DNA from: Candidatus Acidiferrales bacterium
GTDB lineage: Bacteria > Acidobacteriota > Terriglobia > Acidiferrales > UBA7541
Direction: 5' to 3'
NCBI GenBank assembly: GCA_963735825.1
Contig: CAVTMR010000020.1
Location: 499,770-563,769 of the forward strand
DNA: 64,000 nucleotides
The first letter of the stretch is position 1. Every line of letters begins with the position of its first letter. Shown in pieces: positions 1 to 64,000 of the stretch. The translations under genes and the position numbers were made by a program. A model generated the notes under the pieces. That model was given only the letters and a program-made list of their open reading frames with translations, had not been told where the DNA came from and made no database searches.

Positions 1-711
1 GCGGACCGGGGAATATCCCACCTGCCGCATCAACGAGGCAAGCTCATCGGGTCGAAAAAAACGCGCCACCGACCTGGGCAAATAGGCGTAGGCTGCTGCG
101 TCACCCGAAATGAATCCACCAATCTTCGGCAGAATCTTTTGGCAATAGAACCGGTACAGCTGGCCGACCACACCAGGGGCGGGCTCCGTGAATTCCAGAA
201 TTCCCAACGTTCCGCCAGGTTTCAGAATGCGGAAAATTTCGCGTAGGCCGGCTTCGTAGTTGGCCAGATTGCGAAAGCCAAAAGCGGTGGTGACCAGGTC
301 AAAAGAACCATTGGCGAAAGGCAGGTGCAGCGCATCGCCCTCCAGAAACAGAATGCTGTGCTTCTCGGTTCCCCGCCGCACATTCTTTTCGTTTGCTCGC
401 ACCAGCATGGTGTGCGAGAAATCCGCCCCGACGATGCTAGCCTTCGCGTCTCGCGCCATCGCAAACGCTAGATCGCCCGTTCCGCAGCACAGGTCCAAGA
501 CAACTGCATCCGCCCGGTCGAGAATAGGCCGCAACTCGCGGGAAGTTCGCGCGCGCCAGCGTTTGTCCATCTGCGCGGAAAGAAGATGATTCAGCAGGTC
601 ATATCGTGGGGCAATGCGCGTAAACATTTCGCGCACGTTGCGGGAAGCATCTCGTTCGGAGGTCGCTCCTTCGGGTTTTGTGCCCGTCGGCGGCGACGCC
701 TGCTCAACCAT
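1..711 (-). CDS. ubiE: demethylmenaquinone/ubiquinone C-methyltransferase (UbiE/MenG); 3' end runs off the window
   Basis: Absent from ORF track because it is open at the window edge. My reverse translation from ATG (711-709) gives MVEQASPPTGTKPEG..VREMFTRIAPRYDLLNHLLSAQMDKRWR..VLDLCCGTGDLAFA..FDLVTTAFGFRNLANYEAGLREIFRILKPGG, which carries the UbiE signature and SAM-binding motif. The start overlaps the aroB stop (ATGGTTGA). Confidence 0.85.
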   Translation of the reverse strand, partial: MVEQASPPTGTKPEGATSERDASRNVREMFTRIAPRYDLLNHLLSAQMDKRWRARTSRELRPILDRADAVVLDLCCGTGDLAFAMARDAKASIVGADFSHTMLVRANEKNVRRGTEKHSILFLEGDALHLPFANGSFDLVTTAFGFRNLANYEAGLREIFRILKPGGTLGILEFTEPAPGVVGQLYRFYCQKILPKIGGFISGDAAAYAYLPRSVARFFRPDELASLMRQVGYSPVR

Positions 712-1843
712 GACGCTTCCCAGGTTCGCTGACAGGCCCACACAGGCACTGCGGCGCACAACGCAGGATGCATAGCACCACTTTTTCGGAGATGCCGTCA
801 TACGACCCGGCGCGGCCAATCCGCGGCGTCAGCACGAATCGCAACTTCCCTTCCCGGGCTTTCTTGTCTGAGCGCATGAATTCCAGAAGCCGCTCCGGCG
901 AAATTTTCGGCCACTCCGGCAAAGGGCCCATGCGCCGCACGAGCGCCACGATTCGCGACATGGCATCCGGCGGCGTATCGATGGATTCGTGGCCGAGCAA
1001 GGCCGCGCACATCATTCCCCAGGCAACGGCCTCGCCGTGCTGGAAACGTGTGTAACGTGTAGCCGATTCGAGCGCGTGGCCGAAGGTGTGTCCAAAATTG
1101 AGCGTCTCGCGCAAGCCGGATTCCTTTTCGTCGCGGCTCACCACCTGCGCCTTGATTTCAATCGATCGCCGAATGATGTGTGCCAGCGCCGTCGCGTCAC
1201 GCTTCAGGATTGCTTCCATGTTTGCTTCGAGAAACGCAAATAGTTTCGCGTCGGCAATCACTCCATACTTGATCACTTCGGCTAAGCCGCTGCGAAACTC
1301 TCGTTCCGGCAACGTTTTGAGCACCTGCGGATCGACCAGCACGAGCCTGGGAGGATAGAACGCGCCGACCAGGTTCTTGCCCTCCGGCAGGTTCACACCG
1401 GTTTTCCCGCCAATTGAACTATCCACTTGCGCCACAACCGTGGTCGGTATCTGCACCAACGCGACACCGCGGAGATACGAGGCGGCGACAAATCCTGCGA
1501 CGTCTCCCGTGACGCCTCCGCCTATCGCGATGAGCAGCGATTGGCGATCCGCACCCGCTTTTGCCAGCGATCGCGCTACTTTCTCCACGGTGCTCAAATT
1601 CTTCGCAGATTCGCCTTCGTCCATCAAATGGATGTGCGGTTTCGTGCGCCTCGAAAGACCGCGCTGAAGCGACGGTCTGAGAAACTTCCACACAGTCGGG
1701 GTGGCAATCACATGCAGGCTGGAAAAGTTCCCCAGTTGCCCGATTTCTGCCGCAACTCGGCGCAGCAGGCCGCGTCCGCATAGCACCGAATAATCTCCCG
1801 CGGCAGAACGGACGCGAATCGAGCGTGTGCGAGTTGATTTCAT
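704..1843 (-). CDS. aroB: 3-dehydroquinate synthase
   Basis: ORF 704..2014 contains GGGVTGDVAGFVAASYLRGV, VDSSIGGKTGVN and NFGHTFGHALE. I place the start at the internal Met (MKSTRTRSIRV, 1843) because the longer ORF would run up to the divergent ABC-F gene and its N-terminus is not protein-like. Confidence 0.92.
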   Translation of the reverse strand: MKSTRTRSIRVRSAAGDYSVLCGRGLLRRVAAEIGQLGNFSSLHVIATPTVWKFLRPSLQRGLSRRTKPHIHLMDEGESAKNLSTVEKVARSLAKAGADRQSLLIAIGGGVTGDVAGFVAASYLRGVALVQIPTTVVAQVDSSIGGKTGVNLPEGKNLVGAFYPPRLVLVDPQVLKTLPEREFRSGLAEVIKYGVIADAKLFAFLEANMEAILKRDATALAHIIRRSIEIKAQVVSRDEKESGLRETLNFGHTFGHALESATRYTRFQHGEAVAWGMMCAALLGHESIDTPPDAMSRIVALVRRMGPLPEWPKISPERLLEFMRSDKKAREGKLRFVLTPRIGRAGSYDGISEKVVLCILRCAPQCLCGPVSEPGKRHG

Positions 1844-2020
1844 TGCAGTGAGTGCTTTCGATTTAATGTAGCACAGACACGCGGGCAGTCGAAAAGTGCT
1901 GGATATTTCCCGACAGCCTGCAAGTACGGGGGCACGGAGTCGAAACGGGAAATCTTCGTTCACACACCGAAATTCGTCATTTGCCAAATCCCAGGGGTAC
2001 TGCGGTAAAATCAATAGCTT

Positions 2021-3670
2021 ATGATCGCTGTGAATGAAGTCACTATGCGCTTTGGCTCACGCATCCTCTTTGAGGACGTGACCACCACTTTTATGGCTGG
2101 CCGACGCTATGCCATCTCCGGCCCCAACGGCGCCGGCAAATCCACCTTCATGAAAATCCTGACCGGAGAGATCGATCCGACCAAGGGCAACATCACCCGC
2201 CCCAAGAAGATGGGCGTACTGCGTCAGGACCAGTTTGCCTTCGACAAATTCCGCGTGATCGACACGGTCATCATGGGCAACGCCGTACTCTGGAAGGCGC
2301 TGGAGGAGCGCGACGCTCTTTACGCCAAGCCGCACGATGACTTGACCAATGAAGACGGCATGCGCCTTGGCGAACTGGAAGGCATCGTGGGCGAAGAAGG
2401 CGGCTACACGGCTGAGGCCGACGCAGGCGTGCTGCTTGACGGACTGGGCATCGACGCCGCCCTGCACGAGCGACAGATGGGCGAGCTGCAGGGCGGACAA
2501 AAGGTGCGCGTGCTGCTGGCGCAAGCGCTCTTCGGCAATCCCTCCGCGCTGCTGCTCGACGAGCCCACCAACAACCTGGACCTCGATTCGGTGCACTGGC
2601 TGAAGGAATATCTTTGCGAATATCACGGCGTGTTGATTGTCATCTCTCACGATCGCCATTTCCTGAATAGCGTTTGCACGCACACGGCGGACATCGACTA
2701 TGAAACCATCATCATGTACCCGGGCGGCTACGACGAAATGGTGCTGGCAAAGACGCAGATTCGCGCGCGCATGGAGGCGGACAACGCCGTTCGCGAAAAG
2801 AAAATCGCGCAGCTGAACGAATTCATTGCGCGCTTTTCCGCCGGGACGCGTTCTGCGCAGGCTACTTCACGCAAAAAGGAAGTGGAGAGGCTGCAGACCT
2901 CGGAACTGGCGCGATCCAATATTCAGCGTCCGTACATTCGCTTCGCCACCGAACGCCCTTCTGGGCGCCTTCCGCTTGAGCTGAAACGGCTGACCAAGTC
3001 CTACGACGGCCTGAAAGTGATCAATCACTTTTCCGCCAGCATCACTCGTGGCGAGAAGATCGCTCTTACCGGACGAAACGGCGCCGGCAAATCCACCATG
3101 CTGAAGTCACTGCTGCACAATGCCGGTGACTTCATCGGGTCCGCGGAACGCGAGTTTCCCGTGGATTCCGGTAACGTGGTGTGGGGCCACGAAGTCACGG
3201 TCGGATATTTCCCTCAGGACTTTGGGTACACGATCGATAAGGGCAAAGGTATTACCGCACTGGAATGGCTGTGGCAGTTTTGGCCGCAGGCAACGCAGGA
3301 AGAAATCCGCGGCTACCTGGGCCAAATGCTTTTCAGCGGAGAAGACGCGCTAAAGCCTACCGCCGCGCTGTCCGGCGGAGAATGCGCGCGGCTGATTTTC
3401 TGCCGGTTGATGATTCAGAAACCGAATTTCCTGGTGCTCGACGAACCCACCAACAACCTGGACCTGGAAGCGATCAACGCCCTGAACATCGCGCTGCAAA
3501 AATACGAAGGAACCCTTTTGCTCGTCACTCACGACGAGGATGTTCTCGACGAAGTTGCCACGCGCATCTGGAACTTCAAAGATGGCAAGATCGAGGACTT
3601 CCGCGGTACATACGAAGAATTCCTGCACGCCGCAAGCAAAGCCGCCGCACAGGTCCCCGCAAAGCGCTGA
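2021..3670 (+). CDS. ybiT: ABC-F family ATPase (YbiT-like), two ABC cassettes and no TM domain
   Basis: Two Walker A motifs (GPNGAGKST, GRNGAGKST) and two signature motifs (LQGGQKVRV, LSGGECARL). The N-terminus VTMRFGSRILFEDV..MKILTGEIDPTKGN..LRQDQFAF resembles E. coli YbiT. Confidence 0.92.
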   Translation: MIAVNEVTMRFGSRILFEDVTTTFMAGRRYAISGPNGAGKSTFMKILTGEIDPTKGNITRPKKMGVLRQDQFAFDKFRVIDTVIMGNAVLWKALEERDALYAKPHDDLTNEDGMRLGELEGIVGEEGGYTAEADAGVLLDGLGIDAALHERQMGELQGGQKVRVLLAQALFGNPSALLLDEPTNNLDLDSVHWLKEYLCEYHGVLIVISHDRHFLNSVCTHTADIDYETIIMYPGGYDEMVLAKTQIRARMEADNAVREKKIAQLNEFIARFSAGTRSAQATSRKKEVERLQTSELARSNIQRPYIRFATERPSGRLPLELKRLTKSYDGLKVINHFSASITRGEKIALTGRNGAGKSTMLKSLLHNAGDFIGSAEREFPVDSGNVVWGHEVTVGYFPQDFGYTIDKGKGITALEWLWQFWPQATQEEIRGYLGQMLFSGEDALKPTAALSGGECARLIFCRLMIQKPNFLVLDEPTNNLDLEAINALNIALQKYEGTLLLVTHDEDVLDEVATRIWNFKDGKIEDFRGTYEEFLHAASKAAAQVPAKR

Positions 3671-3764
3671 TCCCGGCAACAGCGCGAACCCCCGCCGCAA
3701 CTGAATGAAAATGCTGAGACGAAATCCTTCGTGCTACCATACGGGTGCCTGCTGAAGGCACCTC

Positions 3765-5378
3765 ATGACGCTTTCCCAAAAGATTTATCATGTCGACTAC
3801 GCCGTGGTCGGCTCCGGTGTCGCAGGCGTTCGCGCGGCCATTGAATTGAGCCAGGCCGGCTCTGTCCTGGTGCTGGCCAAATCGGATCTGAGCGAGTCCG
3901 CGACTGCTTACGCGCAGGGCGGCATCGCAGTTGCCCTCAGCGACGAAGACGAAATCGGCCTTCACGAGCAAGACACCATTAACGCGGGAGACGGCTTGTG
4001 TAATGCCGAAGCCGTCGCGCTTCTCGTTGAGGAAGGTCCCAAGTATATTACCCAGCTGATTGAATGGGGCACGGAATTCGATCGCTCTGGGACCAAACTC
4101 GCATTTACACGCGAAGCCGCACACAGTCGCTCGCGCATCCTCCACGCTCACGGCGATTCCACGGGACGCGAAATCAGCCGGGCGCTGCTGGCTCGCGCGC
4201 ACACGATTCCGCATTTGCATCTGCGCCCGCACTCATTTACCACGGAACTCATTCTGGAGAAAGGCCGCGCCGTTGGCGTGCGCTTCATCGATGAAAACGA
4301 TAGTTCGCTGCACGAGCTGCGCGCCGGAGCTGTGCTGCTGGCTACCGGAGGCCTTGGTCAATTATTTCGCGAGACCACCAATCCGGAAGTCGCGACCGGC
4401 GACGGCATGGCCATTGCCTACGAGGCGGGCGCTGTTCTTTCTGATATGGAGTTCGTACAGTTTCATCCCACGGCGCTTGCGATTAAAGATGCGCCACGGT
4501 TTTTGTTGAGCGAAGCGCTGCGTGGCGAAGGCGGGATTTTGCGCAACGTGAATCTGGAACGCTTCATGAAGCGCTATCACGAAGCGCAGGAACTGGCTCC
4601 TCGTGACGTGGTTGCGCGGGCGATCGCGACCGAGATGATCAAGACGGATAGCCAGCACGTTTATCTGGACATGACTGCCAAACCCAAGGACTTTCTCGAA
4701 AAGCGTTTCCCGCGCATCTTCGCTACTTGCGCCGGGTACGGTCTCGACCTCGCCAGCGACCTGGCTCCTGTCAGTCCCGCCGCGCACTTTATGATGGGAG
4801 GCGTCAAAACCGATCTTTGGGGACGCACCAGCGTGCCAGGCCTCTACGCAGCGGGCGAAACGGCCGCCACTGGCGTTCATGGCGCCAATCGCCTGGCCAG
4901 CAATTCCCTGCTTGAAGGCTTGGTGTTCGGTGCGCGCGCCGGCGACGCCATGATGAAAGACGCACCTGGCTCAAAGAAAAACGCTGGCCATCTGCCAGGT
5001 AGCCTCGCGCCCAAAAACTGGAACAACGCTGAGGGAAAATCTGCGGCGGCAAAAAGCAAGCCGGTCGCGTCCGAAGCCTTGCAGAGTCTCCGCGACCTCA
5101 TGTGGAAGCGCGTTGGAATTTTACGAAGCGGCAAGGAACTAAAAGCTGTGCTCGAAACCGTGAAAACCATACCTGTGCCGCAATCGCCCAAAAACGGCCG
5201 CGCCGATCACGAGTTGAAGAATCTTCATGGGCTCGGCTCGTTGGTCGCTCGCTCGGCGTTGGCACGCGACGAAAGCCGCGGCAGTCACTATCGTTCCGAC
5301 TTCCCCTACCGCGATGACGACGATTTCCAAAAGCACTCCGTGATTTCCAAGGATCGCGACGTCAGGTTCCCGAAGTAA
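3765..5378 (+). CDS. nadB: L-aspartate oxidase
   Basis: FAD fold VVGSGVAGVRAA, HAHGDSTGREI, GGVKTD, GANRLASNSLLEGLVFG, ESRGSHYRSDFP. Confidence 0.95.
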   Translation: MTLSQKIYHVDYAVVGSGVAGVRAAIELSQAGSVLVLAKSDLSESATAYAQGGIAVALSDEDEIGLHEQDTINAGDGLCNAEAVALLVEEGPKYITQLIEWGTEFDRSGTKLAFTREAAHSRSRILHAHGDSTGREISRALLARAHTIPHLHLRPHSFTTELILEKGRAVGVRFIDENDSSLHELRAGAVLLATGGLGQLFRETTNPEVATGDGMAIAYEAGAVLSDMEFVQFHPTALAIKDAPRFLLSEALRGEGGILRNVNLERFMKRYHEAQELAPRDVVARAIATEMIKTDSQHVYLDMTAKPKDFLEKRFPRIFATCAGYGLDLASDLAPVSPAAHFMMGGVKTDLWGRTSVPGLYAAGETAATGVHGANRLASNSLLEGLVFGARAGDAMMKDAPGSKKNAGHLPGSLAPKNWNNAEGKSAAAKSKPVASEALQSLRDLMWKRVGILRSGKELKAVLETVKTIPVPQSPKNGRADHELKNLHGLGSLVARSALARDESRGSHYRSDFPYRDDDDFQKHSVISKDRDVRFPK

Positions 5379-5435
5379 CCGGCATGAGCGCGCGGTAGCA
5401 CAGGCTTCAGCCAGTGTGTTGCTAACACGTCATGC

Positions 5436-6452
5436 TTACTTTTCCTGTAGTTGTTGCACACTTTCGAGCACAACATGGCCAACGATGGCGAGGGTCTTTG
5501 GACTAATCTTGTCGAGCGTATCTTGCGTGGTATGCCAGTACGGAACGTCATTCTGCGTATCCAGGTCCATGATGTCCACTGACGGCACATTCCGGGCTGT
5601 AAATGAATAGTGATCGTCACCGCCGAAGTTTGTGGGCGCGCTCCCAAAGATATTCCCATAACCCAATTTCCCCGCGACGTCCCAAACAAAATCCTTCAGC
5701 CATTTCGTGGACTCGCCGTCCCGCAGGAAGTGCGGGTTCTGGCCGCCCACCAGGTCAACGAGAATAAAGGCCTTAATTTTGGGCAGGTCGCCGCTTTGCG
5801 CCAACTTCGCGGCCATTTGGCGGCTGCCATAGCGGTTGTCGGGATCTTTCCATTGGGGATTGACGGCTTCTTCTCCATCGAAGAACGCGATCCACACGGC
5901 GTACTTCTGCGGCGGCTGCTTACAGAGCAACCTGGCCAGCTCCAGCATCACTCCGGTGGACGATCCGGCATCGTCCGCACCGACAAAATTGTCCAGGCGC
6001 TTGGTGTCGTAGTGCGTGCCCAGCAGAATGATCCCCGGCTTCTGGCCCGGGATCTTCACGAGAAGATTCTTCATGGGCAAGCGCCCCGCAGGCGTATCCG
6101 CGGAAAACGAATCCGTTTCCACGGTGCAGCCGTACGACTTCAGCTCCGTTTCCAGATAATCCTGCAGTTTCGCCAGTGCGGGAGAACCAGCCGGCCGCGG
6201 ACCATAGCTCACCTGCTTGGCAATTTGGTCGTACGCTCGCTTGCCGTCGAATCCTCCGGTCTTGTCGGGCGGGGGAGCTTCCTGGCCGGCCGGCACGGGC
6301 GGCGTTCCCGCTACCGCGCTCATGAAAGGCGGGTCAGCCGCCGGTTTCGCCGGAGTCGAGCCGCCGGATTTGCAGCCCAGGGCAAGCGCCACGCCAGCGC
6401 AGACGACGAGCATACCCGTCACGCGGCGAGTGCAATGCATCCGGAATTTCAT
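5436..6452 (-). CDS. M28-family metallopeptidase / glutaminyl-cyclase-like lipoprotein
   Basis: Lipobox-like LALGC signal, then GTHYDTKR, VGADDAGSSTGVMLELARLL, FFDGEEA, HTTQDT. Confidence 0.85.
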   Translation of the reverse strand: MKFRMHCTRRVTGMLVVCAGVALALGCKSGGSTPAKPAADPPFMSAVAGTPPVPAGQEAPPPDKTGGFDGKRAYDQIAKQVSYGPRPAGSPALAKLQDYLETELKSYGCTVETDSFSADTPAGRLPMKNLLVKIPGQKPGIILLGTHYDTKRLDNFVGADDAGSSTGVMLELARLLCKQPPQKYAVWIAFFDGEEAVNPQWKDPDNRYGSRQMAAKLAQSGDLPKIKAFILVDLVGGQNPHFLRDGESTKWLKDFVWDVAGKLGYGNIFGSAPTNFGGDDHYSFTARNVPSVDIMDLDTQNDVPYWHTTQDTLDKISPKTLAIVGHVVLESVQQLQEK

Positions 6453-7273
6453 GCGGAAGTGCCAGCGCTTTCTGCCGCCAACCGCTTCTTCTTATTGCGC
6501 AGTACTAAGGCGGATACAGCGATGCCCACAAAGTAGAGTCCCACCATCGGCGCCATGAAGATCAGCATGGTCTGCGCATCCGGCGTCGGCGTGATAATTG
6601 CCGCGACAACCGCGATGATCGCGATGGCATATCGGAAATTGCTCCACAGGAATTTCGGTGTCACGATTCCGAACAGCGTTAAAAAGAAAATCAGTATGGG
6701 CAACTCAAACACTAACCCCAGCCCCAGCAAGACGATCAGGATCAGGTCAAAGTATTCATTGATGCTCAGCAGTGGCGCCACGGAGCCGCCAAATTGCTGG
6801 AAGCCCACCAGAAACTTCAACATATACGGCAGGGTCACGAAATATCCAAAAGCGATTCCTGCCAAAAATAAAAACACCGTGGAAAACAGGAAACCCGTCA
6901 CGGCACTCCGCTCGTGCTTATACAGCGCGGGCGCCACAAACAACCAAATCTGGTACAGCACGAACGGCGAAGCCAGCACAATTCCAATGTACACGCCGAG
7001 CGTGATGACCAGGTTCAGCGCGCCCGCGGGGTGGTTGTAATACAGCTTCGATTCGAAATGCGCATCCGTCAGTGCTTTCAGCATCGGTTCATTGATGAAT
7101 CGGATGACCTTTGGCGAAATGTACACCCCAATAAAGGCGCCGATGCCGATGGCGTACAGCGAATTGATGATGCGCTTCCGCAGCTCCGTCAGGTGCTCGA
7201 AGAACGTCATTTGCCCGCCGGACTCCTCCAGACGGGCTGTGAGTGAATTGTCAGGCTGGCTGCTGTTGGTCAT
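6449..7273 (-). CDS. tatC: twin-arginine translocase subunit TatC
   Basis: FFEHLTELRKRI plus six hydrophobic segments. The 296-aa ORF is trimmed to Met at 7273. An alternative start at 7210 (MTFFEHL) is preceded by GGAGGAG. Confidence 0.9.
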   Translation of the reverse strand: MTNSSQPDNSLTARLEESGGQMTFFEHLTELRKRIINSLYAIGIGAFIGVYISPKVIRFINEPMLKALTDAHFESKLYYNHPAGALNLVITLGVYIGIVLASPFVLYQIWLFVAPALYKHERSAVTGFLFSTVFLFLAGIAFGYFVTLPYMLKFLVGFQQFGGSVAPLLSINEYFDLILIVLLGLGLVFELPILIFFLTLFGIVTPKFLWSNFRYAIAIIAVVAAIITPTPDAQTMLIFMAPMVGLYFVGIAVSALVLRNKKKRLAAESAGTSA

Positions 7274-7733
7274 GAGAGGGGGTCGAATCGCCGGGCGTGG
7301 TGGATTCGGGTGCTTTCGAATCGGCGTTACCGGATTCATTTCCCGGTACGCTTTCGCCCCTTGATGCGTCTAATCTGGCGACAGCTTCACTTTCCGGCTT
7401 GATTACGGGTGCTTCGGTCATTCGCGTTTCGGGATACGGTTCCGGCAGCGCTTCCGTGCCCGCAGGAGATCCCAGGGTGGCAGGGGGTTGGCCCTTTCCA
7501 ATGTCATTCACGGCAGCAGCAGCCTCGGCGGTCTGTTTGCGCAGTTCCGCCACCCTGGCCTGGCGCTCCAGATCCCGCATTTCATCCTCAAAAGCGCTTC
7601 GGAAGTCCCCGGAGGCCTTGCGGAATTCCGCCATGAGTTTGCCCAAGCTGCGAGCCAGTTCCGGCAATTTCTGGGGTCCAAATACCACCAGCACTACCAG
7701 AAAGACCACAATCATATGTGGAATGCTCAACAT
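7251..7733 (-). CDS. tatA: TatA/TatB-family Sec-independent translocase component with long acidic/Pro-rich tail
   Basis: N-terminus MLSIPHMIVVFLVVLVVFGPQKLPELARSLGKLMAEFRKA is the TatA/B TM plus amphipathic helix signature. It lies directly upstream of tatC. Confidence 0.85.
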   Translation of the reverse strand: MLSIPHMIVVFLVVLVVFGPQKLPELARSLGKLMAEFRKASGDFRSAFEDEMRDLERQARVAELRKQTAEAAAAVNDIGKGQPPATLGSPAGTEALPEPYPETRMTEAPVIKPESEAVARLDASRGESVPGNESGNADSKAPESTTPGDSTPSHDQQQPA

Positions 7734-7859
7734 AGTTCGAAACGATCCAATTATGCCCTGTCTGCATCATAGAAAGGGTAGTCAACGGTGTCAAACGACA
7801 CTTGTCAAATGTCATGTTACAATCGGGTTTTGGGTTTTAGGTCAAATAGAGGGGAATCC

Positions 7860-9473
7860 ATGAATCCAGAACGTCGCGGCCTTTTAGTAGTCATCGCCGT
7901 CCTGGCCATTTCGGCCATCCTTGGCGGAATCTATGGACCGTCCGTGCGAGCCACCAGCTCTTCCGCTGACGACGCGCAAGCAGCCGTCCGCGATTTCACG
8001 AAAGTTCTGGATGTGGTCCAGAGCAATTATGCCGAGCCGGTCGATGTGGACAAGACCGTGTACCAGGGCGCCATCCCCGGCATGCTTCGAATGCTCGATC
8101 CCCACTCGAATTTTTTTGATCAACGGCAATTCGCGCTGCTGCGCGAAGATCAACGCGGTAAATACTATGGCGTTGGCATGGTCGTGGCTCCCCGCGAGAA
8201 TCGCACCGTGGTGGTCTCGCCCTACGTCGGGGCCCCTGCGTACAACGCGGGTCTGCGCCCGGGAGACGTCATCGCCAAGGTCGACGACAAGGCGACCGAC
8301 GGGTTGTCCACCACAGAAGTGGCCGACATGCTCAAAGGTCCCAAGGGCACGGTGGTGAAGATTACCGTGACGCGCGAGGGCTACACCGATCCGCTGGTGT
8401 TCACCGTCACGCGCGACGAGATTCCACGCCATTCCGTCGACATCGCTTTCCTGATGAAGCCCGGCATCGGCTATATCCGCCTTTCGCAATTTAACGAAAC
8501 CACCGACCGCGAAATCGCCGACGCTCTGAAGCAACTTGGCGCCAATTCCTTGGATGGCATTGTGCTCGACATGCGCGGCAACCCCGGCGGCCTACTGAAT
8601 GAAGCCGTGGCTGTCGGCGACATGTTCCTCGACAAGGGCCAACTGATCGTGTCTTATCATGGCCGCAATGCTCCGGAGCGCCGCTTCGTCGCCATCCGCG
8701 GCAATCAGGGCATGACTGTGCCGCTGGTGATTCTGGTGAATAACAACTCCGCCTCCGCCGCCGAAATCGTCACTGGCGCGGTGCAGGACCATGACCGCGG
8801 CTTGGTTGTTGGCGAAACCACCTTCGGCAAGGGACTCGTCCAGACTGTGACGCCGCTTTCAGAGAGCACCGGGCTGGCGCTCACCACCGCTCGTTACTAC
8901 ACGCCTTCCGGCCGCCTCATTCAACGTGATTACAAGGCTATGTCGCTGTACGAATATCACTACGAGCGCAAAGTACCCGATCATCCATCCGAGATTCGCC
9001 AGACCGATAGCGGCCGCCAAGTTACCGGTGGCGGCGGCATCACGCCGGACATCGTTGTCGACGCGCCAAAGCTGGACAAGTTCCAGGAAACACTTTTCCG
9101 CGACGCCGTCTTTGTTCCCTCCGAACAGGGTGTTGGCGACTTCACTCGCTTCTTTCTCGGCACCAAGCCCAGCATCACCCACAGCTTTGAGGTTGACGAT
9201 AACGTGATGCACGAATTTCGCGACTACCTCAGCAAGCACAATATCCGCTACACCGAACCTGAAATGGCGGACAACAGCGACTGGGTCAAGCGCAAGATCA
9301 AGCAGGAAGTGTTTATGTCCGCCTTCGGAACCCAGGAAGGCTTCAAGGTGCTTCTCGAAGCCGATCCGCAGGTGCAAAAGGCCGTCGAGGCACTGCCCCA
9401 GGCGCGTGCGCTGTATGAGAACGCTCGCAAGGTTGTGGCGCAACGCAACGGCGGCGGCTCCGACCAACCCTAA
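7860..9473 (+). CDS. ctpA: S41 carboxy-terminal processing protease with PDZ domain
   Basis: PDZ region (GLRPGDVIAKVDD), RGNPGGLL, NNNSASAAEI, TFGKGLVQ. Start moved to MNPERRGLLVVIAV (7860) after a purine-rich stretch. Confidence 0.92.
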   Translation: MNPERRGLLVVIAVLAISAILGGIYGPSVRATSSSADDAQAAVRDFTKVLDVVQSNYAEPVDVDKTVYQGAIPGMLRMLDPHSNFFDQRQFALLREDQRGKYYGVGMVVAPRENRTVVVSPYVGAPAYNAGLRPGDVIAKVDDKATDGLSTTEVADMLKGPKGTVVKITVTREGYTDPLVFTVTRDEIPRHSVDIAFLMKPGIGYIRLSQFNETTDREIADALKQLGANSLDGIVLDMRGNPGGLLNEAVAVGDMFLDKGQLIVSYHGRNAPERRFVAIRGNQGMTVPLVILVNNNSASAAEIVTGAVQDHDRGLVVGETTFGKGLVQTVTPLSESTGLALTTARYYTPSGRLIQRDYKAMSLYEYHYERKVPDHPSEIRQTDSGRQVTGGGGITPDIVVDAPKLDKFQETLFRDAVFVPSEQGVGDFTRFFLGTKPSITHSFEVDDNVMHEFRDYLSKHNIRYTEPEMADNSDWVKRKIKQEVFMSAFGTQEGFKVLLEADPQVQKAVEALPQARALYENARKVVAQRNGGGSDQP

Positions 9474-9503
9474 TTCCCTATTGAGCGGCAGGAAAGACCA
9501 GAC

Positions 9504-9532
9504 GGGCGCCATCACGGCGCCCGTTTTGTTTT
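9504..9532 (+). terminator. Rho-independent terminator after ctp
   Basis: gggcgcc-atcac-ggcgccc hairpin followed by gttttgtttt. Confidence 0.6.
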
Positions 9533-9649
9533 GTGTACGATTCCACAGGGCGCTGCGAGACGCGCAAAACTACGGACGTTCTCTCACGGCACCGCAGAAA
9601 CTCAGCCTGGCCGTTTCTTGGAAACACGTTCCTCGTCTGCTAAACTTTA

Positions 9650-9733
9650 TTGGTTGCTACTCGCCATAATCCCGTTTGGTGCCTACTCGCCCTCATTCCG
9701 GGCCTAAACTTCCTTGCCTTTTGGTTCCTCGCG
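9650..9733. repeat. three degenerate direct repeats TTGGT(T/G)(G/C)CTACTCGCC
   Basis: ttggttgctactcgcc (9650-9665), ttggtgcctactcgcc (9676-9691) and a weaker ttggttcctcgcg (9721-9733), lying between the ctp terminator and the IS110 remnant. Confidence 0.4.
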
Positions 9734-9837
9734 TTCAAGCCGTGGCCCACCGACAAGAAGCCCCCCGAATACTGCAAACTGAAACGAGATGGACGGTAAG
9801 CCAAATCAGGCACAATCCATGACATCATAAGTCCGCT

Positions 9838-10716
9838 GTGGCGAAGGTGCACGGACTGGGCGGCGAATTGACAAGCTTCGCTTTTCAATCTGGCATTACA
9901 TTGCCATTGTTAGCGGCATTACCTTGCCTGCCGTTCTTGTTCGATCCTATCCAACTGCCGTTTGGCTGCTCGACGGGGTTGCGTCAGCGGCGTCGGTCCT
10001 GGCGACCGTCAGGGTTGTTGGTAAATGCCGTACACGTTCATATGGATTTCAAGAGATTGGTGCAAATGCGCACCCGGATCATGAATCAGCTGCATGCACT
10101 AGCGATGAACGAAGGCTATTGCTGGAAGAAAAAGCTGTTCAGCGAAAAAGGGCGAGCACAGTTAGAAAAGTTAGCGTTAGCTCCCTGGGCCAGTCGCCGC
10201 CGGCAAGGGTTGTTGGAGCTACTGGACTGTATGAATCCGACGATTGAAGAATTAACCGCAGCCGTCGAACGGGAAGCCCGGAAGCGACCTGAGGCGATGC
10301 GGCTGATGACGCATCCCGGTGTCGGTCCGCTGACGGCGCTCGCGTACGTGTTGATCATCGGAACTCCGACGCGGTTTCAACGCGGCAAGCAGATCGGCAC
10401 GTACGTGGGGATGATCCCGTGTGAGGAATCCAGTGGTGGCAAACAGCGACTTGGACACATCAGCAAGCAAGGCAATTCGTTGTTGCGCTTCCTGCTGGTG
10501 GAAGCAGCCCAGGCGGCGGCACGAGTCAACCCTGACTGGCGGCGTCGGTACATGCACCTGGCGATGCGTCGACACAAAAGTATTGCCAAGGTAGCCATGG
10601 GACGCCGGCTGGCGGTTCGGTTGTATTGGATGTGGCGGAATGGTTGTGAGTATTCACCATCGTTAGAGTTCGGTTCGTACGCGGGACAGCTCGGACTCGG
10701 AAATGGCGTGAAGTAG
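9838..10716 (+). pseudogene. IS110-family transposase remnant (C-terminal two-thirds only; N-terminal DEDD/RuvC-like domain missing)
   Basis: HPGVGPLTALAYVLIIG..FQRGKQIGTYVGMIPCEESSGGKQRLGHISKQGNSLLRFLLVEAA..AKVAMGRRLAVRLYWMWRNG is the IS110 'transposase 20' region. The first ~70 codons of the ORF are not transposase-like, and fragments such as LDGVASAASVLAT appear in another frame upstream. Confidence 0.8.
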
Positions 10717-11516
10717 AGCGCTGTCCAAGTGATTGGGCGTCCCGCTCCCTGCAAAGGGAGTTTGAATTACTAATCATGGTTCGAAGTACGGATCGAAGAG
10801 ATGTTTAGGTCGGACTGAAGTCGACCGAAAGATTATAAGCGAGCCGAGGTCGTCGAAGCAGCGGTCAAAGAAGGGACCAGGAAGACCACTCTTCGGAGTG
10901 AACGCAGTCGTGTGTTCGAAAAAGAAAAAAAGTGACAAAAATGCGGAAAAAAAACAAAAAAAGAACTTGACAGGGCCGACATTGTTGAGTTTCCGAGTAT
11001 GGGCTAACTGGGACTTGACTGAGACCGAACATTTGGATAAATAACATTGGTTCCCAGTACGGTAGCGTACGGGTACCACTGAGTTTTACTCGGTAGGGAC
11101 AGCCGTAGACCCACGGCAATGTGCGTGCAGCGGTAGACGCAGCCTTCAGCTTCTAACGCGCACCGCGTGCTTCCCATGAGCGGGTGAGCGGTTTCGCACC
11201 TTTGTACCGACCGTACAAAATATCTACAGGGTTTCCCCGCTTTACACAGATTTTCTCTTGTGGCTATTCTGAGAACGTAACTTAACGCACGAAGGGGGCG
11301 GTATTCAACCGATGCCCAAGGCAAAAAGTACACAAGCACGGCCGTGTACGGCCAGCAATAGACAGGCGGAAATACACAGCCGATGAGATCTTCTTCGTAA
11401 AGATCACGGCTATCGAGGGAATTACGTTGCTGGGAACTTGACGAGTTGCTGGGCGACTGAAATTCGGCGAGTTCCCATTTGAGAAGTCTGAGCGGGCAAA
11501 ACCAAAGGAGGAGGAT

Positions 11517-12248
11517 ATGTTGAATCGACGCCGAGAGCTAACGGGAATAGCCTTGCTGACCATTGCCGTTCTGTGCCTCAGTATTTCGAGCATTGCGATT
11601 GCGGCGGATGACAAGAAGGAGGTGGAGCGAGTAACAGAATCGGGCAATGTAATGAAGGAGCTTCTCTCGTCATCCAGCGGCGTTCCCATCAGTGTGCTGA
11701 ATAAGGCGGAGTGCGTTATCGTTCTCCCGTCCGTAAAGAAGGCTGGATTCATTATTGCGGGCCAATATGGTAAAGGTGTGATGACGTGTCGGGGAGGAGA
11801 AAATTTTGAGGGGCCGTGGAGCGCCCCAACGATGATGCAATCGGCTGGCGGAAGTTTTGGTCTTCAGGCTGGCGGCCAAGCTACCGACTTCGTCATTCTA
11901 GTCATGAATGACAAGGGAGCTCGCGCCCTGATGAATGGGAAAGCTAAGCTCGGCGCCGATGCCAGTGTCGCCGCCGGTCCAGTCGGGCGGGAAGCGGAAG
12001 CCTCCACGAATGCGGCGATGAGTGCACAGCTGCTCTCTTATTCCAGAGCGCAGGGTGTGTTTGCTGGCGTTTCTCTGGAGGGATCCACGCTCGGACCTGA
12101 TGACGACGCAAATAAAGATCTGTATGGCAAGAAAGTGACTGCCACCGAGATCATCAGCGGCCAAGCCGGACCACCTCCCGCTTCGGCGAAGGAACTACTT
12201 GCGGTACTCACTGCGAAGTCGCCCAAGAACGAGTCAAAAGGAAAGTAA
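11517..12248 (+). CDS. secreted SYLF (Ysc84/DUF500) lipid-binding-domain protein
   Basis: Strong RBS aaaggaggagga; signal peptide; VLPSVKKAGFIIAGQYGKGV..GGSFGLQAGGQATDFVILVMN..LGADASVAAGPVGR..SYSRAQGVFAGVSLEGS. Confidence 0.85.
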   Translation: MLNRRRELTGIALLTIAVLCLSISSIAIAADDKKEVERVTESGNVMKELLSSSSGVPISVLNKAECVIVLPSVKKAGFIIAGQYGKGVMTCRGGENFEGPWSAPTMMQSAGGSFGLQAGGQATDFVILVMNDKGARALMNGKAKLGADASVAAGPVGREAEASTNAAMSAQLLSYSRAQGVFAGVSLEGSTLGPDDDANKDLYGKKVTATEIISGQAGPPPASAKELLAVLTAKSPKNESKGK

Positions 12249-12437
12249 TCGGCGTTTGTACCCGCTTGCAGATTTGCACAGCCGCATCCTTGCGTCGCCT
12301 CCTGAATGAATGTAGAACTCCCCAATCTGGTTTGGAAGCAAGCACGCTCTAGTTGCTCTGGCGCTGGAATCAGCATACTTTAGTAGCCAAAACGTAGTTC
12401 AATCGACCAAGAACAGACCGAAGGGCGCTTTGGAGAT

Positions 12438-13229
12438 GTGGAGGTGGCACAACCTGTGGTGCGCGACAGTATTATGAGGGCTCTCAGAGGCTTCGAACGA
12501 CTCCTGCTGCTCTTGGGTTTATTGCTGGTATTTGCGTACGCCGTCGTCCGCATCTATAGCGTGGTCTACGCACATGCGACAGTTCGGGGATTTTGGCGCA
12601 ATCAGGAAGCCACCCTCAACCGGCCCGGCAACCTCCTTCAGCAGAATCTCGGGATCCCGGATTTTCGGCTTTGGTCGCCCAAGCGCATTGAAGCCTATCA
12701 GAACAGCGTAACCACCAACATGCCAGCCCCTTTGGGGGTGCTAAGGATTCCCTCAATTGTGATCGCAGTCCCTGTGCTGGAAGGTACCGACGATCTAACG
12801 TTGAACCGTGCCGTCGGCCATATTGACGGCACAGCGGCTCCGGGCGAAGAGGGGAACATTGGGATCGCCGGACACCGGGACGGATTTTTCCGCGGGCTCA
12901 AGGACGTTCACCTTGGCGAGTACTTGGATCTGTACACTGAACGGGGAAACACGCGTTACATCGTGGACGAGATCCGCATCGTTCCACCGGAGGACGTTTC
13001 AGTACTTGCGCCACGCCCAAGATCTTCCATCACACTCGTGACATGTTATCCCTTCTATTTCGTGGGAAGCGCCCCCTTGCGTTACATCGTTCACGCCTCA
13101 ACAACGAGTGCAATCAATCTCAGGGCACCTAGGCCCCGGATCCATTCGGAAGATCGAGGAGTCCGAGACTCGTCAAGTGCTGGCCAGTCGACCGATTTAA
13201 TGTTCGGAGCATTCGTCAGTACCTGGTAG
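12438..13229 (+). CDS. sortase, Gram-negative ('class GN'/marine-type) family
   Basis: N-terminal TM, then GHIDGTAAPGEEGNIGIAGHRDGFFRGLKD (catalytic His), SITLVTCYPFYFVGSAPLRYIVHA (TLVTC Cys and Arg). GTG start at 12438; alternative ATG at 12474. Confidence 0.85.
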   Translation: MEVAQPVVRDSIMRALRGFERLLLLLGLLLVFAYAVVRIYSVVYAHATVRGFWRNQEATLNRPGNLLQQNLGIPDFRLWSPKRIEAYQNSVTTNMPAPLGVLRIPSIVIAVPVLEGTDDLTLNRAVGHIDGTAAPGEEGNIGIAGHRDGFFRGLKDVHLGEYLDLYTERGNTRYIVDEIRIVPPEDVSVLAPRPRSSITLVTCYPFYFVGSAPLRYIVHASTTSAINLRAPRPRIHSEDRGVRDSSSAGQSTDLMFGAFVSTW

Positions 13230-13302
13230 AGGCGTGCATCGGGAGCGCACAGTTTCACGAAAGACTACTGCAGCTTCGCGTACCCAGGCCCGGACGCGCA
13301 GT

Positions 13303-14751
13303 TTACTCGGTATGTGGGGTTTTCCAGCTAAAGTCGTAACGGAAGCCGATGGCCGCCGCGTCGGATACATTCTTTCCCTGCGCATCCACGGAGTCGCCGA
13401 GCCTCGTTTCGAAGAACGCGTAGCCGGACTTCGAGAAGTGCCATTCGGCACCGAGGATGGCGTACCTGGTTTTGAAGTTGGAGTTGATAAGGGGACTGAG
13501 ATCGCGAGGTATATAGTCATCAAAGCCGAAGATGGCTGCGAACTTCCCGAACTTCAGTCTGGAATAGAGCTCGATTCCATTGGCGGAGAACCCCACGGCT
13601 ATAGGTTCCGGGCCCCCTGCCGGGTCGGGAACGAACGCTATGTCGCCATTGTTTTGTCGCACCCAGACGGCGCCCCATTCCAGGTTGCGCCATTCGCCTT
13701 TCGCGCCAATGGTCCAGTAATCCGTGCCACCACCGTTGAATATCACCTGCGTAAACTGCGGGTTGAAGTAGGTCTTATTGTAGGCTCCGCCAATCGTCAA
13801 CCCTGGAAGCACCGTCGCCTGCAACGAAAAGCCGAAGCCGTTGAAGGCCTGCGAGGTGGCGCCCGTGCGTAACTGTCCCTGCGCGCCAAAGTCGAAGATC
13901 TTGGCGAATTTCAGGTGGTACAGAATGATTTGGTCAGCGCGTCCAGTACCGGATTGACCGCCATCCGTCCCGGCCACATAGGTTGCGGTGGACTGGCCAC
14001 CGAAGACATTGAAGCGATCCGTCGTGTAATCCGTTATGTCGTAATGGGTAGAGTTCTGTTTACCGAAAGCGATGCGTCCAAACGCTCCGAAGTCCACGCC
14101 GATGAAACCAAGGCGTGCACCGAAAACGGGTTGCGTCGCCTGATTGATCACGCCGAACCCTGACGACGTGGTGGCGCCGGCGTTGAACGTGGTCTCGCTT
14201 TGAACCAGATCCACCCCCCACTCCGCCGTGCCAAACACCTTGATGGGCCCGAAGGTGCTGAAATTGATACCCAAACGGCTGGCATCGTCCTGTACCTCTG
14301 CTCCGGTGTCCGAAATGCTGACAATGTTACGGATGCTTCCGTAAGGATTAAACATGCCGGTGTAGTGCAGTTTGGGATTGGTGCCGGTTGTGACGGTAAG
14401 CATCTCCGCCTTCTGGTCCACGGGCTCGACGTACGCATTCGCTTCGCCAGGTACGGCGGCTGAGCGCGATGTGCTGCCGGTGGCGAACTCGCCGCCACAG
14501 CCTTCCGACACCCAGACTCCCTGCGCGTCATATCCCCAATTTCTGCCAAGCAGGCAATTGGTTTCGCTGCTTTGGCGCAAGATGACCACGCCGGCGCTAG
14601 TGTTTGCTGGACAGTGCTGACGCTGATCACCTGTCGAAACGCAGGTAACGACCGACGAAACGGTTACCTGTGTCGAGTTCTCCTGTGCACTTGTACTTGA
14701 GACAAAACCGAATACAAGGACTGCAAATGTGAAATAGCTTGATAGTTTCAT
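13303..14751 (-). CDS. outer-membrane porin with N-terminal Cys-rich DUF3011-like domain
   Basis: Signal peptide MKLSSYFTFAVLVFGFVSSTSAQ after RBS gggagga. Cys-rich module VTCVSTGDQRQHCPAN..ILRQSSETNCLLGRNWGYDAQGVWVSEGCGGEF, then alternating beta-strand-like sequence ending AIGFRYDF. Confidence 0.8.
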   Translation of the reverse strand: MKLSSYFTFAVLVFGFVSSTSAQENSTQVTVSSVVTCVSTGDQRQHCPANTSAGVVILRQSSETNCLLGRNWGYDAQGVWVSEGCGGEFATGSTSRSAAVPGEANAYVEPVDQKAEMLTVTTGTNPKLHYTGMFNPYGSIRNIVSISDTGAEVQDDASRLGINFSTFGPIKVFGTAEWGVDLVQSETTFNAGATTSSGFGVINQATQPVFGARLGFIGVDFGAFGRIAFGKQNSTHYDITDYTTDRFNVFGGQSTATYVAGTDGGQSGTGRADQIILYHLKFAKIFDFGAQGQLRTGATSQAFNGFGFSLQATVLPGLTIGGAYNKTYFNPQFTQVIFNGGGTDYWTIGAKGEWRNLEWGAVWVRQNNGDIAFVPDPAGGPEPIAVGFSANGIELYSRLKFGKFAAIFGFDDYIPRDLSPLINSNFKTRYAILGAEWHFSKSGYAFFETRLGDSVDAQGKNVSDAAAIGFRYDFSWKTPHTE

Positions 14752-14967
14752 GCTGCTTTCCTCCCGAGGCGAACGGGCCACCTCTTGCTCAAGCACGGTA
14801 AAGCTCATGGCCCTCCACTACGAACTAGGGATTTCCCTAGTTGTTCAGAGATAAAACCAAACGTAAGGTTTTCTCAGTCGTCGCCACGGCTGGCTGAGTG
14901 GGCTGTGTCTATTAAGGAGAACTATTGTGAACAAAGACGCGTAGACTTTCCGCTGGGAACTCGTACT

Positions 14968-15201
14968 ATGGAAATCAAAACCAAATCGCAAACTGCTATC
15001 GCGTTGGAACAAGCGATGCTACATCTTGAGCGAGTACAGCACGTACTCGCGACCCTGAGAAGGGGTGCAGCTGACAAACTACAGGAAGCACGTCGCTTAA
15101 GTGAGAATGATTTGCGACGGCTGTTAACAAACTTGCCCTGGCCTCCAAAAGAAGGGAAAGCGTCATCGTTTCTGGCTCCGTTGTTTGACGCGTCGAACTG
15201 A
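14968..15201 (+). CDS. hypothetical 77-aa helical protein upstream of Mla operon 1
   Basis: Internal Met of ORF 14785..15201 (MEIKTKSQTAIALEQAMLHLERVQHVLATLRR..). It lies 18 nt upstream of the STAS-MlaE gene on the same strand. No recognisable family. Confidence 0.3.
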   Translation: MEIKTKSQTAIALEQAMLHLERVQHVLATLRRGAADKLQEARRLSENDLRRLLTNLPWPPKEGKASSFLAPLFDASN

Positions 15202-15219
15202 ACTCGAGAGACTTGCCCC

Positions 15220-16344
15220 ATGAGTGTCGCCATCCGAGCCGACCGAGAAGGAAACCACGCGCGTCTAGTGGCGACCGGTCCGTTCGACCTGGCCCATGCG
15301 ACGATGGCAGCACGAGCAGTGGAGAACGCGGAGGCACTGTTAGCTGGCTGTAGCTCGGTCGATGTCAATTTAGCGCAGCTCGAACGAATCGATGGCGCCG
15401 GTGCAGTCTTGCTGGCAAGGCTTCTCGATCGGCTGGATGCGGGCGGCCGCCACGCGCGCGTCATTGAAGGCCCCAACCGCGAAGCGGCACGCTTAATCGC
15501 AAGTTATCGCGAGCGCCGGGCGGGGCTCCCAGAGCGCCCGACACGTGTGATGAATCCGCTGACGCGGATCGGAGCTCTAGCGGCTGAAGTGCCTAGCAAG
15601 GCAAACGAAGCATTTGATTTCACCGGTCGCTTTGCCGTCGCGTTTCCAAAAGCTGCGGCCACACCGAGATCAGTCGATTGGCGTTCGTTGCCGAGGCTGA
15701 TTCAAGAGATCGGCGCAGACGGGCTGCTGGTTACGAGTGCTGCCAACTTGCTGATCGGCGCAATCATCGGGTTTCTCGGCGTTTCGCAGCTCGGGGGCTT
15801 TGGAACAATCGCCCTTGTCCCCCAGATGGTAGTCGTCGCACATTTCCGAGACCTTGGACCACTGGTCACCGGAATGATTATGGCCGGACGATCGGGCGCG
15901 GGTATTGCGTCGGAGATCGCCACGATGAAGGTGTCCGAAGAGGTCGATGCCTTGCAGTCGATGGGCTTCGACCCAGTGAGATGGTTGGTCGTGCCACGCT
16001 GTCTCGCTCTCGTCATCACGGTGCCGATTTTGACCTGGCTTGGCGACGTACTGGCCCTTGTCGGCGGATTGGGGGCCACGATTCTCGTTTCGCATATGAC
16101 AGCAGGCGCCTTTGTCGAGGTGGCCTTGAACGCGATCAATGCCAACAACTTCTTTTCGGGTCTCGTCAAGACTCCATTTCTGGGGCTCTCAATCGGATTG
16201 ATCGCATGTGGTCAGGGGCTGCTCACACGCGGCGGCGCGGCCGCTGTCGGGACCCGGACGACGACCGCCGTGGTGCTGGCGCTCTTGTCAGTGATTGTGA
16301 TCAGCGCCCTGTTCACGTTCTTTTACGCACTCATAGGTATCTGA
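15220..16344 (+). CDS. MlaE-family ABC permease with fused N-terminal STAS domain
   Basis: N-terminal ~95 aa are STAS-like (VDVNLAQLERIDGAGAVLLARLLDRL). The C-terminus is MlaE (GPLVTGMIMAGRSGAGIASEIATMKVSEEVDALQSMG). Confidence 0.9.
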   Translation: MSVAIRADREGNHARLVATGPFDLAHATMAARAVENAEALLAGCSSVDVNLAQLERIDGAGAVLLARLLDRLDAGGRHARVIEGPNREAARLIASYRERRAGLPERPTRVMNPLTRIGALAAEVPSKANEAFDFTGRFAVAFPKAAATPRSVDWRSLPRLIQEIGADGLLVTSAANLLIGAIIGFLGVSQLGGFGTIALVPQMVVVAHFRDLGPLVTGMIMAGRSGAGIASEIATMKVSEEVDALQSMGFDPVRWLVVPRCLALVITVPILTWLGDVLALVGGLGATILVSHMTAGAFVEVALNAINANNFFSGLVKTPFLGLSIGLIACGQGLLTRGGAAAVGTRTTTAVVLALLSVIVISALFTFFYALIGI

Positions 16345-16346
16345 AC

Positions 16347-17111
16347 ATGCCTCTATCAAGGCCACACATCACCGTCGACGATCTGCGGGTAGGTTGGGGG
16401 ATGCGGGTACTCCTGGAGCACATCACCTTCCAAATCGAGCGCGGAACGATTTTTGCAATCCTCGGCGGATCGGGGAGCGGCAAGAGCACGCTGCTGCGGT
16501 ATTTGATCGGACTCGAGCGGCCCCAAGCCGGGCGCATCGACATCGACGGCGTCGGCGAGCCGCACCTTTACGAGGGCGTGCCGCGCTTCGGAGTGCTTTT
16601 TCAGTCGGGCGCGCTCTTTGGCTCGATGACGCTCGCGGAAAACCTCGCTCTCCCCTTGACTAGATGGACCGCGATACGCGGCGCGACCGCACGGGAGCTC
16701 GTCCAGGCCAAGCTCGACCTCGTCGGGCTTGGTCCGTTCGCCGAGCATCTACCCGGCGAAATCTCGGGCGGCATGAAAAAACGCGCCGGCATTGCTCGTG
16801 CTCTTATGCTCGAGCCCGATCTGTTGTTCTTCGACGAACCGTCTGCCGGTCTCGACCCGATTTCGGCAGTCGAGCTCGACCAGCTCATCCTTACGCTTAG
16901 CCACGATCTAGGCATCACGGTCGTTATTGTGACCCACGAACTGCCGAGCATTTTTCTTGTGGCCGCCCACTGCATCGTGCTGGACAAAGCCGCCAAAGGG
17001 GTCGTGGCAGCGGGCGACCCGCGCAAACTGCGCGACGAATCAAAGATCCCGTTCGTACACAATTTCTTCACGCGGTCGGCGCCTGGCATGTCCGCGCATA
17101 AGGGAGGGTAA
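16347..17111 (+). CDS. MlaF-type ABC transporter ATP-binding protein
   Basis: Start at MPLSRPHITVDDLRV (ATG 16347), 2 nt after the permease stop. Walker A GGSGSGKST, signature ISGGMKKRAGIARAL, Walker B LLFFDEP. Confidence 0.92.
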   Translation: MPLSRPHITVDDLRVGWGMRVLLEHITFQIERGTIFAILGGSGSGKSTLLRYLIGLERPQAGRIDIDGVGEPHLYEGVPRFGVLFQSGALFGSMTLAENLALPLTRWTAIRGATARELVQAKLDLVGLGPFAEHLPGEISGGMKKRAGIARALMLEPDLLFFDEPSAGLDPISAVELDQLILTLSHDLGITVVIVTHELPSIFLVAAHCIVLDKAAKGVVAAGDPRKLRDESKIPFVHNFFTRSAPGMSAHKGG

Positions 17112-17115
17112 CCCA

Positions 17116-18081
17116 ATGGCTGTCGAGAAGAGCTACGCGCGCCTTGGCTTCTTCATAGTATTAACACTGGTCCTCTTCTTGGTAACGGCGGTTTTCTTCA
17201 TTCAACGGCTGAAGAAGCGTCCCGCAATCGGCATGGTCACCTACACCACCGACAATGTCTTCGGCCTGGACGTCTCTAGCCCCGTTCGGCTTAGGGGCGT
17301 GCCAGTGGGCCGCGTCACAGACATACGTGTGAACCCACACGGCACGATCGTCCAAATCGACTTCGAGATGTTCCTCGATCGCCTTAACACCATTGGCCTG
17401 GACGTCAGCCGGCTCCGGACGCTTACCGATGTTGGAGGCGTGTTCCCCCACCTTCGGGCCCAGCTCATGGGCAACCCAATAACGGGTGAGGCGTACTTAT
17501 TGCTCGATCAACCCGAGAATCCACCCCCGCCGATGGAGCTTGGGTTCAAACCGAATCGGCCCTACGTTCCGTCGGTGACCTCGCCGTTCGAGACGGTGCA
17601 AGATCGGCTGCCTGCGCTTTTGGACCGCGCTAATGCGACGCTGGAGACCCTCAGAGAGATTGTCGCGCGGATGCCCGATAGCCTCGATCGGAGCGACCGA
17701 TTCTTCGACAACACTAACCGCATCATGCGCGAGAGCGACCTACCAACGCTGAGCGCCGACTCCCGGAAATTCTTTGCGACGACAAGTGCGCAGATCGAGC
17801 AGATCAGGTCCGACATGGACGGAGTGATCGGCAGCGAAGGGTCACTGGTCAAGTTCTCTGAAGAGGCGCGGGCCGCAATCAAGGCCGCAGACCTTCCGGC
17901 CGCGACCCAAGCAGCGCGCGAAGCGGCGGACAATTCCAGACTGGCGGCGGACGATCTCCGACGCACCCTACCGGCCATTCGGGATTCGCTCCAAGAAGTG
18001 CGCGAGCTCTCGCGAATGCTCGAGGAGCAGCCCGAGTCGTTGGTCTATGGTCCACGACCGCCAGAGAAAAAACACCAATGA
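17116..18081 (+). CDS. MlaD/MCE-domain substrate-binding protein
   Basis: MAVEKSYARLGFFIVLTLVLFLV TM anchor, then MCE core GLDVSSPVRLRGVPVGRVTDIRV and a long helical C-terminus. Confidence 0.88.
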   Translation: MAVEKSYARLGFFIVLTLVLFLVTAVFFIQRLKKRPAIGMVTYTTDNVFGLDVSSPVRLRGVPVGRVTDIRVNPHGTIVQIDFEMFLDRLNTIGLDVSRLRTLTDVGGVFPHLRAQLMGNPITGEAYLLLDQPENPPPPMELGFKPNRPYVPSVTSPFETVQDRLPALLDRANATLETLREIVARMPDSLDRSDRFFDNTNRIMRESDLPTLSADSRKFFATTSAQIEQIRSDMDGVIGSEGSLVKFSEEARAAIKAADLPAATQAAREAADNSRLAADDLRRTLPAIRDSLQEVRELSRMLEEQPESLVYGPRPPEKKHQ

Positions 18082-18677
18082 CGCGCGTCTCCCGATCAGG
18101 CGCCTATCTGTTCTTTACGATCATCTGCCTGTGTGAAGCCGCTTGCCTGCGACGCCCCGCTACGACACCGAGCCACATGCTTGAGCCGCAACTGCTAGAG
18201 CCACAACTGCCACAACCAGCGACGCAAGTGACTAAGGCTCCCAACGCAACTCCCGTCCGGCTGCTCGATACACAAGCACGCGGACACATCGGCCGCCGTG
18301 TTCTGCACCAGCAACCGAATGGTGAGTTGACCGAGGACGCCGTCTGGCGATGGTCGTCCGCTCCCGACCGCTATCTGGACACGGCACTGCGCTTCGAATT
18401 GGCATCGAGTCCAGATCTGCGCCTCGTCGATACCGGCCGCGCACCAGCGCTAGCCGCCACGCTCCTCATTTGGGAACTCGATTCTGCGGGGGAGACGCGA
18501 CTGGTCGGAGCTGTGGAGTTTCAGGTCACAGGGGCCGACCGTGAGGTCCATACAAAAGTAGTCCGAACCAGCGAGCCCGTCTCAGCGGAGCTACCTGGCG
18601 ACTTGGCTGCCGCAGCAGGCCGCCTCTTGCGCCGCCTGGCGTCTGAAGGTCTGACGCTCGTCACAAGCGAACGATGA
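18078..18677 (+). CDS. ABC-transport auxiliary lipoprotein (DUF330/PqiC-like)
   Basis: 4-nt overlap with the MCE gene; Cys-containing signal (FFTIICLCEAAC). Size and position match the auxiliary lipoprotein of MCE operons. Paralogous to 41705..42376. Confidence 0.7.
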   Translation: MTRVSRSGAYLFFTIICLCEAACLRRPATTPSHMLEPQLLEPQLPQPATQVTKAPNATPVRLLDTQARGHIGRRVLHQQPNGELTEDAVWRWSSAPDRYLDTALRFELASSPDLRLVDTGRAPALAATLLIWELDSAGETRLVGAVEFQVTGADREVHTKVVRTSEPVSAELPGDLAAAAGRLLRRLASEGLTLVTSER

Positions 18678-19091
18678 GGAAGTGGGAAATGTTCTCGGGA
18701 CATTCGTGGCTTACCTCGTATACTGCCAAGCTGCGGAAACGTTCTGGAAGTTGCCACCAATGCGGACGTAGGCGCCGCGACTGTAGCTCCCTTGACTGGT
18801 GTTCGGAAACACAAAAAGCAGCACTCCCACACCCAGCGCTTGTGGATTTGGTTTTCTACTTCGGGATCGATCCTGAACTGTTGACGCCTGACAAATCGGG
18901 TAGCCTGAAATTGCAAAAGGTTACGGCTCTGACTGAGCAAGCTAACTCCCGATTAGCCTTGACTGCGTCTTTGACGCGTCGCTGGAGCCAGAAACTTGTC
19001 TGGAGTTTCCCTCTTTGCCAGTGTGATCCCAGGATTCGATTCGGCAAGCTAAGGAGAATATGCGAAATGGCGCTTTGTCCCGACGATTAGC

Positions 19092-19496
19092 ATGGCTCCG
19101 GTACTGGCGATCACTAGTCTGTGGCAACTTCCCCGGGCCTCTCTTCAAGTCCTTCACCGCTTGCCGTACCAACTGAACCACGTTCCCGTCATGACAAAGC
19201 TCGGCAATCCATTGAAGGTCGGTGATGTCAACAGGTATGTGCTTCGTCCGATCTGCAAGAAGCTTGGAATCCCACACGGCGGGATGCACGCTTTCAGGCA
19301 TGGACGAGTGAGCAAAATGCAGGACGAGGGCGTGAATGAGAAGATCATTCTGCTTGAAGTTGGGCACAGCAGCCTGCGAATGACGCGGCGTTACACACAC
19401 TTTTCGCACGAACAACGCAGAGCGACGGCTGAAAGGCATCGTAGCTCACCTTTATTGACTGCTGTTCGGGAAGACGAAAAACAGCACAACAGGTAG
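19092..19496 (+). pseudogene. tyrosine recombinase (phage-type integrase) C-terminal fragment
   Basis: GGMHAFRHGRVSKMQDEGVNEKIILLEVGHSSLRMTRRYTHF carries the HxxR and terminal Tyr catalytic motifs. Only ~100 aa of the catalytic domain are present. A possible further piece (CDPRIRFGKLRRI) lies in another frame at about 18995-19090. Confidence 0.75.
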
Positions 19497-20465
19497 GAAT
19501 TAGCCCTTCTGACTTTCACTGTCGCTGGCTGCCACTGTGTAACTCAAGCCTTCCCGCAGACCTCCAATTCAAACCGGAGCATTGCGGTGGCTTAGCTCAT
19601 GTCGGCGAAGACTACGATGTTGTCGCAGAAGGGCAGGAATTAAGAATTGTAGGTAAGGATTACGGGCGGGGCAGTTCAGAATTGAGGGCACGCCAACTAG
19701 AAATTCAAACCTACGAAGGGCAACCTCGCACTACAAAGGAATAAACAAGGTTCTGATGGAAATTTTCCAAGAGCGGTGTAAGAGCGGTTCTTGGCGGCAT
19801 CTCCTCAGGCGAATGGCCCAAGCGAATGCTACCCGGTGCACTGCACCTAGAGAAAGTCGAAAGGGTAAGCCGCTCATGAACTCACGCACACTGTGCGAAT
19901 GAATTGCTGGCGCCATTTCAGCAAAGAAATCGAGGTGCTCGAACCGGCTCTAATCTGGTTGCACGATGCTGACGCTCAATCTTCATTTCAGCAAGCCGTT
20001 CGTAAAGATGGACTCTTAGCGAGAGTTCTATACGAACAACTTCCAGAATGTCAGCAAGTCAACTGGGCAATTTTCCCAAGAGAAGATCGGCCCAGCTGCG
20101 ATTGGGCGGCAATCTTTGAACTCATCGCTTGGAAGTGCAGGCTTTCCTGGTGCTCGAAGGTAAAGCTTGTGAAACGGTCGTGCAACGCCCGTTCTGTCAA
20201 TTTCGTGATCGAGATCTTCCAAGTGAATAGCCATTAAGTCATCAGCGAGTTACTGTTTAAGATCCTTAAATGGGACCCCGGTGGGCTGGCGGTGGGCGGG
20301 TCGCCCCGCCCGGTAGGTTCGTCACCTGGCGACAGGGCCTCAGGTCCTGCGTTCTGCCCAAAAAAATTGAACGTGGGATACATCAGGCAACTGCCAGGCG
20401 AATCCCTATCCAAACACGACACCAACAATATTCGCATCTGTACGGCGCGCTATGCGCCCCGCGCA

Positions 20466-20675
20466 TCAGCACTCGGAACCGCCCCTCCTGATCTCGGCCG
20501 TTGCACGTTGCGATTTTATGGGGAATCGAAATCGAAAGTATCTTTTGTCGCAAACTTCACAGCGGAATGGAATCACGAAAAACACTGCGCAGAAGAGCCT
20601 TTCAAGCACGCCTTGGCGGCGAGATCTGTGTGTGCTTTGACTCTGGCACCGAGGGCAACGGTTACGTTTGTTCAT
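20466..20675 (-). CDS. small zinc-ribbon protein (two CxxC pairs)
   Basis: MNKRNRCPRCQSQSTHRSRRQGVLERLFCAVFFVIPFRCEVCDKRYF, with CPRC...CEVC. Start taken at the internal Met (20675). Confidence 0.5.
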   Translation of the reverse strand: MNKRNRCPRCQSQSTHRSRRQGVLERLFCAVFFVIPFRCEVCDKRYFRFRFPIKSQRATAEIRRGGSEC

Positions 20676-20779
20676 ATAGATTCCATAGCAAACTTCCCGG
20701 AGAGACGGCCCGACCAGGCCACAGTTTTCTCCAGAAGTCGCGTCCAACCGAGCGGGGCTATTCGGGGGCTGTTATTAAA

Positions 20780-21137
20780 GCACGTTTTGATCAGTGATGG
20801 AAGCCGCAGCACCTTGTTGACCTTGTTGCACCTTGTTACCTTGTGAACCTTGTTACGCCCTTCACTCCGCTAGCGGGTAGTCGAGCCGGACCGACGGCAA
20901 CCGGGCCGCTCCCTGATTGCTCCAGGGCAACAACAGACATGCCGCAGCGCAACGACAGACATCTTCACAGCGGCCATAATCTTCTTAATCGGTTGTGCGG
21001 AGGACAGCTTCCTCGTCTCATGAGCGGGGATTGCTGGGAATGCAGTTACTCCGCGCAGGGCCGGCCTTGTCAGCTGGCCGGCCCTTCTACAATCGATCGT
21101 AAGTCGGTCGCCGCCCATCCCGACCTCCGTGTCCAAG
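20780..21137. repeat. direct repeat copy A (structured, non-coding, ~0.36 kb)
   Basis: Begins cacgttttgatcagtgatggaagccgcagcaccttgtt and ends gccgcccatcccgacctccgtgtccaag. Long identical blocks are shared with 21938..22337. Indels between copies are not multiples of 3. Confidence 0.85.
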
Positions 21138-21186
21138 CAGCGTGCATCCGTCTGTCGCCAAAGAATTGATGTGCTGCACTGTTGTT

Positions 21187-21393
21187 TCAATCCTCTAGCA
21201 CCCGCCAAAGCTCAATTAGCGCCGTTTCATCGTGGCCAAAATCCACCTGCAGCTTGATTCCGTTGCGATCCTGAATGAGGCGATTTAAACGCGCCTCCAC
21301 GATCCTGTCCCCGGAGAGCTTCACGAGGATAGTTTGACCGGGCTTGTACTCTTTGGGTATCTTCTTCGCCATTCCGCTCTCGCTTCTTGCCAT
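21187..21393 (-). CDS. hypothetical small protein (61-68 aa) between the repeats
   Basis: M(ARSESGM)AKKIPKEYKPGQTILVKLSGDRIVEARLNRLIQDRNGIKLQVDFGHDETALIELWRVLED. Protein-like composition, no family recognised. Confidence 0.35.
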   Translation of the reverse strand: MARSESGMAKKIPKEYKPGQTILVKLSGDRIVEARLNRLIQDRNGIKLQVDFGHDETALIELWRVLED

Positions 21394-21602
21394 TGAATCA
21401 CGAAAGCTTCGAGCGGAGGCTTCCCGTTGTTCGCATAGGGACTGATCATGTGACGGGCAGCCCTCCCGAACTGGCGCAGTTGTTCATCGGTCATCCCTCG
21501 CAGACGGACGCCAAGGCGCTCAACATCAATTTCCCGATGGATCTGAATCTCCGGAGGCATGGTGTCCGGTGAGAGGAAGGGAGTGCGGACAGTATAGCGC
21601 AT
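21321..21602 (-). CDS. hypothetical small protein (<=93 aa) between the repeats
   Basis: Internal Met of ORF 21321..21788 (MRYTVRTPFLSPDTMPPEIQIHREIDVERLGVRLRGMTDEQLRQFGRAARHMISPYANNGKPPLEAF..). The upstream part of the ORF is antisense to an ADH fragment. Its 3' end overlaps the next ORF out of frame. Confidence 0.3.
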   Translation of the reverse strand: MRYTVRTPFLSPDTMPPEIQIHREIDVERLGVRLRGMTDEQLRQFGRAARHMISPYANNGKPPLEAFVIQWQEARAEWRRRYPKSTSPVKLSS

Positions 21603-21641
21603 CACAACAAAAACTACTCCCAGGCCGAAGGCCGCCATGAG

Positions 21642-21788
21642 TTGCTGATCATCGCTGTGGACTCGGATCCTGTCCGTGCTCAAATGGCCAAGCAAATGGG
21701 CGCCGACGCAGTTCTCAACTTCGAGAAGACGGACGTGATTGCAGAGATCAACATGTTCGGCACGGTGGACGCCGCCTGTGGTTGCCAA
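21642..21788 (+). pseudogene. fragment of a zinc-type (MDR) alcohol/threonine dehydrogenase
   Basis: IIAVDSDPVRAQMAKQMGADAVLNFEKTDVIAEI is the typical segment after the Rossmann GxGxxG of MDR dehydrogenases. It has no N- or C-terminal remainder. Confidence 0.5.
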
Positions 21789-21937
21789 ACTTGGCCGTAC
21801 GGAACCGTAGAGAATCGCAACCCAGTGCAGGCGCAGGGGGAGCTCGCAAGGGTCCCTGAGAACTAGATGTGGCTCGGGCTCAAGACTTTCAATGTCGAAA
21901 TCGGCTTGGTAAAAGCGGTTGAGCAGTACAAGGGCGT

Positions 21938-22337
21938 CACGTTTTGATCAGTGATGGAAGCCGCAGCACCTTGTTACCTTGTGAACCTTGTTCCGCCCTT
22001 CACTCCGCCAGCGGGTAGTCGAGCCGGACCGACGGCAACCGGGCCGCTCCCTGATTGCTCCAGGGCAACGACAGAAACCTTCACAGCGGCCATAATCGTC
22101 TTAATCGGTTGTGCGTTGAGGACAGCTTCCTCGTCTCATGAGCGGGGAATGCAGGGAATGCAGTTACTCCGCGCAGGGCCGGCCAAAAGGTCACGGCCGG
22201 CCCTTCTACAATCGACTCCGTCAGCCTGGTGCAGCGGTGCAGCCGGTGCAGCATCAGTCCCTGTATCTATACGAAAATAGGTATATTTTCACACACGTGA
22301 GCCGGGGTAGCCGCCCATCCCGGCTTCCGTGTCCAAG
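21938..22337. repeat. direct repeat copy B (~0.40 kb)
   Basis: Same ends and internal blocks as copy A. It has fewer ACCTTGT octamers, lacks a 22-nt internal duplication, and carries a 94-nt copy-specific insert (22216-22309). Confidence 0.85.
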
Positions 22338-22381
22338 TCCCTGCGTCGGGTCCTGACAACTCCAAATGGTAAAATAGCACT

Positions 22382-22690
22382 GTGCTACCGCGCATCCGAC
22401 CGATGCGGCTCCGCTACGTGAAAGAGCCGTTTGACAATCCTGATTACATTTTCGAGTTGAAACATGATGGCTTCCGAGCCGTGGTGTATCAGCAGAACGG
22501 CGAGTGTACGATCGTTTCGCGAAACCAGCGCAACCTTGGCTTCGAGTCCTTAAAGAAGCCCTGACAAAACTACCCGTGCAAAGCGCGATCATTGACGGCG
22601 AGATTGTTTGCCTTGACGCGCACGGCGTGAGTCGTTTCAATGAGCTTCACAAACGCTGGCCAAATCGGCTGGGGAATAGTGCTTCTCGTC
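22382..22690 (+). pseudogene. ATP-dependent DNA ligase (LigD-type) N-terminal fragment, frameshifted and truncated
   Basis: EPFDNPDYIFELKHDGFRAVVY (motif I KxDG) in one frame, then KLPVQSAIIDGEIVCLDAHGVSRFNEL (motif III) in another frame after about 22550. No downstream OB-fold part. Confidence 0.7.
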
Positions 22691-22908
22691 GACGACAAGG
22701 TTTGTGTACCGCTTCCCGCTGTACGTGAATGAACGGCCTTGCCCCAAGCTGAGGTGGGTGGTTTCGCGGATCTTGATTCCCCTGCAGGGAGCAGTTCCGA
22801 AGGGATTTTGAGAGCAGCAACTCTTCGAGGAGGGCTCTTCCATGTGAGGATTCAATCATCACTGGGGAAAGTGCATCTTAGGTTAGTTTCGGGGAAACGT
22901 TCAGGCCC

Positions 22909-23280
22909 TCAGGATGATGCTGAGTGAGTTCGCGGCCCGAAACTGGCCAGAGCTTGGGCTTCATCGTCAAAGCTCGGGATAATGTCTAGCAGGTGAAGTA
23001 CAGTCAGCACCTGCAGCACTCGGCCACCCGGGCATAGCAGTTTTAGGTCGCCGCCGTGCCGTTTGAGGGAAGTATACGTCTGTACAATGACGCTGACGCC
23101 GGAACTGTCCACCTGCGACAGGTCTGCTATATTCAACAACAGCTTGCTCGTACCCTTGGCAACCAATTCTTGTAGACGGACGCTCAATAGCTCGCTTTCG
23201 CCGCCGCTGATGGTCGACTTCCCCCGAAGGTCCAAGATGGTGACATCGCCGGATTCACGGATTGATACATCAAGGCCCAT
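22909..23280 (-). CDS. STAS-domain anti-sigma-factor antagonist (SpoIIAA/RsbV-like), orphan
   Basis: VTILDLRGKSTISGGESELL..KLLLNIADLSQVDSSGVSVIV..GGDLKLLCPGGRVLQVLTVLHL. Confidence 0.88.
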   Translation of the reverse strand: MGLDVSIRESGDVTILDLRGKSTISGGESELLSVRLQELVAKGTSKLLLNIADLSQVDSSGVSVIVQTYTSLKRHGGDLKLLCPGGRVLQVLTVLHLLDIIPSFDDEAQALASFGPRTHSASS

Positions 23281-23527
23281 AAGCTCTTTTTGTTCGATGC
23301 AGTATGACGGTGGGCGTTACTTCACATTAAGGCCACACACCGCCTTTGACCACCGCGCTGGAAATGATTCAGAAGAGCGAAACGGGTAGCCGAGGAACTC
23401 TTCAGCAGAGTGTCGGCTTGATGGATTTGAGCACCGAAGGACAAACCAAGGAGAAGTCGGTCGTGAATGTCGTGACTATCGTGGTGAAGCGGGGATAAGT
23501 CGCCCAGGACAACCGACAGGAGCAAAG

Positions 23528-23922
23528 ATGAAAACATTTCTCGTAACAATGGTGTTGCTGCTGCTCGGCAGGGCAACCTCCGCTCAGATCAATCACAGCG
23601 TTCCTCCCAACGCCAATGAGAGCTTCGTCTTTATGACAGGCAATGAACTCTTGCGAAGTTGCCGAGGCAAACTTCTCACCTACTGCATCGCATTCATCAC
23701 GGTGCTGTTGATATGATCGGTGCTTTTCAAGGTAGCTTAGACAAGAACAGTCAGAGTTACTGGAAGTACCGCACTGTGTGTTTACCGAAAGTGGCCTAAT
23801 CAAGCAAGTTAAGAATATTGTTCGTAAACACCTGATTGAACGCCCCGAGGAACGAGACCGCCAAGCGGCGCAACTCGTGAATTGTCACGCTCATCAAAAC
23901 GTGGGGCTGTCCAGCGGCCTGA
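23528..23922 (+). pseudogene. Rap1a/Tai4-like periplasmic immunity-type protein, multiply frameshifted
   Basis: The pieces follow the Rap1a-like pattern as I recall it, spread over three frames: signal peptide + FMTGNELLRSC..YCIAFI / HGAVDMIGAF..TVCLPKV / GLIKQVKNIVRKHLIERPEERDRQAAQLV / IVTLIKTWGCP. Confidence 0.4.
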
Positions 23923-24351
23923 TCGTGGACACGTTTCAACGAGCCTGGTCAATAATCTGCCACAACTAAATCAACACCGTCTCATCTCCAAATGACACCT
24001 GCAGACGCGCACCGTTTGTCCTCTCGAGGATACCGTCGGAGCACTCCTGCGCGCACTAACCGAAAGGAGAGTGCTCACTAACCATTCGGTTAGTTCAGGC
24101 GCGTAATTACTTCCTTTGTCCCCCTTGGTGGTTTCTGGCTTGACGCCTAATTCCTGTTGAATCTGGAACTTCAATTTCCTGGGTTTCCCTCCGCCATCCA
24201 AACGAGTATGGCCCTCCGCCTGCATTCCTTGTCCGGGTCGGCAGTAAAGAAAAGTCAAGCAGGAGCCAGGAAAGAAGAAAAAGGGCACGTTGACAGTTGG
24301 CGACATATTCCCTTTCTGCCTCTCTTCGCTTCCGACACAAAGGAGATTTTA

Positions 24352-24774
24352 TTGAAAAACCCACGCTCTATTCTTCTCGCTTTGACTGTCCTGTTACTGG
24401 CTACGGCCGCTCAGGCTCAGACGACCAACGTAAAGGCTAGCATCCCCTTCGACTTTGTCGTCGGCGACCACGCCTATACTGCTGGCGAATACACCGTTAA
24501 ATCCATGAGCCAAAGCAGCGCCGCCATTCGCATTGACAACGCCGACCAGTCAGAGAAAGGTATTACCCTCGCTAATGAATGCGAGAAGGGTCGACCCGCT
24601 ACGCAAACAACCCTTGTATTCCAGCGCTTGGGCAACAACTATTTCCTCTATCAGATTTGGACGGAAGGCAGCTCCCTTGGCCGTGAAGTCCCGAGGAGCA
24701 AGGCCGAGGCCCAGGTTGCCAAGAACTATAGTGAGCCCGAGCTCGTGATCGTTGCTGCAAACATCTCCCACTAA
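24352..24774 (+). CDS. small secreted protein of the 'IPFDFVVG...AGxY' family (function unknown)
   Basis: TTG start 6 nt after aaggag; signal LLALTVLLLATAAQAQ; ASIPFDFVVGDHAYTAGEYTV..LVFQRLGNNYFLYQIW. Followed by a terminator. Confidence 0.7.
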   Translation: MKNPRSILLALTVLLLATAAQAQTTNVKASIPFDFVVGDHAYTAGEYTVKSMSQSSAAIRIDNADQSEKGITLANECEKGRPATQTTLVFQRLGNNYFLYQIWTEGSSLGREVPRSKAEAQVAKNYSEPELVIVAANISH

Positions 24775-24810
24775 CCCCAAAACCGCCCCGCGGTGTTCAT
24801 CGCGAAAGAA

Positions 24811-24850
24811 AGAGGGAACGTACCCAGCCGTTCCCTCTTTTATTTTCTAT
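24811..24850 (+). terminator. Rho-independent terminator
   Basis: agagggaacg / loop tacccagc / cgttccctct, then tttattttctatttt. Confidence 0.6.
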
Positions 24851-24913
24851 TTTCTATATCCTTCCCCGTCTTAACACTTTATTTGCCGAGTAACTTGAGC
24901 TAGTCTCCGGCCC

Positions 24914-25135
24914 GTGCGACCAAAGCGCCCAAAAGTCGAGCCCATCCGCAACGCCACCTTGTTTGAAATGAACAAGCCCGAGCATGCGCCTCAGCTCGTG
25001 ACTTCGCGCAATATCGAGAGACCTTACTCCGCACCCGGCCTGCTTCTTGGCACATCATCATTCACCGCGGACGGCTGGCAAGGTTCTTTCTACCCACCTG
25101 GTATGCAGACGCGCAACTTCCTGTCTTACAATCTG
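24914..25135 (+). pseudogene. DUF72-family protein N-terminal fragment
   Basis: LLLGTSSFTADGWQGSFYPPGMQTRNFLSY matches the DUF72 N-terminus (GTSGW.y..W.g.FYP). The reading frame then collapses. Confidence 0.45.
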
Positions 25136-25272
25136 CAAAGACAACGAAGCGGTAACTCCACGCAGACATGCGTTTGAAAGAGAAAGATCTCTTGTGCACT
25201 GCGCCTCTCGGAATCAAACCAGGGCGATACCGCCCTCGCGACCGCCTGCTGGCCTTTCTGGAAAGCCTCTGA

Positions 25273-25760
25273 TTATGCCGACTCTGGGCGCAACCCGAGC
25301 CCCTCCCAGCCGCTGTTTCCCGAAAGGAGTAGGCATAATCGGGGAGTCGGCATGCTCTTCCACACGATCAACACGATAGTGGCAATCTTCCTGGCCAAGG
25401 TCAGACGCGTCATCTCCGGCCTGATGCCCTTGGCCAGGAATGCTGTGTAGAACTCCTGAAGCAGACCCGGCTTGCTCGAGGCCATCGCCGCCGACAAATT
25501 GTGCGAACGATGCTCGCGTCCCAGTGCGCTGTGTTGGCTATAAACAGACGAACGAGATGCTGGCCGTTTCGATTGAAATCATTCGCAACTGTCGAAATTT
25601 TCTGGCAGGCAGGCACCGTTACCGATGAGCGAGCGGGATGTACGGACTTGGGGGATATGTCGTCGTTGGGCGTGTACGGTTCGGTTGGCGGCGCTGGATC
25701 TTGGATAAGGTCGGCATAGTAACGCTGAGGAACCCGCGGATGTGAAGGCTGAGAAAGCAA
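25273..25760 (-). pseudogene. transposase C-terminal remnant (IS110-like tail), frameshifted
   Basis: FNRNGQHLVRLFIANTA in one frame, and AAMASSKPGLLQEFYTAFLAKGIRPEMTRLTLARKIATIVLIVWK in another. This resembles the ..FY..L..KG...A...ARKIA..L..WK tail of IS110-type transposases. Confidence 0.5.
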
Positions 25761-26135
25761 GGTCGCCCACCGTCGGCTCTCCAGGTTTCAGGTTGTCGGC
25801 TCTTGAATCTATAAACAGCGAATTAGCCGCGTCGAACGGCGGAGCCAATGGTACGGAGTGAAACAGTTACGCTTGAAAAGACTTCTCAACTCGATCGACA
25901 ATTCGTCATCAGAGACAGCATCAACGATTGCGGCGACGTATCGATCCGAGGATAACTTACGTGCCGCTAGGATTGCGGCGACGATTGCAATGACAGCCTG
26001 CTTGCGGTTAGGCTCCAAAAGACGATATCATCTTCGCTCTATATTCGCCATAGCAAACGAGAGCGTGTCGAGGATGGGGGACTGAAGGTCAGAGCCCCCG
26101 AGCGGAACGGCGGAGTGATAAGAGGAACTATAAAA

Positions 26136-26621
26136 CTATTTCGATGAATTCAATGAGATGGCGATTTTATCGAGCTTGTCGCTAGTCGCTAGCATATCGT
26201 CCTTGAGCTTCAATCCAAGCTTAGCAGTCGCAGGAACCTCGATGAAGGTAAGCATCTGCGCAATTCTATCCCCATCGTTCTCAAATTTGATTGCGGTGTC
26301 CAGCAACTGCTGCCGAAGGATATCCTTGGCGTGCGTTCGGTCGGCTGTGCATGAAATTGACCTGTAGACGCGAAACGTGAAGTTTAAAGCAAGCACTCGC
26401 TCGAATGCCAGTGAGGAAGTAGTCTGTAGATAGTCCGTCGCCTCAAACTCTGGTCCCCTTGCACCTTGCTCCGCCGCATGGAAATCGTCGACGTAACGAG
26501 AGTACGCTTCCAGCTCGGCTCCTAAGTCCCTACTGCTTGCTTGTCGATTTTGTGGTTCGGTCGCGACTGAGGCAAAGAGTAGGAGGGCAAGGCCCAGGAA
26601 GCAGAGTGCGATTCTCTTCAT
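26136..26621 (-). CDS. hypothetical secreted protein
   Basis: Signal peptide MKRIALCFLGLALLLFASVA; 161 aa, helical composition, no family recognised. Confidence 0.6.
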   Translation of the reverse strand: MKRIALCFLGLALLLFASVATEPQNRQASSRDLGAELEAYSRYVDDFHAAEQGARGPEFEATDYLQTTSSLAFERVLALNFTFRVYRSISCTADRTHAKDILRQQLLDTAIKFENDGDRIAQMLTFIEVPATAKLGLKLKDDMLATSDKLDKIAISLNSSK

Positions 26622-27090
26622 GTGACGGCTCCTGCCTATCTTCTACATGATGGCTATCACCTTGTCACGTCGCGTTCGTGCATTAATCCACGCGACCTTC
26701 GAACGGAGATATCGCCGTAAAGCGAAGCGGCACGAACATAGAAGCCAGACTTCCGTCGTGCTATAAGTCTGGGATGGCTAAAGCAATTAAGCACTGGCTG
26801 CTTTTCGAATACGTCGGTCTTGAGTTCACGCCGCTATCTAAGCCATTCAAAACGAGGGAGCAGGCGGAGACGGCGCGTGCGAAATATCCTGAGCGTCTAC
26901 GCAAGAGGATTGGGGTCGGTGTGATTCAGACAAAGAAATAACCCGGGACGTGTTTCACGGTGTTGCCACCGGTGGAAAAAGGTCGGGGCGTCCCGGCTCA
27001 TCGAAACACCTCAACCTATCGTACACGCTTACACTGTTTTTGCCCTCGAAAGTTGATGCGGTCTACTGGAGAAAAACTCCAGTTTTCCAA

Positions 27091-27126
27091 CGAGAAACAA
27101 AAGGGGAAAGCTTGGGGGCTTTCCCC
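27091..27126 (-). terminator. terminator downstream of pilin gene (hairpin usable in both directions)
   Basis: ggggaaagc / ttgggg / gctttcccc. It is flanked by an A-run on the plus strand (T-run on the minus strand) and tctctctctt. Confidence 0.55.
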
Positions 27127-27151
27127 TCTCTCTCTTGAAGATTGATTCTGT

Positions 27152-27634
27152 TTACTGCAATGAAGGATCGCCACCGACGGCCAACGGGCTGCAACCTGCG
27201 CCCGTGCCGTTGTAGTGGATCACGCCATCTTGAATCGAGCAGAACATACGCTGACCGGTCGTACCGACCGTAAGCGGCGTTGCGGTGATCAAGTACGTGG
27301 TGTTAATGCCGTTGACAGGGGAGCCGCCTACATCGGTCAGCGTGTAGCCGCTCTTCACACCCGTTACGAGCACTGCGTCAATAATACCCGCAGCCGCGCA
27401 GTCACCCGCGCCAGGACCAATGTTCGCCAACGCAGCAGGGAAGCCGTTCGTGGGACACTGTGCCGCGTACTGCACGTTAGCCGTAGTCAAGGTGCGGACC
27501 GAGCCAACCGCGGAAGACTCGTTGGCCGAAATGCGTGCCTTGAGCAGGTTCGGAATGGCGATAGCCGCGATGATCAGAATGATCGCCACGACGATCAACA
27601 ATTCAATGAGAGAAAAGCCCTTTTGTTTCCGCAT
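27152..27634 (-). CDS. type IV pilin (prepilin N-terminal cleavage/methylation domain)
   Basis: MRKQKGFSLIELLIVVAIILIIAAIAIPNLL (G|FSLIE with Glu+5) after RBS aaggag. C-terminal Cys pair. ORF trimmed from 27715. Confidence 0.9.
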   Translation of the reverse strand: MRKQKGFSLIELLIVVAIILIIAAIAIPNLLKARISANESSAVGSVRTLTTANVQYAAQCPTNGFPAALANIGPGAGDCAAAGIIDAVLVTGVKSGYTLTDVGGSPVNGINTTYLITATPLTVGTTGQRMFCSIQDGVIHYNGTGAGCSPLAVGGDPSLQ

Positions 27635-27652
27635 GGAGATCTCCTTGAAAGA

Positions 27653-27681
27653 ATTATAGGAAGTGGGGAACGCCACCGCAA
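27653..27681 (-). promoter_or_regulatory. candidate sigma70-type promoter of the pilin gene
   Basis: On the minus strand: TTGCGG, a 17-nt spacer, then TATAAT, ending about 19 nt upstream of the ATG. Confidence 0.3.
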
Positions 27682-28497
27682 AGAACCATGGCGTAGCCAA
27701 CCGAGACCGTACCAAAGTGCTAGAGTTTCGGCAACATTGACATTATTTTAAACGCGTGCTGCCTTGTTACTTTTTTCCCGCCACACAGGAAGTGGGGTCA
27801 GAGCGCCAGTTCTGCCAAGACACGGTCACCCCACCCATCTTCTTAGCCGCTATCTGCCTTGTACGCTCGTTAAGGTTTGAGTCAATCGTGGTCTTCCTGC
27901 CACCATGCGACGAGCAAGTAGAGGTGCGTCAAGGCGACCGTGATGGACGCAGCTCCCGTACTTCTTCGGGAAACTAGGAATGCTCGGAAGCAGGAGAAAA
28001 CAGAAGCTCAGCCCCACCATCATCATCCCACCTTATACAAATTCTTCCTCTTCGTCCTGTGCAAAGTGAATTCTTGTCACTGTATGCAACGTGTAATCAC
28101 CGATCTCAGGAACTTCAACCAGTTGCGTAGAGCACGTTTACCTCGAATGAAAGGGCGGGGGCCACAGCAGCGTTTCTGCCGATCGGTCAGCTACCGTAGT
28201 GACATGCAGCGGCGAATGGCTCGCCAAGCTGCCAATCATCGCAATAGTTCAGCGGATAGGATCCTTTCAACCTTAGTTGAGCTTATAGCGTCGCGTCCCT
28301 TTATACACTTTTCTGGGTATGCCTCTGACAGGGGAGTGACCCTAAAATATCCAAGATCTCCTATCGAAGAGGTGGGAACAATAAAACAGCGGGTGCAGAG
28401 AGTCGCCGAATGGAATTAGAGAAATAGGGAGCATCGAATCGAGTTGTCACTGCCGTCTGGACCTACGGGATTCTGCGCAACGAATGTGGGTGAAGCG

Positions 28498-28824
28498 ATG
28501 GCCCAAATACCCTCCCGAAGGCTAAATTCTCGCGTCGAGTCGAGCAATAATGTGTGGGTCTATTGGGAATGTAATGGAGACCGCGATCTATCCCGCGTCA
28601 AGGATATGAGCGTGGGAGGGTTGTTCATTGAGACCCCGAGAATCAAGCGCCTAGGCGCGAAGGCCAATCTTCATTTTCTTGTACAAGAGGGACAAATTCG
28701 AGCTAACGCTGTAGTGCGGCATGTGAAACCCGGCGGCGGAATGGGATTGAAGTTCAATGCGGTGAGTGAACAGGACCGTCCGAATCTGGCAGCGTTGATG
28801 CGAAGACTTCGGAGTCTGTCCTGA
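28498..28824 (+). CDS. PilZ-domain (c-di-GMP-binding type) protein
   Basis: RRLNSR (RxxxR) and DMSVGG (DxSxxG) motifs; ..GMGLKFNAVSEQDRPNLAALMRRL. Confidence 0.8.
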   Translation: MAQIPSRRLNSRVESSNNVWVYWECNGDRDLSRVKDMSVGGLFIETPRIKRLGAKANLHFLVQEGQIRANAVVRHVKPGGGMGLKFNAVSEQDRPNLAALMRRLRSLS

Positions 28825-28895
28825 CTGCTCTCTGATGTGCGATATCCAATTGGCGACCAGCGGCGAGACTTAGGTCGGTGACACGCAAAGAAAAT

Positions 28896-29426
28896 TTATC
28901 GGATCCCGCCTGAAAGAAATGGTGTCGCGTGATAAGCTCGAAATACCGCTCCCACCTCAAGTCTGGAGGATTCCATGCAGACTCCTGAATCCAGCCTAGA
29001 GGTGGTGATAATACAGTCAGATAGTTCTGTACTGGAATAGTTGCGAACTTTCCCGTCAGGGAGTCCACGCCTACTTCTCTGGCTCATGACGGTTAATTTG
29101 CCTTTCTCTCCGCGACGCCGAGAGCGGAAAGCGATATTCATAAATGGATTGAAATTTCTGTCACGGAGGATTTCCCACGTCCGGAAACTGCTGATTAGGG
29201 TGAGGTTCGCCTTGGCCACGTATGTGACCACAGCTGCGTCGTCTATCAACCCTAGCACCGGAATGGAATCAGGAACGAGATCAAGCGGACTCACGAAGTA
29301 AATGACCGCGGCGACGAGCATGAGAATTGAGTCAGGTGGGTGTGAAACTTGCCTGCAAGATGAGCATGAAGAAGACGAAGAAATATTTGGAGGCTTTCCC
29401 AAGAGCCAAGGAGAAATTCGTAGCAC
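28896..29426 (-). CDS. DUF1232 (YkvA-like) membrane protein, probably frame-disrupted
   Basis: Core LVAAVIYFVSPLDLVPDSIPVLGLIDDAAV. The expected N-terminal part (EKLRSPLEKADRKSEKCYEFLLGSWESLQIFLRLLHAHLAGKF) sits in a different frame at about 29330-29520. The ORF's own N-terminus (SSSSSCSSC) and long C-terminal tail are not protein-like. Confidence 0.55.
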   Translation of the reverse strand: MLRISPWLLGKPPNISSSSSCSSCRQVSHPPDSILMLVAAVIYFVSPLDLVPDSIPVLGLIDDAAVVTYVAKANLTLISSFRTWEILRDRNFNPFMNIAFRSRRRGEKGKLTVMSQRSRRGLPDGKVRNYSSTELSDCIITTSRLDSGVCMESSRLEVGAVFRAYHATPFLSGGIR

Positions 29427-29760
29427 TTCTCTGATTTGCGGTCGGCTTTCTCAAGAGGGGAACGCAGCTTCTCCTCGTGTCCGACATACGACTCGGCTCT
29501 TATCCTTGCCTGCTCAAATGTGAGATGTTACTTGCTGCTCCAACATGTGCCGCCCGCACCTGCGAAGGTTATGAGTTAAGACAGAGGCGCGATGGAGTTC
29601 ACGGGCGCAAATTGTCGCGAACGGTTTTTGTTTTTGAAGCTGAGGGCAACTTCCCGCGAGCAGGGTCATGGTCGCCCTGACCCATCTCTACTTAACCTCT
29701 ATCTGACTTTTACGCCCAGGGGTGCTTTGAGTCAATGATGATTTCCGGTCAGAAAGATCG

Positions 29761-30126
29761 TTATGCTGTTGCCGTAATAGCTCGGCTGAAAGTCTCAATG
29801 GCTACCGTCTCGTCGTCCACGATGTCAATGACGGTATGCAGCTTTGTAATCTGCAGCATGTCCTGAACTTTGGCCGTGAGTTTGAGCAGCTTCAGGTCCC
29901 CCTTCACCTTCCGCACGCTCGCGGCGGCACTGACCAGATGACCTAAACCAGTGCTGTCAATGTAATTCACGTCGGCGAGATTGAGCAGAATTTTCCTATG
30001 TCCTTCGCCCAACAGGTCGCAAACCAATTCGCGCAGTGCAGCACTTTCTTCCCCAAAAACAATCTGGCCACTGATGTCCACGATGGCGACACCATTTACT
30101 CGTCGTGTGGTTGCCGTCATTTCCAC
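29761..30126 (-). CDS. STAS-domain anti-sigma-factor antagonist, orphan
   Basis: VAIVDISGQIVFGEESAALRE..KILLNLADVNYIDSTGLGHLVS..KGDLKLLKLTAKVQDMLQITKL. Confidence 0.9.
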   Translation of the reverse strand: MEMTATTRRVNGVAIVDISGQIVFGEESAALRELVCDLLGEGHRKILLNLADVNYIDSTGLGHLVSAAASVRKVKGDLKLLKLTAKVQDMLQITKLHTVIDIVDDETVAIETFSRAITATA

Positions 30127-30844
30127 TTGTCAACTCGTAGCACATTTAAGGACTGCAGGACTCTACCATTGGCCTCAAAAAGGGGAGTATACCACCAAGC
30201 GTACTTACTTTAGCGCAAGCCAGGTATAGCGGCGGAGATTTTTAGCCTCGCTCTAAAGCAACAGAGGAAACTGGTTTGGCTGGTGGGATGAATTGACCGC
30301 TGCCTCAGTAGGAATCTGCCTGAACACGTGGCGCCCAGGAGCGCGCAGTGATGTCTATAACAACGTTAGAAGGCACCGGAGGGGATCGAACCTGCCATCG
30401 CGTAAGGCGGCAGGCCCAAGTCTACAGTCCGCGATGCCCAACCAGGGTGGCGCTCCTGAGCAGGTTGGAGTCCCCCGCATGGGAAAACCACTGACAACTG
30501 AGAACATGAAGTCTCTCTCCAAAGCCGATATCAAAGAGTGGCAAGATGCTGGCGAAGAATATCGAAGGCTAGCTAAACAGGACGAGAAGAAGCGGGTGAA
30601 GTCCTGATGCAGGTCGGACCTGTCAGCATTCAGCCACAGAAATTGTGCCCAAAATTGTACCGACACTCTCCGTTTTGCCCGCTCTATCCGTTTTGTCTCT
30701 TCATAAAATCAGTAATTTAACTTACGTGTTTTCAACGGAACCAATGAGTTCAACTCCCACCCGGCTCCGACAAATTCTACTTTGGATCCCGATCAGTCGT
30801 AACCGCATGAACCAAGCTTGAGAGCCGCTCGCGCTCTCGCAATG

Positions 30845-31168
30845 CTAGTAGTCTTCTTCGGGCCGGCGACCGTACAAGCTTCGGGCGGATTTTGGTGCGC
30901 GAGCAGACCGGTAGGTGTCGAGCTCTGTGCTGGTGATTACGTATTGGCTTTCCGGAGGATGGTTCGAATGGGCGGCCAGTTCCGCTTGCAGTCTCTCCGA
31001 GCAAATGCCGGGGGCGTCCTGATAGCGAGCGCGATGCGATACGAAGGCTTCATTGGCAATGTTGAAGGTGAACTCGCGGTCCTCACCCTCCCCGCGGACA
31101 ACAAACGTGTATTCACGGGCGAGGGGTGTCGCCTGAAAGCCAACGTATTGGACTATGAAGCTGCTCAC
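30845..31168 (-). CDS. hypothetical protein (107 aa)
   Basis: Protein-like ORF (MSSFIVQYVGFQATPLAREYTFVVRGEGEDREFTFNI..). 4-nt ATGA overlap with the upstream ORF. Confidence 0.6.
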   Translation of the reverse strand: MSSFIVQYVGFQATPLAREYTFVVRGEGEDREFTFNIANEAFVSHRARYQDAPGICSERLQAELAAHSNHPPESQYVITSTELDTYRSARAPKSARSLYGRRPEEDY

Positions 31169-31413
31169 TTTGCGCCTGGAACGAAGACGCGAGCGGCATG
31201 GGTCGGAGCGGGCGCCGCGGCTTTCACGCGCTTGGCGCGCCGGCGCTTCGGTGGAACTCCATCCGCGGGTTCGACCACCATCAGGCTTGTGACGAATTTC
31301 TTAACTCCATGAGCGTCGAAGTCGATTGTGGTGCGCTCGGAGCTTGATTCAGTGATGACCCCACAGCCGTATTGGAGATGCTTGATGTACTGACCTGCCT
31401 CGAGAATTGCCAC
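31165..31413 (-). CDS. small DUF3553/Tudor-like protein with basic tail
   Basis: MAILEAGQYIKHLQYGCGVITESSSERTTIDFDAHGVKKF resembles the G..V.H..fG.G.V...F...G.K pattern. Followed by KRRRAKRVK. Confidence 0.55.
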   Translation of the reverse strand: MAILEAGQYIKHLQYGCGVITESSSERTTIDFDAHGVKKFVTSLMVVEPADGVPPKRRRAKRVKAAAPAPTHAARVFVPGAK

Positions 31414-31523
31414 GAAATCCTCCTCATTGTATGAACAGAGTTTGTCGCCTGCCCCACTCTCGCGAGGCAGTAAGCCATTAAAATTTGTGCGCTACCCACG
31501 AACCGAGGAAATCCCTCTGCTAG

Positions 31524-31856
31524 CTAGTAACGGCGCCCGTTTCCGCCAGACCTGCCGCCAGAATAGCCACCACGGCCGCCCGAGCGGTCGCCTCCGCCGC
31601 CACGGCCTTCCTGCGGACGGGCTTCATTCACTTGCAGGGCCCGGCCTTCTACATCCATACCGTTCAGTTCACCGATCGCTTTAGCCGCATCATCGCCGGA
31701 CCCAAGTTCCACGAATCCGAAACCGCGGGAGCGTCCCGTTTCGCGATCGGTGATAACGCGAGCCGAAGACACTTGATATCCTTTTGCGAGGAAAAGCTGT
31801 TGCAGGCTGTCATCGGTCATTCCGAAGGAGAGATTTCCAATATAGAGTTTTGTCAT
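31524..31856 (-). CDS. RRM (RNP-1/RNP-2) RNA-binding protein with Gly/Arg-rich tail
   Basis: LYIGNLSF (RNP-2), RGFGFVEL (RNP-1), tail GRGGGGDRSGGRGGYSGGRSGGNGRRY. Confidence 0.92.
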   Translation of the reverse strand: MTKLYIGNLSFGMTDDSLQQLFLAKGYQVSSARVITDRETGRSRGFGFVELGSGDDAAKAIGELNGMDVEGRALQVNEARPQEGRGGGGDRSGGRGGYSGGRSGGNGRRY

Positions 31857-32080
31857 ACGTTTTTCCTTTTATCTGTCTCTTTCAACGTTCCCAAAATGCG
31901 CAGGAACAGATGTTTCTTGCCCAACACCGCAAAATTGTCTTTCCCCCGCAATCGTGAGAACGAAGAATCCTTCAGGGAGCAACCAACCTTGAGCCCGCTG
32001 TGGACATTTTCCGTGATTTGTGTACTTGCTCGGAAAGATAAATTGCTTCCATGTGATTGCGTCGATTTCCGGAGTTGCGT

Positions 32081-32401
32081 TCAGGAAGCAACGGCTGAAG
32101 CCATTTTGTGGAAGGTGGAGTTAGCGACCATGTAGGTGTGGACGCGCAAGGCGCCGTCAATCACCTCGCTCAGCAGCTTAGTGACTTGTGCAAAGGCGGC
32201 GTGATCATATTTCTCGGCGTCAGCGCTATTTTCCCAGAAACTATACGCGTAGACTTCTTTGCCGCTTTGCGAGAACAGCGTAATTTCGTCGAGGAATCCC
32301 TTTTGCCTGCGGAGCAGGGGAATTACCTCGGTTTCCATTTTCTTGATGAACTCTCCGGCGCACTCCGCTTTCAAGTGCATGGAGACTTTGCGAGCGAACA
32401 T
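32081..32401 (-). CDS. ABM/Dabb-like small alpha+beta barrel protein
   Basis: 106 aa, MFARKVSMHLKAE..EVIPLLRRQKGFLDEITLFSQSGKEVYAYSFWENSADAEKY, the pattern typical of antibiotic-biosynthesis-monooxygenase-like domains. Confidence 0.6.
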   Translation of the reverse strand: MFARKVSMHLKAECAGEFIKKMETEVIPLLRRQKGFLDEITLFSQSGKEVYAYSFWENSADAEKYDHAAFAQVTKLLSEVIDGALRVHTYMVANSTFHKMASAVAS

Positions 32402-32511
32402 AAGACTCTCCCTGGTTTCCAGATCAAGGGAGTAATTCAGGCGATGCGCCGGGTCTAGGAGACCTGAAGGCAGCCTTGATCACAGTTACAGTTTGACCTA
32501 CTTTACAGGTC

Positions 32512-33570
32512 TTGTCAAGCGTATTCCCAGACGATACTATGTACTTTACCTGCCAAGTGAATTCAGGAGGCCCTGTGGACGTTTGTTTTGTGATTCAACA
32601 GCGATTGAAAGAATTGGGCCTGGAACAGCGCGATCTCGCGGTCGCGGCTCAGGTCACGGAATCCTACATCTCGCAGCTCCTCACGCGGAAAAAAGCGCCG
32701 CCGTCTGCCGATCGCACCGATCTCTACGACAAGATGAACGCTTTTTTGAAATTACCCCACGGCCAGCTTTCGGCGATGGTCCAGGAACAACAAAGAGAGG
32801 AACTGAAGAAGAAGGTGGTCGATCCACCGGCGCCCTTGTTCAAAAATGTCCGCGAGCTGATCATTCGAAAATGCGCCGGTCAAAAACAGAAGCAGGTGCG
32901 AGATATTTTCGAGAAGCAGGCTTTTGGCGAACTGGAACGGCTAATCACGCAGAAACTCGTGGACGTGGCCAAAGGAGTGGCTAAAGACGAGTTCAATAAC
33001 GAGGGTTGGCTGCGCACCGTTGCAAAGCTCGGCGAACGTTCCTATGAGGAAATGCGGGCGATCATTCTGGAATTTCTCGACACCGACGTCTTCAACGTTT
33101 CTCCCGAGCACTGCTCGGCTTTCCTGGATCCGATGATTGATTCCTGGGACATCGATTTGGAAACCTTCGCGATGGAAGTCGTGTTGAACCATCGGTTGGC
33201 TTCCAAGCAAGTGATGAAGCTTCAGTTTGTGCAAACGGATTCCTTCCCGTCCCCTGAAGAGGAACCGGGGTTCAAGGTTTTCCTAAACAGTTCAACAATG
33301 AGCGGCGGCGCTACCGCAGACGAACTGGAATTTCTGGCGAGTTTGAGGTTCGGGGAGAAGCGACCGACGCCGCTGTATTACTACCGCGAGTTGCAAAGCC
33401 TGCGTGATCCGCTCCATTTTCGCGAGAACCTGGGCGCTACAATGCATAAGCGCCGCGAAGTGGGTGACGTCGAGAAGCACAGGCAGGTGGAATCGCGAAA
33501 AAGTGCCGTGCGGCGATGGGCCAAAAACAAAACAAGGTCGCGCAAGAACGGCAAGCCGAAGATAGCCTAG
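32512..33570 (+). CDS. XRE-type HTH protein with large uncharacterised C-terminal domain
   Basis: IQQRLKELGLEQRDLAVAAQVTESYISQLLTRKKAP is an HTH_XRE signature. The remaining ~270 aa are unassigned, with a basic tail. Start uncertain (32512/32539/GTG near 32575). Confidence 0.75.
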   Translation: MSSVFPDDTMYFTCQVNSGGPVDVCFVIQQRLKELGLEQRDLAVAAQVTESYISQLLTRKKAPPSADRTDLYDKMNAFLKLPHGQLSAMVQEQQREELKKKVVDPPAPLFKNVRELIIRKCAGQKQKQVRDIFEKQAFGELERLITQKLVDVAKGVAKDEFNNEGWLRTVAKLGERSYEEMRAIILEFLDTDVFNVSPEHCSAFLDPMIDSWDIDLETFAMEVVLNHRLASKQVMKLQFVQTDSFPSPEEEPGFKVFLNSSTMSGGATADELEFLASLRFGEKRPTPLYYYRELQSLRDPLHFRENLGATMHKRREVGDVEKHRQVESRKSAVRRWAKNKTRSRKNGKPKIA

Positions 33571-33662
33571 GGCAAGCTGAGGGCATCTGGACGCACAATT
33601 CTTTTGCCAACTTGTCCATTTTGTCCATTTGGTTGGTTCATCAAGCGCATTCCCCGAGAATA

Positions 33663-33671
33663 TGGTATAGT
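33663..33671 (+). promoter_or_regulatory. candidate extended -10 promoter element (TGgTATAGT) upstream of the helicase
   Basis: tggtatagt lies about 190 nt upstream of ATG 33860, preceded by the direct repeat ttgtccattt-tgtccattt. It would give a long 5' UTR. Confidence 0.25.
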
Positions 33672-33859
33672 GGTTGTGCGCTTAATCCCGCGGCAGTGTT
33701 GTGCGGCTCCTCTGGTTCCATAAGTGATCTGAGTATACCCGCCTCCGTTTCCTCCGTACGTTTTCAGCGTAATTCAAACTAAGACTGGCGAACAGATCGC
33801 CCGGCCTGCCAGATTTTCTGGGCACGTCCTGCGAGTGTAAACACCAGTAAGAAAGCAAA

Positions 33860-35089
33860 ATGCAAAATTTTTCAGAACTTCCGATTTCTATGTACCTGAA
33901 GGAGCGACTGTCCGCTGCTCGCTTTTCAGTGCCCACGCCGGTTCAAGCCGCGGCGATACCTCAGGTGCTGGAGGGCAAGGACGTGCTCGCAACCGCGCAA
34001 ACCGGGACTGGCAAGACCCTGGCGTTCCTTATCCCCGTAATAGAAAGACTCCTCAAGCAGGAAAAGCCAGGTCTAGCCGCTCTGGTGCTGGTGCCAACGC
34101 GTGAACTTGCGATGCAGGTGGTTGAGCAATACAACGCGCTGCGCGGCAAGAAACTTCTACCCGCAGCCTTAGTGGTCGGCGGATTGGCCGAAGCGCAACA
34201 GCTACGTGCCATCCGCAACGGAGCCAGCGTGATCGTTGCGACTCCCGGCCGACTTCAGGATTATCTCGACCGCAAGCTAGTCCAGTTCCGCAGTCTGCAG
34301 GTGCTGGTTCTGGATGAAGCGGACCGCATGTTGGACATGGGTTTTCTTCCCGCGATTCGCAGAATTGCGTCGGTGCTGCCAAAAGAGCGCCAGACGCTGT
34401 GCTTTTCCGCGACGATGGAAGGAGACATGATCCATCTTGTGAAGGAATACACCAGAAACCCGGTGCGCCTCTCCTTCGGTTCCACCCTCAAGCCTTCGGA
34501 AAATGTACGACTCCAGGCATTTGAGGTTTCTGCTGACGACAAACAGCAACTCCTCCGGCACCTCCTGAGTAAGGAAAGCGGCCGGTGCCTGGTGTTTTCC
34601 CGCACCAAGCGCGGCACAGAACGTATCGCCAAGGCGCTGAATCGCGATGGTATCGCCGCGGCCACAATCCATGGCGATCGCTCGCAATCGCAACGCACGA
34701 CAGCACTGACCGGGTTTCAACAGGGCCGCGTTCGGGTGTTGGTGGCTACCGACCTGGCTTCGCGCGGAATTCATGTCCAGGATATCGCTCATGTCATCAA
34801 CTATGACCTCCCCGACGTGGCGGAAAACTTCATTCACCGAGTGGGCCGAACCGGGCGTGCAGGCAAGCAGGGAATCGCTTCTACACTCTTTGTGAAGGAG
34901 CAGCGATCCGATCTCTTCCAATTGGAGCGCGCGCTCGGCATCCGAATTGAAAAGATGCGGGCCGATGGCATTCCCGCGGCGGAATCTCGGAATCGCAATC
35001 GCGGTAATGTTGGTCGCGGCGAATCAACACCACGACCGCGCATCGTGCAACTGCCTGGCGAAGTCTTGCAAGCGCAGATGCAGAGCTAA
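33860..35089 (+). CDS. rhlE: DEAD-box ATP-dependent RNA helicase (RhlE-like)
   Basis: AQTGTGKT, PTRELA, DEAD, SAT, HRVGRTGRAG. Confidence 0.95.
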   Translation: MQNFSELPISMYLKERLSAARFSVPTPVQAAAIPQVLEGKDVLATAQTGTGKTLAFLIPVIERLLKQEKPGLAALVLVPTRELAMQVVEQYNALRGKKLLPAALVVGGLAEAQQLRAIRNGASVIVATPGRLQDYLDRKLVQFRSLQVLVLDEADRMLDMGFLPAIRRIASVLPKERQTLCFSATMEGDMIHLVKEYTRNPVRLSFGSTLKPSENVRLQAFEVSADDKQQLLRHLLSKESGRCLVFSRTKRGTERIAKALNRDGIAAATIHGDRSQSQRTTALTGFQQGRVRVLVATDLASRGIHVQDIAHVINYDLPDVAENFIHRVGRTGRAGKQGIASTLFVKEQRSDLFQLERALGIRIEKMRADGIPAAESRNRNRGNVGRGESTPRPRIVQLPGEVLQAQMQS

Positions 35090-35462
35090 CGCCGGCTCGA
35101 TACCGTTCGTTCTGGAGATATTCTCTTGGCCGAACGAAACCATTGCAAACGGCAAATTGTGTTGGAGCCTGCTTCGATAGAATTCATACTAAGCGTCGCT
35201 TACATGAACAGATCCAGGGGTGAGTCCGGTAGTGTATACTGGGGAAGTTCAGAGTCTGGAATTTCAAACTTTTCGGATACTCGAGGGCATCGGGACAACC
35301 GGAGTCCTGTTCGCATAAAGCGGCCTGATCGAATTACGGCCGCAATCCACACATCGTGCTGGCCGTTTGCCACGCAAAGCCCAGGGGTTTTCACGCGATA
35401 ACAAGGGCGTTGTTTTCAGGATCGACCGGTCAATTCTGGCAGTGCGTTGAGGGGAGAAACCA

Positions 35463-37181
35463 TTGTCGCAGGACATTCAGGAAAAACACGACCACGTTCG
35501 CAACCTCATAGCTTTGGGGAAGGAACGGGGTTATTTGCTGACGGAAGAGGTGAACGACTTCCTAGCGGCCGAGGAACATACGCCGGAAGAAATAGATACC
35601 GTCTTGTCCTCTTTTGAGAACGATGGCATCGAGGTCTACGAAGACGCCTCTGCCGCCAAGGTCGCGCGCGGCCTCCCTGAGGTTGCGGAATCTACCGAAC
35701 CGGCGATGCGCTACGATGCTGCTCGCGCCGAAGACCACGGAATCGATCCGATCATTTCTCCTCCGGAAAAGAATAGCGATCCCGTCAGGACGTACTTGCG
35801 GGAAATGGCCTTGGTTCCGCTGTTGACGCGCGAACGGGAAGTGTCCATCGCCAAGCGTATGGAGCGCGGTCACAAGCTGGTCCTGAAAACAATCTCTCGT
35901 TCCCCACTGGTTCTAAAGGAATTGATTTCCATTGGCGAAGAGCTTCGCACCGACGCGCGGCCCATCAAGACCATCATTCATTTCTATGAAGAGGAACTGA
36001 CCGCGGAAAAAATGGAAGACAAGAAGCGGCATGTTCTACGGATTATCGACAAGGTGGAGAAACTTCGCTCCCTGGGACTGAAGCAAGCGGCACGCGTCGA
36101 GGCCACACCAAAAGCTAACAAACGGGAGTATTTGCGGGCACAGGGCCGTCTGGCGCGAACAAAAGTGGAAATGTCGCTGCTGGTGCGCTCCATCGATTTT
36201 CAGGAACGGGAAAGAAAGCGCCTGATCGATATCATGCGGCACACCGTCGAACGACTGCACGCGATTGAGCGCGAGACTGCCCGGTTGGAACGCCGCGTAA
36301 CTGCCGCCCGTGGCGATGCCGCCGTCGAGGCGCGAAAGGAATTGCGATCGTGTCGTGCACAACGAAACACGATCAAGGAATCGAGCGAAGTTGAGTTGAG
36401 TAGTTTAAAACACACCCTGACGCTGATCCTGCGGGGTGAGGCCGAAGCTCAGCAGGCAAAAAGAGAACTGACGGAGGCAAACCTTCGTCTAGTAGTGTCC
36501 ATCGCCAAAAAGTACACCAACCGCGGGCTGCAGTTCCTCGATCTGATCCAGGAAGGCAATATCGGATTGATGAGGGGGACGGATAAGTTTGAATGGCGGC
36601 GCGGCTATAAGTTTTCCACGTACGCGACCTGGTGGATTCGTCAGGCTATCACGCGAGCGATCGCGGACCATGCCCGCACGATCCGTGTGCCGGTGCATAT
36701 GGTGGAGATGATTAACAAGCAAATGCGCACCAGCCGGCAACTTGTGCAGGAACTCGGTCGGGAACCCACCGCAGAAGAGATTGCCAAACGCATGGACATT
36801 TCCGTCGAGCAGGTGCGAAAAGCCAAGAAAATAGCGCAGGTGCCGATTTCTTTCGAGACGCCGGTTGGTGAAGATGAGGACGCGCACCTGAGCGATTTCG
36901 TCGAGGATAAGGGAGTGATCTCGCCCTCCGACGCGGCCATCAACTTGAACATGAAAGAACAGATGGCCACCATGTTGAAGACGCTAACGCCGCGCGAGGA
37001 GCGAATTATCAAGATGCGATTTGGGATTGAGGACGGAAACGAGCACACGCTTGAGGAAGTGGGCCGGACATTCGCCGTGACGCGCGAGCGCATTCGTCAG
37101 ATTGAAGCCAAAGCGCTGCGCAAACTGCGGCAGCCCTCGCGTTCTAGAAAGTTCCGCGTCTTTTTGGAAGGAGCATTCTAG
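35463..37181 (+). CDS. rpoD: primary RNA polymerase sigma factor (sigma-70)
   Basis: TTG start. [59 protein letters not shown], and the region 4.2 motif [28 protein letters not shown]. Confidence 0.97.
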
Positions 37182-37256
37182 GAATCAGCCGTACGGCACC
37201 GACTGCAGTCGGACCCATGGTCCTACCGGCGGTGCGAAGAGTTAAGGAGAATAGCA

Positions 37257-37604
37257 ATGAAGAGTCTATTTGTAGGCAATCTCAGTTTTCAAACGACCGA
37301 AGGCGAATTGATGGCCCTGTTCAATCAATTTGGGCAGGTCACGCGGGCGAATGTCGTGATGGACCGGGAAACTGGTCGCGCCCGGGGTTTTGCCTTTGTG
37401 GAAATGCCCAACGATGACGAGGCCGCAAAGGCCATTGCCGGCCTGGACGGGAAGTCACTCGGTGGGCGCAACCTGAAGGTGAACGAAGCCCGTCCGAAGA
37501 CGGTGACGCGCACGCCGAGAGTCGGCGGCGGAGGAGGCCGGGACAGATTTTCGAACGAGGACTACCGCGAAGCAGCTCGGCAGCCGCGCGAACCTCGGTG
37601 GTGA
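37257..37604 (+). CDS. RRM RNA-binding protein
   Basis: LFVGNLSF (RNP-2), RGFAFVEM (RNP-1); RBS aaggagaa. Confidence 0.92.
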   Translation: MKSLFVGNLSFQTTEGELMALFNQFGQVTRANVVMDRETGRARGFAFVEMPNDDEAAKAIAGLDGKSLGGRNLKVNEARPKTVTRTPRVGGGGGRDRFSNEDYREAARQPREPRW

Positions 37605-37660
37605 ATCCCGGCGCGGGTTCTACGGCAGAGTAGCATTCATAACCACATCAAGGAGATCCG

Positions 37661-37846
37661 ATGACGATCACATTTCAGAAGCGCCAGAAGGAAATGAAGC
37701 GGCAGGAAAAGCAACGCGAGAAGGCAGCGCGGCGTGAACAAAAGAAGCTTGCAAAGCGTGCGGAAAAAGAAGCCGCCGTCGAAAACGCAAACGGGAACTC
37801 GGACGTAGTCGTGGACGAGGTCGCCGGTTCCGAGCCGCAAGGCTAA
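37661..37846 (+). CDS. small highly basic Lys/Arg/Glu-rich protein (61 aa)
   Basis: RBS aaggag 6 nt upstream. MTITFQKRQKEMKRQEKQREKAARREQKKLAKRAEKE.., same strand as the RRM gene. Confidence 0.5.
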   Translation: MTITFQKRQKEMKRQEKQREKAARREQKKLAKRAEKEAAVENANGNSDVVVDEVAGSEPQG

Positions 37847-38182
37847 AATGGCACAGCTGGACTCCCTACGACGTAACTAGCTTTTCCAATTGGCCAAGCC
37901 CTCTGCGCGCTCAGAAGCCCCAAGCGCACCTGTCCCCTTCCGTGTTGCTCAACCTGACCAACACTCCAAGACCACCTCGCGCACTTGAACCTCCGCGACG
38001 TAGTAAACTCCTTACAAGGCAATCCTTTGCCGGTGCTTCCACCTATGGCGGGGCGCGTATTTTTTGGTTGTCATAGGAGCCGGGAAATGGCATTGTCACA
38101 CCGCCAGACTTCCGAGTTCTTTTAACCCACGAGATCGGACCTGCCGGCGGCAACAGTTACCCAGGTGCGCGGACGAAGGGCG

Positions 38183-38692
38183 ATGAAAAGCAGCAACGGG
38201 AAGGGAAGAAAGGCATTCAAGCACTTCCATGCGGATTTGCTTTTGAAATTAGAAATGAGGAGCAATCCCGAAGCACTATGCTTGGTGCGTGCGACGCTGG
38301 AGCGAGCGGCGGAGGCTCTGAACTTCCGTTCGGTGGAACGACGTGCCATTGTCCGGTCCGTGGATGAGGCACTTGCCAACGTGATGCGGCATGCGTACGA
38401 AGGGAAGAGCGGCCTGCCGATTGTCGTGACATTCCGGCGGCTCTACGGGCAGAATCATCCGCAGACTTGCGCCGGAATCGAAGTTTTGCTGGAAGACGAA
38501 GGAGTTGCAGTGAACCCATCAAAACTGAAGGGGCGCCCAATCGAGGACATCAGGCCGGGGGGCCTGGGGCTGCATTTCATGCGACAAGGCATGGACGAGG
38601 TGGAATTCAGCCGGAAACATGGAAAGAATCAACTTCGTATGGTGAAGTATTTGGCCCTAGCAAAGACCGAATCGGGGTCTCAAGGAGAATAG
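38183..38692 (+). CDS. RsbW/SpoIIAB-like anti-sigma serine kinase (HATPase_c_2)
   Basis: N-box ALANVMRHAY, DEGVAV (G1-like), RPGGLGLHFMRQGMD (G2). ATG 38183 lies within the GTG-initiated ORF 38165..38692. Confidence 0.85.
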   Translation: MKSSNGKGRKAFKHFHADLLLKLEMRSNPEALCLVRATLERAAEALNFRSVERRAIVRSVDEALANVMRHAYEGKSGLPIVVTFRRLYGQNHPQTCAGIEVLLEDEGVAVNPSKLKGRPIEDIRPGGLGLHFMRQGMDEVEFSRKHGKNQLRMVKYLALAKTESGSQGE

Positions 38693-38695
38693 ACC

Positions 38696-39028
38696 GTGCA
38701 GATTGCTGCCCGCGAATCACAAGGTGGAACAATTCTGGATCTCTCGGGCGATATTGACCTGGCCCATTCTCCCGCGATGCGCAAGGCGCTTCTCGGAGAG
38801 ATCAAGGAGAAACGCACGCCTAAAGTTTTCTTGAACTTGAAGAACGTCCGTTATATCGACAGTTCCGGGATTGCCTCGTTGGTAGAAGGGTTGAAGGCGT
38901 CGAGGGAGATTGGTTCAAGGCTTATTCTGTACAGTTTGAGCAACACGGTTCGCGAAGTTATGCAGCTTTCCCGCCTGCAGAAGATCTTCGAGATTTACGA
39001 AAATGAAGAGCAGGCGCTTTCCTCCTGA
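38696..39028 (+). CDS. STAS-domain protein (anti-sigma antagonist / MlaB-like)
   Basis: GTG start 3 nt after the kinase stop. TILDLSGDIDLAHSPAMRKAL..VFLNLKNVRYIDSSGIASLVEGLK..RLILYSLSNTVREVMQLSRL. Confidence 0.9.
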   Translation: MQIAARESQGGTILDLSGDIDLAHSPAMRKALLGEIKEKRTPKVFLNLKNVRYIDSSGIASLVEGLKASREIGSRLILYSLSNTVREVMQLSRLQKIFEIYENEEQALSS

Positions 39029-39067
39029 CATGCTATTATCTTCCCACTTTTAGGACAACAGGCGCTC

Positions 39068-39865
39068 GTGGACTTCCTTCAAGCAACAGGCGCGGCTTTC
39101 ATTAACGGTCTGGCGTATCTGGGGTCTCTGACGACCCTTGCCGGGCGCGCCGCGTATTTCACCTTCATTGGACCATTCCAGGGCAAACCCTTGCGCCTTC
39201 AACGCGCCATCGGGCAGGCGATGGAAACGGGCGTGCGCGCGTTGCCCATTCTTTCGCTGATTACTTTTTTCATTGGCTTGATCCTGGCTTTGCAGGCTGC
39301 CTACGAACTCCGGCGCTTCGGTGCGATGAGTTATGTGGCCAGCGCCGTAGCACTTTCTATGACGCGTGAACTCGGGCCATTGATTACGGCTGTGATTGTG
39401 ATTGGCCGGTCCGGTTCCGCATTTGCCGCCGAACTGGGAACGATGAAAGTCACCGAAGAGATTGACGCGCTGGAGACCATGGCGATCAACCCCGTCAGTT
39501 TTCTCGTTGCCCCGAAATTCATGGCCATGGTTCTGATGCTGCCATGCCTGACGATTTGGGCAAACTTCATGGGTATCCTCGGCGGGTCGTTGTTTGGTGT
39601 GCTTCAGGCGGATTTCACGTTCCAGACATACATTACTGCCTCGCTGGATGCGCTGTTTCTGCGCGACGTCGTCACCGGGTTGATCAAAAGCTTCATGTTC
39701 GGAATTACCATCACGGCGGTGGGTTGCCATGAAGGCCTGGCCACCGGAGGTGGCGCGGAGCAAGTGGGCCGTTCAACTACGCGAGCAGTGGTGATGTCGA
39801 TCTTTCTTGTGATTCTGGTGGACCTGGTCTTTACCATGTTGTTCTACTTTTTGGGAGAACACTAA
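39068..39865 (+). CDS. mlaE: MlaE-family ABC permease
   Basis: GPLITAVIVIGRSGSAFAAELGTMKVTEEIDALETMAINP; multi-TM. Confidence 0.93.
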   Translation: MDFLQATGAAFINGLAYLGSLTTLAGRAAYFTFIGPFQGKPLRLQRAIGQAMETGVRALPILSLITFFIGLILALQAAYELRRFGAMSYVASAVALSMTRELGPLITAVIVIGRSGSAFAAELGTMKVTEEIDALETMAINPVSFLVAPKFMAMVLMLPCLTIWANFMGILGGSLFGVLQADFTFQTYITASLDALFLRDVVTGLIKSFMFGITITAVGCHEGLATGGGAEQVGRSTTRAVVMSIFLVILVDLVFTMLFYFLGEH

Positions 39866-39870
39866 GCCGT

Positions 39871-40737
39871 ATGCCGGAACAATTCGAACGGTCTGACGAA
39901 GAGCAGGTCCCCGATGGTCCAATGATCTCTCTGCGCGATTTGCGCGTCAGTTACGACGGCCGGGAGATCCTCCATGGAATCAACTTTGATGTGCAACGTG
40001 GGGAGACGCTCGTGATTCTGGGTGGCTCGGGCTCGGGAAAGAGCACCTTGTTGCGCACTCTGGTCGGTTTGGAAATACCCAGTTCCGGGGAAGTGTGGAT
40101 TCGAGGCAAGAACTTTGTGGCAATTTCCGACGCCGAACGGGATGAAATTCGCAAGAAGCTGGGAATGTCGTTTCAAGGCGGAGCGTTATTCGGGTCGATG
40201 ACCGTCGGAGAAAACGTAGCGCTTCCCCTACGTGAACATACGAAGCTGGAAGAACCCACGGTTGAGATCATGGTGCGACTGAAGTTGGACCAGGTAGGTT
40301 TGTCGGGATTTGAAGACTTTTTGCCCTCGCAGTTAAGCGGCGGCATGAAAAAGCGCGCTGCCGTCGCGCGTGCGCTGGCCATGGATCCCGAGATCCTCTT
40401 TTTCGACGAGCCGTCGGCGGGGCTCGATCCGATCATCGCCGCCGGCATCGATCAGCTGATTCTGGAGTTGAAAAAGGCCTTCCACATGACGATTATCGTC
40501 GTCACCCACGAACTGGCCAGCGCTTTTCTGATCGCCGATCGAATGGTGCTGATCAATAAGGGAGATTTGGTGGCAAGCGGCACAGTTGCCGAGATACGAA
40601 ACAGCAAGCATCCCAGGGTGCGGCAGTTCCTGGATCGTGTCCCTGAACCCGCGGTGGCGCAAGAACTCGATTATTTGCAGATGCTGACGGAGCCCTCATC
40701 GAAAGCAGGCGAGGGACGACAGGGGAAGAGCAGGTAA
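39871..40737 (+). CDS. mlaF: MlaF-type ABC ATP-binding protein with C-terminal extension
   Basis: GGSGSGKST, LSGGMKKRAAVARAL, ILFFDEP, VVTHEL; about 40-aa tail after the ABC core. Confidence 0.93.
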   Translation: MPEQFERSDEEQVPDGPMISLRDLRVSYDGREILHGINFDVQRGETLVILGGSGSGKSTLLRTLVGLEIPSSGEVWIRGKNFVAISDAERDEIRKKLGMSFQGGALFGSMTVGENVALPLREHTKLEEPTVEIMVRLKLDQVGLSGFEDFLPSQLSGGMKKRAAVARALAMDPEILFFDEPSAGLDPIIAAGIDQLILELKKAFHMTIIVVTHELASAFLIADRMVLINKGDLVASGTVAEIRNSKHPRVRQFLDRVPEPAVAQELDYLQMLTEPSSKAGEGRQGKSR

Positions 40738-40739
40738 AG

Positions 40740-41708
40740 ATGGAATCAAAACGCGAACAGGTGTGGGTCGGTCTGTTTGTCATTGTTGCGGCCACGCTAT
40801 TGATCGTGACCGTGTTTGTGCTTACCGGCGCGTTCGCTGGATCCGCAAAGACCTTTCGTGCGCGGTTTCACAACGTCGCCGGATTGGAACCCGGAGCCAC
40901 TGTTCGCTATGCGGGCGGTCCGAAGATTGGCCGCGTGGAGAAGGTCGAAATTGATCCGAATGATCCTGCGCTCATGGACATGCAATTCAGCGTTAAAAGC
41001 AATCTCCCGGTCAAGACAGACAGCCACGTAGCAATTCTCAGCTTCAGCCCGCTCGGCGACAATCACCTGGAAATCAAGGCGGGCTCTCCCGGCGCACCAC
41101 AGGCAGCTTCCGGATCTTTTCTGCCCTCTGACCCGTACGTGGGATTCAATGACCTGACGGCACAAATCAACCAGCTGGCACCCCAGGCGAAGGAATTGCT
41201 AACGAACCTTAACGACCGGGTGGTCCAGTTGAAGATTACTGTTGACCGGATTAACGACCTCCTGAACGATCGAAATCGTGAAAATGTGTCTGCCTCTTTG
41301 GCTGAATTGCATGGCATGTTGGCCGAGAACCGACCCGAGATCCGCAGTACTCTCAAGAACGTAAACGCGGCGAGCGCGAAAATAGGACCGCTATTGGATC
41401 AACTTCACACAACTATCGATCAGACCCAAGGAACACTGAAAAGAGTGGATGGCTTGATCGACGAGAACCGAGAAGATGTTCGCGCGTCGGTCATAAAGCT
41501 GCGGCAGTCGCTGGAAAATATTTCCGAGCTGACGGCACAGCTGCAGCAGATGTTGGACAATAACGATGAGAACATCAATCAGGTTATGAACAATTTACGG
41601 ATCATTACGGAGAATCTGAAAGTCTTCAGCTACACAATCAAAACGCATCCCTCGAGTTTGATTGTTCCGAACAATGCGCGAGATCGTAAGCCGGGAGAGA
41701 AGCCATGA
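40740..41708 (+). CDS. mlaD: MlaD/MCE-domain protein
   Basis: TM anchor VWVGLFVIVAATLLIV, MCE core GLEPGATVRYAGGPKIGRVEKVEI, long coiled C-terminus. Confidence 0.9.
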   Translation: MESKREQVWVGLFVIVAATLLIVTVFVLTGAFAGSAKTFRARFHNVAGLEPGATVRYAGGPKIGRVEKVEIDPNDPALMDMQFSVKSNLPVKTDSHVAILSFSPLGDNHLEIKAGSPGAPQAASGSFLPSDPYVGFNDLTAQINQLAPQAKELLTNLNDRVVQLKITVDRINDLLNDRNRENVSASLAELHGMLAENRPEIRSTLKNVNAASAKIGPLLDQLHTTIDQTQGTLKRVDGLIDENREDVRASVIKLRQSLENISELTAQLQQMLDNNDENINQVMNNLRIITENLKVFSYTIKTHPSSLIVPNNARDRKPGEKP

Positions 41709-42376
41709 GAATCGTATCATTCCGGACCGGTAGGACACGTAGCTTGGCGCTGGCCGCGCCTTGCGCCTCACTTTGGTCGGCCAGTGCATTGTCGATTCTC
41801 GCAGTCGTATTCTTTGTAGTCGGATGCGGCGGTGCCAGGCCAATAAAGTACTACCAGCTGAGCTATCCAACCACTGCGCCCCCTCCCTCCCCTGATGCGA
41901 TAAACACTACCCTCATGGTCAGATCGTTCGAGGCGTCGCATCTTTATCTTGGTGACCAGATTGTTTATGGGTTCGATTCCCCAGAAATGGGGGTGTATCA
42001 AACTCAACGGTGGGCCGAGCCGCCGGTGGAAATGCTTCAGGACGCACTGGTTCGCGGGTTGCGCTCGACGGGCAGATTTCGCGCCGTCTACACGATACGG
42101 GCCGAAACCGGTAGTCAGTACATCCTGGCAGGCCATCTGTATGACTTTAAGGAAGTAGACGGAAGCACGATTGTGGCTCGGCTAAACTACGCGGTCCGCT
42201 TGCGGGACCGCAAGACGGGAACGACAGTCTGGACGCACATGTACACCCATGATGAGCCGGCATCGGAGAAGAGTGTCGCGGCGGTGGCCACCGCGATGGA
42301 CAAGAATGTGCAACGCAGCGTACAGGAAGTGCAAGCGGGACTCGAAGATTATTTTCGAGCGAATCCACCGAAGTAG
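41705..42376 (+). CDS. ABC-transport auxiliary lipoprotein (DUF330/PqiC-like)
   Basis: 4-nt overlap with the MCE gene; lipobox FFVVGC; size and position as in MCE operons. Confidence 0.75.
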   Translation: MRIVSFRTGRTRSLALAAPCASLWSASALSILAVVFFVVGCGGARPIKYYQLSYPTTAPPPSPDAINTTLMVRSFEASHLYLGDQIVYGFDSPEMGVYQTQRWAEPPVEMLQDALVRGLRSTGRFRAVYTIRAETGSQYILAGHLYDFKEVDGSTIVARLNYAVRLRDRKTGTTVWTHMYTHDEPASEKSVAAVATAMDKNVQRSVQEVQAGLEDYFRANPPK

Positions 42377-42930
42377 ATCTGCGTCCCAGCTGACTGCTGA
42401 AATTCTCATCTGTCCCGTTGCGTTTTGCAGCAAGGCGTCGCTTAACCATAACGTTCGTGTTTTGTTAAACTTGCGCGCATACTCACAGAGTCTGCCCCGA
42501 GGGCGTGTTGCGAAAGCCAACCATTGCCTGTTTCGGATTGCCCCGGATCGCCTTTAATCCTGCGCCACAGAATCCTCTTTTCCCTCGCTCCATCAAGCAC
42601 TTACTATAGCTGGTAACCTCGCTCCCTTCACCCTTTGCCATCGTGCCTGCCTTTAAGCAGTCTAGAAAATGCGTCGAGATGAAATCCGGGAGGCAGGCCA
42701 TGACATATGATTTTGATGCTTTCGATGTTCGTCGTTTTCCTCACCATCGACTATTGAATACGCAACGGGGAAAGTGACGGCAACGCGGATTTGAGCCAGA
42801 AATCGGCGGTATCACCAGGGCATACTTGGGCGTTGCAGGAAAGCCCGACGCTTGTACGCGTGGGGATTGACGATTTTGGGGTCTTCTGCCGGGTAACCGT
42901 GACGAGTCGTTCGGCTGGCGTCGCACGCGG

Positions 42931-45900
42931 CTAGACTGAGGGTTCAGGGATGACGGCGGGCTTCTTCCGACGCACCAGCGAGCGGACAACGACGTAAAGC
43001 ATCGGGATAAACAAAAGATTCAGAGTCGTTGCGGCGATCATTCCGCCGAAAACCGTGGTGCCCACAGACACGCGTCCTGCGGCACCTGCGCCTTGAGCGA
43101 TCACGAGAGGCACTACGCCGAGAATAAACGCCAGCGAGGTCATCAGGATGGGGCGCAACCGGATGCGAGCCGCTTCCACCGCCGCGTCCAGCGGGGTCAG
43201 CCCCTGCTCTTGAAGTTGTTCAGCAAACTCCACGATAAGAATGGCATTCTTGCTCGCCAACCCAATCAGCATCACCAGTCCGATCTGGCAATACACGTCA
43301 TTCGTCAGCGCGCGTAATTTCACCGCCGCCAGGGCCCCCAGCAACGCAACGGGCACGCCCAACAGCACGATGAAGGGCAGCACATAGCTTTCATACTGCG
43401 CGGCCAGCGTGAGGTAAACGAATACCATGCCCAAGCCGAACAGAATGACCGCTTTTCCCGCAGATTGGATTTCTTCCAGCGACAGGCCGCTCCATTCGAA
43501 CGTCATACCCTGCGGCAGGACTTTCTTCGCAATTCCTTCCATGGCCGCGAGGGCTTGGCCTGAACTCACGCTGGTCGCCGCGGAACCATTGATTTCGGCC
43601 GAGCGGAACAGATTGTAATGCGTGATGACCTGCGGATTCGCTTCCTGCTTGATCTCCACAACATTGTCGAGGGGAATCATCTTGCCCGTGTCAGATCTGA
43701 GGTAATACGTGCGGATGTCTTTTGCTTCCGAACGGAATTTCTGGTCGGCTTGCAGGTATACGCGGTAAGAGCGATTGTTAAAATCGAAGTCATTTACGTA
43801 CACCGAGCCCATGAACACCTGCAACGCGTCGGTGATCTGGCTAAGCGGGATCTGCAAGCTCTTAGCCTTTTCGCGGTCGATTTTCACCAGATACTGTGGG
43901 TCATTCGCGGTAAAGCTGGTGAACAATCCGGTCACCAGGTCGCTCTGGTTCCCCGAAGCCACCATTTGATTGGCGGTATTGGCTAGCGTTTGTAGCGTGT
44001 TTCGTCCCAGGTCTTCAAGTTCGAAGGTGAAGCCGCCGAATTGGCCCAGTCCTTCCACCGCCGGGGGATTGAAGGGCACAGCGACTCCCTCGGGAATACT
44101 CATCAGAGGGCCGCGCAGCTTCTCGACAACCGCGAAGCTGGAATGCTCCCGCCCCTTGCGATCTTTGAATTCCTCCAAATTGAGGAACATGAGTGCGCGG
44201 TTCGGGGCGTTTCCCGCGAAACTGAATCCCACGATGGTGAAGGCACCGTTGATCTCGGGCACGTGAGAAATCACCTCTTCCACCTTTGCGCAAACTTGCT
44301 GCGTGTACTGCAGGGACGCGCCCTGAGGTGTTTGCACGGCCACAATCAGATATCCTTGGTCATCTTCTGGAATGAATCCCTGGGGGATTTTCGCGTAGAG
44401 CAGATACGCGCAACCAAGCACTCCCAGGAACAATAACAGCGATACATATTTCCATTCCACGACGACGTGTACGACTTTGCGATAGGAATCTCTTACAGCA
44501 TCAAAAGCCCGGTTGAATGCCCGGAAAAAAGCACCTTGCGCTCGTTCGCGGTGGTGCCCCAGGAAAACGGCCGAGAGGGCGGGCGTCAGCGTCAAGGCGT
44601 TGAACGCGGAGATCGACACAGAGAAAGCGATCGTCAGCGCAAATTGCCGGAAAAGGATTCCCGTGGTTCCGGGGAAAAGCGCGACCGGCACGAACACCGA
44701 CACCAGCACGAGGGAAGTTGCGATCACCGCGCCTGCAACCTCTTTCATCGCCACACTGGCGGCGTTGTGTGGCTCCGTGATTCCCTCGACAATGTGCCGT
44801 TCCACATTTTCAATCACCACGATGGCGTCATCGACTACGAGGCCAGTCGCCAGCGTGATTCCAAATAGTGTCAGCGTGTTGATCGAAAATCCCAGCACCT
44901 TTACGAAAATGAACGTGCCGATCAGCGACACCGGAATAGTTACCGCCGGAATAAACGTGCTTCTCCAATCCTGCAAAAACAGGAAGATGACCAGGATAAC
45001 GAGTCCGATGGCTTCAAGCAGGGTGAACAGCACTTCGCGAATGGACTCGCCGATCACCGTAGTGGTGTCAAACGCCACGGCGTACTTGAGTCCGGGCGGA
45101 AAATTCTTGGACAAGCGAGCCAGTTCGGCCTTGGCGGCCTTGTCCACGTCGAGTGCGTTGGCCCCGGGAAGTTGCGTGACGCCAACGCCGACAGCGTCGT
45201 GTCCATTGAATCTCAGGATGGAGCCATAATCCTCAGCCCCCAGTTCGGCACGGCCCACGTCCTTGATGCGTACCAGTGTTCCGTCCGTTCCCGTTTTCAG
45301 AATGATGTTTTCGAATTCGCTCGGCTCCGTCAGACGGCCAATGGCGCGTACACTGATTTGATACGACTGACCGCGATTCGATGGCGGTTGGCCTACCTGT
45401 CCCGAAGCGACCTGGACATTTTGCTCCATAAGCGCATTGAGAACCGTCGTGGCGGTCAGACCGCGTTGGGCCAGGCGAGATGGGTCCAGCCAAAGGCGCA
45501 TCGCATATTTGCGCTCGCCAAAAATGAAGACGTCGCCGACGCCCTTGACGCGCTTCATTGCATCCCTGACGTAGACATCCAGATAGTTGCTCAGGAACAG
45601 ACTGTCGTACTGGCCGCCCTCCGAATAAACGCCCGCGCCAAACACAAAACCCGCTGCCTGCTTGGTAATAATGACGCCCGTGTTCTTCACAGCGTTCGGC
45701 AATCGTCCCAAAGCCTGGCTGACCCGGTTCTGCACATCGACGGAAGCGAGGTCGACGTCGCGGGTCACATCGAAAGTGACAGTGATCTGGCTGGTACCAT
45801 CGTTCCCGCTCGAGGAAGAAATGTACTTCATTCCGGGCACGCCGTTGATCGCTTGCTCCAGTGGAATAGTGACCGCGGATTCCACCGCCTGCGCGTTTGC

Positions 45901-46056
45901 GCCGATGTACCCGCTGGAAACCACAACTTGTGGCGGGGCCAACTGAGGAAATTGCGCGATGGGCAGAGAGGGAATCGCAATCGCTCCGCCGAGAATAATC
46001 AGCAGGGCGCAAACGGTCGCGAACACCGGCCTTTGGATGAAAAAATCAACAAACAA
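42931..46056 (-). CDS. RND efflux transporter permease (AcrB/HAE1-type)
   Basis: 1041 aa, 12-TM architecture, MFVDFFIQRPVFATV.., LVVDDAIVVIENVERH, GLASKNAILIVEFA. Confidence 0.96.
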   Translation of the reverse strand: MFVDFFIQRPVFATVCALLIILGGAIAIPSLPIAQFPQLAPPQVVVSSGYIGANAQAVESAVTIPLEQAINGVPGMKYISSSSGNDGTSQITVTFDVTRDVDLASVDVQNRVSQALGRLPNAVKNTGVIITKQAAGFVFGAGVYSEGGQYDSLFLSNYLDVYVRDAMKRVKGVGDVFIFGERKYAMRLWLDPSRLAQRGLTATTVLNALMEQNVQVASGQVGQPPSNRGQSYQISVRAIGRLTEPSEFENIILKTGTDGTLVRIKDVGRAELGAEDYGSILRFNGHDAVGVGVTQLPGANALDVDKAAKAELARLSKNFPPGLKYAVAFDTTTVIGESIREVLFTLLEAIGLVILVIFLFLQDWRSTFIPAVTIPVSLIGTFIFVKVLGFSINTLTLFGITLATGLVVDDAIVVIENVERHIVEGITEPHNAASVAMKEVAGAVIATSLVLVSVFVPVALFPGTTGILFRQFALTIAFSVSISAFNALTLTPALSAVFLGHHRERAQGAFFRAFNRAFDAVRDSYRKVVHVVVEWKYVSLLLFLGVLGCAYLLYAKIPQGFIPEDDQGYLIVAVQTPQGASLQYTQQVCAKVEEVISHVPEINGAFTIVGFSFAGNAPNRALMFLNLEEFKDRKGREHSSFAVVEKLRGPLMSIPEGVAVPFNPPAVEGLGQFGGFTFELEDLGRNTLQTLANTANQMVASGNQSDLVTGLFTSFTANDPQYLVKIDREKAKSLQIPLSQITDALQVFMGSVYVNDFDFNNRSYRVYLQADQKFRSEAKDIRTYYLRSDTGKMIPLDNVVEIKQEANPQVITHYNLFRSAEINGSAATSVSSGQALAAMEGIAKKVLPQGMTFEWSGLSLEEIQSAGKAVILFGLGMVFVYLTLAAQYESYVLPFIVLLGVPVALLGALAAVKLRALTNDVYCQIGLVMLIGLASKNAILIVEFAEQLQEQGLTPLDAAVEAARIRLRPILMTSLAFILGVVPLVIAQGAGAAGRVSVGTTVFGGMIAATTLNLLFIPMLYVVVRSLVRRKKPAVIPEPSV

Positions 46057-46113
46057 CTCAGCTCACCATCTCCTGAAGAATCGTGCTATGTTGTTGCCGA
46101 AACGGTGTTGGAA

Positions 46114-47301
46114 CTAGTTGCTCTTTGCACCCGCATTTTTTTCGCTCTCTCCGGGTTTTCCAGCTTCCTTGAATTGCTCGATGACCGGCGCGCCATCTTG
46201 TAGAAATTGCGTACCTGAAACGATGACGTGGTCGCCAGGTTGCACTCCTTCGAGCACGGCATAATTATTTCCGACGATTTCGCCGAGTTTCACAGCCCGT
46301 TGCCGCGCGACGGTGCCTTTTGCATCTTTTACCGCGACGAACAGGAAATACTCGCCGCTGATTCGTTGCACCGCGAGCACCGGAACAACCGGACCATTGC
46401 GCGTGCCCCAGGCAACCTGTGCCCGCACCTGTTGGGAAATTCGTAATTTGGTATTGGAGTTGCCGACTGCGGCCTTCGCCAACACGGTCTGGGTGTCGGT
46501 GTCGACTTGCGGAGAAACGAAGGTAATTTCCGATTGCGTCAGCACCGCACCGGATTCATCGAGCAGCTTCACCGGCAGACCGAGGCGCAAGTCTTTGGAT
46601 CTGCTTGCCGGCACATAGATGTACGCCTCCAAAGCGCCGGGCACGTCCACGGTGGTCAGGAGCGTCGTGACACCCACTCGGTCACCTACGCGTACTGGAA
46701 TATCCCCAACGATGCCCTCCATCGGCGCACTCACCTGGTAATAGCGGAGCTCCACTTGTTGCTGTTGCACTTGATGCTCCAGCGATTTCAGCTGCGCAAC
46801 TGCCGTTTCATAGTTGGTTTGCGCGTTATCGAAGTCTGCCTTGCTGATAACTCCGGCCGCTTGCAACTTCACCGCGCGGTCCAGATTCACTTTCGCCAAA
46901 CGCACATTGGCTTCCTGTGCAAGACGCGCCGCTTCCTGGCTGTTAACTGTGGCTTCCTGCTTGAGCGGGTCGATTTGCAGAAGGGGTGTCCCGGCGGTCA
47001 CGCGATCGCCGGACTTCACGAAGATCTTGGTCACTTGCCCTTCCACCTGCGGATTGATGGTTGCGGAATGCCGCGATTTCAAAATGGCCAGGTACTCGGT
47101 CGAATCCGTCAGCTTCTGCGATTCCACCACGAGCACCTGCACTGGTGTAGCGGGTGGCGCAGCCGCTCCACCATCCCGGCCTTTTTCGCCGCAGCCAGTC
47201 AGACCAGCAGAGGCATAAAGGGCCGCCAGCACCAGCACGTATCGGGGCAAAAGGGAGGACTCGATAAGGGTCTGTGAATTACAACAAGAATGAGTCCGCA
47301 T
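46114..47301 (-). CDS. RND efflux periplasmic adaptor (membrane fusion protein)
   Basis: Lipobox AGLTGC; alpha-hairpin (AQLKSLEHQVQQQQVELRYY), lipoyl and beta-barrel segments. Directly upstream of the RND pump. Confidence 0.92.
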   Translation of the reverse strand: MRTHSCCNSQTLIESSLLPRYVLVLAALYASAGLTGCGEKGRDGGAAAPPATPVQVLVVESQKLTDSTEYLAILKSRHSATINPQVEGQVTKIFVKSGDRVTAGTPLLQIDPLKQEATVNSQEAARLAQEANVRLAKVNLDRAVKLQAAGVISKADFDNAQTNYETAVAQLKSLEHQVQQQQVELRYYQVSAPMEGIVGDIPVRVGDRVGVTTLLTTVDVPGALEAYIYVPASRSKDLRLGLPVKLLDESGAVLTQSEITFVSPQVDTDTQTVLAKAAVGNSNTKLRISQQVRAQVAWGTRNGPVVPVLAVQRISGEYFLFVAVKDAKGTVARQRAVKLGEIVGNNYAVLEGVQPGDHVIVSGTQFLQDGAPVIEQFKEAGKPGESEKNAGAKSN

Positions 47302-47422
47302 ATTCTTTTGGATTGCTCTCTGGAACCCTTAATAGTACGCCAAGCGGCACCACTTCCGCATGGGAAACCTGAAAGCTATTTGGACGCGGATCGTGGCGAT
47401 CAGTTTCGTGAGAGAAACTGGC

Positions 47423-48541
47423 TTAATACATATCTGAGGGATCGATCTTCTTGCCGGAAAGTCCTAGTTGCAGGACTTCGATGTCTTGAGGTCGGTCAAA
47501 CACTTTTCCGGGGAACAAGCGCTTAATGATGACTCGCAAGCCACCAAACGCAATGCCCACGGCCGTGGCGACTCCCAGAAACAGACCGGTGAACAGAAAA
47601 ATCTTAACCATGATGGCGACGATTGGCGGATCGGTCGCCGTGTGGCTCGATTCGTTCCACGTCACCTGTGTTTCGTAGTTCACTTCATCTCGAATCGCCT
47701 GCGCGTGCAACGGCGAAGTCGGCGCAAACACTAGCGATAGAAGGGAAGTCTTGCGCTCGACCGTCACCCCCGCCTTTCTTGCCGCGTCCGGAAGGGCTTG
47801 CTGCAAGTGACGCAGGTGTTGCTCCGCCAATTGCGGCGTGGGATACTCGAGGAGCAGCAACACGCCGCTGCCGTGCTCACCCTGATACCTCGCCAGAATT
47901 GCTTCGGCCTCGGATTCGAACCCTACTTCTTTCGCCAAATTCGCGAAATCACCCTGTCCCAGGGAGCTCATGGCAGCCCGGAAGCCATTCGGACCGAGCG
48001 CATACTTTTCCGACCCGAACACGCGCCAGTGTTCAGGCAAGTACGACTTCAATTCGGGGAAGGGAGTTTTGTCAGCCCTCGGCCGTAAGGAGGCCAGAAG
48101 ATCAGTAAGCGAAGCCGGTGAGAGATTCGGAAAGGGGCCCAGGCTGATGACCAGATTCCCCAGCAAGACCGCTCCACTGCGAGAATCAAAGGCAGATTCG
48201 TCGCCAATGCCGCCACTCTGCATGCCCTCCGCAGTGGACTGCGTGTAGAACTCGAATGCGCCACTCGGATCCTTAAATGAATAGAGCCCGACCTTCAAGG
48301 CGTCGTTCCCATTCTTGTAGCTGCGCTCTTCAAAGGCGCGTAGGCCGGCTTCCTTCAGATTTGCGCTCTGCTGCTCTCCGAAGCCTTGATACAGCGCCGG
48401 CCCGGACCTAAAGCTTGCTGCACTGGTCGAGATCCAGGGGCCGAATTGGTCAGGCAGCAGGGGAGTAGGCTCTGCCGCGCCAACGGACGCCCAGATACAC
48501 AACAACAAAGCCAAAAGGCAAACCAGCGTTCGAGTTCTCAT
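47423..48541 (-). CDS. hypothetical exported protein with C-terminal TM anchor
   Basis: Signal peptide LLALLLCIWASVGA; C-terminal IVAIMVKIFLFTGLFLGVATAVGIAFGGL. Same strand, upstream of the MFP gene. Confidence 0.7.
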   Translation of the reverse strand: MRTRTLVCLLALLLCIWASVGAAEPTPLLPDQFGPWISTSAASFRSGPALYQGFGEQQSANLKEAGLRAFEERSYKNGNDALKVGLYSFKDPSGAFEFYTQSTAEGMQSGGIGDESAFDSRSGAVLLGNLVISLGPFPNLSPASLTDLLASLRPRADKTPFPELKSYLPEHWRVFGSEKYALGPNGFRAAMSSLGQGDFANLAKEVGFESEAEAILARYQGEHGSGVLLLLEYPTPQLAEQHLRHLQQALPDAARKAGVTVERKTSLLSLVFAPTSPLHAQAIRDEVNYETQVTWNESSHTATDPPIVAIMVKIFLFTGLFLGVATAVGIAFGGLRVIIKRLFPGKVFDRPQDIEVLQLGLSGKKIDPSDMY

Positions 48542-48569
48542 AGCAACCTATTCGTTAGATGCCGGTCGG

Positions 48570-50711
48570 TTACTTCTGGTTCCTGGACTGCTCAACTGCG
48601 GTAGCCGCGGCGGGCCGGTTCGTCTTGCCCGTGGCGTTCAATTCGACGCTGTTCAGGCTCTCCAGGTAGGCAGCCACGCCCTGGTAGACACCCTCGGCGA
48701 TGCGCTGCCGGTGCTCCGGTTTCTTCAGCAACTGCTCATCCGAAGCGTTGCTCAGGAAGGAAATCTCCGTCAGGATCGAAGGCATGTCAGCGCCAATAAG
48801 TACCACAAACGGTGCTTTGCGCACGCCGCGGTTCTTCACCGGCTTGACTGTCTTTTGAATCCTCTTTGAGAGTGAATCCTGGATGTCCGCCGCGAGCTCA
48901 CGGGACTCGTCAATCTTTTCCGTTTGAGCAATTCTCTTCACCACGTCCTGCAGGTCGTGGATGTTTTCCTGAGAGACGGAGTTTTCGCGGGCGGCCACTT
49001 CCATCGCTTCGGCCGATCCCCTTAGGTTCAGGTAATAGGTTTCCACTCCCCGGGCGCCATGATCGGGGCTGGAATTAGCGTGAATCGAGATAAACAAATC
49101 GGCTTTAGCCTCATTCGCGATATGAGTGCGCTCCTCGAGCGGAATGAACGTGTCATCGGTGCGTGTGAAAACGATGTCCGCGCCGGGCAGCTTTTGCTGA
49201 ACAATTTTGCCGAAACGAAGGGCTACGTCCAGACAAAGATCCTTTTCCATTAATCCCGTTGGCCCGATAGTTCCCGTATCGTGGCCGCCATGGCCGGCGT
49301 CAATCACGATGCGCCCGATCTTCAGACCCAGCGCGCGCGTCAGTGTCGATTGCCCATCGCGGGTGGGTTGCGGAGTTGCCGCAGGTTGCACTTGGTCCGG
49401 TTTGCCTGTCGCAGCATTCTTTGTGGACGTGGTCCTCAAGGTTTTTAGCGGGGCAGGAAGTGCCTTGGCAGCAACTGGTGCAGCCGCAGAACCTTCCTCG
49501 CTGGAAACAGCTCCTTTTGCCGACGTGAGGTTCGGTGTCGGCGAACTCGAGGGGATCGCTTCGGCCGATATCGCGGTTGTGGAAGGCGCAGGCCGTTCTA
49601 TTGCCGGTGCCGGATTCTCCGACTTCGTTGACTGGGCCGTCTGCACGCTTGGCGACTTTGACGGGCCGGCGGAATCCCCGTAAAGTTCAATCACCAGGCG
49701 TGAAGGTTTTTGCAACAACGAGGCGGCGTAATCCTTCACGCCGTTCACATCCAGAACCACGCGCACAACGCCGAATTGATTCTGCGCGACGCGCACCTTG
49801 GTCAACAGATCACCGCTGACGTGAACATTTCCTCGCGCTACCGCAGGACTTAGCCGCGCGGATTGCAGGTCGAAGTAAATGCGGTCCGGGTTGGCAATCC
49901 GGCCGGAGACGTACTGCACAGAGTCTTCCAGTTCAAGCACGATCTCGGTGCTGTTGGCCGTAACACTGGTTTTGATTTTCTCGATCCGTGGCGCTTCTAC
50001 CGATTTCGGGCTTTCTCCGCCGTTCTTGGCGACCGTCGCTAAGCGATCGTCCGTCACCGTCACGTCGGATGCCGCAGTAGTCGGAGGAGCCGATGCCTTG
50101 GCCGGCGGCGCAGATGCCTTCGCCGAGAGGTTGCCGTGCTCCGCACTCCTCATCAGCGCGAGTTCCGCCAAGGCTTCTTGCACTTCGCGTTTGTGCGTCG
50201 AACGAGGGAACCGCTTCTGGAAGTCCTCGAAGCTCTTCGTTGCCGCCGCTGAATCGCCCAACTGATCCTTCTGCAAATTCGCCACGTTCAACATCGCATC
50301 CTGCAAGTGTTTGCTGGTCGGATACTCGCGTATCAGGAACACATAGGAATCGACAGCCGTCTGGTAATAGCTGCGGCCGAAGCGATCGCCCATTTCCGTG
50401 TTCAGCTCGCCGACAGCGAACAAAGCATCGGGCACTTCCATGGCATGGGGGGTGATCAGATAGACGCGGCGGTAAGTAGAGACAACCTGTTTGTACTCGG
50501 CCAGGGTTCGTTTCTCAGGCGGCTTCGCGTTGAGCGCAGCGCGAAGTTCCTCGGCTCTTGAAAACTGGGAACTTGCGGCCTCACGTTTCACGCTGCTGTT
50601 CGATGCTGTTTTGCTTGTTCCGAGGCAGGGAATTGAGAACATACCAAGCAAGGCAAAACCAAGCGAAGCGCCAGTGAAACCCTTGTGGAAAAGTTTTCGA
50701 GCAGAGGTCAT
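48570..50711 (-). CDS. amiC: N-acetylmuramoyl-L-alanine amidase (AmiC-type) with N-terminal TPR/YbgF-like and AMIN-like regions
   Basis: C-terminal Amidase_3 (IVIDAGHGGHDTGTIG, FISIHANS). The middle beta-rich region (DRIYFDL..VRVVLDV) is AMIN-like. The N-terminus is TPR-like. Long Ala/Pro/Ser linker. Start moved to MTSARKLF (50711). Confidence 0.9.
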   Translation of the reverse strand: MTSARKLFHKGFTGASLGFALLGMFSIPCLGTSKTASNSSVKREAASSQFSRAEELRAALNAKPPEKRTLAEYKQVVSTYRRVYLITPHAMEVPDALFAVGELNTEMGDRFGRSYYQTAVDSYVFLIREYPTSKHLQDAMLNVANLQKDQLGDSAAATKSFEDFQKRFPRSTHKREVQEALAELALMRSAEHGNLSAKASAPPAKASAPPTTAASDVTVTDDRLATVAKNGGESPKSVEAPRIEKIKTSVTANSTEIVLELEDSVQYVSGRIANPDRIYFDLQSARLSPAVARGNVHVSGDLLTKVRVAQNQFGVVRVVLDVNGVKDYAASLLQKPSRLVIELYGDSAGPSKSPSVQTAQSTKSENPAPAIERPAPSTTAISAEAIPSSSPTPNLTSAKGAVSSEEGSAAAPVAAKALPAPLKTLRTTSTKNAATGKPDQVQPAATPQPTRDGQSTLTRALGLKIGRIVIDAGHGGHDTGTIGPTGLMEKDLCLDVALRFGKIVQQKLPGADIVFTRTDDTFIPLEERTHIANEAKADLFISIHANSSPDHGARGVETYYLNLRGSAEAMEVAARENSVSQENIHDLQDVVKRIAQTEKIDESRELAADIQDSLSKRIQKTVKPVKNRGVRKAPFVVLIGADMPSILTEISFLSNASDEQLLKKPEHRQRIAEGVYQGVAAYLESLNSVELNATGKTNRPAAATAVEQSRNQK

Positions 50712-50751
50712 CCGCGCCCCACACCCATTCACCAGACGCCAGAGCGAGTGG

Positions 50752-51495
50752 TCACTCGTTCGTAAATATGATGCGCCCGCTGGCGTCCACGTTCCGGTGA
50801 ATCGGGTTGGCGCGAACGTAAGCATTATCTAGTCGTCCTGAACCTGGCCGGTAATAGGCGTTCTGTACCTTTTGAACATAATTCCGTGTTTCACGATAAG
50901 ACGGAACACCATGGGCACGATCCACAGCCCCTTCCCCAGCATTGTACGCCGCTAACGCCAGATCTAGGTTGCCATTGTACCGTTCTAGCAACCTTTTCAA
51001 GTATCTTACCCCGGCGTCCACGTTCTCTTTGGGGTTGAATGCATTGTTCGCCCCAAAACGTTGCGCCGTTGTCGGAATCAGTTGCATCAGCCCCATGGCC
51101 CCTTTACGCGAATAGGCCGAAGGGTTCCAGTTCGATTCCGTCTCGATCACGGCACGGACCAGCGCCGGGTCGACATTGTGGCGCTCCGCTGCTTCTCGCA
51201 CCAATTTCTCGGTGCCATCGCGATCGATATTCATTGCCGGTCGATTCTCGCCCATAAACGAGATTTCGCCCGGCAAGTAGATGGCGGTTCGCGGCTTAGC
51301 CGGCAGCAACTTGACCGTCGCGATTGGCTCCGCATTCACGAACATGCGTCGGCCATCCGAGTTGGTCACCGATGCGATCTGTGCCTTGGCAGTTTGTGGA
51401 TTTGCCAGCAAGCCTGCCACAACCACAGAAAACACTACAGCTGCGCGTACAGCCATCTTCGCGGGTTTGCAGTGAACACGCCTTGGGGAAGGCAT
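50752..51495 (-). CDS. lytic transglycosylase (SLT domain)
   Basis: VIETESNWNPSAYSRKGAMGLMQLIPTTA, AYNAGEGAV. Alternative start at 51456. Confidence 0.9.
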   Translation of the reverse strand: MPSPRRVHCKPAKMAVRAAVVFSVVVAGLLANPQTAKAQIASVTNSDGRRMFVNAEPIATVKLLPAKPRTAIYLPGEISFMGENRPAMNIDRDGTEKLVREAAERHNVDPALVRAVIETESNWNPSAYSRKGAMGLMQLIPTTAQRFGANNAFNPKENVDAGVRYLKRLLERYNGNLDLALAAYNAGEGAVDRAHGVPSYRETRNYVQKVQNAYYRPGSGRLDNAYVRANPIHRNVDASGRIIFTNE

Positions 51496-51630
51496 AGATG
51501 TAGCGATCCGTCTGAGTCTGTGGGCGTCTCCAGTTCAGCAAGAGCCCCAGAGGGTTTCTGAGAAGTCATGCCCGCCAGCAAGTGATGCGAAATGCAACAC
51601 TTGCGGATCACGCTTCCGGCGCTCGAGAAA

Positions 51631-54408
51631 TTATAACAGGGGTTCCAATAGACCAGGGACACTCTGCAAGGCACTTTTTAGCGCGGATGTGTCTTTTCCG
51701 CCAGCCTCGGCCAGATCAGGTCTGCCGCCGCCGGAGCCACCGACTCGCTTCGCCAAGGCCTGTATCAGCTTGCCAGCATGGACTTTAGCCGTTAGGTCCT
51801 TGGTGACCCCCGCGATCAGAGCCACTTTTCCGTCTTCCGGCATTCCTAAGGCAACAATCCCAGAGCCGAGCTTCTGCCGCAATGAGTCGACCAGTTGTCG
51901 CAGACCCTCGCGGTCAACATTCGCTACCTCGCCAACGACGACTTTGACCCCTTTTATGGTCTGAGCATGCGAAAATAGGTCGTCAAGCTGATTCAGCGCC
52001 CCTTTGCGCTTTTGCTCGCCCAGTTCCTTTTCGAGCGTCCGGGCCATTTGCGACAATTTTTCAACCGACGCCAGCAGGGTGTCTTCTCCAACATTCAGGC
52101 GGCTCGCCAGTTCACGCAGAGTCTGTGCCTGCTGCTGGTAGTGCTCCAGGGCACCGACTCCGGTGACCGCTTCGATCCGGCGAACTCCTGCCGCGACAGA
52201 TTCTTCGCTTACGATCTTCAGCACCCCGATGTCGCCGATGCGGGCGACATGGGTCCCGCCACAAAGTTCCTTGGAATAGAAACCACGTGGCGCGCGAGGG
52301 TCGCTAATCGTGACGACCCGGACGCTGCTCTCCGGGTATTTGTCGCCAAAGAACGCCAGAGCACCAGAGTTCAGGGCCTCTTCCAGGGACATGATGCCGG
52401 TCTCGATCTGCGTATTCAGGCGGATCTCTTCATTCACTTGCTGCTCAATGTCGTGAAGCTCTTCCGAGCCTACCGGAGCAAAGTGGGAAAAATCGAAGCG
52501 CAACCGTTCGGGAGCATTCAGCGACCCGGCCTGCTTCACATGGTTGCCCAGGATGTTGCGCAGCGCAGCGTGGACCAGGTGCGTTCCGGTGTGGTTGCGC
52601 ATGATGCGCGCGCGGCGGTCAGCGTCGGCGATTACCGTGACGCGGTCACCGACCCTCAACGTTTCCTTGGCTTTTACCTTGTGGGCGATGAGTCCAGCAA
52701 CGGGATAAAACGCCCCCGTCACCTCGGCCAGTTGTAGCAATTCTGAACTGTCGTGGAACGCACCTGTATCCGCCATCTGCCCGCCGGACTCGGCGTAGAT
52801 CACCGTGCGGTCCAGCACAACTTCGCCTGTCTCTCCGGGTTTCAGTTCGCTGACGGGACCATTCTTCGTGTCGGCGCGGTGAGCGCCGCTCGTGAGAATG
52901 ATAGCTTCGATGCGGCAGTCTTTGGCGCGGCTCGCACAATAGAAATCCGGCTCGGTCTTGAATGTTTCCGCCAGCTTGGCAAACGCGGGATTGGCCGATT
53001 CCTTCGATCCACCTTTCCAGGAAGCACGAGCGCGCGTGCGTTGTTCGTGCATGGCTTTTTCAAAGCCCGCCTCGTCAAACTGCACGCCCAAGTCGCGTGC
53101 CGCATCCAGTATGAAGTCCATTGGCAGGCCGTAGGTGTCATATAGCCGAAACGCGCTCACGCCCGCGTATACGGATCCAGGCTTTGCGGCGAGCGGCTTG
53201 AGTTCTTCTTCCAGCTTGCGCAGGCCAATATCGAGCGTGCGGCCGAATCGGATTTCCTCCGCAAGAACAATATCCGGCACACGATTGGCCGCTGGCTCCA
53301 ATAGCTCAGGGTACGCTGCTCCCATCAGCTCGCGAACCGTAATGACTATCTCCTGCAGAAATGGCTTCGTCGCCCCAAGCAGACGTCCGTGGCGAATTGC
53401 GCGGCGCATGATTTTGCGCAAGACGTAGCCGCGGCCTTCATTCGAGGGCCGCACGCCATCGGTAATCAGAAACGCTGTCGCGCGAGCGTGATCCGCGATC
53501 ACACGCAGCGAGGCGGCAGAATGCTTATGCTCTTCGGCAGCGAGCCCTTCAGTTTCGTCGATGCTGGTGAGTCTTGCCGCGCGATCGATCAGCGGCGCGA
53601 AAAGATCGGTCTCATAATTGGAGATAACACCTTGCAGGACTGCGGCGAGGCGTTCAAGCCCCATGCCGGTGTCGACGCAAGGTCTTGGAAGAGGCGTGAG
53701 CGTGCCGCTAGTGTCGCGGTTGAACTGCATGAACACCAGATTCCATAGTTCCACGTAGCGGCCGCAGTCGCAGGGAAATTTGCAGTCCGTGTGGCCCTCG
53801 TCGGAAGCATCCAGCCCCATGTCGTAGTGGATTTCGCTGCACGGTCCGCACGGCCCTGTATCTCCCATGGCCCAAAAATTGTCCTTGAGGCCTGGAATCG
53901 CAAAAATACGCTCCGCCGGAACCTGTTGTCCGAGCCAGAACCCTTGGGCTTCTTCATCGACGCCGAGTTTACTGCCCGCAGCTACCGCGGCGCCGCCAAA
54001 CACCGTGACGTATAGCTTGTCCTTCGGGACACCGAACCATTGCGGTGAGGTGATCAGCTCCCAGGCAAAGGCGATCGCATCCTTCTTGAAATAGTCGCCA
54101 AATGAAAAATTGCCGAGCATCTCAAAAAAGGTATGGTGGCGCTTGGTGAAGCCGACATTTTCCAGGTCGTTGTGCTTGCCCCCAGCGCGCACGCATTTTT
54201 GCGCCGTTGTCGCGCGCGTGTAGTCGCGCTTTTCAAGGCCAAGGAAGACGTCCTTAAACTGGTTCATTCCCGCATTCGTGAAGAGCAGCGTGGGGTCGCC
54301 ATGCGGCACGAGCGAGGAACTGCGCACGCGCCGGTGCCCCTTGCTCTCAAAGAACTCCAGAAATTTCTCGCGTATCTCGTTGCCGGTCACGTCAGCCTCA
54401 TCTCCCAA
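51631..54408 (-). CDS. alaS: alanine--tRNA ligase
   Basis: IREKFLEFFESKGH, FTNAGMNQFKDVFLG, editing-domain HTGTHLVHAAL, C-terminal DHHA1-like GGGRPDLAEAGG. Confidence 0.97.
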   Translation of the reverse strand: MGDEADVTGNEIREKFLEFFESKGHRRVRSSSLVPHGDPTLLFTNAGMNQFKDVFLGLEKRDYTRATTAQKCVRAGGKHNDLENVGFTKRHHTFFEMLGNFSFGDYFKKDAIAFAWELITSPQWFGVPKDKLYVTVFGGAAVAAGSKLGVDEEAQGFWLGQQVPAERIFAIPGLKDNFWAMGDTGPCGPCSEIHYDMGLDASDEGHTDCKFPCDCGRYVELWNLVFMQFNRDTSGTLTPLPRPCVDTGMGLERLAAVLQGVISNYETDLFAPLIDRAARLTSIDETEGLAAEEHKHSAASLRVIADHARATAFLITDGVRPSNEGRGYVLRKIMRRAIRHGRLLGATKPFLQEIVITVRELMGAAYPELLEPAANRVPDIVLAEEIRFGRTLDIGLRKLEEELKPLAAKPGSVYAGVSAFRLYDTYGLPMDFILDAARDLGVQFDEAGFEKAMHEQRTRARASWKGGSKESANPAFAKLAETFKTEPDFYCASRAKDCRIEAIILTSGAHRADTKNGPVSELKPGETGEVVLDRTVIYAESGGQMADTGAFHDSSELLQLAEVTGAFYPVAGLIAHKVKAKETLRVGDRVTVIADADRRARIMRNHTGTHLVHAALRNILGNHVKQAGSLNAPERLRFDFSHFAPVGSEELHDIEQQVNEEIRLNTQIETGIMSLEEALNSGALAFFGDKYPESSVRVVTISDPRAPRGFYSKELCGGTHVARIGDIGVLKIVSEESVAAGVRRIEAVTGVGALEHYQQQAQTLRELASRLNVGEDTLLASVEKLSQMARTLEKELGEQKRKGALNQLDDLFSHAQTIKGVKVVVGEVANVDREGLRQLVDSLRQKLGSGIVALGMPEDGKVALIAGVTKDLTAKVHAGKLIQALAKRVGGSGGGRPDLAEAGGKDTSALKSALQSVPGLLEPLL

Positions 54409-54477
54409 CCAAGTGGTAACACTCGATTATCGCAGAGCCCTTCATCTGGCGCCAATTCTGGTTTGAACTTGTCGATA

Positions 54478-54913
54478 CTACACATCGAGGCGTTTTTCGT
54501 ACGGTACGGACTCGCCGTGCTCGACGTTGCGCCGCAGAACCCGCAGATACATCGCCCAGCAGTAACACGATACCCTCCAGTGTTCATTCGCCTCGGGCCA
54601 CCCATTGTGATAGAGAAAGCACGCGCGTTTTTCCCTCACCCTCCGGCGTAAGCCGGCAGCCCACCTGTGACTTTGCCCAATCCACGTGCGCCTCGGTCAT
54701 CTGAAGTTCGAACTCCGAGCCGGGCACGTAGCGCGTAACCCTGGCTCGCCAGTCATAGCCCGGACCGAAGTAGAGCCGGAACTCAGCGTCGAGTTTGGGT
54801 TCGCCACTCGCTTCCTTGGTCCATTAGCGATTCATTCCCTCTACCGTCGAGAACATTTCAAACACCCTGCCGGGCGAAGCGTTCACAAAGAACGCATGAA
54901 TGATGTCGGGCAT
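54478..54913 (-). pseudogene. SRPBCC/AHSA1-like protein with an in-frame stop and a frameshift
   Basis: My minus-strand translation gives MPDIIHAFFVNASPGRVFEMFSTVEGMNR*WTKEASGEPKLDAEFRLYFGPGYDWRARVTRYVPGSEFELQMTEAHVDWAKSQVGCRLTPEGEGKTR. In another frame it continues CFLYHNGWPEANEHWRVSCYCWAMYLRVLRRNVEHGESVPYEKRLDV. The TAA lies at 54826-54824. Confidence 0.65.
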
Positions 54914-54982
54914 GGGTCCTTCCTTACCCAGACGAAGTTCGTGTGGCGGTTGCTATCATACTGGTGTGAATTCCCGGAGGGA

Positions 54983-55441
54983 ATGATGTTTGAACGACGG
55001 GTGGTCGCTGGCTGGAGCGACATGGATTTCAACAGTCACATGAGGAACACCGCCTATCTCGATAAGTCGGCGGACGTACGCATGATGTACTTCTCCGAAA
55101 ACGGATTTTCCATGCAAGAGTTCATGCGCCTCCGGCTGGGCCCCGTGATCATGCGAGATGAACTGGAGTACTATCGCGAAGTTAGTCTGCTGGAGGAGTT
55201 GCGGGCGACGCTGGAACTGGCAGCGCTGGCCGCAGACGGTTCGCGCTTCGCAATCCAGAACCGCTTCTATCGGCTGGACGGCCAACGCGTGGCGCGCGTG
55301 AAAAGCACCGGCGGTTGGCTCGATCTCACGGCGCGAAGGCTGGTTGCGCCGCCAGAAGGATTACTGACGGCTCTGCAAAGGGCGCCTCGCTCCGAGGAGT
55401 TCACGGAGATTCCCTCAAGCCTGAAATCAGCCAAAGGCTAA
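54983..55441 (+). CDS. hotdog-fold acyl-CoA thioesterase (4HBT/YbgC-like)
   Basis: RBS ggagg. MMFERRVVAGWSDMDFNSHMRNTAYLDKSADVRMMYF..GPVIMRDELEYYREV. The upstream 99 codons of ORF 54686.. are antisense to the SRPBCC pseudogene. Confidence 0.8.
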   Translation: MMFERRVVAGWSDMDFNSHMRNTAYLDKSADVRMMYFSENGFSMQEFMRLRLGPVIMRDELEYYREVSLLEELRATLELAALAADGSRFAIQNRFYRLDGQRVARVKSTGGWLDLTARRLVAPPEGLLTALQRAPRSEEFTEIPSSLKSAKG

Positions 55442-55959
55442 AGCGCATCGTCGGGCGCTTCCACTTCGGGAACGTCCTCATGCGTCACACGGTGTAGTTC
55501 GCGGCGGATGAGGTCGGAGGAGAACCCTGCGCCCAACAAGGAACGATAGAGAGACGCGATCTTCTTCTGGTCAATTTCGCCGCGAAACAGCCGAAGCTTG
55601 CGCTCGATCCGCTGGCGGACCAGAGCGGCCGGATCGGAATTCGTAGCCGATTCCTTCAAAGCCGCTTCGATGTGGCGATCCGGGACGCCGCGTGCGCGCA
55701 GGTCTCGCGCGATACGGTAGGATCCCTGCTTGCGGTATTCCGTGCGGTGGCGAGCGAACTGTTTCGCGTAGCGCGTGTCATCCAGCAGGTTTTCGCGTTT
55801 CAACCGCTCAACTGTTAACTTCACCAGCTTTTCGTCGGCGCACCGCCGGGCCAGGGCCTTCTTCATTTCCGAGATCGAGTGAGCACGGCGCATCAGGATT
55901 TGGATCGCGGCGTCGTGGAGTTGCCCTTCTGTCTCAAGCTGGCGCGGTTTGCCGAACAT
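55438..55959 (-). CDS. recX: RecX-family regulatory protein
   Basis: 173 aa of tandem three-helix repeats (AIQILMRRAHSISEMKKALARR..YAKQFARHR..YRIARDLRARGV..). Stop codon overlaps the thioesterase stop. Confidence 0.8.
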   Translation of the reverse strand: MFGKPRQLETEGQLHDAAIQILMRRAHSISEMKKALARRCADEKLVKLTVERLKRENLLDDTRYAKQFARHRTEYRKQGSYRIARDLRARGVPDRHIEAALKESATNSDPAALVRQRIERKLRLFRGEIDQKKIASLYRSLLGAGFSSDLIRRELHRVTHEDVPEVEAPDDAL

Positions 55960-56200
55960 GAGAGAAGGATAGAGTCTGCCTGGGAAAGAGGCAAGCCGCA
56001 AAGGTGCAGATCGGCAGCCGAATTCGCGAGCGACACAAATCGATCCGACGTTCAAATAACCCTCAAGCCGTGCGCTAGATCACACACCCGAAAGTGGTCT
56101 GAGTTTATCCTGTTCGCCGAGGATTGCGGAAAAGGCTGGACTTCCTTACAGACCAGCTTGGAATCGCAATTGCACTTTCAGCACTGGGAGACACTTCGCC

Positions 56201-56502
56201 GTGCCTTACGTTATTACCGGCACCTGCACCAAAGACGAGCATTGCATCGAGACTTGCCCGGCGAACTGCATTCACCCGACCAAGGACGAGCCAGACTTCG
56301 CGACGGCCGCACAGCTGTATGTGAACCCGACGGAATGTATCGATTGTGTGGTGCGTGCATCCCGGTCTGCCCGACTACCTCGATTTTCAATCTGGAGGAA
56401 TTGCCGGCGGAACTGCAGGAATTTGTTCAAAAGAAAGCCGCTTACTTTAACGAAACGTTGCCTAACCCGCCCGAAAGCTCACCGCCCGCCCAGTCGCGGT
56501 GA
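56201..56502 (+). pseudogene. fdxA: 4Fe-4S dicluster ferredoxin (FdxA-like) interrupted by a 2-nt frameshift
   Basis: MPYVITGTCTKDEHCIETCPANCIHPTKDEPDFATAAQLYVNPTECIDC, then after an extra 'gt' at 56348-56349 the +2 frame continues GACIPVCPTTSIFNLEELPAELQEFVQKKAAYF. Confidence 0.75.
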
Positions 56503-56637
56503 GCTTTCCTTTTTGGAGTGCGGCAGCTCGCCGCCGCTTTTACGCAATGACCCTGCCAAACGACCCAATGGAGTCTGTGCGAAAAGTCCGTAGCCGGGGA
56601 GGGCACGACTTCACCGGCGGAGGAATCACAATTCGTT

Positions 56638-56726
56638 GTCATCCCGAGCCAAGCGCGGGATCTGCTTTTCGCAAAATGCCAAGGAAAAAGAAGATTCCTC
56701 ACTCCGCAGATTCCGTTTGGAATGAC
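56638..56726. repeat. imperfect palindromic REP/MITE-like element
   Basis: gtcatcccgagccaagcgcgggatctgc ... gcagattccgtttggaatgac. The arms are imperfect reverse complements. It resembles the 'gtcattctgagcgaagcgaagaatc' palindromic elements I recall as common in soil-bacterial genomes. Confidence 0.45.
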
Positions 56727-56917
56727 AAAAGAAGAGTCTTTCCGCAGCCTGTTCAGTCGTGCCATATGTGCTTACCCTGCAACCCGGCTTTAGCCGCTGA
56801 GGGCTTCGGTAGCTGGTTTTCACACAGACTCCATGGCGGCGCGCCAGCGCGCAGATCACAAAAGCGGTGCCAAGCCACGGCACTCCTCAATAATCATGTC
56901 TGGGACAAAAATCAGTG

Positions 56918-58063
56918 TTACTTGCGGGCGAAGCGCTCGAAGTCGGCCATCTGGCGCTCCATCTCTTCGCGTGCCGCGTCGGCAGCAGACCGAATGCCTT
57001 GGATGCGCAACTTGAATTCGTCGGCGTTCGACGCGCGGGAAAGCGCCTCTTCCAACGTGATCAATTCCTTGGTGTAAAGATCGAAGAGCGACTGGTCGAA
57101 GGTCTGCATGCCATATTGCGAGGTGCCTGCGGCGATAGCGTCGTGGATCAAGCGCGTCTTGTCCGCATTGATCACACAATCTCTGATGTAGGCGGTGGCA
57201 ATCATAATTTCAACCGCGGGCACGCGGCCTTTGTCATCGGCGCGGCGAACCAGTCGTTGAGAGATCACCGCTTTCAGTGTCGCTGCCATCTGCAAGCGGA
57301 TCTGCTTCTGCTCCGGCGGAGGGAAGACCGCAATAATACGCTGAATGGTTTCCGTGGCGTCCAAAGTGTGCAAGGTAGAGAAAACCAGGTGGCCGGTTTC
57401 CGCGGCGAGCAGCGCGGTGGAGATGGTTTCCAGGTCGCGCATTTCGCCGACCAGAATCACGTCGGGGTCCTGACGAAGGCCGGCGCGCAACGCGGTGGAG
57501 AAGTTCGCGGTATCGACTTCCACTTCGCGCTGGTTGATGAAACTGCGCTTGTCGCGGTGCAGAAACTCGATCGGGTCCTCAATGGTAATGATGTGATCGG
57601 CGCGGTTGGCGTTGATGCGATCGATCATTGCCGCCAGGGTGGTGGACTTACCAGAACCGGTCGTCCCGGTGACCAGCACCAGCCCGCGTTGCTCTTCGCA
57701 GATCTTGGAAATGACCGGAGGAAGATTCAGCTCTTCCACGGTACGAATCTTGGTTGGAATGACGCGGAGAACCATGCCCACGTTGCCGCGTTGCTGGAAG
57801 ACGTTCACACGAAAACGGCCAAGCCCAGCCACGCCATAGGCCATATCGAGTTCCGCGGTTTCCTTGAACTTTTGCTTTTGCCGGTTGGTCATCATGCTGA
57901 ATGCCATCGACAGCATTTCTTCCGGCGTGACACGCGGAACATCGGTGATGGGGGCCAGCAAACCGTCGACGCGCAGATAGGGGTGGTTGCCGACTTTCAA
58001 GTGCAAGTCAGATGATTTGTTTTCAACCGCGCGACGTAGTAGATCGTCAATGCTTAAGGCCAT
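56918..58063 (-). CDS. pilT: type IV pilus retraction ATPase PilT
   Basis: SDLHLKVGNHPYLRVDG, Walker A GTTGSGKSTT, ITIEDPIEF, ILVGEMRDLETI, GHLVFSTLHT. Confidence 0.95.
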   Translation of the reverse strand: MALSIDDLLRRAVENKSSDLHLKVGNHPYLRVDGLLAPITDVPRVTPEEMLSMAFSMMTNRQKQKFKETAELDMAYGVAGLGRFRVNVFQQRGNVGMVLRVIPTKIRTVEELNLPPVISKICEEQRGLVLVTGTTGSGKSTTLAAMIDRINANRADHIITIEDPIEFLHRDKRSFINQREVEVDTANFSTALRAGLRQDPDVILVGEMRDLETISTALLAAETGHLVFSTLHTLDATETIQRIIAVFPPPEQKQIRLQMAATLKAVISQRLVRRADDKGRVPAVEIMIATAYIRDCVINADKTRLIHDAIAAGTSQYGMQTFDQSLFDLYTKELITLEEALSRASNADEFKLRIQGIRSAADAAREEMERQMADFERFARK

Positions 58064-58185
58064 GGAAGTAACACCCCGCAGGAACCTTTCTCTTTGAACC
58101 TAGCACTGGCGGGCACGGCCAACAAGAAAGCCGGAGCGAGGCGTGGCTGTCTAGTTACCTGAGCGGGGGGACAGGAGAAGCGGTA

Positions 58186-58884
58186 CTAGACGTCCGCCTT
58201 GCGGAGAAACAGCGAGTCGTACAGCAGGCCAGCCAGGAAGCCGCCGATCAGCGGACCAATCCAGTAGATGCCCTGGTTGAGCCAATGATTGGACGCGAAA
58301 GCAGGTCCGAAGGCTCGGGCCGGATTGAGCGCTGCTCCGGTGAACGGACCCGCGACGATGATTCCCAGAGTAATGGTCAGCCCGATGCCAAAGCCGCCGA
58401 TGGCGCGGAAACTGCCACGCTCGTCAACGGCGGTAGCGAAGACCACCAGAACCAGGAAAAAGGTAGTAGTAGCCTCAAGTGCTAAGCCACCCCAGCGAGG
58501 GAAATCGGGCATGAGAATCGGCGTGCCCAGCAAAGCGTTTCGCCAAGTTTCCTCCGGCAATACCACTTTAAGAAGAAATGCCGCGGCAGTGGCGCCCAAT
58601 AACTGTGCCCCCCAGTAGGAGAGCGCGTCGAGCGTATTGACGCGCTTGGTGACCCAGAACCCAATGGTGATGGCGGGATTGAAATGTCCTCCGGAGATGT
58701 GTCCGAGCGCGGAAACCATGATGGCGATCGCCAGGCCGTGAGCCAGGGCGATGGCTAGAAGTCCGATGCCGCCGGTGCTATTGCTGCGAAGTTGAAAGTC
58801 CACGCAGACAGCGCCGGCGCCAAAAAAGATGAGCGCGAACGTGCCCAGAAATTCAGCAGTGAGCTTTTGCGAGAGGTTGTACAT
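58186..58884 (-). CDS. aqpZ: aquaporin (MIP family)
   Basis: Two NPA boxes: HISGGHFNPAITIG and GAALNPARAFG. Confidence 0.95.
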   Translation of the reverse strand: MYNLSQKLTAEFLGTFALIFFGAGAVCVDFQLRSNSTGGIGLLAIALAHGLAIAIMVSALGHISGGHFNPAITIGFWVTKRVNTLDALSYWGAQLLGATAAAFLLKVVLPEETWRNALLGTPILMPDFPRWGGLALEATTTFFLVLVVFATAVDERGSFRAIGGFGIGLTITLGIIVAGPFTGAALNPARAFGPAFASNHWLNQGIYWIGPLIGGFLAGLLYDSLFLRKADV

Positions 58885-59054
58885 CGAAAGGCCTCCAAGG
58901 CCGCGGATGAGTACAACGGAATCGAGGAGAGTCTATCCGGAAAAAACACCTTGCGCTAGCGCGGAGCAGCAAAGAATTGCGGCGGCGGAAACAACTGGAA
59001 TTTTGCGCCGCGATAAATGCGGCCCAAGCTGTGAGAAGTCAAGCGATGGCGCAG

Positions 59055-60017
59055 CTAGCGGGTGGCGGCGACGGGCGCGTTCACCGGCGTTAGCCAATTG
59101 TGACGATCAGCTTTCTTGCCGCTCGTAAGGGCGAAGAATTCCTCTTGAATGCGGCGGGTAATAGGGCCGGCAACACCCTTTCCGATGGTGATCTTGTCGA
59201 TCGAACGAAGCGGCGTGACTTCCACAGCCGTTCCAACGAAGAACACCTCGTCCGCAAGATAGAGCATTTCGCGCGGGATGACCGCTTCCTTCACCGGCAG
59301 ATCGAGATCCGCGGCGATCTTCACAATCGAATCACGCGTGATTCCGGGCAGAATGCTGGCGGCCAGTGGCGGCGTGTACAACGTGCCGTCGTGCACCAGG
59401 AAGATATTCATGCCGGAGCCTTCGCTGACGTGGCCATCTGTGTCGAGTGCAATGCCTTCCGTATAGCCATTGACCACGGCTTCCATGCGGATGAGTTGCG
59501 AGTTCATGTAATTGGCGGCTGCCTTGGACATTGCGGGCAGGGTGTTGGGCGCGATGCGCGTCCAGGTGCTGACACAGACGTCGACACCCTTAGAAAGCGC
59601 CTCGGGGCCGAGATACGCGCCCCAGTTCCAACAGGCCATGTAACATTCGATTGGCGCACCCAAGGGATTGACGCCGACTTCGCCGTAGCCGCGCAGTACG
59701 ATAGGCTTCACGTAGCACGGGCCCATCTTGTTGACGCGCACAAGTTCGCACGCCGCGTTGCTGAAATCGTCGAGGGTATAGGCCAATTCCATGCGATAGA
59801 TCTTCGCGGAGTTAATCAGGCGCTGCATGTGCTCACGCAGGCGGAAAATTGCCGGGCCATTCGGTGTTTCGTAGCAGCGAATGCCTTCGAATACTGCGGA
59901 GCCATAGCCGACAACGTGGGCAAGGACGTGGAGCTTGGCGTCGTCCCAAAGAATCCACTTTCCGTTGTGCCAGATCTTATCGGTCTTTTGTACCGGCATG
60001 GTGTCTCCTTTTCCCAT
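59055..60017 (-). CDS. ilvE: branched-chain amino acid aminotransferase (class IV)
   Basis: SAVFEGIRCY, VKPIVLRGYGEVGVNP, EGSGMNIF, ILPGITRDSI. Alternative start at 59999. Confidence 0.93.
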   Translation of the reverse strand: MGKGDTMPVQKTDKIWHNGKWILWDDAKLHVLAHVVGYGSAVFEGIRCYETPNGPAIFRLREHMQRLINSAKIYRMELAYTLDDFSNAACELVRVNKMGPCYVKPIVLRGYGEVGVNPLGAPIECYMACWNWGAYLGPEALSKGVDVCVSTWTRIAPNTLPAMSKAAANYMNSQLIRMEAVVNGYTEGIALDTDGHVSEGSGMNIFLVHDGTLYTPPLAASILPGITRDSIVKIAADLDLPVKEAVIPREMLYLADEVFFVGTAVEVTPLRSIDKITIGKGVAGPITRRIQEEFFALTSGKKADRHNWLTPVNAPVAATR

Positions 60018-60135
60018 CGAGAGGAGGATCTCCTCCTCTTACCTGCAGAATAAAGGGGCGCGAAGAGAGCGTCAATGAGCTTGCTCGCAGCAATGAAACA
60101 GTGAGTTGGCCAATTTGGCGTGCTACAAGCGGCGC

Positions 60136-61032
60136 TTAGTTCTTGGGTTGGTCAGCAGCAGGCGCGCTCGACCTACTAATGGCGGTGTAAGCCGCCTGGG
60201 CTTCAGCGAGCATTTTGCCATTGCCATGCAGCCAGATGCCGAGCACAAGAAACGGAATTACAGTGGCGGCGGCCCACAGCTTGCCATTCTTGGGGACTTT
60301 TGTCTCTGGTTCCCAACGGAACAATTGAGATGCAACAAAGAAGGACAACACGGCCCACGCAACTAGCGCCAGGAAGTAAACCCACAGATCCGTTATGTGC
60401 TTGGAGAAGAAGGTGGCCTGCTGGAGACCGGTAACCAGATAAGTGGCCGGAAGATAGTTGGAAAAACCCTGAACAACCTTCGGAAGATAAGCGAGAGGCA
60501 TGGTTGCGCCGGAAAGAAAAATCAAGGGCAGCCACAGGATCTGATTGATGACTTGGGTCTCCTGCATCGTATTGGTGATGCTGGCCACGACAAGGCCGAG
60601 CGAACCAAAAGCCACAGTGCCGACGCAAACGAAAAGAACCAGCGCGGGAAGGTTGCCGAAGTTTTGAACATGGAAGGCAAAGCGTGCGAGCGCGAGGATG
60701 ACCAATACTGTCGGGAGCGTGAGCACGAAATTGGCAAGCACGCTGGAGGCGAGCATGTCTGCGGAAGAAACGGGCGCGACGTGAAAGCGACGCAGGATGC
60801 CCTGTTCGCGATACATCACCAGCGTTGCGCTGAGACCCCAAAAGCTGCCCATGACGTTGAGCGCGAGGACCGGGCCGAGGAAAAAACTGACTGCGTGCGG
60901 ATCACTTTTCGCAAAGACGCCGGCATAAAGGAAGAAGAAGCCCAGCGGCATGACCACGCTGAAGAAAAAGAACATTTTGTTACGCAGCGCCAGCTGCATG
61001 CGCACGCGCGTGAGGGTGGCGAGGTTCGTCAA
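60136..61032 (-). CDS. ABC-2 type exporter permease
   Basis: Six hydrophobic segments; 4-nt overlap with the upstream ATPase gene. Confidence 0.88.
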   Translation of the reverse strand: MTNLATLTRVRMQLALRNKMFFFFSVVMPLGFFFLYAGVFAKSDPHAVSFFLGPVLALNVMGSFWGLSATLVMYREQGILRRFHVAPVSSADMLASSVLANFVLTLPTVLVILALARFAFHVQNFGNLPALVLFVCVGTVAFGSLGLVVASITNTMQETQVINQILWLPLIFLSGATMPLAYLPKVVQGFSNYLPATYLVTGLQQATFFSKHITDLWVYFLALVAWAVLSFFVASQLFRWEPETKVPKNGKLWAAATVIPFLVLGIWLHGNGKMLAEAQAAYTAISRSSAPAADQPKN

Positions 61033-61949
61033 TCGCGTAGCCTCCTTCCAGTGAGTTCGATGAACACATCTTCCAGCGAAGGGGTCGCGATTTCCAGGCT
61101 GACCAATTCGTTGCCCTCTGTCTCAAGGTGCTTAACCAGCGCCACGATCGCCGGAGCCGTCCGTTGGCAATGCAGCACGTATGCTCCCCCGAGTTCGCGA
61201 GCATCCACCACGCCATCGAGAGACTTCAGCGCGCCGTTCGAAGCCGGCTTCGCCAGGCGCACTTCCACGCGACTGGTGTTGGCCGATCTCTGCTTCAATT
61301 CCCGCGGCGTCCCTTGCGCGATCACCTTGCCGTGATCAATGATGGCGACGCGGTCGCAAAGTCGCTCCGCTTCTTCGATGTAGTGGGTGGTCAAAACAAT
61401 AGTCTTCTTCTCGTGCTTGAGTTCTTCGACGATGTCGTAGATCTCGCGACGGACCTGTGGGTCGAGACCCGCAGTGGGCTCGTCAAGGAAAAGAACCTTG
61501 GGATCGTTCACCAGAGCCAGCGCCAATGCGAGCCTTTGCTTCTGCCCTCCCGAAAGTTGGCTGTAGAAGGCATTGCGTTTTTCTTCCAGTCCGAAGCGCT
61601 TGAGAAGCTCTTCCGGTTGGCGGCCCCGGTTGTAAAAACTCGAGAATAACCGCAACGCTTCCGTAACTTTCAGCTTGTCGGGCAGGGAGGTGGACTGCAG
61701 CGCCGCTCCGATTTCGCGTTTCAGCTCCGTGGGATTTCTCACTGGGTCGAAACCGCACACGGAAACACGACCGCCATCGGCAACGCGCAAGCCTTCCAGC
61801 ACTTCAATGGTGCTGGTCTTTCCCGCGCCGTTCGGCCCGAGCAGACCGAAGACTTCACCTTCTTCGACGGAGAAGCTTACGCCGCGCACGGCTTCCAGGT
61901 CGCCATAGCGCTTCACAAGATTTTCAACCTGCAGAATCGGATTGGCCAT
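61029..61949 (-). CDS. ABC transporter ATP-binding protein (DrrA/ABC-2 type)
   Basis: GPNGAGKTST, LSGGQKQRLALALAL, VLFLDEPT. Confidence 0.93.
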   Translation of the reverse strand: MANPILQVENLVKRYGDLEAVRGVSFSVEEGEVFGLLGPNGAGKTSTIEVLEGLRVADGGRVSVCGFDPVRNPTELKREIGAALQSTSLPDKLKVTEALRLFSSFYNRGRQPEELLKRFGLEEKRNAFYSQLSGGQKQRLALALALVNDPKVLFLDEPTAGLDPQVRREIYDIVEELKHEKKTIVLTTHYIEEAERLCDRVAIIDHGKVIAQGTPRELKQRSANTSRVEVRLAKPASNGALKSLDGVVDARELGGAYVLHCQRTAPAIVALVKHLETEGNELVSLEIATPSLEDVFIELTGRRLRD

Positions 61950-62009
61950 GGATTCGAGGTCTCCATCGTACCGCAGGTAGCGGATTTCTCTCTACGGAAA
62001 CACTCACCC

Positions 62010-62357
62010 TCAGCTAGTACGCTTCTTTTTCGGCTTTGCTAACAGGGAAGGCTTGCGTTTCTCAGGAGACTTCCAAATATGAAGTTTCAGGTCCACGCGA
62101 GATTCAAGCAGTTTCACGCCCTCAGATTCCAGCAGTTTACGCTGCAGCGAGGCGTAGGGTTCGCGAATCAGCAGTTTACCGCGGGCGCCAACCACGCGAT
62201 GCCAAGGAATGCCTTTTCCAGAGGGCGTTGCCGCCATCGCTCTGCCTGCGGTTCTTGCGCCGCCCGGTAGACGCAGAGCTTTCGCCATCGCCCCATACGT
62301 AATAACCCTGCCGCGCGGGATTTGTTTCACGAACTGATACACCGGACTCCACGACAT
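62010..62357 (-). CDS. alkyltransferase-like (ATL) protein / MGMT DNA-binding domain lacking the active-site Cys
   Basis: IPRGRVITYGAMA..GIPWHRVV: Trp replaces Cys of the PCHRV motif. Lys-rich tail. Start at MSWSPVYQFV (62357). Confidence 0.8.
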   Translation of the reverse strand: MSWSPVYQFVKQIPRGRVITYGAMAKALRLPGGARTAGRAMAATPSGKGIPWHRVVGARGKLLIREPYASLQRKLLESEGVKLLESRVDLKLHIWKSPEKRKPSLLAKPKKKRTS

Positions 62358-62655
62358 TCGGGAACCTTCCTCGGCAAAGCGGGTTCCATAGTAAGGAGAG
62401 TGCGGCGGTGGGCACAAGAGCAACGTAGAGGCGCGCTGGTCCATGGCTTGCAGCGGAACGGAAAGACAAATGAAAAGCACGCAAAAATGTGATGACGCGA
62501 CAGCCGAAAAATGCGCGACGATGTGCGCAACGGGGGCTGACGCAACGTTTACTGAATCGCCGCATCCAACCTTGACGGGTGTAGTGGAAGCACCTTACAC
62601 TACCCCTGGAGCAGGCCTTGCGAGGCTTGCCCGGCAAGTTCGCCGGAGGAACGCC

Positions 62656-63123
62656 ATGGCCTTCGTTCGCCGCAAAGGAAATGCTTTTTATCTGGTGCAC
62701 AATGTGCGCCGCGGCGGAAAAGTTCAGCAACTCCATCTCGCGCGCCTGGGCGAACGCGCTCGAATCACCGACGACGTCGTTCGAGAAGTGACCAAGAAGC
62801 ACCCCTTCGTGGCTCTCAACTGGCGCTCCCTGCGTGAACAGTTAAATAACCAGATCGATCTGGCAGACCCTGAGTCGCCAGCCGTTCAAAAACTCGTGCA
62901 AAACCTGCGAGGGCTCAACCTGGCCCTTGCGGACCTATTTCCGCCCGTACTCCGACTTTCCGAATCGCCCGCCGTGGCGCGGGAATTGCTCGTACAACTG
63001 CGGTTGTTGCACTCCAGTATCCAGGTAAAGCTCGATCAGTTCGCCCGGAAGGACGACCTGAAAAGACTTGGCCGGACGGGCGGGCGTTTTGGGAATGCGC
63101 ATCCCGGATTCCGGGAGCGCTAG
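62656..63123 (+). CDS. hypothetical protein (155 aa) upstream of the AAA+ gene
   Basis: RBS ggagga. MAFVRRKGNAFYLVHNVRRGGKVQQLHLARLGE... Its stop lies 8 nt before the next ATG. Confidence 0.6.
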   Translation: MAFVRRKGNAFYLVHNVRRGGKVQQLHLARLGERARITDDVVREVTKKHPFVALNWRSLREQLNNQIDLADPESPAVQKLVQNLRGLNLALADLFPPVLRLSESPAVARELLVQLRLLHSSIQVKLDQFARKDDLKRLGRTGGRFGNAHPGFRER

Positions 63124-63131
63124 GAGGGGTC

Positions 63132-64000
63132 ATGGGCACGGGGGACTTTTCGCTTAATCCAAGTATTCGCAGTGCAGAGACGGTTGAATTTCAAAAGGCT
63201 CTGCGCGCGAAGATCGTTGGGCAGGACGAAGGGGTTCAAGCCCTGGTGGACTTTTTCCAGGTCTTTACCGCTGGGATGAATTCGCCGGGCCGGCCGGTGG
63301 CGAATCTCTTGTTTTTAGGTCCTACTGGGTCGGGCAAAACGCGGATCGTGGAAGCGGCGGCGGAAATTCTCTTCGGCAACCCGCGCGCCGTGATCAAAAT
63401 CGACTGCGCGGAGTTTCAACACTCCCATGAAATCGCCAAGCTGATCGGCTCGCCCCCGGGGTATCTGGGTCACCGCGAGACGCATCCGCTCATCACCCAG
63501 GAATCTCTGGCAGCTTCGCAAACCGACAAGCTGAAGCTGTCTTTTCTCTTGTTTGACGAAATTGAGAAGGCCAGTGACGCCCTGTGGCAGTTGCTGCTGG
63601 GCATGCTCGACAAAGCCACGCTCACTCTCGGCGACAATCGCCGCGTGGACCTTTCGCAGACCGTTATCTTCATGACTTCCAACCTCGGTGGCGGCGAAAT
63701 TACCGAACTGATGGCCGGTGGCTACGGCTTCATCAAGTCGGAGGATATGCCGGTATCGAACCTGGACCAACGCGTGGAGCGGACCGCCGTTGAGGCGGCG
63801 AGAAGAAAGTTTTCTCCCGAATTTATGAATCGCGTAGACAAGGTGGTCGTCTTCCACCCATTACGCAGAGAACAACTGGAAGCGGTTCTAGACATCGAAC
63901 TTGGACTCGTGCAGAAGAGGGTGTTGGACACCGCTTTGGGCAAGTTCCTATTCCGGGTTACAACTGCCGGACGCGATTTCCTTCTGACGGAAGGAACCGA
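63132..64000 (+). CDS. Clp/Hsp100 D2-type AAA+ ATPase (single AAA_2 module at N-terminus); 3' end off window
   Basis: Open at the window edge, so not in the ORF track. RBS aggagggg. IVGQDEGVQALVD, Walker A GPTGSGKT, IGSPPGYLGH, Walker B LLFDEIEKA, FMTSNLG, FSPEFMNRVDKVVVFHPL. Confidence 0.88.
   Translation, partial: MGTGDFSLNPSIRSAETVEFQKALRAKIVGQDEGVQALVDFFQVFTAGMNSPGRPVANLLFLGPTGSGKTRIVEAAAEILFGNPRAVIKIDCAEFQHSHEIAKLIGSPPGYLGHRETHPLITQESLAASQTDKLKLSFLLFDEIEKASDALWQLLLGMLDKATLTLGDNRRVDLSQTVIFMTSNLGGGEITELMAGGYGFIKSEDMPVSNLDQRVERTAVEAARRKFSPEFMNRVDKVVVFHPLRREQLEAVLDIELGLVQKRVLDTALGKFLFRVTTAGRDFLLTEGT

Follow-up and report, generated by a model that had tools for sequence, protein, structure and literature searches.

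A SpoIIAB/RsbW-fold kinase and a STAS protein encoded at the head of an Mpc-like lipid-transporter gene block in a soil acidobacterium: a proposed phosphorylation switch

Six plus-strand open reading frames lie tightly packed in a soil acidobacterium, within the 64,000-nucleotide stretch of DNA that was analysed (the whole of which is called the window here). Their order is SpoIIAB/RsbW-fold kinase, SpoIIAA-type STAS protein, MlaE, MlaF, MlaD and PqiC-like lipoprotein (Table 1), the first five being separated by 3, 39, 5 and 2 nt and the last two overlapping by 4 nt. Gene order and domains show a kinase and a STAS gene at the head of the block, and its role in envelope lipid transport is inferred. 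As part of the main interpretation presented below, we lean towards all six genes forming one operon, with co-transcription being an inference. An earlier description of this DNA, the sequence-only reading, had claimed six tightly packed same-strand genes with these domains and had quoted the motifs ALANVMRHAY and GGLGLHFM in the kinase and YIDSSGIASLV in the STAS protein. All of these claims held, with a Pfam search returning HATPase_c_2, STAS, MlaE, ABC_tran, MlaD and ABC_trans_aux; what it had missed is a second Mla-type operon and two orphan STAS genes elsewhere in the window.

Table 1 Features of the kinase–STAS–transporter block and its surroundings (positions in the window)
Feature	Position	Strand	Basis or remark
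rpoD	35463-37181		about 1 kb upstream of kinase
Promoter-like or operator-like element	38068..38096	+	conserved, about 90-115 nt 5' of kinase start
Whole six-gene block	38183-42376	+	tightly packed ORFs
SpoIIAB/RsbW-fold serine kinase, 169 aa, gene 1	38183..38692	+	Pfam HATPase_c_2 3.9e-20
Single-domain STAS protein, 110 aa, SpoIIAA/RsbV type	38696..39028	+	Pfam STAS 5.5e-20
Ser56 codon, predicted phospho-acceptor (DSSG)	38861..38863	+	alignment, conservation, model position
MlaE-family ABC permease, 265 aa	39068..39865	+	Pfam MlaE 7.9e-80; TIGR00056 243 bits, above cut-off
MlaF-family ABC ATPase, 288 aa	39871..40737	+	Pfam ABC_tran 1.2e-32
MlaF C-terminal extension, about 35 aa (...PEPAVAQELDYLQMLTEP...)	40627..40737	+	family conservation
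Long MlaD/MCE protein, 322 aa	40740..41708	+	Pfam MlaD 3e-13 (residues 37-115); TIGR00996 MCE 3e-28
PqiC-like outer-membrane lipoprotein, 223 aa	41705..42376	+	Pfam ABC_trans_aux PF03886 (formerly DUF330) 3.4e-15
Second Mla-type operon, without kinase	15220-18677
Probable STAS_2-MlaE fusion in second operon	15220-16344

The kinase, for which a GTG at 38165 is an alternative start, has RsbW (6M36) as its top PDB sequence match, and its AF2 model finds its best fold matches in SpoIIAB (1TID, 1TH8, 1L0O) and RsbW, with SiaB also among them; it falls far short of the NCBIfam RsbW/SpoIIAB equivalog cut-offs. Its catalytic motifs are intact. Specifically, N-box E62/N66/H70, G1 D105/G107 and G2 G126-G129 are invariant in 19 kinase homologues, and the N-box, G1 Asp/Gly and G2 residues are unchanged in sequences down to 50% identity. 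In the window kinase, alanine replaces the second glycine of the G1 box (DEGVA), and lid residues 115-126 are modelled at low confidence. The kinase is also the less conserved partner, with a median identity to the window of 60% versus 81% for both the STAS protein (over 69 loci) and MlaE and 88% for MlaF. Public annotations name the kinase RsbW and the STAS protein an anti-sigma-B antagonist.

The STAS protein scores 85 bits against NCBIfam ant_ant_sig, above cut-off, stays far below the SpoIIAA equivalog cut-off and reaches only 23 bits against mlaB_1, for which the cut-off is 90. Its AF2 model (pLDDT 92) gives TM scores of 0.73-0.81 to TM1442, RsbV and SpoIIAA versus 0.58-0.65 to MlaB. Profile scores and fold thereby show a canonical SpoIIAA/RsbV-type protein outside the MlaB equivalog, which refines the sequence-only reading and leaves open the possibility of a plain anti-sigma antagonist. 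D55 and S56 are conserved without exception (79/79 family members), and Ser56, which the model places at the N-terminal end of helix alpha2, aligns with SpoIIAA Ser58 and E. coli MlaB Thr52. In published E. coli data, Thr52 occupies the centre of the MlaF interface and binding to MlaF is weakened by the phosphomimetic T52E; according to that work, it is not known whether or how MlaB becomes phosphorylated.

Kinase and STAS genes appear to be translationally coupled, as judged from spacing and Shine-Dalgarno position: the kinase stop and STAS start are separated by 3 nt in 54 loci, and the AAGGAG Shine-Dalgarno of the STAS gene lies within the kinase gene, in its last codons (EGE-stop). The element upstream of the kinase reads TTGTCA-N16-CATTGT, with TGG before it and an A/T-rich stretch upstream. 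Of 80 kinase upstream regions, taken from the window and 79 genome loci, 49 carry the motif ATTTTTnGGTTGTCA-N13-AAATGGCAT(C/T)GTC at the same position, and it occurs once in the window, where 0.02 matches would be expected by chance. A promoter or operator function is inferred from sequence alone; the sigma-54 promoter consensus does not fit.

Among the transporter genes, MlaF has MlaF PRK11831 as its best NCBIfam match, below cut-off, and the MlaF proteins of A. baumannii, P. aeruginosa and E. coli as its top PDB matches (about 1e-57). Its C-terminal tail segment shows conservation of at least 90% across the family and is absent from the paralogous MlaF2, which ends about 13 residues past a shared FL/FF motif; the resemblance to the E. 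coli MlaF C-terminal extension is one of motif only, the tails having no reliable alignment. MlaD consists of an N-terminal membrane anchor, the MCE domain and a helical extension of about 200 aa, with coiled-coil-type and Mce4_CUP1 Pfam matches at residues 138-299, and falls into the size class of Brucella MpcD (331 aa). The lipoprotein matches NCBIfam pqiC weakly, and its lipobox VVGC was read from the translation.

The second Mla-type operon lacks a kinase and contains the probable STAS_2-MlaE fusion, whose STAS assignment lies below curated thresholds. This fused STAS carries DGAG where the operon STAS has DSSG and, if rightly identified, is probably non-phosphorylatable. The kinase and the MlaF tail are thus found together with a STAS that is free and phosphorylatable, whereas the paralogous operon has a tethered DGAG STAS, no kinase and a tail-less MlaF2. 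The STAS-MlaE fusion of Brucella MpcE and the probable fusion in the window are points in favour of STAS as a transporter part. Both orphan STAS genes are of the phosphorylatable type and hint at a wider partner-switching network, such that the kinase may possibly have other clients. As the sequence-only reading had stated, rpoD is the nearest sigma gene; it is the sole sigma-70-family gene detected in the window (tblastn with its C-terminal half), although small unscanned ORFs could still hide ECF-type factors. No SpoIIE/PP2C gene was found in the window by tblastn, an HMM of the sister-clade phosphatase or Pfam scans of the larger ORFs, again in line with that reading.

A relative of the kinase is encoded by 290 GTDB species, mostly Ca. 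Acidiferrales. The six-gene order is kept in 80/80 retained genome loci wherever the contig allows, with all six genes present in 69, while the flanks differ; upstream, rpoD/RRM synteny is confined to the six closest loci. Among 80 soil-metagenome loci, the gene next after the kinase is STAS in 64/67 and the one after STAS is MlaE in 55/58, the remaining 3/58 having the pair without MlaE. The linkage recurs in an outgroup kinase clade, 30-45% identical to the window and only partly labelled Phycisphaerales (at least 7631 proteins at E<=1e-10, of which 12 contigs were sampled), where a small HEAT protein precedes kinase-STAS-MlaE in 10/12 contigs, 7 of these also having MlaF, and STAS and MlaE genes often overlap; one contig has the pair without MlaE and one a lone kinase. 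The few pairs without MlaE indicate that the pair can work away from Mla genes. Outgroup Mla-linked STAS proteins are mostly nearer the window STAS (up to 41%) than are the window's own orphan paralogues (29-30%). The adjacency of kinase, STAS and MlaE is thus far beyond chance (80/80 genome loci, about 95% of those from metagenomes, 10/12 outgroup contigs) and conserved across two phyla and hundreds of species. In 74/80 genome loci no gene of the sigma-70 family is found within about 8 kb, nor did any of the 12 outgroup contexts show one. A SpoIIE phosphatase gene (Pfam 9e-31), by contrast with its absence from the window, lies beside the operon in 10 divergent genome loci and 22/26 metagenome loci, and by gene content these sister clades possess a complete switch of kinase, STAS and phosphatase without a sigma factor.

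The available data are compatible with a model in which the operon specifies both an Mpc-like (Mla-Pqi chimeric) MCE lipid transporter that spans the envelope and a phospho-switch dedicated to it. MlaE and MlaF would form the ABC core, the long MlaD a periplasmic needle and the PqiC-like lipoprotein an outer-membrane cap. Free, unphosphorylated STAS, in the role of MlaB, would bind the helical subdomain of MlaF, held in place by the C-terminal tail of the neighbouring MlaF, and would keep the ATPase engaged and the transporter on. The kinase would dock on the same STAS face and phosphorylate Ser56 at the start of helix alpha2, whereupon STAS~P would lose MlaF binding and the transporter would be switched off; a SpoIIE/PP2C phosphatase, presumably encoded elsewhere in this genome, would reset the switch. 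That STAS is both an MlaB-equivalent subunit and the kinase substrate, with Ser56 phosphorylation gating MlaF binding, is favoured on balance, by a narrow margin: no biochemical or transcript evidence exists, and the binding of STAS to MlaF, its phosphorylation and the direction of the effect on the transporter remain inferences. The sequence-only reading had likewise proposed phosphorylation-gated lipid trafficking, which the in-silico checks support, all those that it had named as potentially refuting having been passed, and had known of no RsbW-type kinase acting on MlaB. The literature searched revealed no such kinase and no paper describing a kinase-switched STAS on a lipid transporter, and it states MlaB phosphoregulation as an open question. 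Being conserved in hundreds of species from two phyla, the pairing provides a natural system for testing phosphorylation switching of such transporters.

The strongest rival, which remains possible, is a classical anti-sigma module, in which the kinase sequesters the primary sigma factor or one encoded elsewhere, STAS is merely its antagonist, and the transporter, in a joint envelope-stress regulon, is controlled only via transcription. In its favour are the best sequence and fold matches of both proteins, their public annotations, rpoD 1 kb upstream in the window and its six closest relatives, the orphan STAS paralogues and the few pairs without MlaE. Against it stands the lack of linked sigma genes reported above; canonical modules are co-operonic with their own sigma gene, as in the sigB and spoIIA operons. 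Furthermore, co-regulation alone fails to explain a STAS gene right before MlaE, often overlapping it, in two phyla, the fusion of STAS to MlaE in Brucella and, probably, in the window's paralogue is left unexplained, and both proteins fall far below the RsbW/SpoIIAB/SpoIIAA equivalog cut-offs. An unlikely second alternative casts the transporter as sensor: STAS would shuttle between MlaF and the kinase, such that transporter state or substrate load sets the free STAS neutralising the kinase, whose output is another client (a sigma factor or enzyme). It draws on the same linkage evidence as the main model, on the STAS face around Ser56 serving both partner types (published structures and SpoIIAB:SpoIIAA fold matches), on the orphan STAS proteins and on the faster evolution of the kinase, as expected if it also had lineage-specific clients. 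However, it requires an extra unknown partner, none of the loci links the block to a candidate downstream client, and the sister-clade PP2C fits a self-contained kinase/phosphatase/STAS/transporter unit. Finally, a non-catalytic or vestigial kinase, to which the G1 alanine and low-confidence lid could point, or an inherited, functionally uncoupled adjacency is very unlikely, given the invariant kinase and STAS Asp-Ser motifs, a linkage that persists amid flank turnover and recurs in another phylum, and the conserved translational coupling.

Like Bacillus SpoIIAB-SpoIIAA-SpoIIE and RsbW-RsbV-RsbU/P, the best sequence and fold matches, the locus has a tightly coupled gene pair for a GHKL serine kinase and a single-domain STAS with a DSSG acceptor, and, in sister clades, an adjacent SpoIIE-family PP2C; unlike them, it has no linked sigma-factor gene, scores far below the equivalog cut-offs and has an ABC permease as conserved neighbour. 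The Bacillus order, rsbV-rsbW and spoIIAA-spoIIAB, is the reverse of that found here. In Vibrio fischeri SypE-SypA, a kinase/phosphatase pair similarly sets the phosphorylation of a small switch protein acting on a non-sigma target. Bordetella BtrW-BtrV and P. aeruginosa HsbR-HsbA and SiaB-SiaC likewise switch non-sigma outputs. In none of these systems is the proposed target an ABC or MCE transporter, several targets being unknown, or a cyclase or secretion system. E. coli MlaFEDB (Thong 2016, PMC5016091; Kolich 2020, PMC7367683) shares the MlaE/MlaF/MlaD core, a small STAS in the same operon with Ser/Thr at the interface position and a C-terminal extension on MlaF. It differs in having no kinase or phosphatase for MlaB, the phosphorylation of which has never been shown, and in encoding its STAS last; the acidobacterial operon places a full-length SpoIIAA/RsbV-type STAS, failing the MlaB cut-off, in front of the transporter genes, and has no MlaC, a long MlaD and a PqiC-like lipoprotein. 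The E. coli comparison of the sequence-only reading is thereby refined, since the transporter more closely resembles Brucella abortus Mpc (MpcEFDA, PMC12436622), with which it shares an MlaE-MlaF core without MlaC, a helical-needle MlaD of about 320-330 aa, a final gene for a PqiC-like lipoprotein and a STAS module directly N-terminal to or upstream of MlaE. The window's second operon is a nearer match to Mpc than the kinase operon: Brucella MpcE carries its STAS as a fusion and has no described kinase, whereas here a separate, phosphorylatable STAS follows a kinase.

The operon under study sets a SpoIIAB/RsbW-like kinase gene and a single-domain STAS gene directly before Mla-type transporter genes. 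Specifically, the first five genes are spaced 3, 39, 5 and 2 nt apart, and the MlaD and lipoprotein genes share 4 nt. The sequence-only reading had claimed six packed forward-strand ORFs, which held exactly, coordinates included, and its domain calls (kinase, STAS, MlaE, MlaF, MlaD and DUF330 lipoprotein) likewise held in Pfam. Inside the block, promoter-like and terminator-like matches occur at chance level only.

Coordinates of the operon under study, the paralogous Mla-type operon of the window and associated genes at other loci
Feature	Position	Strand	Remarks
Kinase	38183-38692	+	Pfam HATPase_c_2 PF13581, 3.9e-20
STAS	38696-39028	+	Pfam STAS 5.5e-20
MlaE	39068-39865	+	Pfam MlaE 7.9e-80
MlaF, 288 aa	39871-40737	+	Pfam ABC_tran
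MlaD, 322 aa	40740-41708	+	Pfam MlaD 3e-13
PqiC-like lipoprotein	41705-42376	+	Pfam ABC_trans_aux/DUF330 (PF03886) 3.4e-15; lipobox present
Paralogous operon: fused protein, 374 aa, probable STAS_2 + MlaE	15220-16344	+	MlaE part 197 bits
Paralogous operon: MlaF2, 254 aa	16347-17111	+	49% identical to operon MlaF, no tail
Paralogous operon: long MlaD2	17116-18081	+	
Paralogous operon: weak PqiC-like lipoprotein	18078-18677	+	
SpoIIE/PP2C gene at other loci	L079:12212-13075	-	also L067, L069, L070, L073, L074, L076-L078, L080
Outgroup small-protein genes before kinase	L088:6636-6992, L089:6582-7004, L090:6606-7004, L085:3747-4082		other loci as well

The kinase scores 72.6 bits against HATPase_c_2 (PF13581; cut-off 27.4), and across 19 homologues, down to 57% identity, the key residues of its N-box (E62, N66, H70), G1 (D105, G107) and G2 (G126-G129) do not vary. 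Its nearest solved relative by sequence is RsbW (6M36), and the top Foldseek matches of its AlphaFold2 model (pLDDT 72.6) are SpoIIAB (1TID, 1TH8, 1L0O) and RsbW, with TMt values of 0.73-0.87. The protein stays under the NCBIfam equivalog cut-offs for both RsbW (NF003144, 47.9 bits against 145) and SpoIIAB (TIGR01925, 30.3 against 135), and public annotations name the kinase and STAS families RsbW and anti-sigma-B antagonist. Since a single-domain STAS protein with an acceptor site is encoded 3 nt downstream, the kinase meets the domain, motif, fold and adjacent-STAS criteria for a SpoIIAB/RsbW-type protein; phosphorylation of the STAS protein is an inference, and binding or inhibition of a sigma factor only a possibility.

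The STAS protein lies above the cut-off of the NCBIfam anti-sigma-antagonist superfamily model (85 bits) and fails the mlaB_1 equivalog (23.4 bits against a cut-off of 90), and P. aeruginosa MlaB matches it at E 3e-4 only. Its structural model (pLDDT 92) shows a full SpoIIAA-type fold with TM scores of 0.73-0.81 to TM1442, RsbV and SpoIIAA, and MlaB structures appear at ranks 46-49 of the fold search (TM 0.58-0.65). Two criteria for an MlaB are nevertheless met: it is a small STAS-fold protein in an operon with MlaE, MlaF and MlaD, and the position that corresponds to Thr52, where helix alpha2 begins, is occupied by a Ser/Thr. In alignments, this residue, the predicted phospho-acceptor Ser56 (YIDSSG), matches Ser58 of SpoIIAA and Thr52 of E. 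coli MlaB, and in the model it is the first residue of the helix (56-71). Both Asp55 and Ser56 of the DSSG motif are invariant (79 of 79 STAS sequences). A protein search with the STAS query recovered only 83-95% identical relatives and was hence blind to STAS-MlaE fusions; when the query was run against PLSDB plasmids for annotated STAS-Mla contexts, it returned only generic Streptomyces and cyanobacterial STAS proteins.

Two orphan STAS genes, each standing alone, lie elsewhere in the window at 22909-23280 (-) and 29761-30126 (-), with Pfam STAS matches of 9e-18 and 1e-15. Their acceptor motifs are DSSG and DSTG, each is 29-30% identical to the operon STAS protein, and neither has a kinase, phosphatase or sigma gene next to it. 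Their presence suggests that partner switching in this genome involves a broader network, an inference resting on sequence alone. Both fall within a stretch of lower G+C (19500-32500, 0.51-0.55) with few long ORFs, which also holds genes for a PilZ-domain protein (28444-28824), a second RRM protein (31524-31856, -) and, at 27152-27715 (-), a pilin-like protein whose N-terminus bears a methylation motif. An IS110-family transposase is encoded at 9838-10716.

Among the transporter genes, MlaF is closest to solved MlaF proteins (~1e-57) and carries a conserved tail of ~35 residues past the ABC domain, which its paralogue MlaF2 lacks; alignment does not establish that this tail is homologous to the E. 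coli CTE. MlaD combines a membrane anchor and a single MCE domain with ~200 residues of helical extension. Measured against the Mpc (Mla-Pqi chimeric) type, the block has MlaE, MlaF and a long MlaD (322 aa against 331 aa for MpcD), and it ends in a PqiC-like lipoprotein gene without MlaC or MlaA, as it holds no other gene. It fails on one feature, the fusion of STAS to the MlaE N-terminus, because the STAS gene stands apart, ending 39 nt before MlaE. In gene content, the transporter is of Mpc type rather than of E. coli MlaFEDCB type.

The kinase start is separated by 336 nt from the last upstream ORF, a 61-aa reading frame (37661-37846, +) between the RRM gene and the operon. This ORF is rich in lysine and glutamate, has no Pfam match and is kept (72-95%) in the six closest relatives only. 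Rfam detected no RNA family anywhere in the window, which argues against a riboswitch in the leader. In 49 of 80 upstream regions, drawn from the window and 79 genome loci, a conserved element, ATTTTTnGGTTGTCA-N13-AAATGGCAT(C/T)GTC, lies ~90-135 nt before the start of the kinase gene; L016, L027 and L041 are among the other carriers. The element occurs once in the window, at 38068-38096 (+). Its pattern, TTGTCA, 16-17 nt and TGGCAT(C/T)GT with an A/T-rich stretch upstream, is best read as a putative -35/extended -10-like promoter or an operator, and its position supports the kinase as the first gene of the transcript. A sigma-54 promoter was ruled out, because TTGC is lacking at the -12 spacing, and the element is missing from the most divergent, PP2C-linked clade. 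At the kinase-STAS junction, the distance from stop to start is 3 nt in 54 loci, and the AAGGAG ribosome-binding site of the STAS gene lies within the conserved final codons of the kinase (EGE-stop; 38684-38695 in the window). As Glu-Gly-Glu coincides with AAGGAG, conservation of the kinase C-terminus may partly reflect nucleotide-level constraint.

A pattern scan over one genome per GTDB species found a kinase relative in 290 species, and the best 80 loci (L001-L080; 50-96% identical, mostly Ca. Acidiferrales of the Acidobacteriota, Terriglobia) were examined. The closest, L001, shares 94-100% identity across the six proteins, and on this basis the window is assigned to Ca. Acidiferrales. The order kinase-STAS-MlaE-MlaF-MlaD-lipoprotein is kept in all 80 loci as far as the contigs reach, with all six genes present in 69. 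The surroundings are far less stable. Upstream synteny (DEAD-box helicase, rpoD, RRM gene, small ORF) persists in the six closest loci only, and in these and the window the only sigma-70-family gene near the block is rpoD itself. No sigma-70-family gene was found within ~8 kb in the other 74 loci by tblastn with the C-terminal half of rpoD, a search that could miss ECF sigma factors. Downstream, 43 genome loci carry a same-strand gene for a DegT/DnrJ/EryC1-family sugar aminotransferase after the lipoprotein gene (e.g. L007:5881-7254, L036:12458-13639), followed in many loci by GcvH-like, 4Fe-4S and NrfD-like genes, whereas the window has a convergent RND/MFP efflux pair (42931-47301, -). Median identities to the window are 60% for the kinase, 81% for STAS, 81% for MlaE, 88% for MlaF, 64% for MlaD and 56% for the lipoprotein; on these values, STAS has diverged at a pace similar to that of the transporter's cytoplasmic core.

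Eight operon-bearing loci (L019, L024, L025, L042, L047, L059, L063 and L076), all SMAG bins, carry labels of other taxa: Methylomirabilota, Limnocylindrales/Limnocylindria, Baltobacteraceae, Verrucomicrobiia, Eisenbacteria, Dongiaceae and Eremiobacteraceae (Eremiobacterota). True spread to these phyla was set aside; mis-binning is the likely cause, because the contigs have 55-65% identity to Acidobacteriota loci and in several of them even the RND genes downstream are syntenic with those loci. In L018, L030-L032 and L054 a further MlaE copy lies close to the kinase; these copies belong to a third, STAS-less paralogue and were uninformative.

The linkage extends beyond these genomes. A scan of soil metagenomes aimed at the outgroup mostly returned core members, giving 80 contigs in or adjoining the core kinase family; in these, the kinase gene is succeeded by STAS in 64 of 67 cases and STAS by MlaE in 55 of 58, with L139, L143 and L148 as exceptions. 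Against 1.84 billion cluster representatives, the kinase profile yields a continuum (39 at E<=1e-30, 1040 at E<=1e-10), and a tree sets the core family apart from an outgroup clade, whose identity to the window is 30-45% and which comprises at least 7631 proteins at E<=1e-10. Its named members are Phycisphaerales or Phycisphaeraceae (Planctomycetota). Among 12 outgroup contexts, selected for long contigs, kinase, STAS and MlaE follow one another in 10, often with overlapping genes, and seven of these cassettes add an MlaF-type ATPase and a needle-like protein of ~450 aa; the exceptions are one orphan kinase and one kinase-STAS pair before another gene. The Mla-linked outgroup STAS proteins are 29-41% identical to the window protein, mostly matching or exceeding the window's orphan STAS paralogues (29-30%), and all but one keep the D-S-S-G motif. 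Additionally, a small protein precedes the kinase in most outgroup cassettes, its gene often overlapping the kinase gene by 4 nt. In most loci it has a HEAT_2 match, unmarked, weak or faint, and the four sequences inspected have a signal- or lipobox-like N-terminus; an extra periplasmic component of the module is thus possible, by inference only.

A candidate phosphatase emerged from clusters of flanking ORFs, which gave a stand-alone SpoIIE/PP2C protein of ~287 aa (Pfam 9.3e-31). Its gene is convergent with the lipoprotein gene and directly follows it in ten genome loci, the most divergent of those whose contigs reach this point, and it is likewise present there in 22 of 26 metagenome loci with room (e.g. 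L109:10205-11047), with 19 strong convergent and three weaker same-strand copies. In PP2C-bearing lineages, the transporter genes are bracketed by a full kinase/STAS/phosphatase set, without a sigma factor. These surveys also bear on three remaining points of the sequence-only reading. Its adjacency of kinase, STAS and MlaE is conserved in genomes, soil metagenomes and most outgroup contexts; its statement that no sigma factor sits beside the kinase held, as no sigma-70-family gene other than rpoD was found near the genome loci and no sigma gene in the 12 outgroup contexts; and its statement that the window has no PP2C gene also held, no SpoIIE/PP2C counterpart being found there, although sister clades do have one beside the operon.

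The window itself offers a comparison in its paralogous operon, which has the same architecture but no kinase. The first 100 residues of its fused protein match Pfam STAS_2 (5.6e-5), NCBIfam ant_ant_sig (2e-4) and mlaB_1 (7e-4), all below curated cut-offs, and the STAS call rests on the concordance of these three weak matches. Alignment of the domain to the STAS family by hhalign gave only 11% probability (E 0.0027) since both profiles are shallow, and PDB sequences gave no match. Where the free STAS protein has YIDSSG (DSSG), the fused domain has RIDGAG (DGAG). The probable fusion argues that the STAS module belongs to the transporter. Moreover, a free STAS with acceptor serine, kinase and MlaF tail stands against a tethered STAS without serine, kinase or tail, a contrast expected if a phospho-switch acts on STAS-MlaF binding. 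This is a comparison within one genome and not a census.

The available structural work suggests how such a switch could operate. In E. coli MlaFB, the helical face of MlaB sits on the MlaF helical subdomain with Thr52 near its centre, and the tail of the neighbouring MlaF puts Tyr261, Leu265 and Leu266 beside MlaB (PMC7367683). The phosphomimetic T52E reduces MlaB binding, and without MlaB, MlaF leaves the complex; the authors considered phosphoregulation at Thr52 intriguing but untested, with no kinase known (PMC7367683). The corresponding serine points to the ATP site of the kinase in SpoIIAB:SpoIIAA and RsbW:RsbV, complexes that are the top structural matches of the kinase and STAS models here. 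In the proposed model, unphosphorylated STAS would activate or stabilise the MlaF dimer on MlaE, the kinase would remove STAS by phosphorylating Ser56, and PP2C would restore it. The anatomy, motifs and linkage on which this model builds are shown; that STAS binds MlaF and is phosphorylated, which way the effect runs and that the genes are co-transcribed are inferences, and the model as a whole is favoured by a modest margin. A bolder reading, a widespread switch in both Acidobacteriota and Planctomycetota in which kinase and PP2C toggle an MCE/Mla-type lipid transporter through phosphorylation of its MlaB-equivalent STAS subunit at the residue that contacts the ATPase, could equally well prove right or wrong.

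Three other explanations need to be considered. A conventional anti-sigma role, with the sigma factor encoded distally, is possible if rather unlikely and agrees with the family resemblance and the orphan STAS genes, but it leaves unexplained the invariant position of STAS before MlaE in two phyla, the fusions and the absence of a linked sigma gene. In a sensor version, which appears unlikely, the state of the transporter would titrate STAS from the kinase, whose real client would lie elsewhere. Vestigial or accidental linkage can be all but dismissed, given the invariant catalytic and acceptor residues and a linkage that outlasts the turnover of its flanks.

Little is known about post-translational regulation of MCE/Mla lipid transporters. 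No paper linking RsbW/RsbV-type proteins to Mla genes was found in the open-access literature searched, where a review of STAS-only proteins mentions neither MlaB nor ABC transporters and a phylogenomic survey of Mla components across Bacteria mentions no kinase; an earlier description elsewhere is possible. Against this background, the operon family offers a dedicated putative kinase, an invariant predicted acceptor serine and, in sister clades, a phosphatase gene beside the transporter genes, across hundreds of species, and the paralogous operon with its probable tethered, non-phosphorylatable STAS domain serves as a same-genome control. As such, the phospho-switch hypothesis is directly testable with recombinant proteins. 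If true, partner switching would reach beyond transcription to membrane transport, this would be the first such module with an ABC transporter as output, and the question of MlaB phosphoregulation would have a natural answer. The hypothesis would then also explain how envelope lipid traffic is tuned in abundant soil bacteria and correct the routine RsbW/anti-sigma-B antagonist annotation of the operon's kinase and STAS genes.

Taken together, the operon joins features of systems that are already known. Brucella abortus Mpc has STAS fused to MpcE, an MpcD of 331 aa, a PqiC-like last gene and no MlaC (PMC12436622), and it is mirrored by the paralogous operon of the window. Partner switches with non-sigma outputs are likewise already known, for instance SypE/SypA, and the switch part of the operon under study corresponds to the SpoIIAB/RsbW-SpoIIAA/RsbV-SpoIIE type of module.
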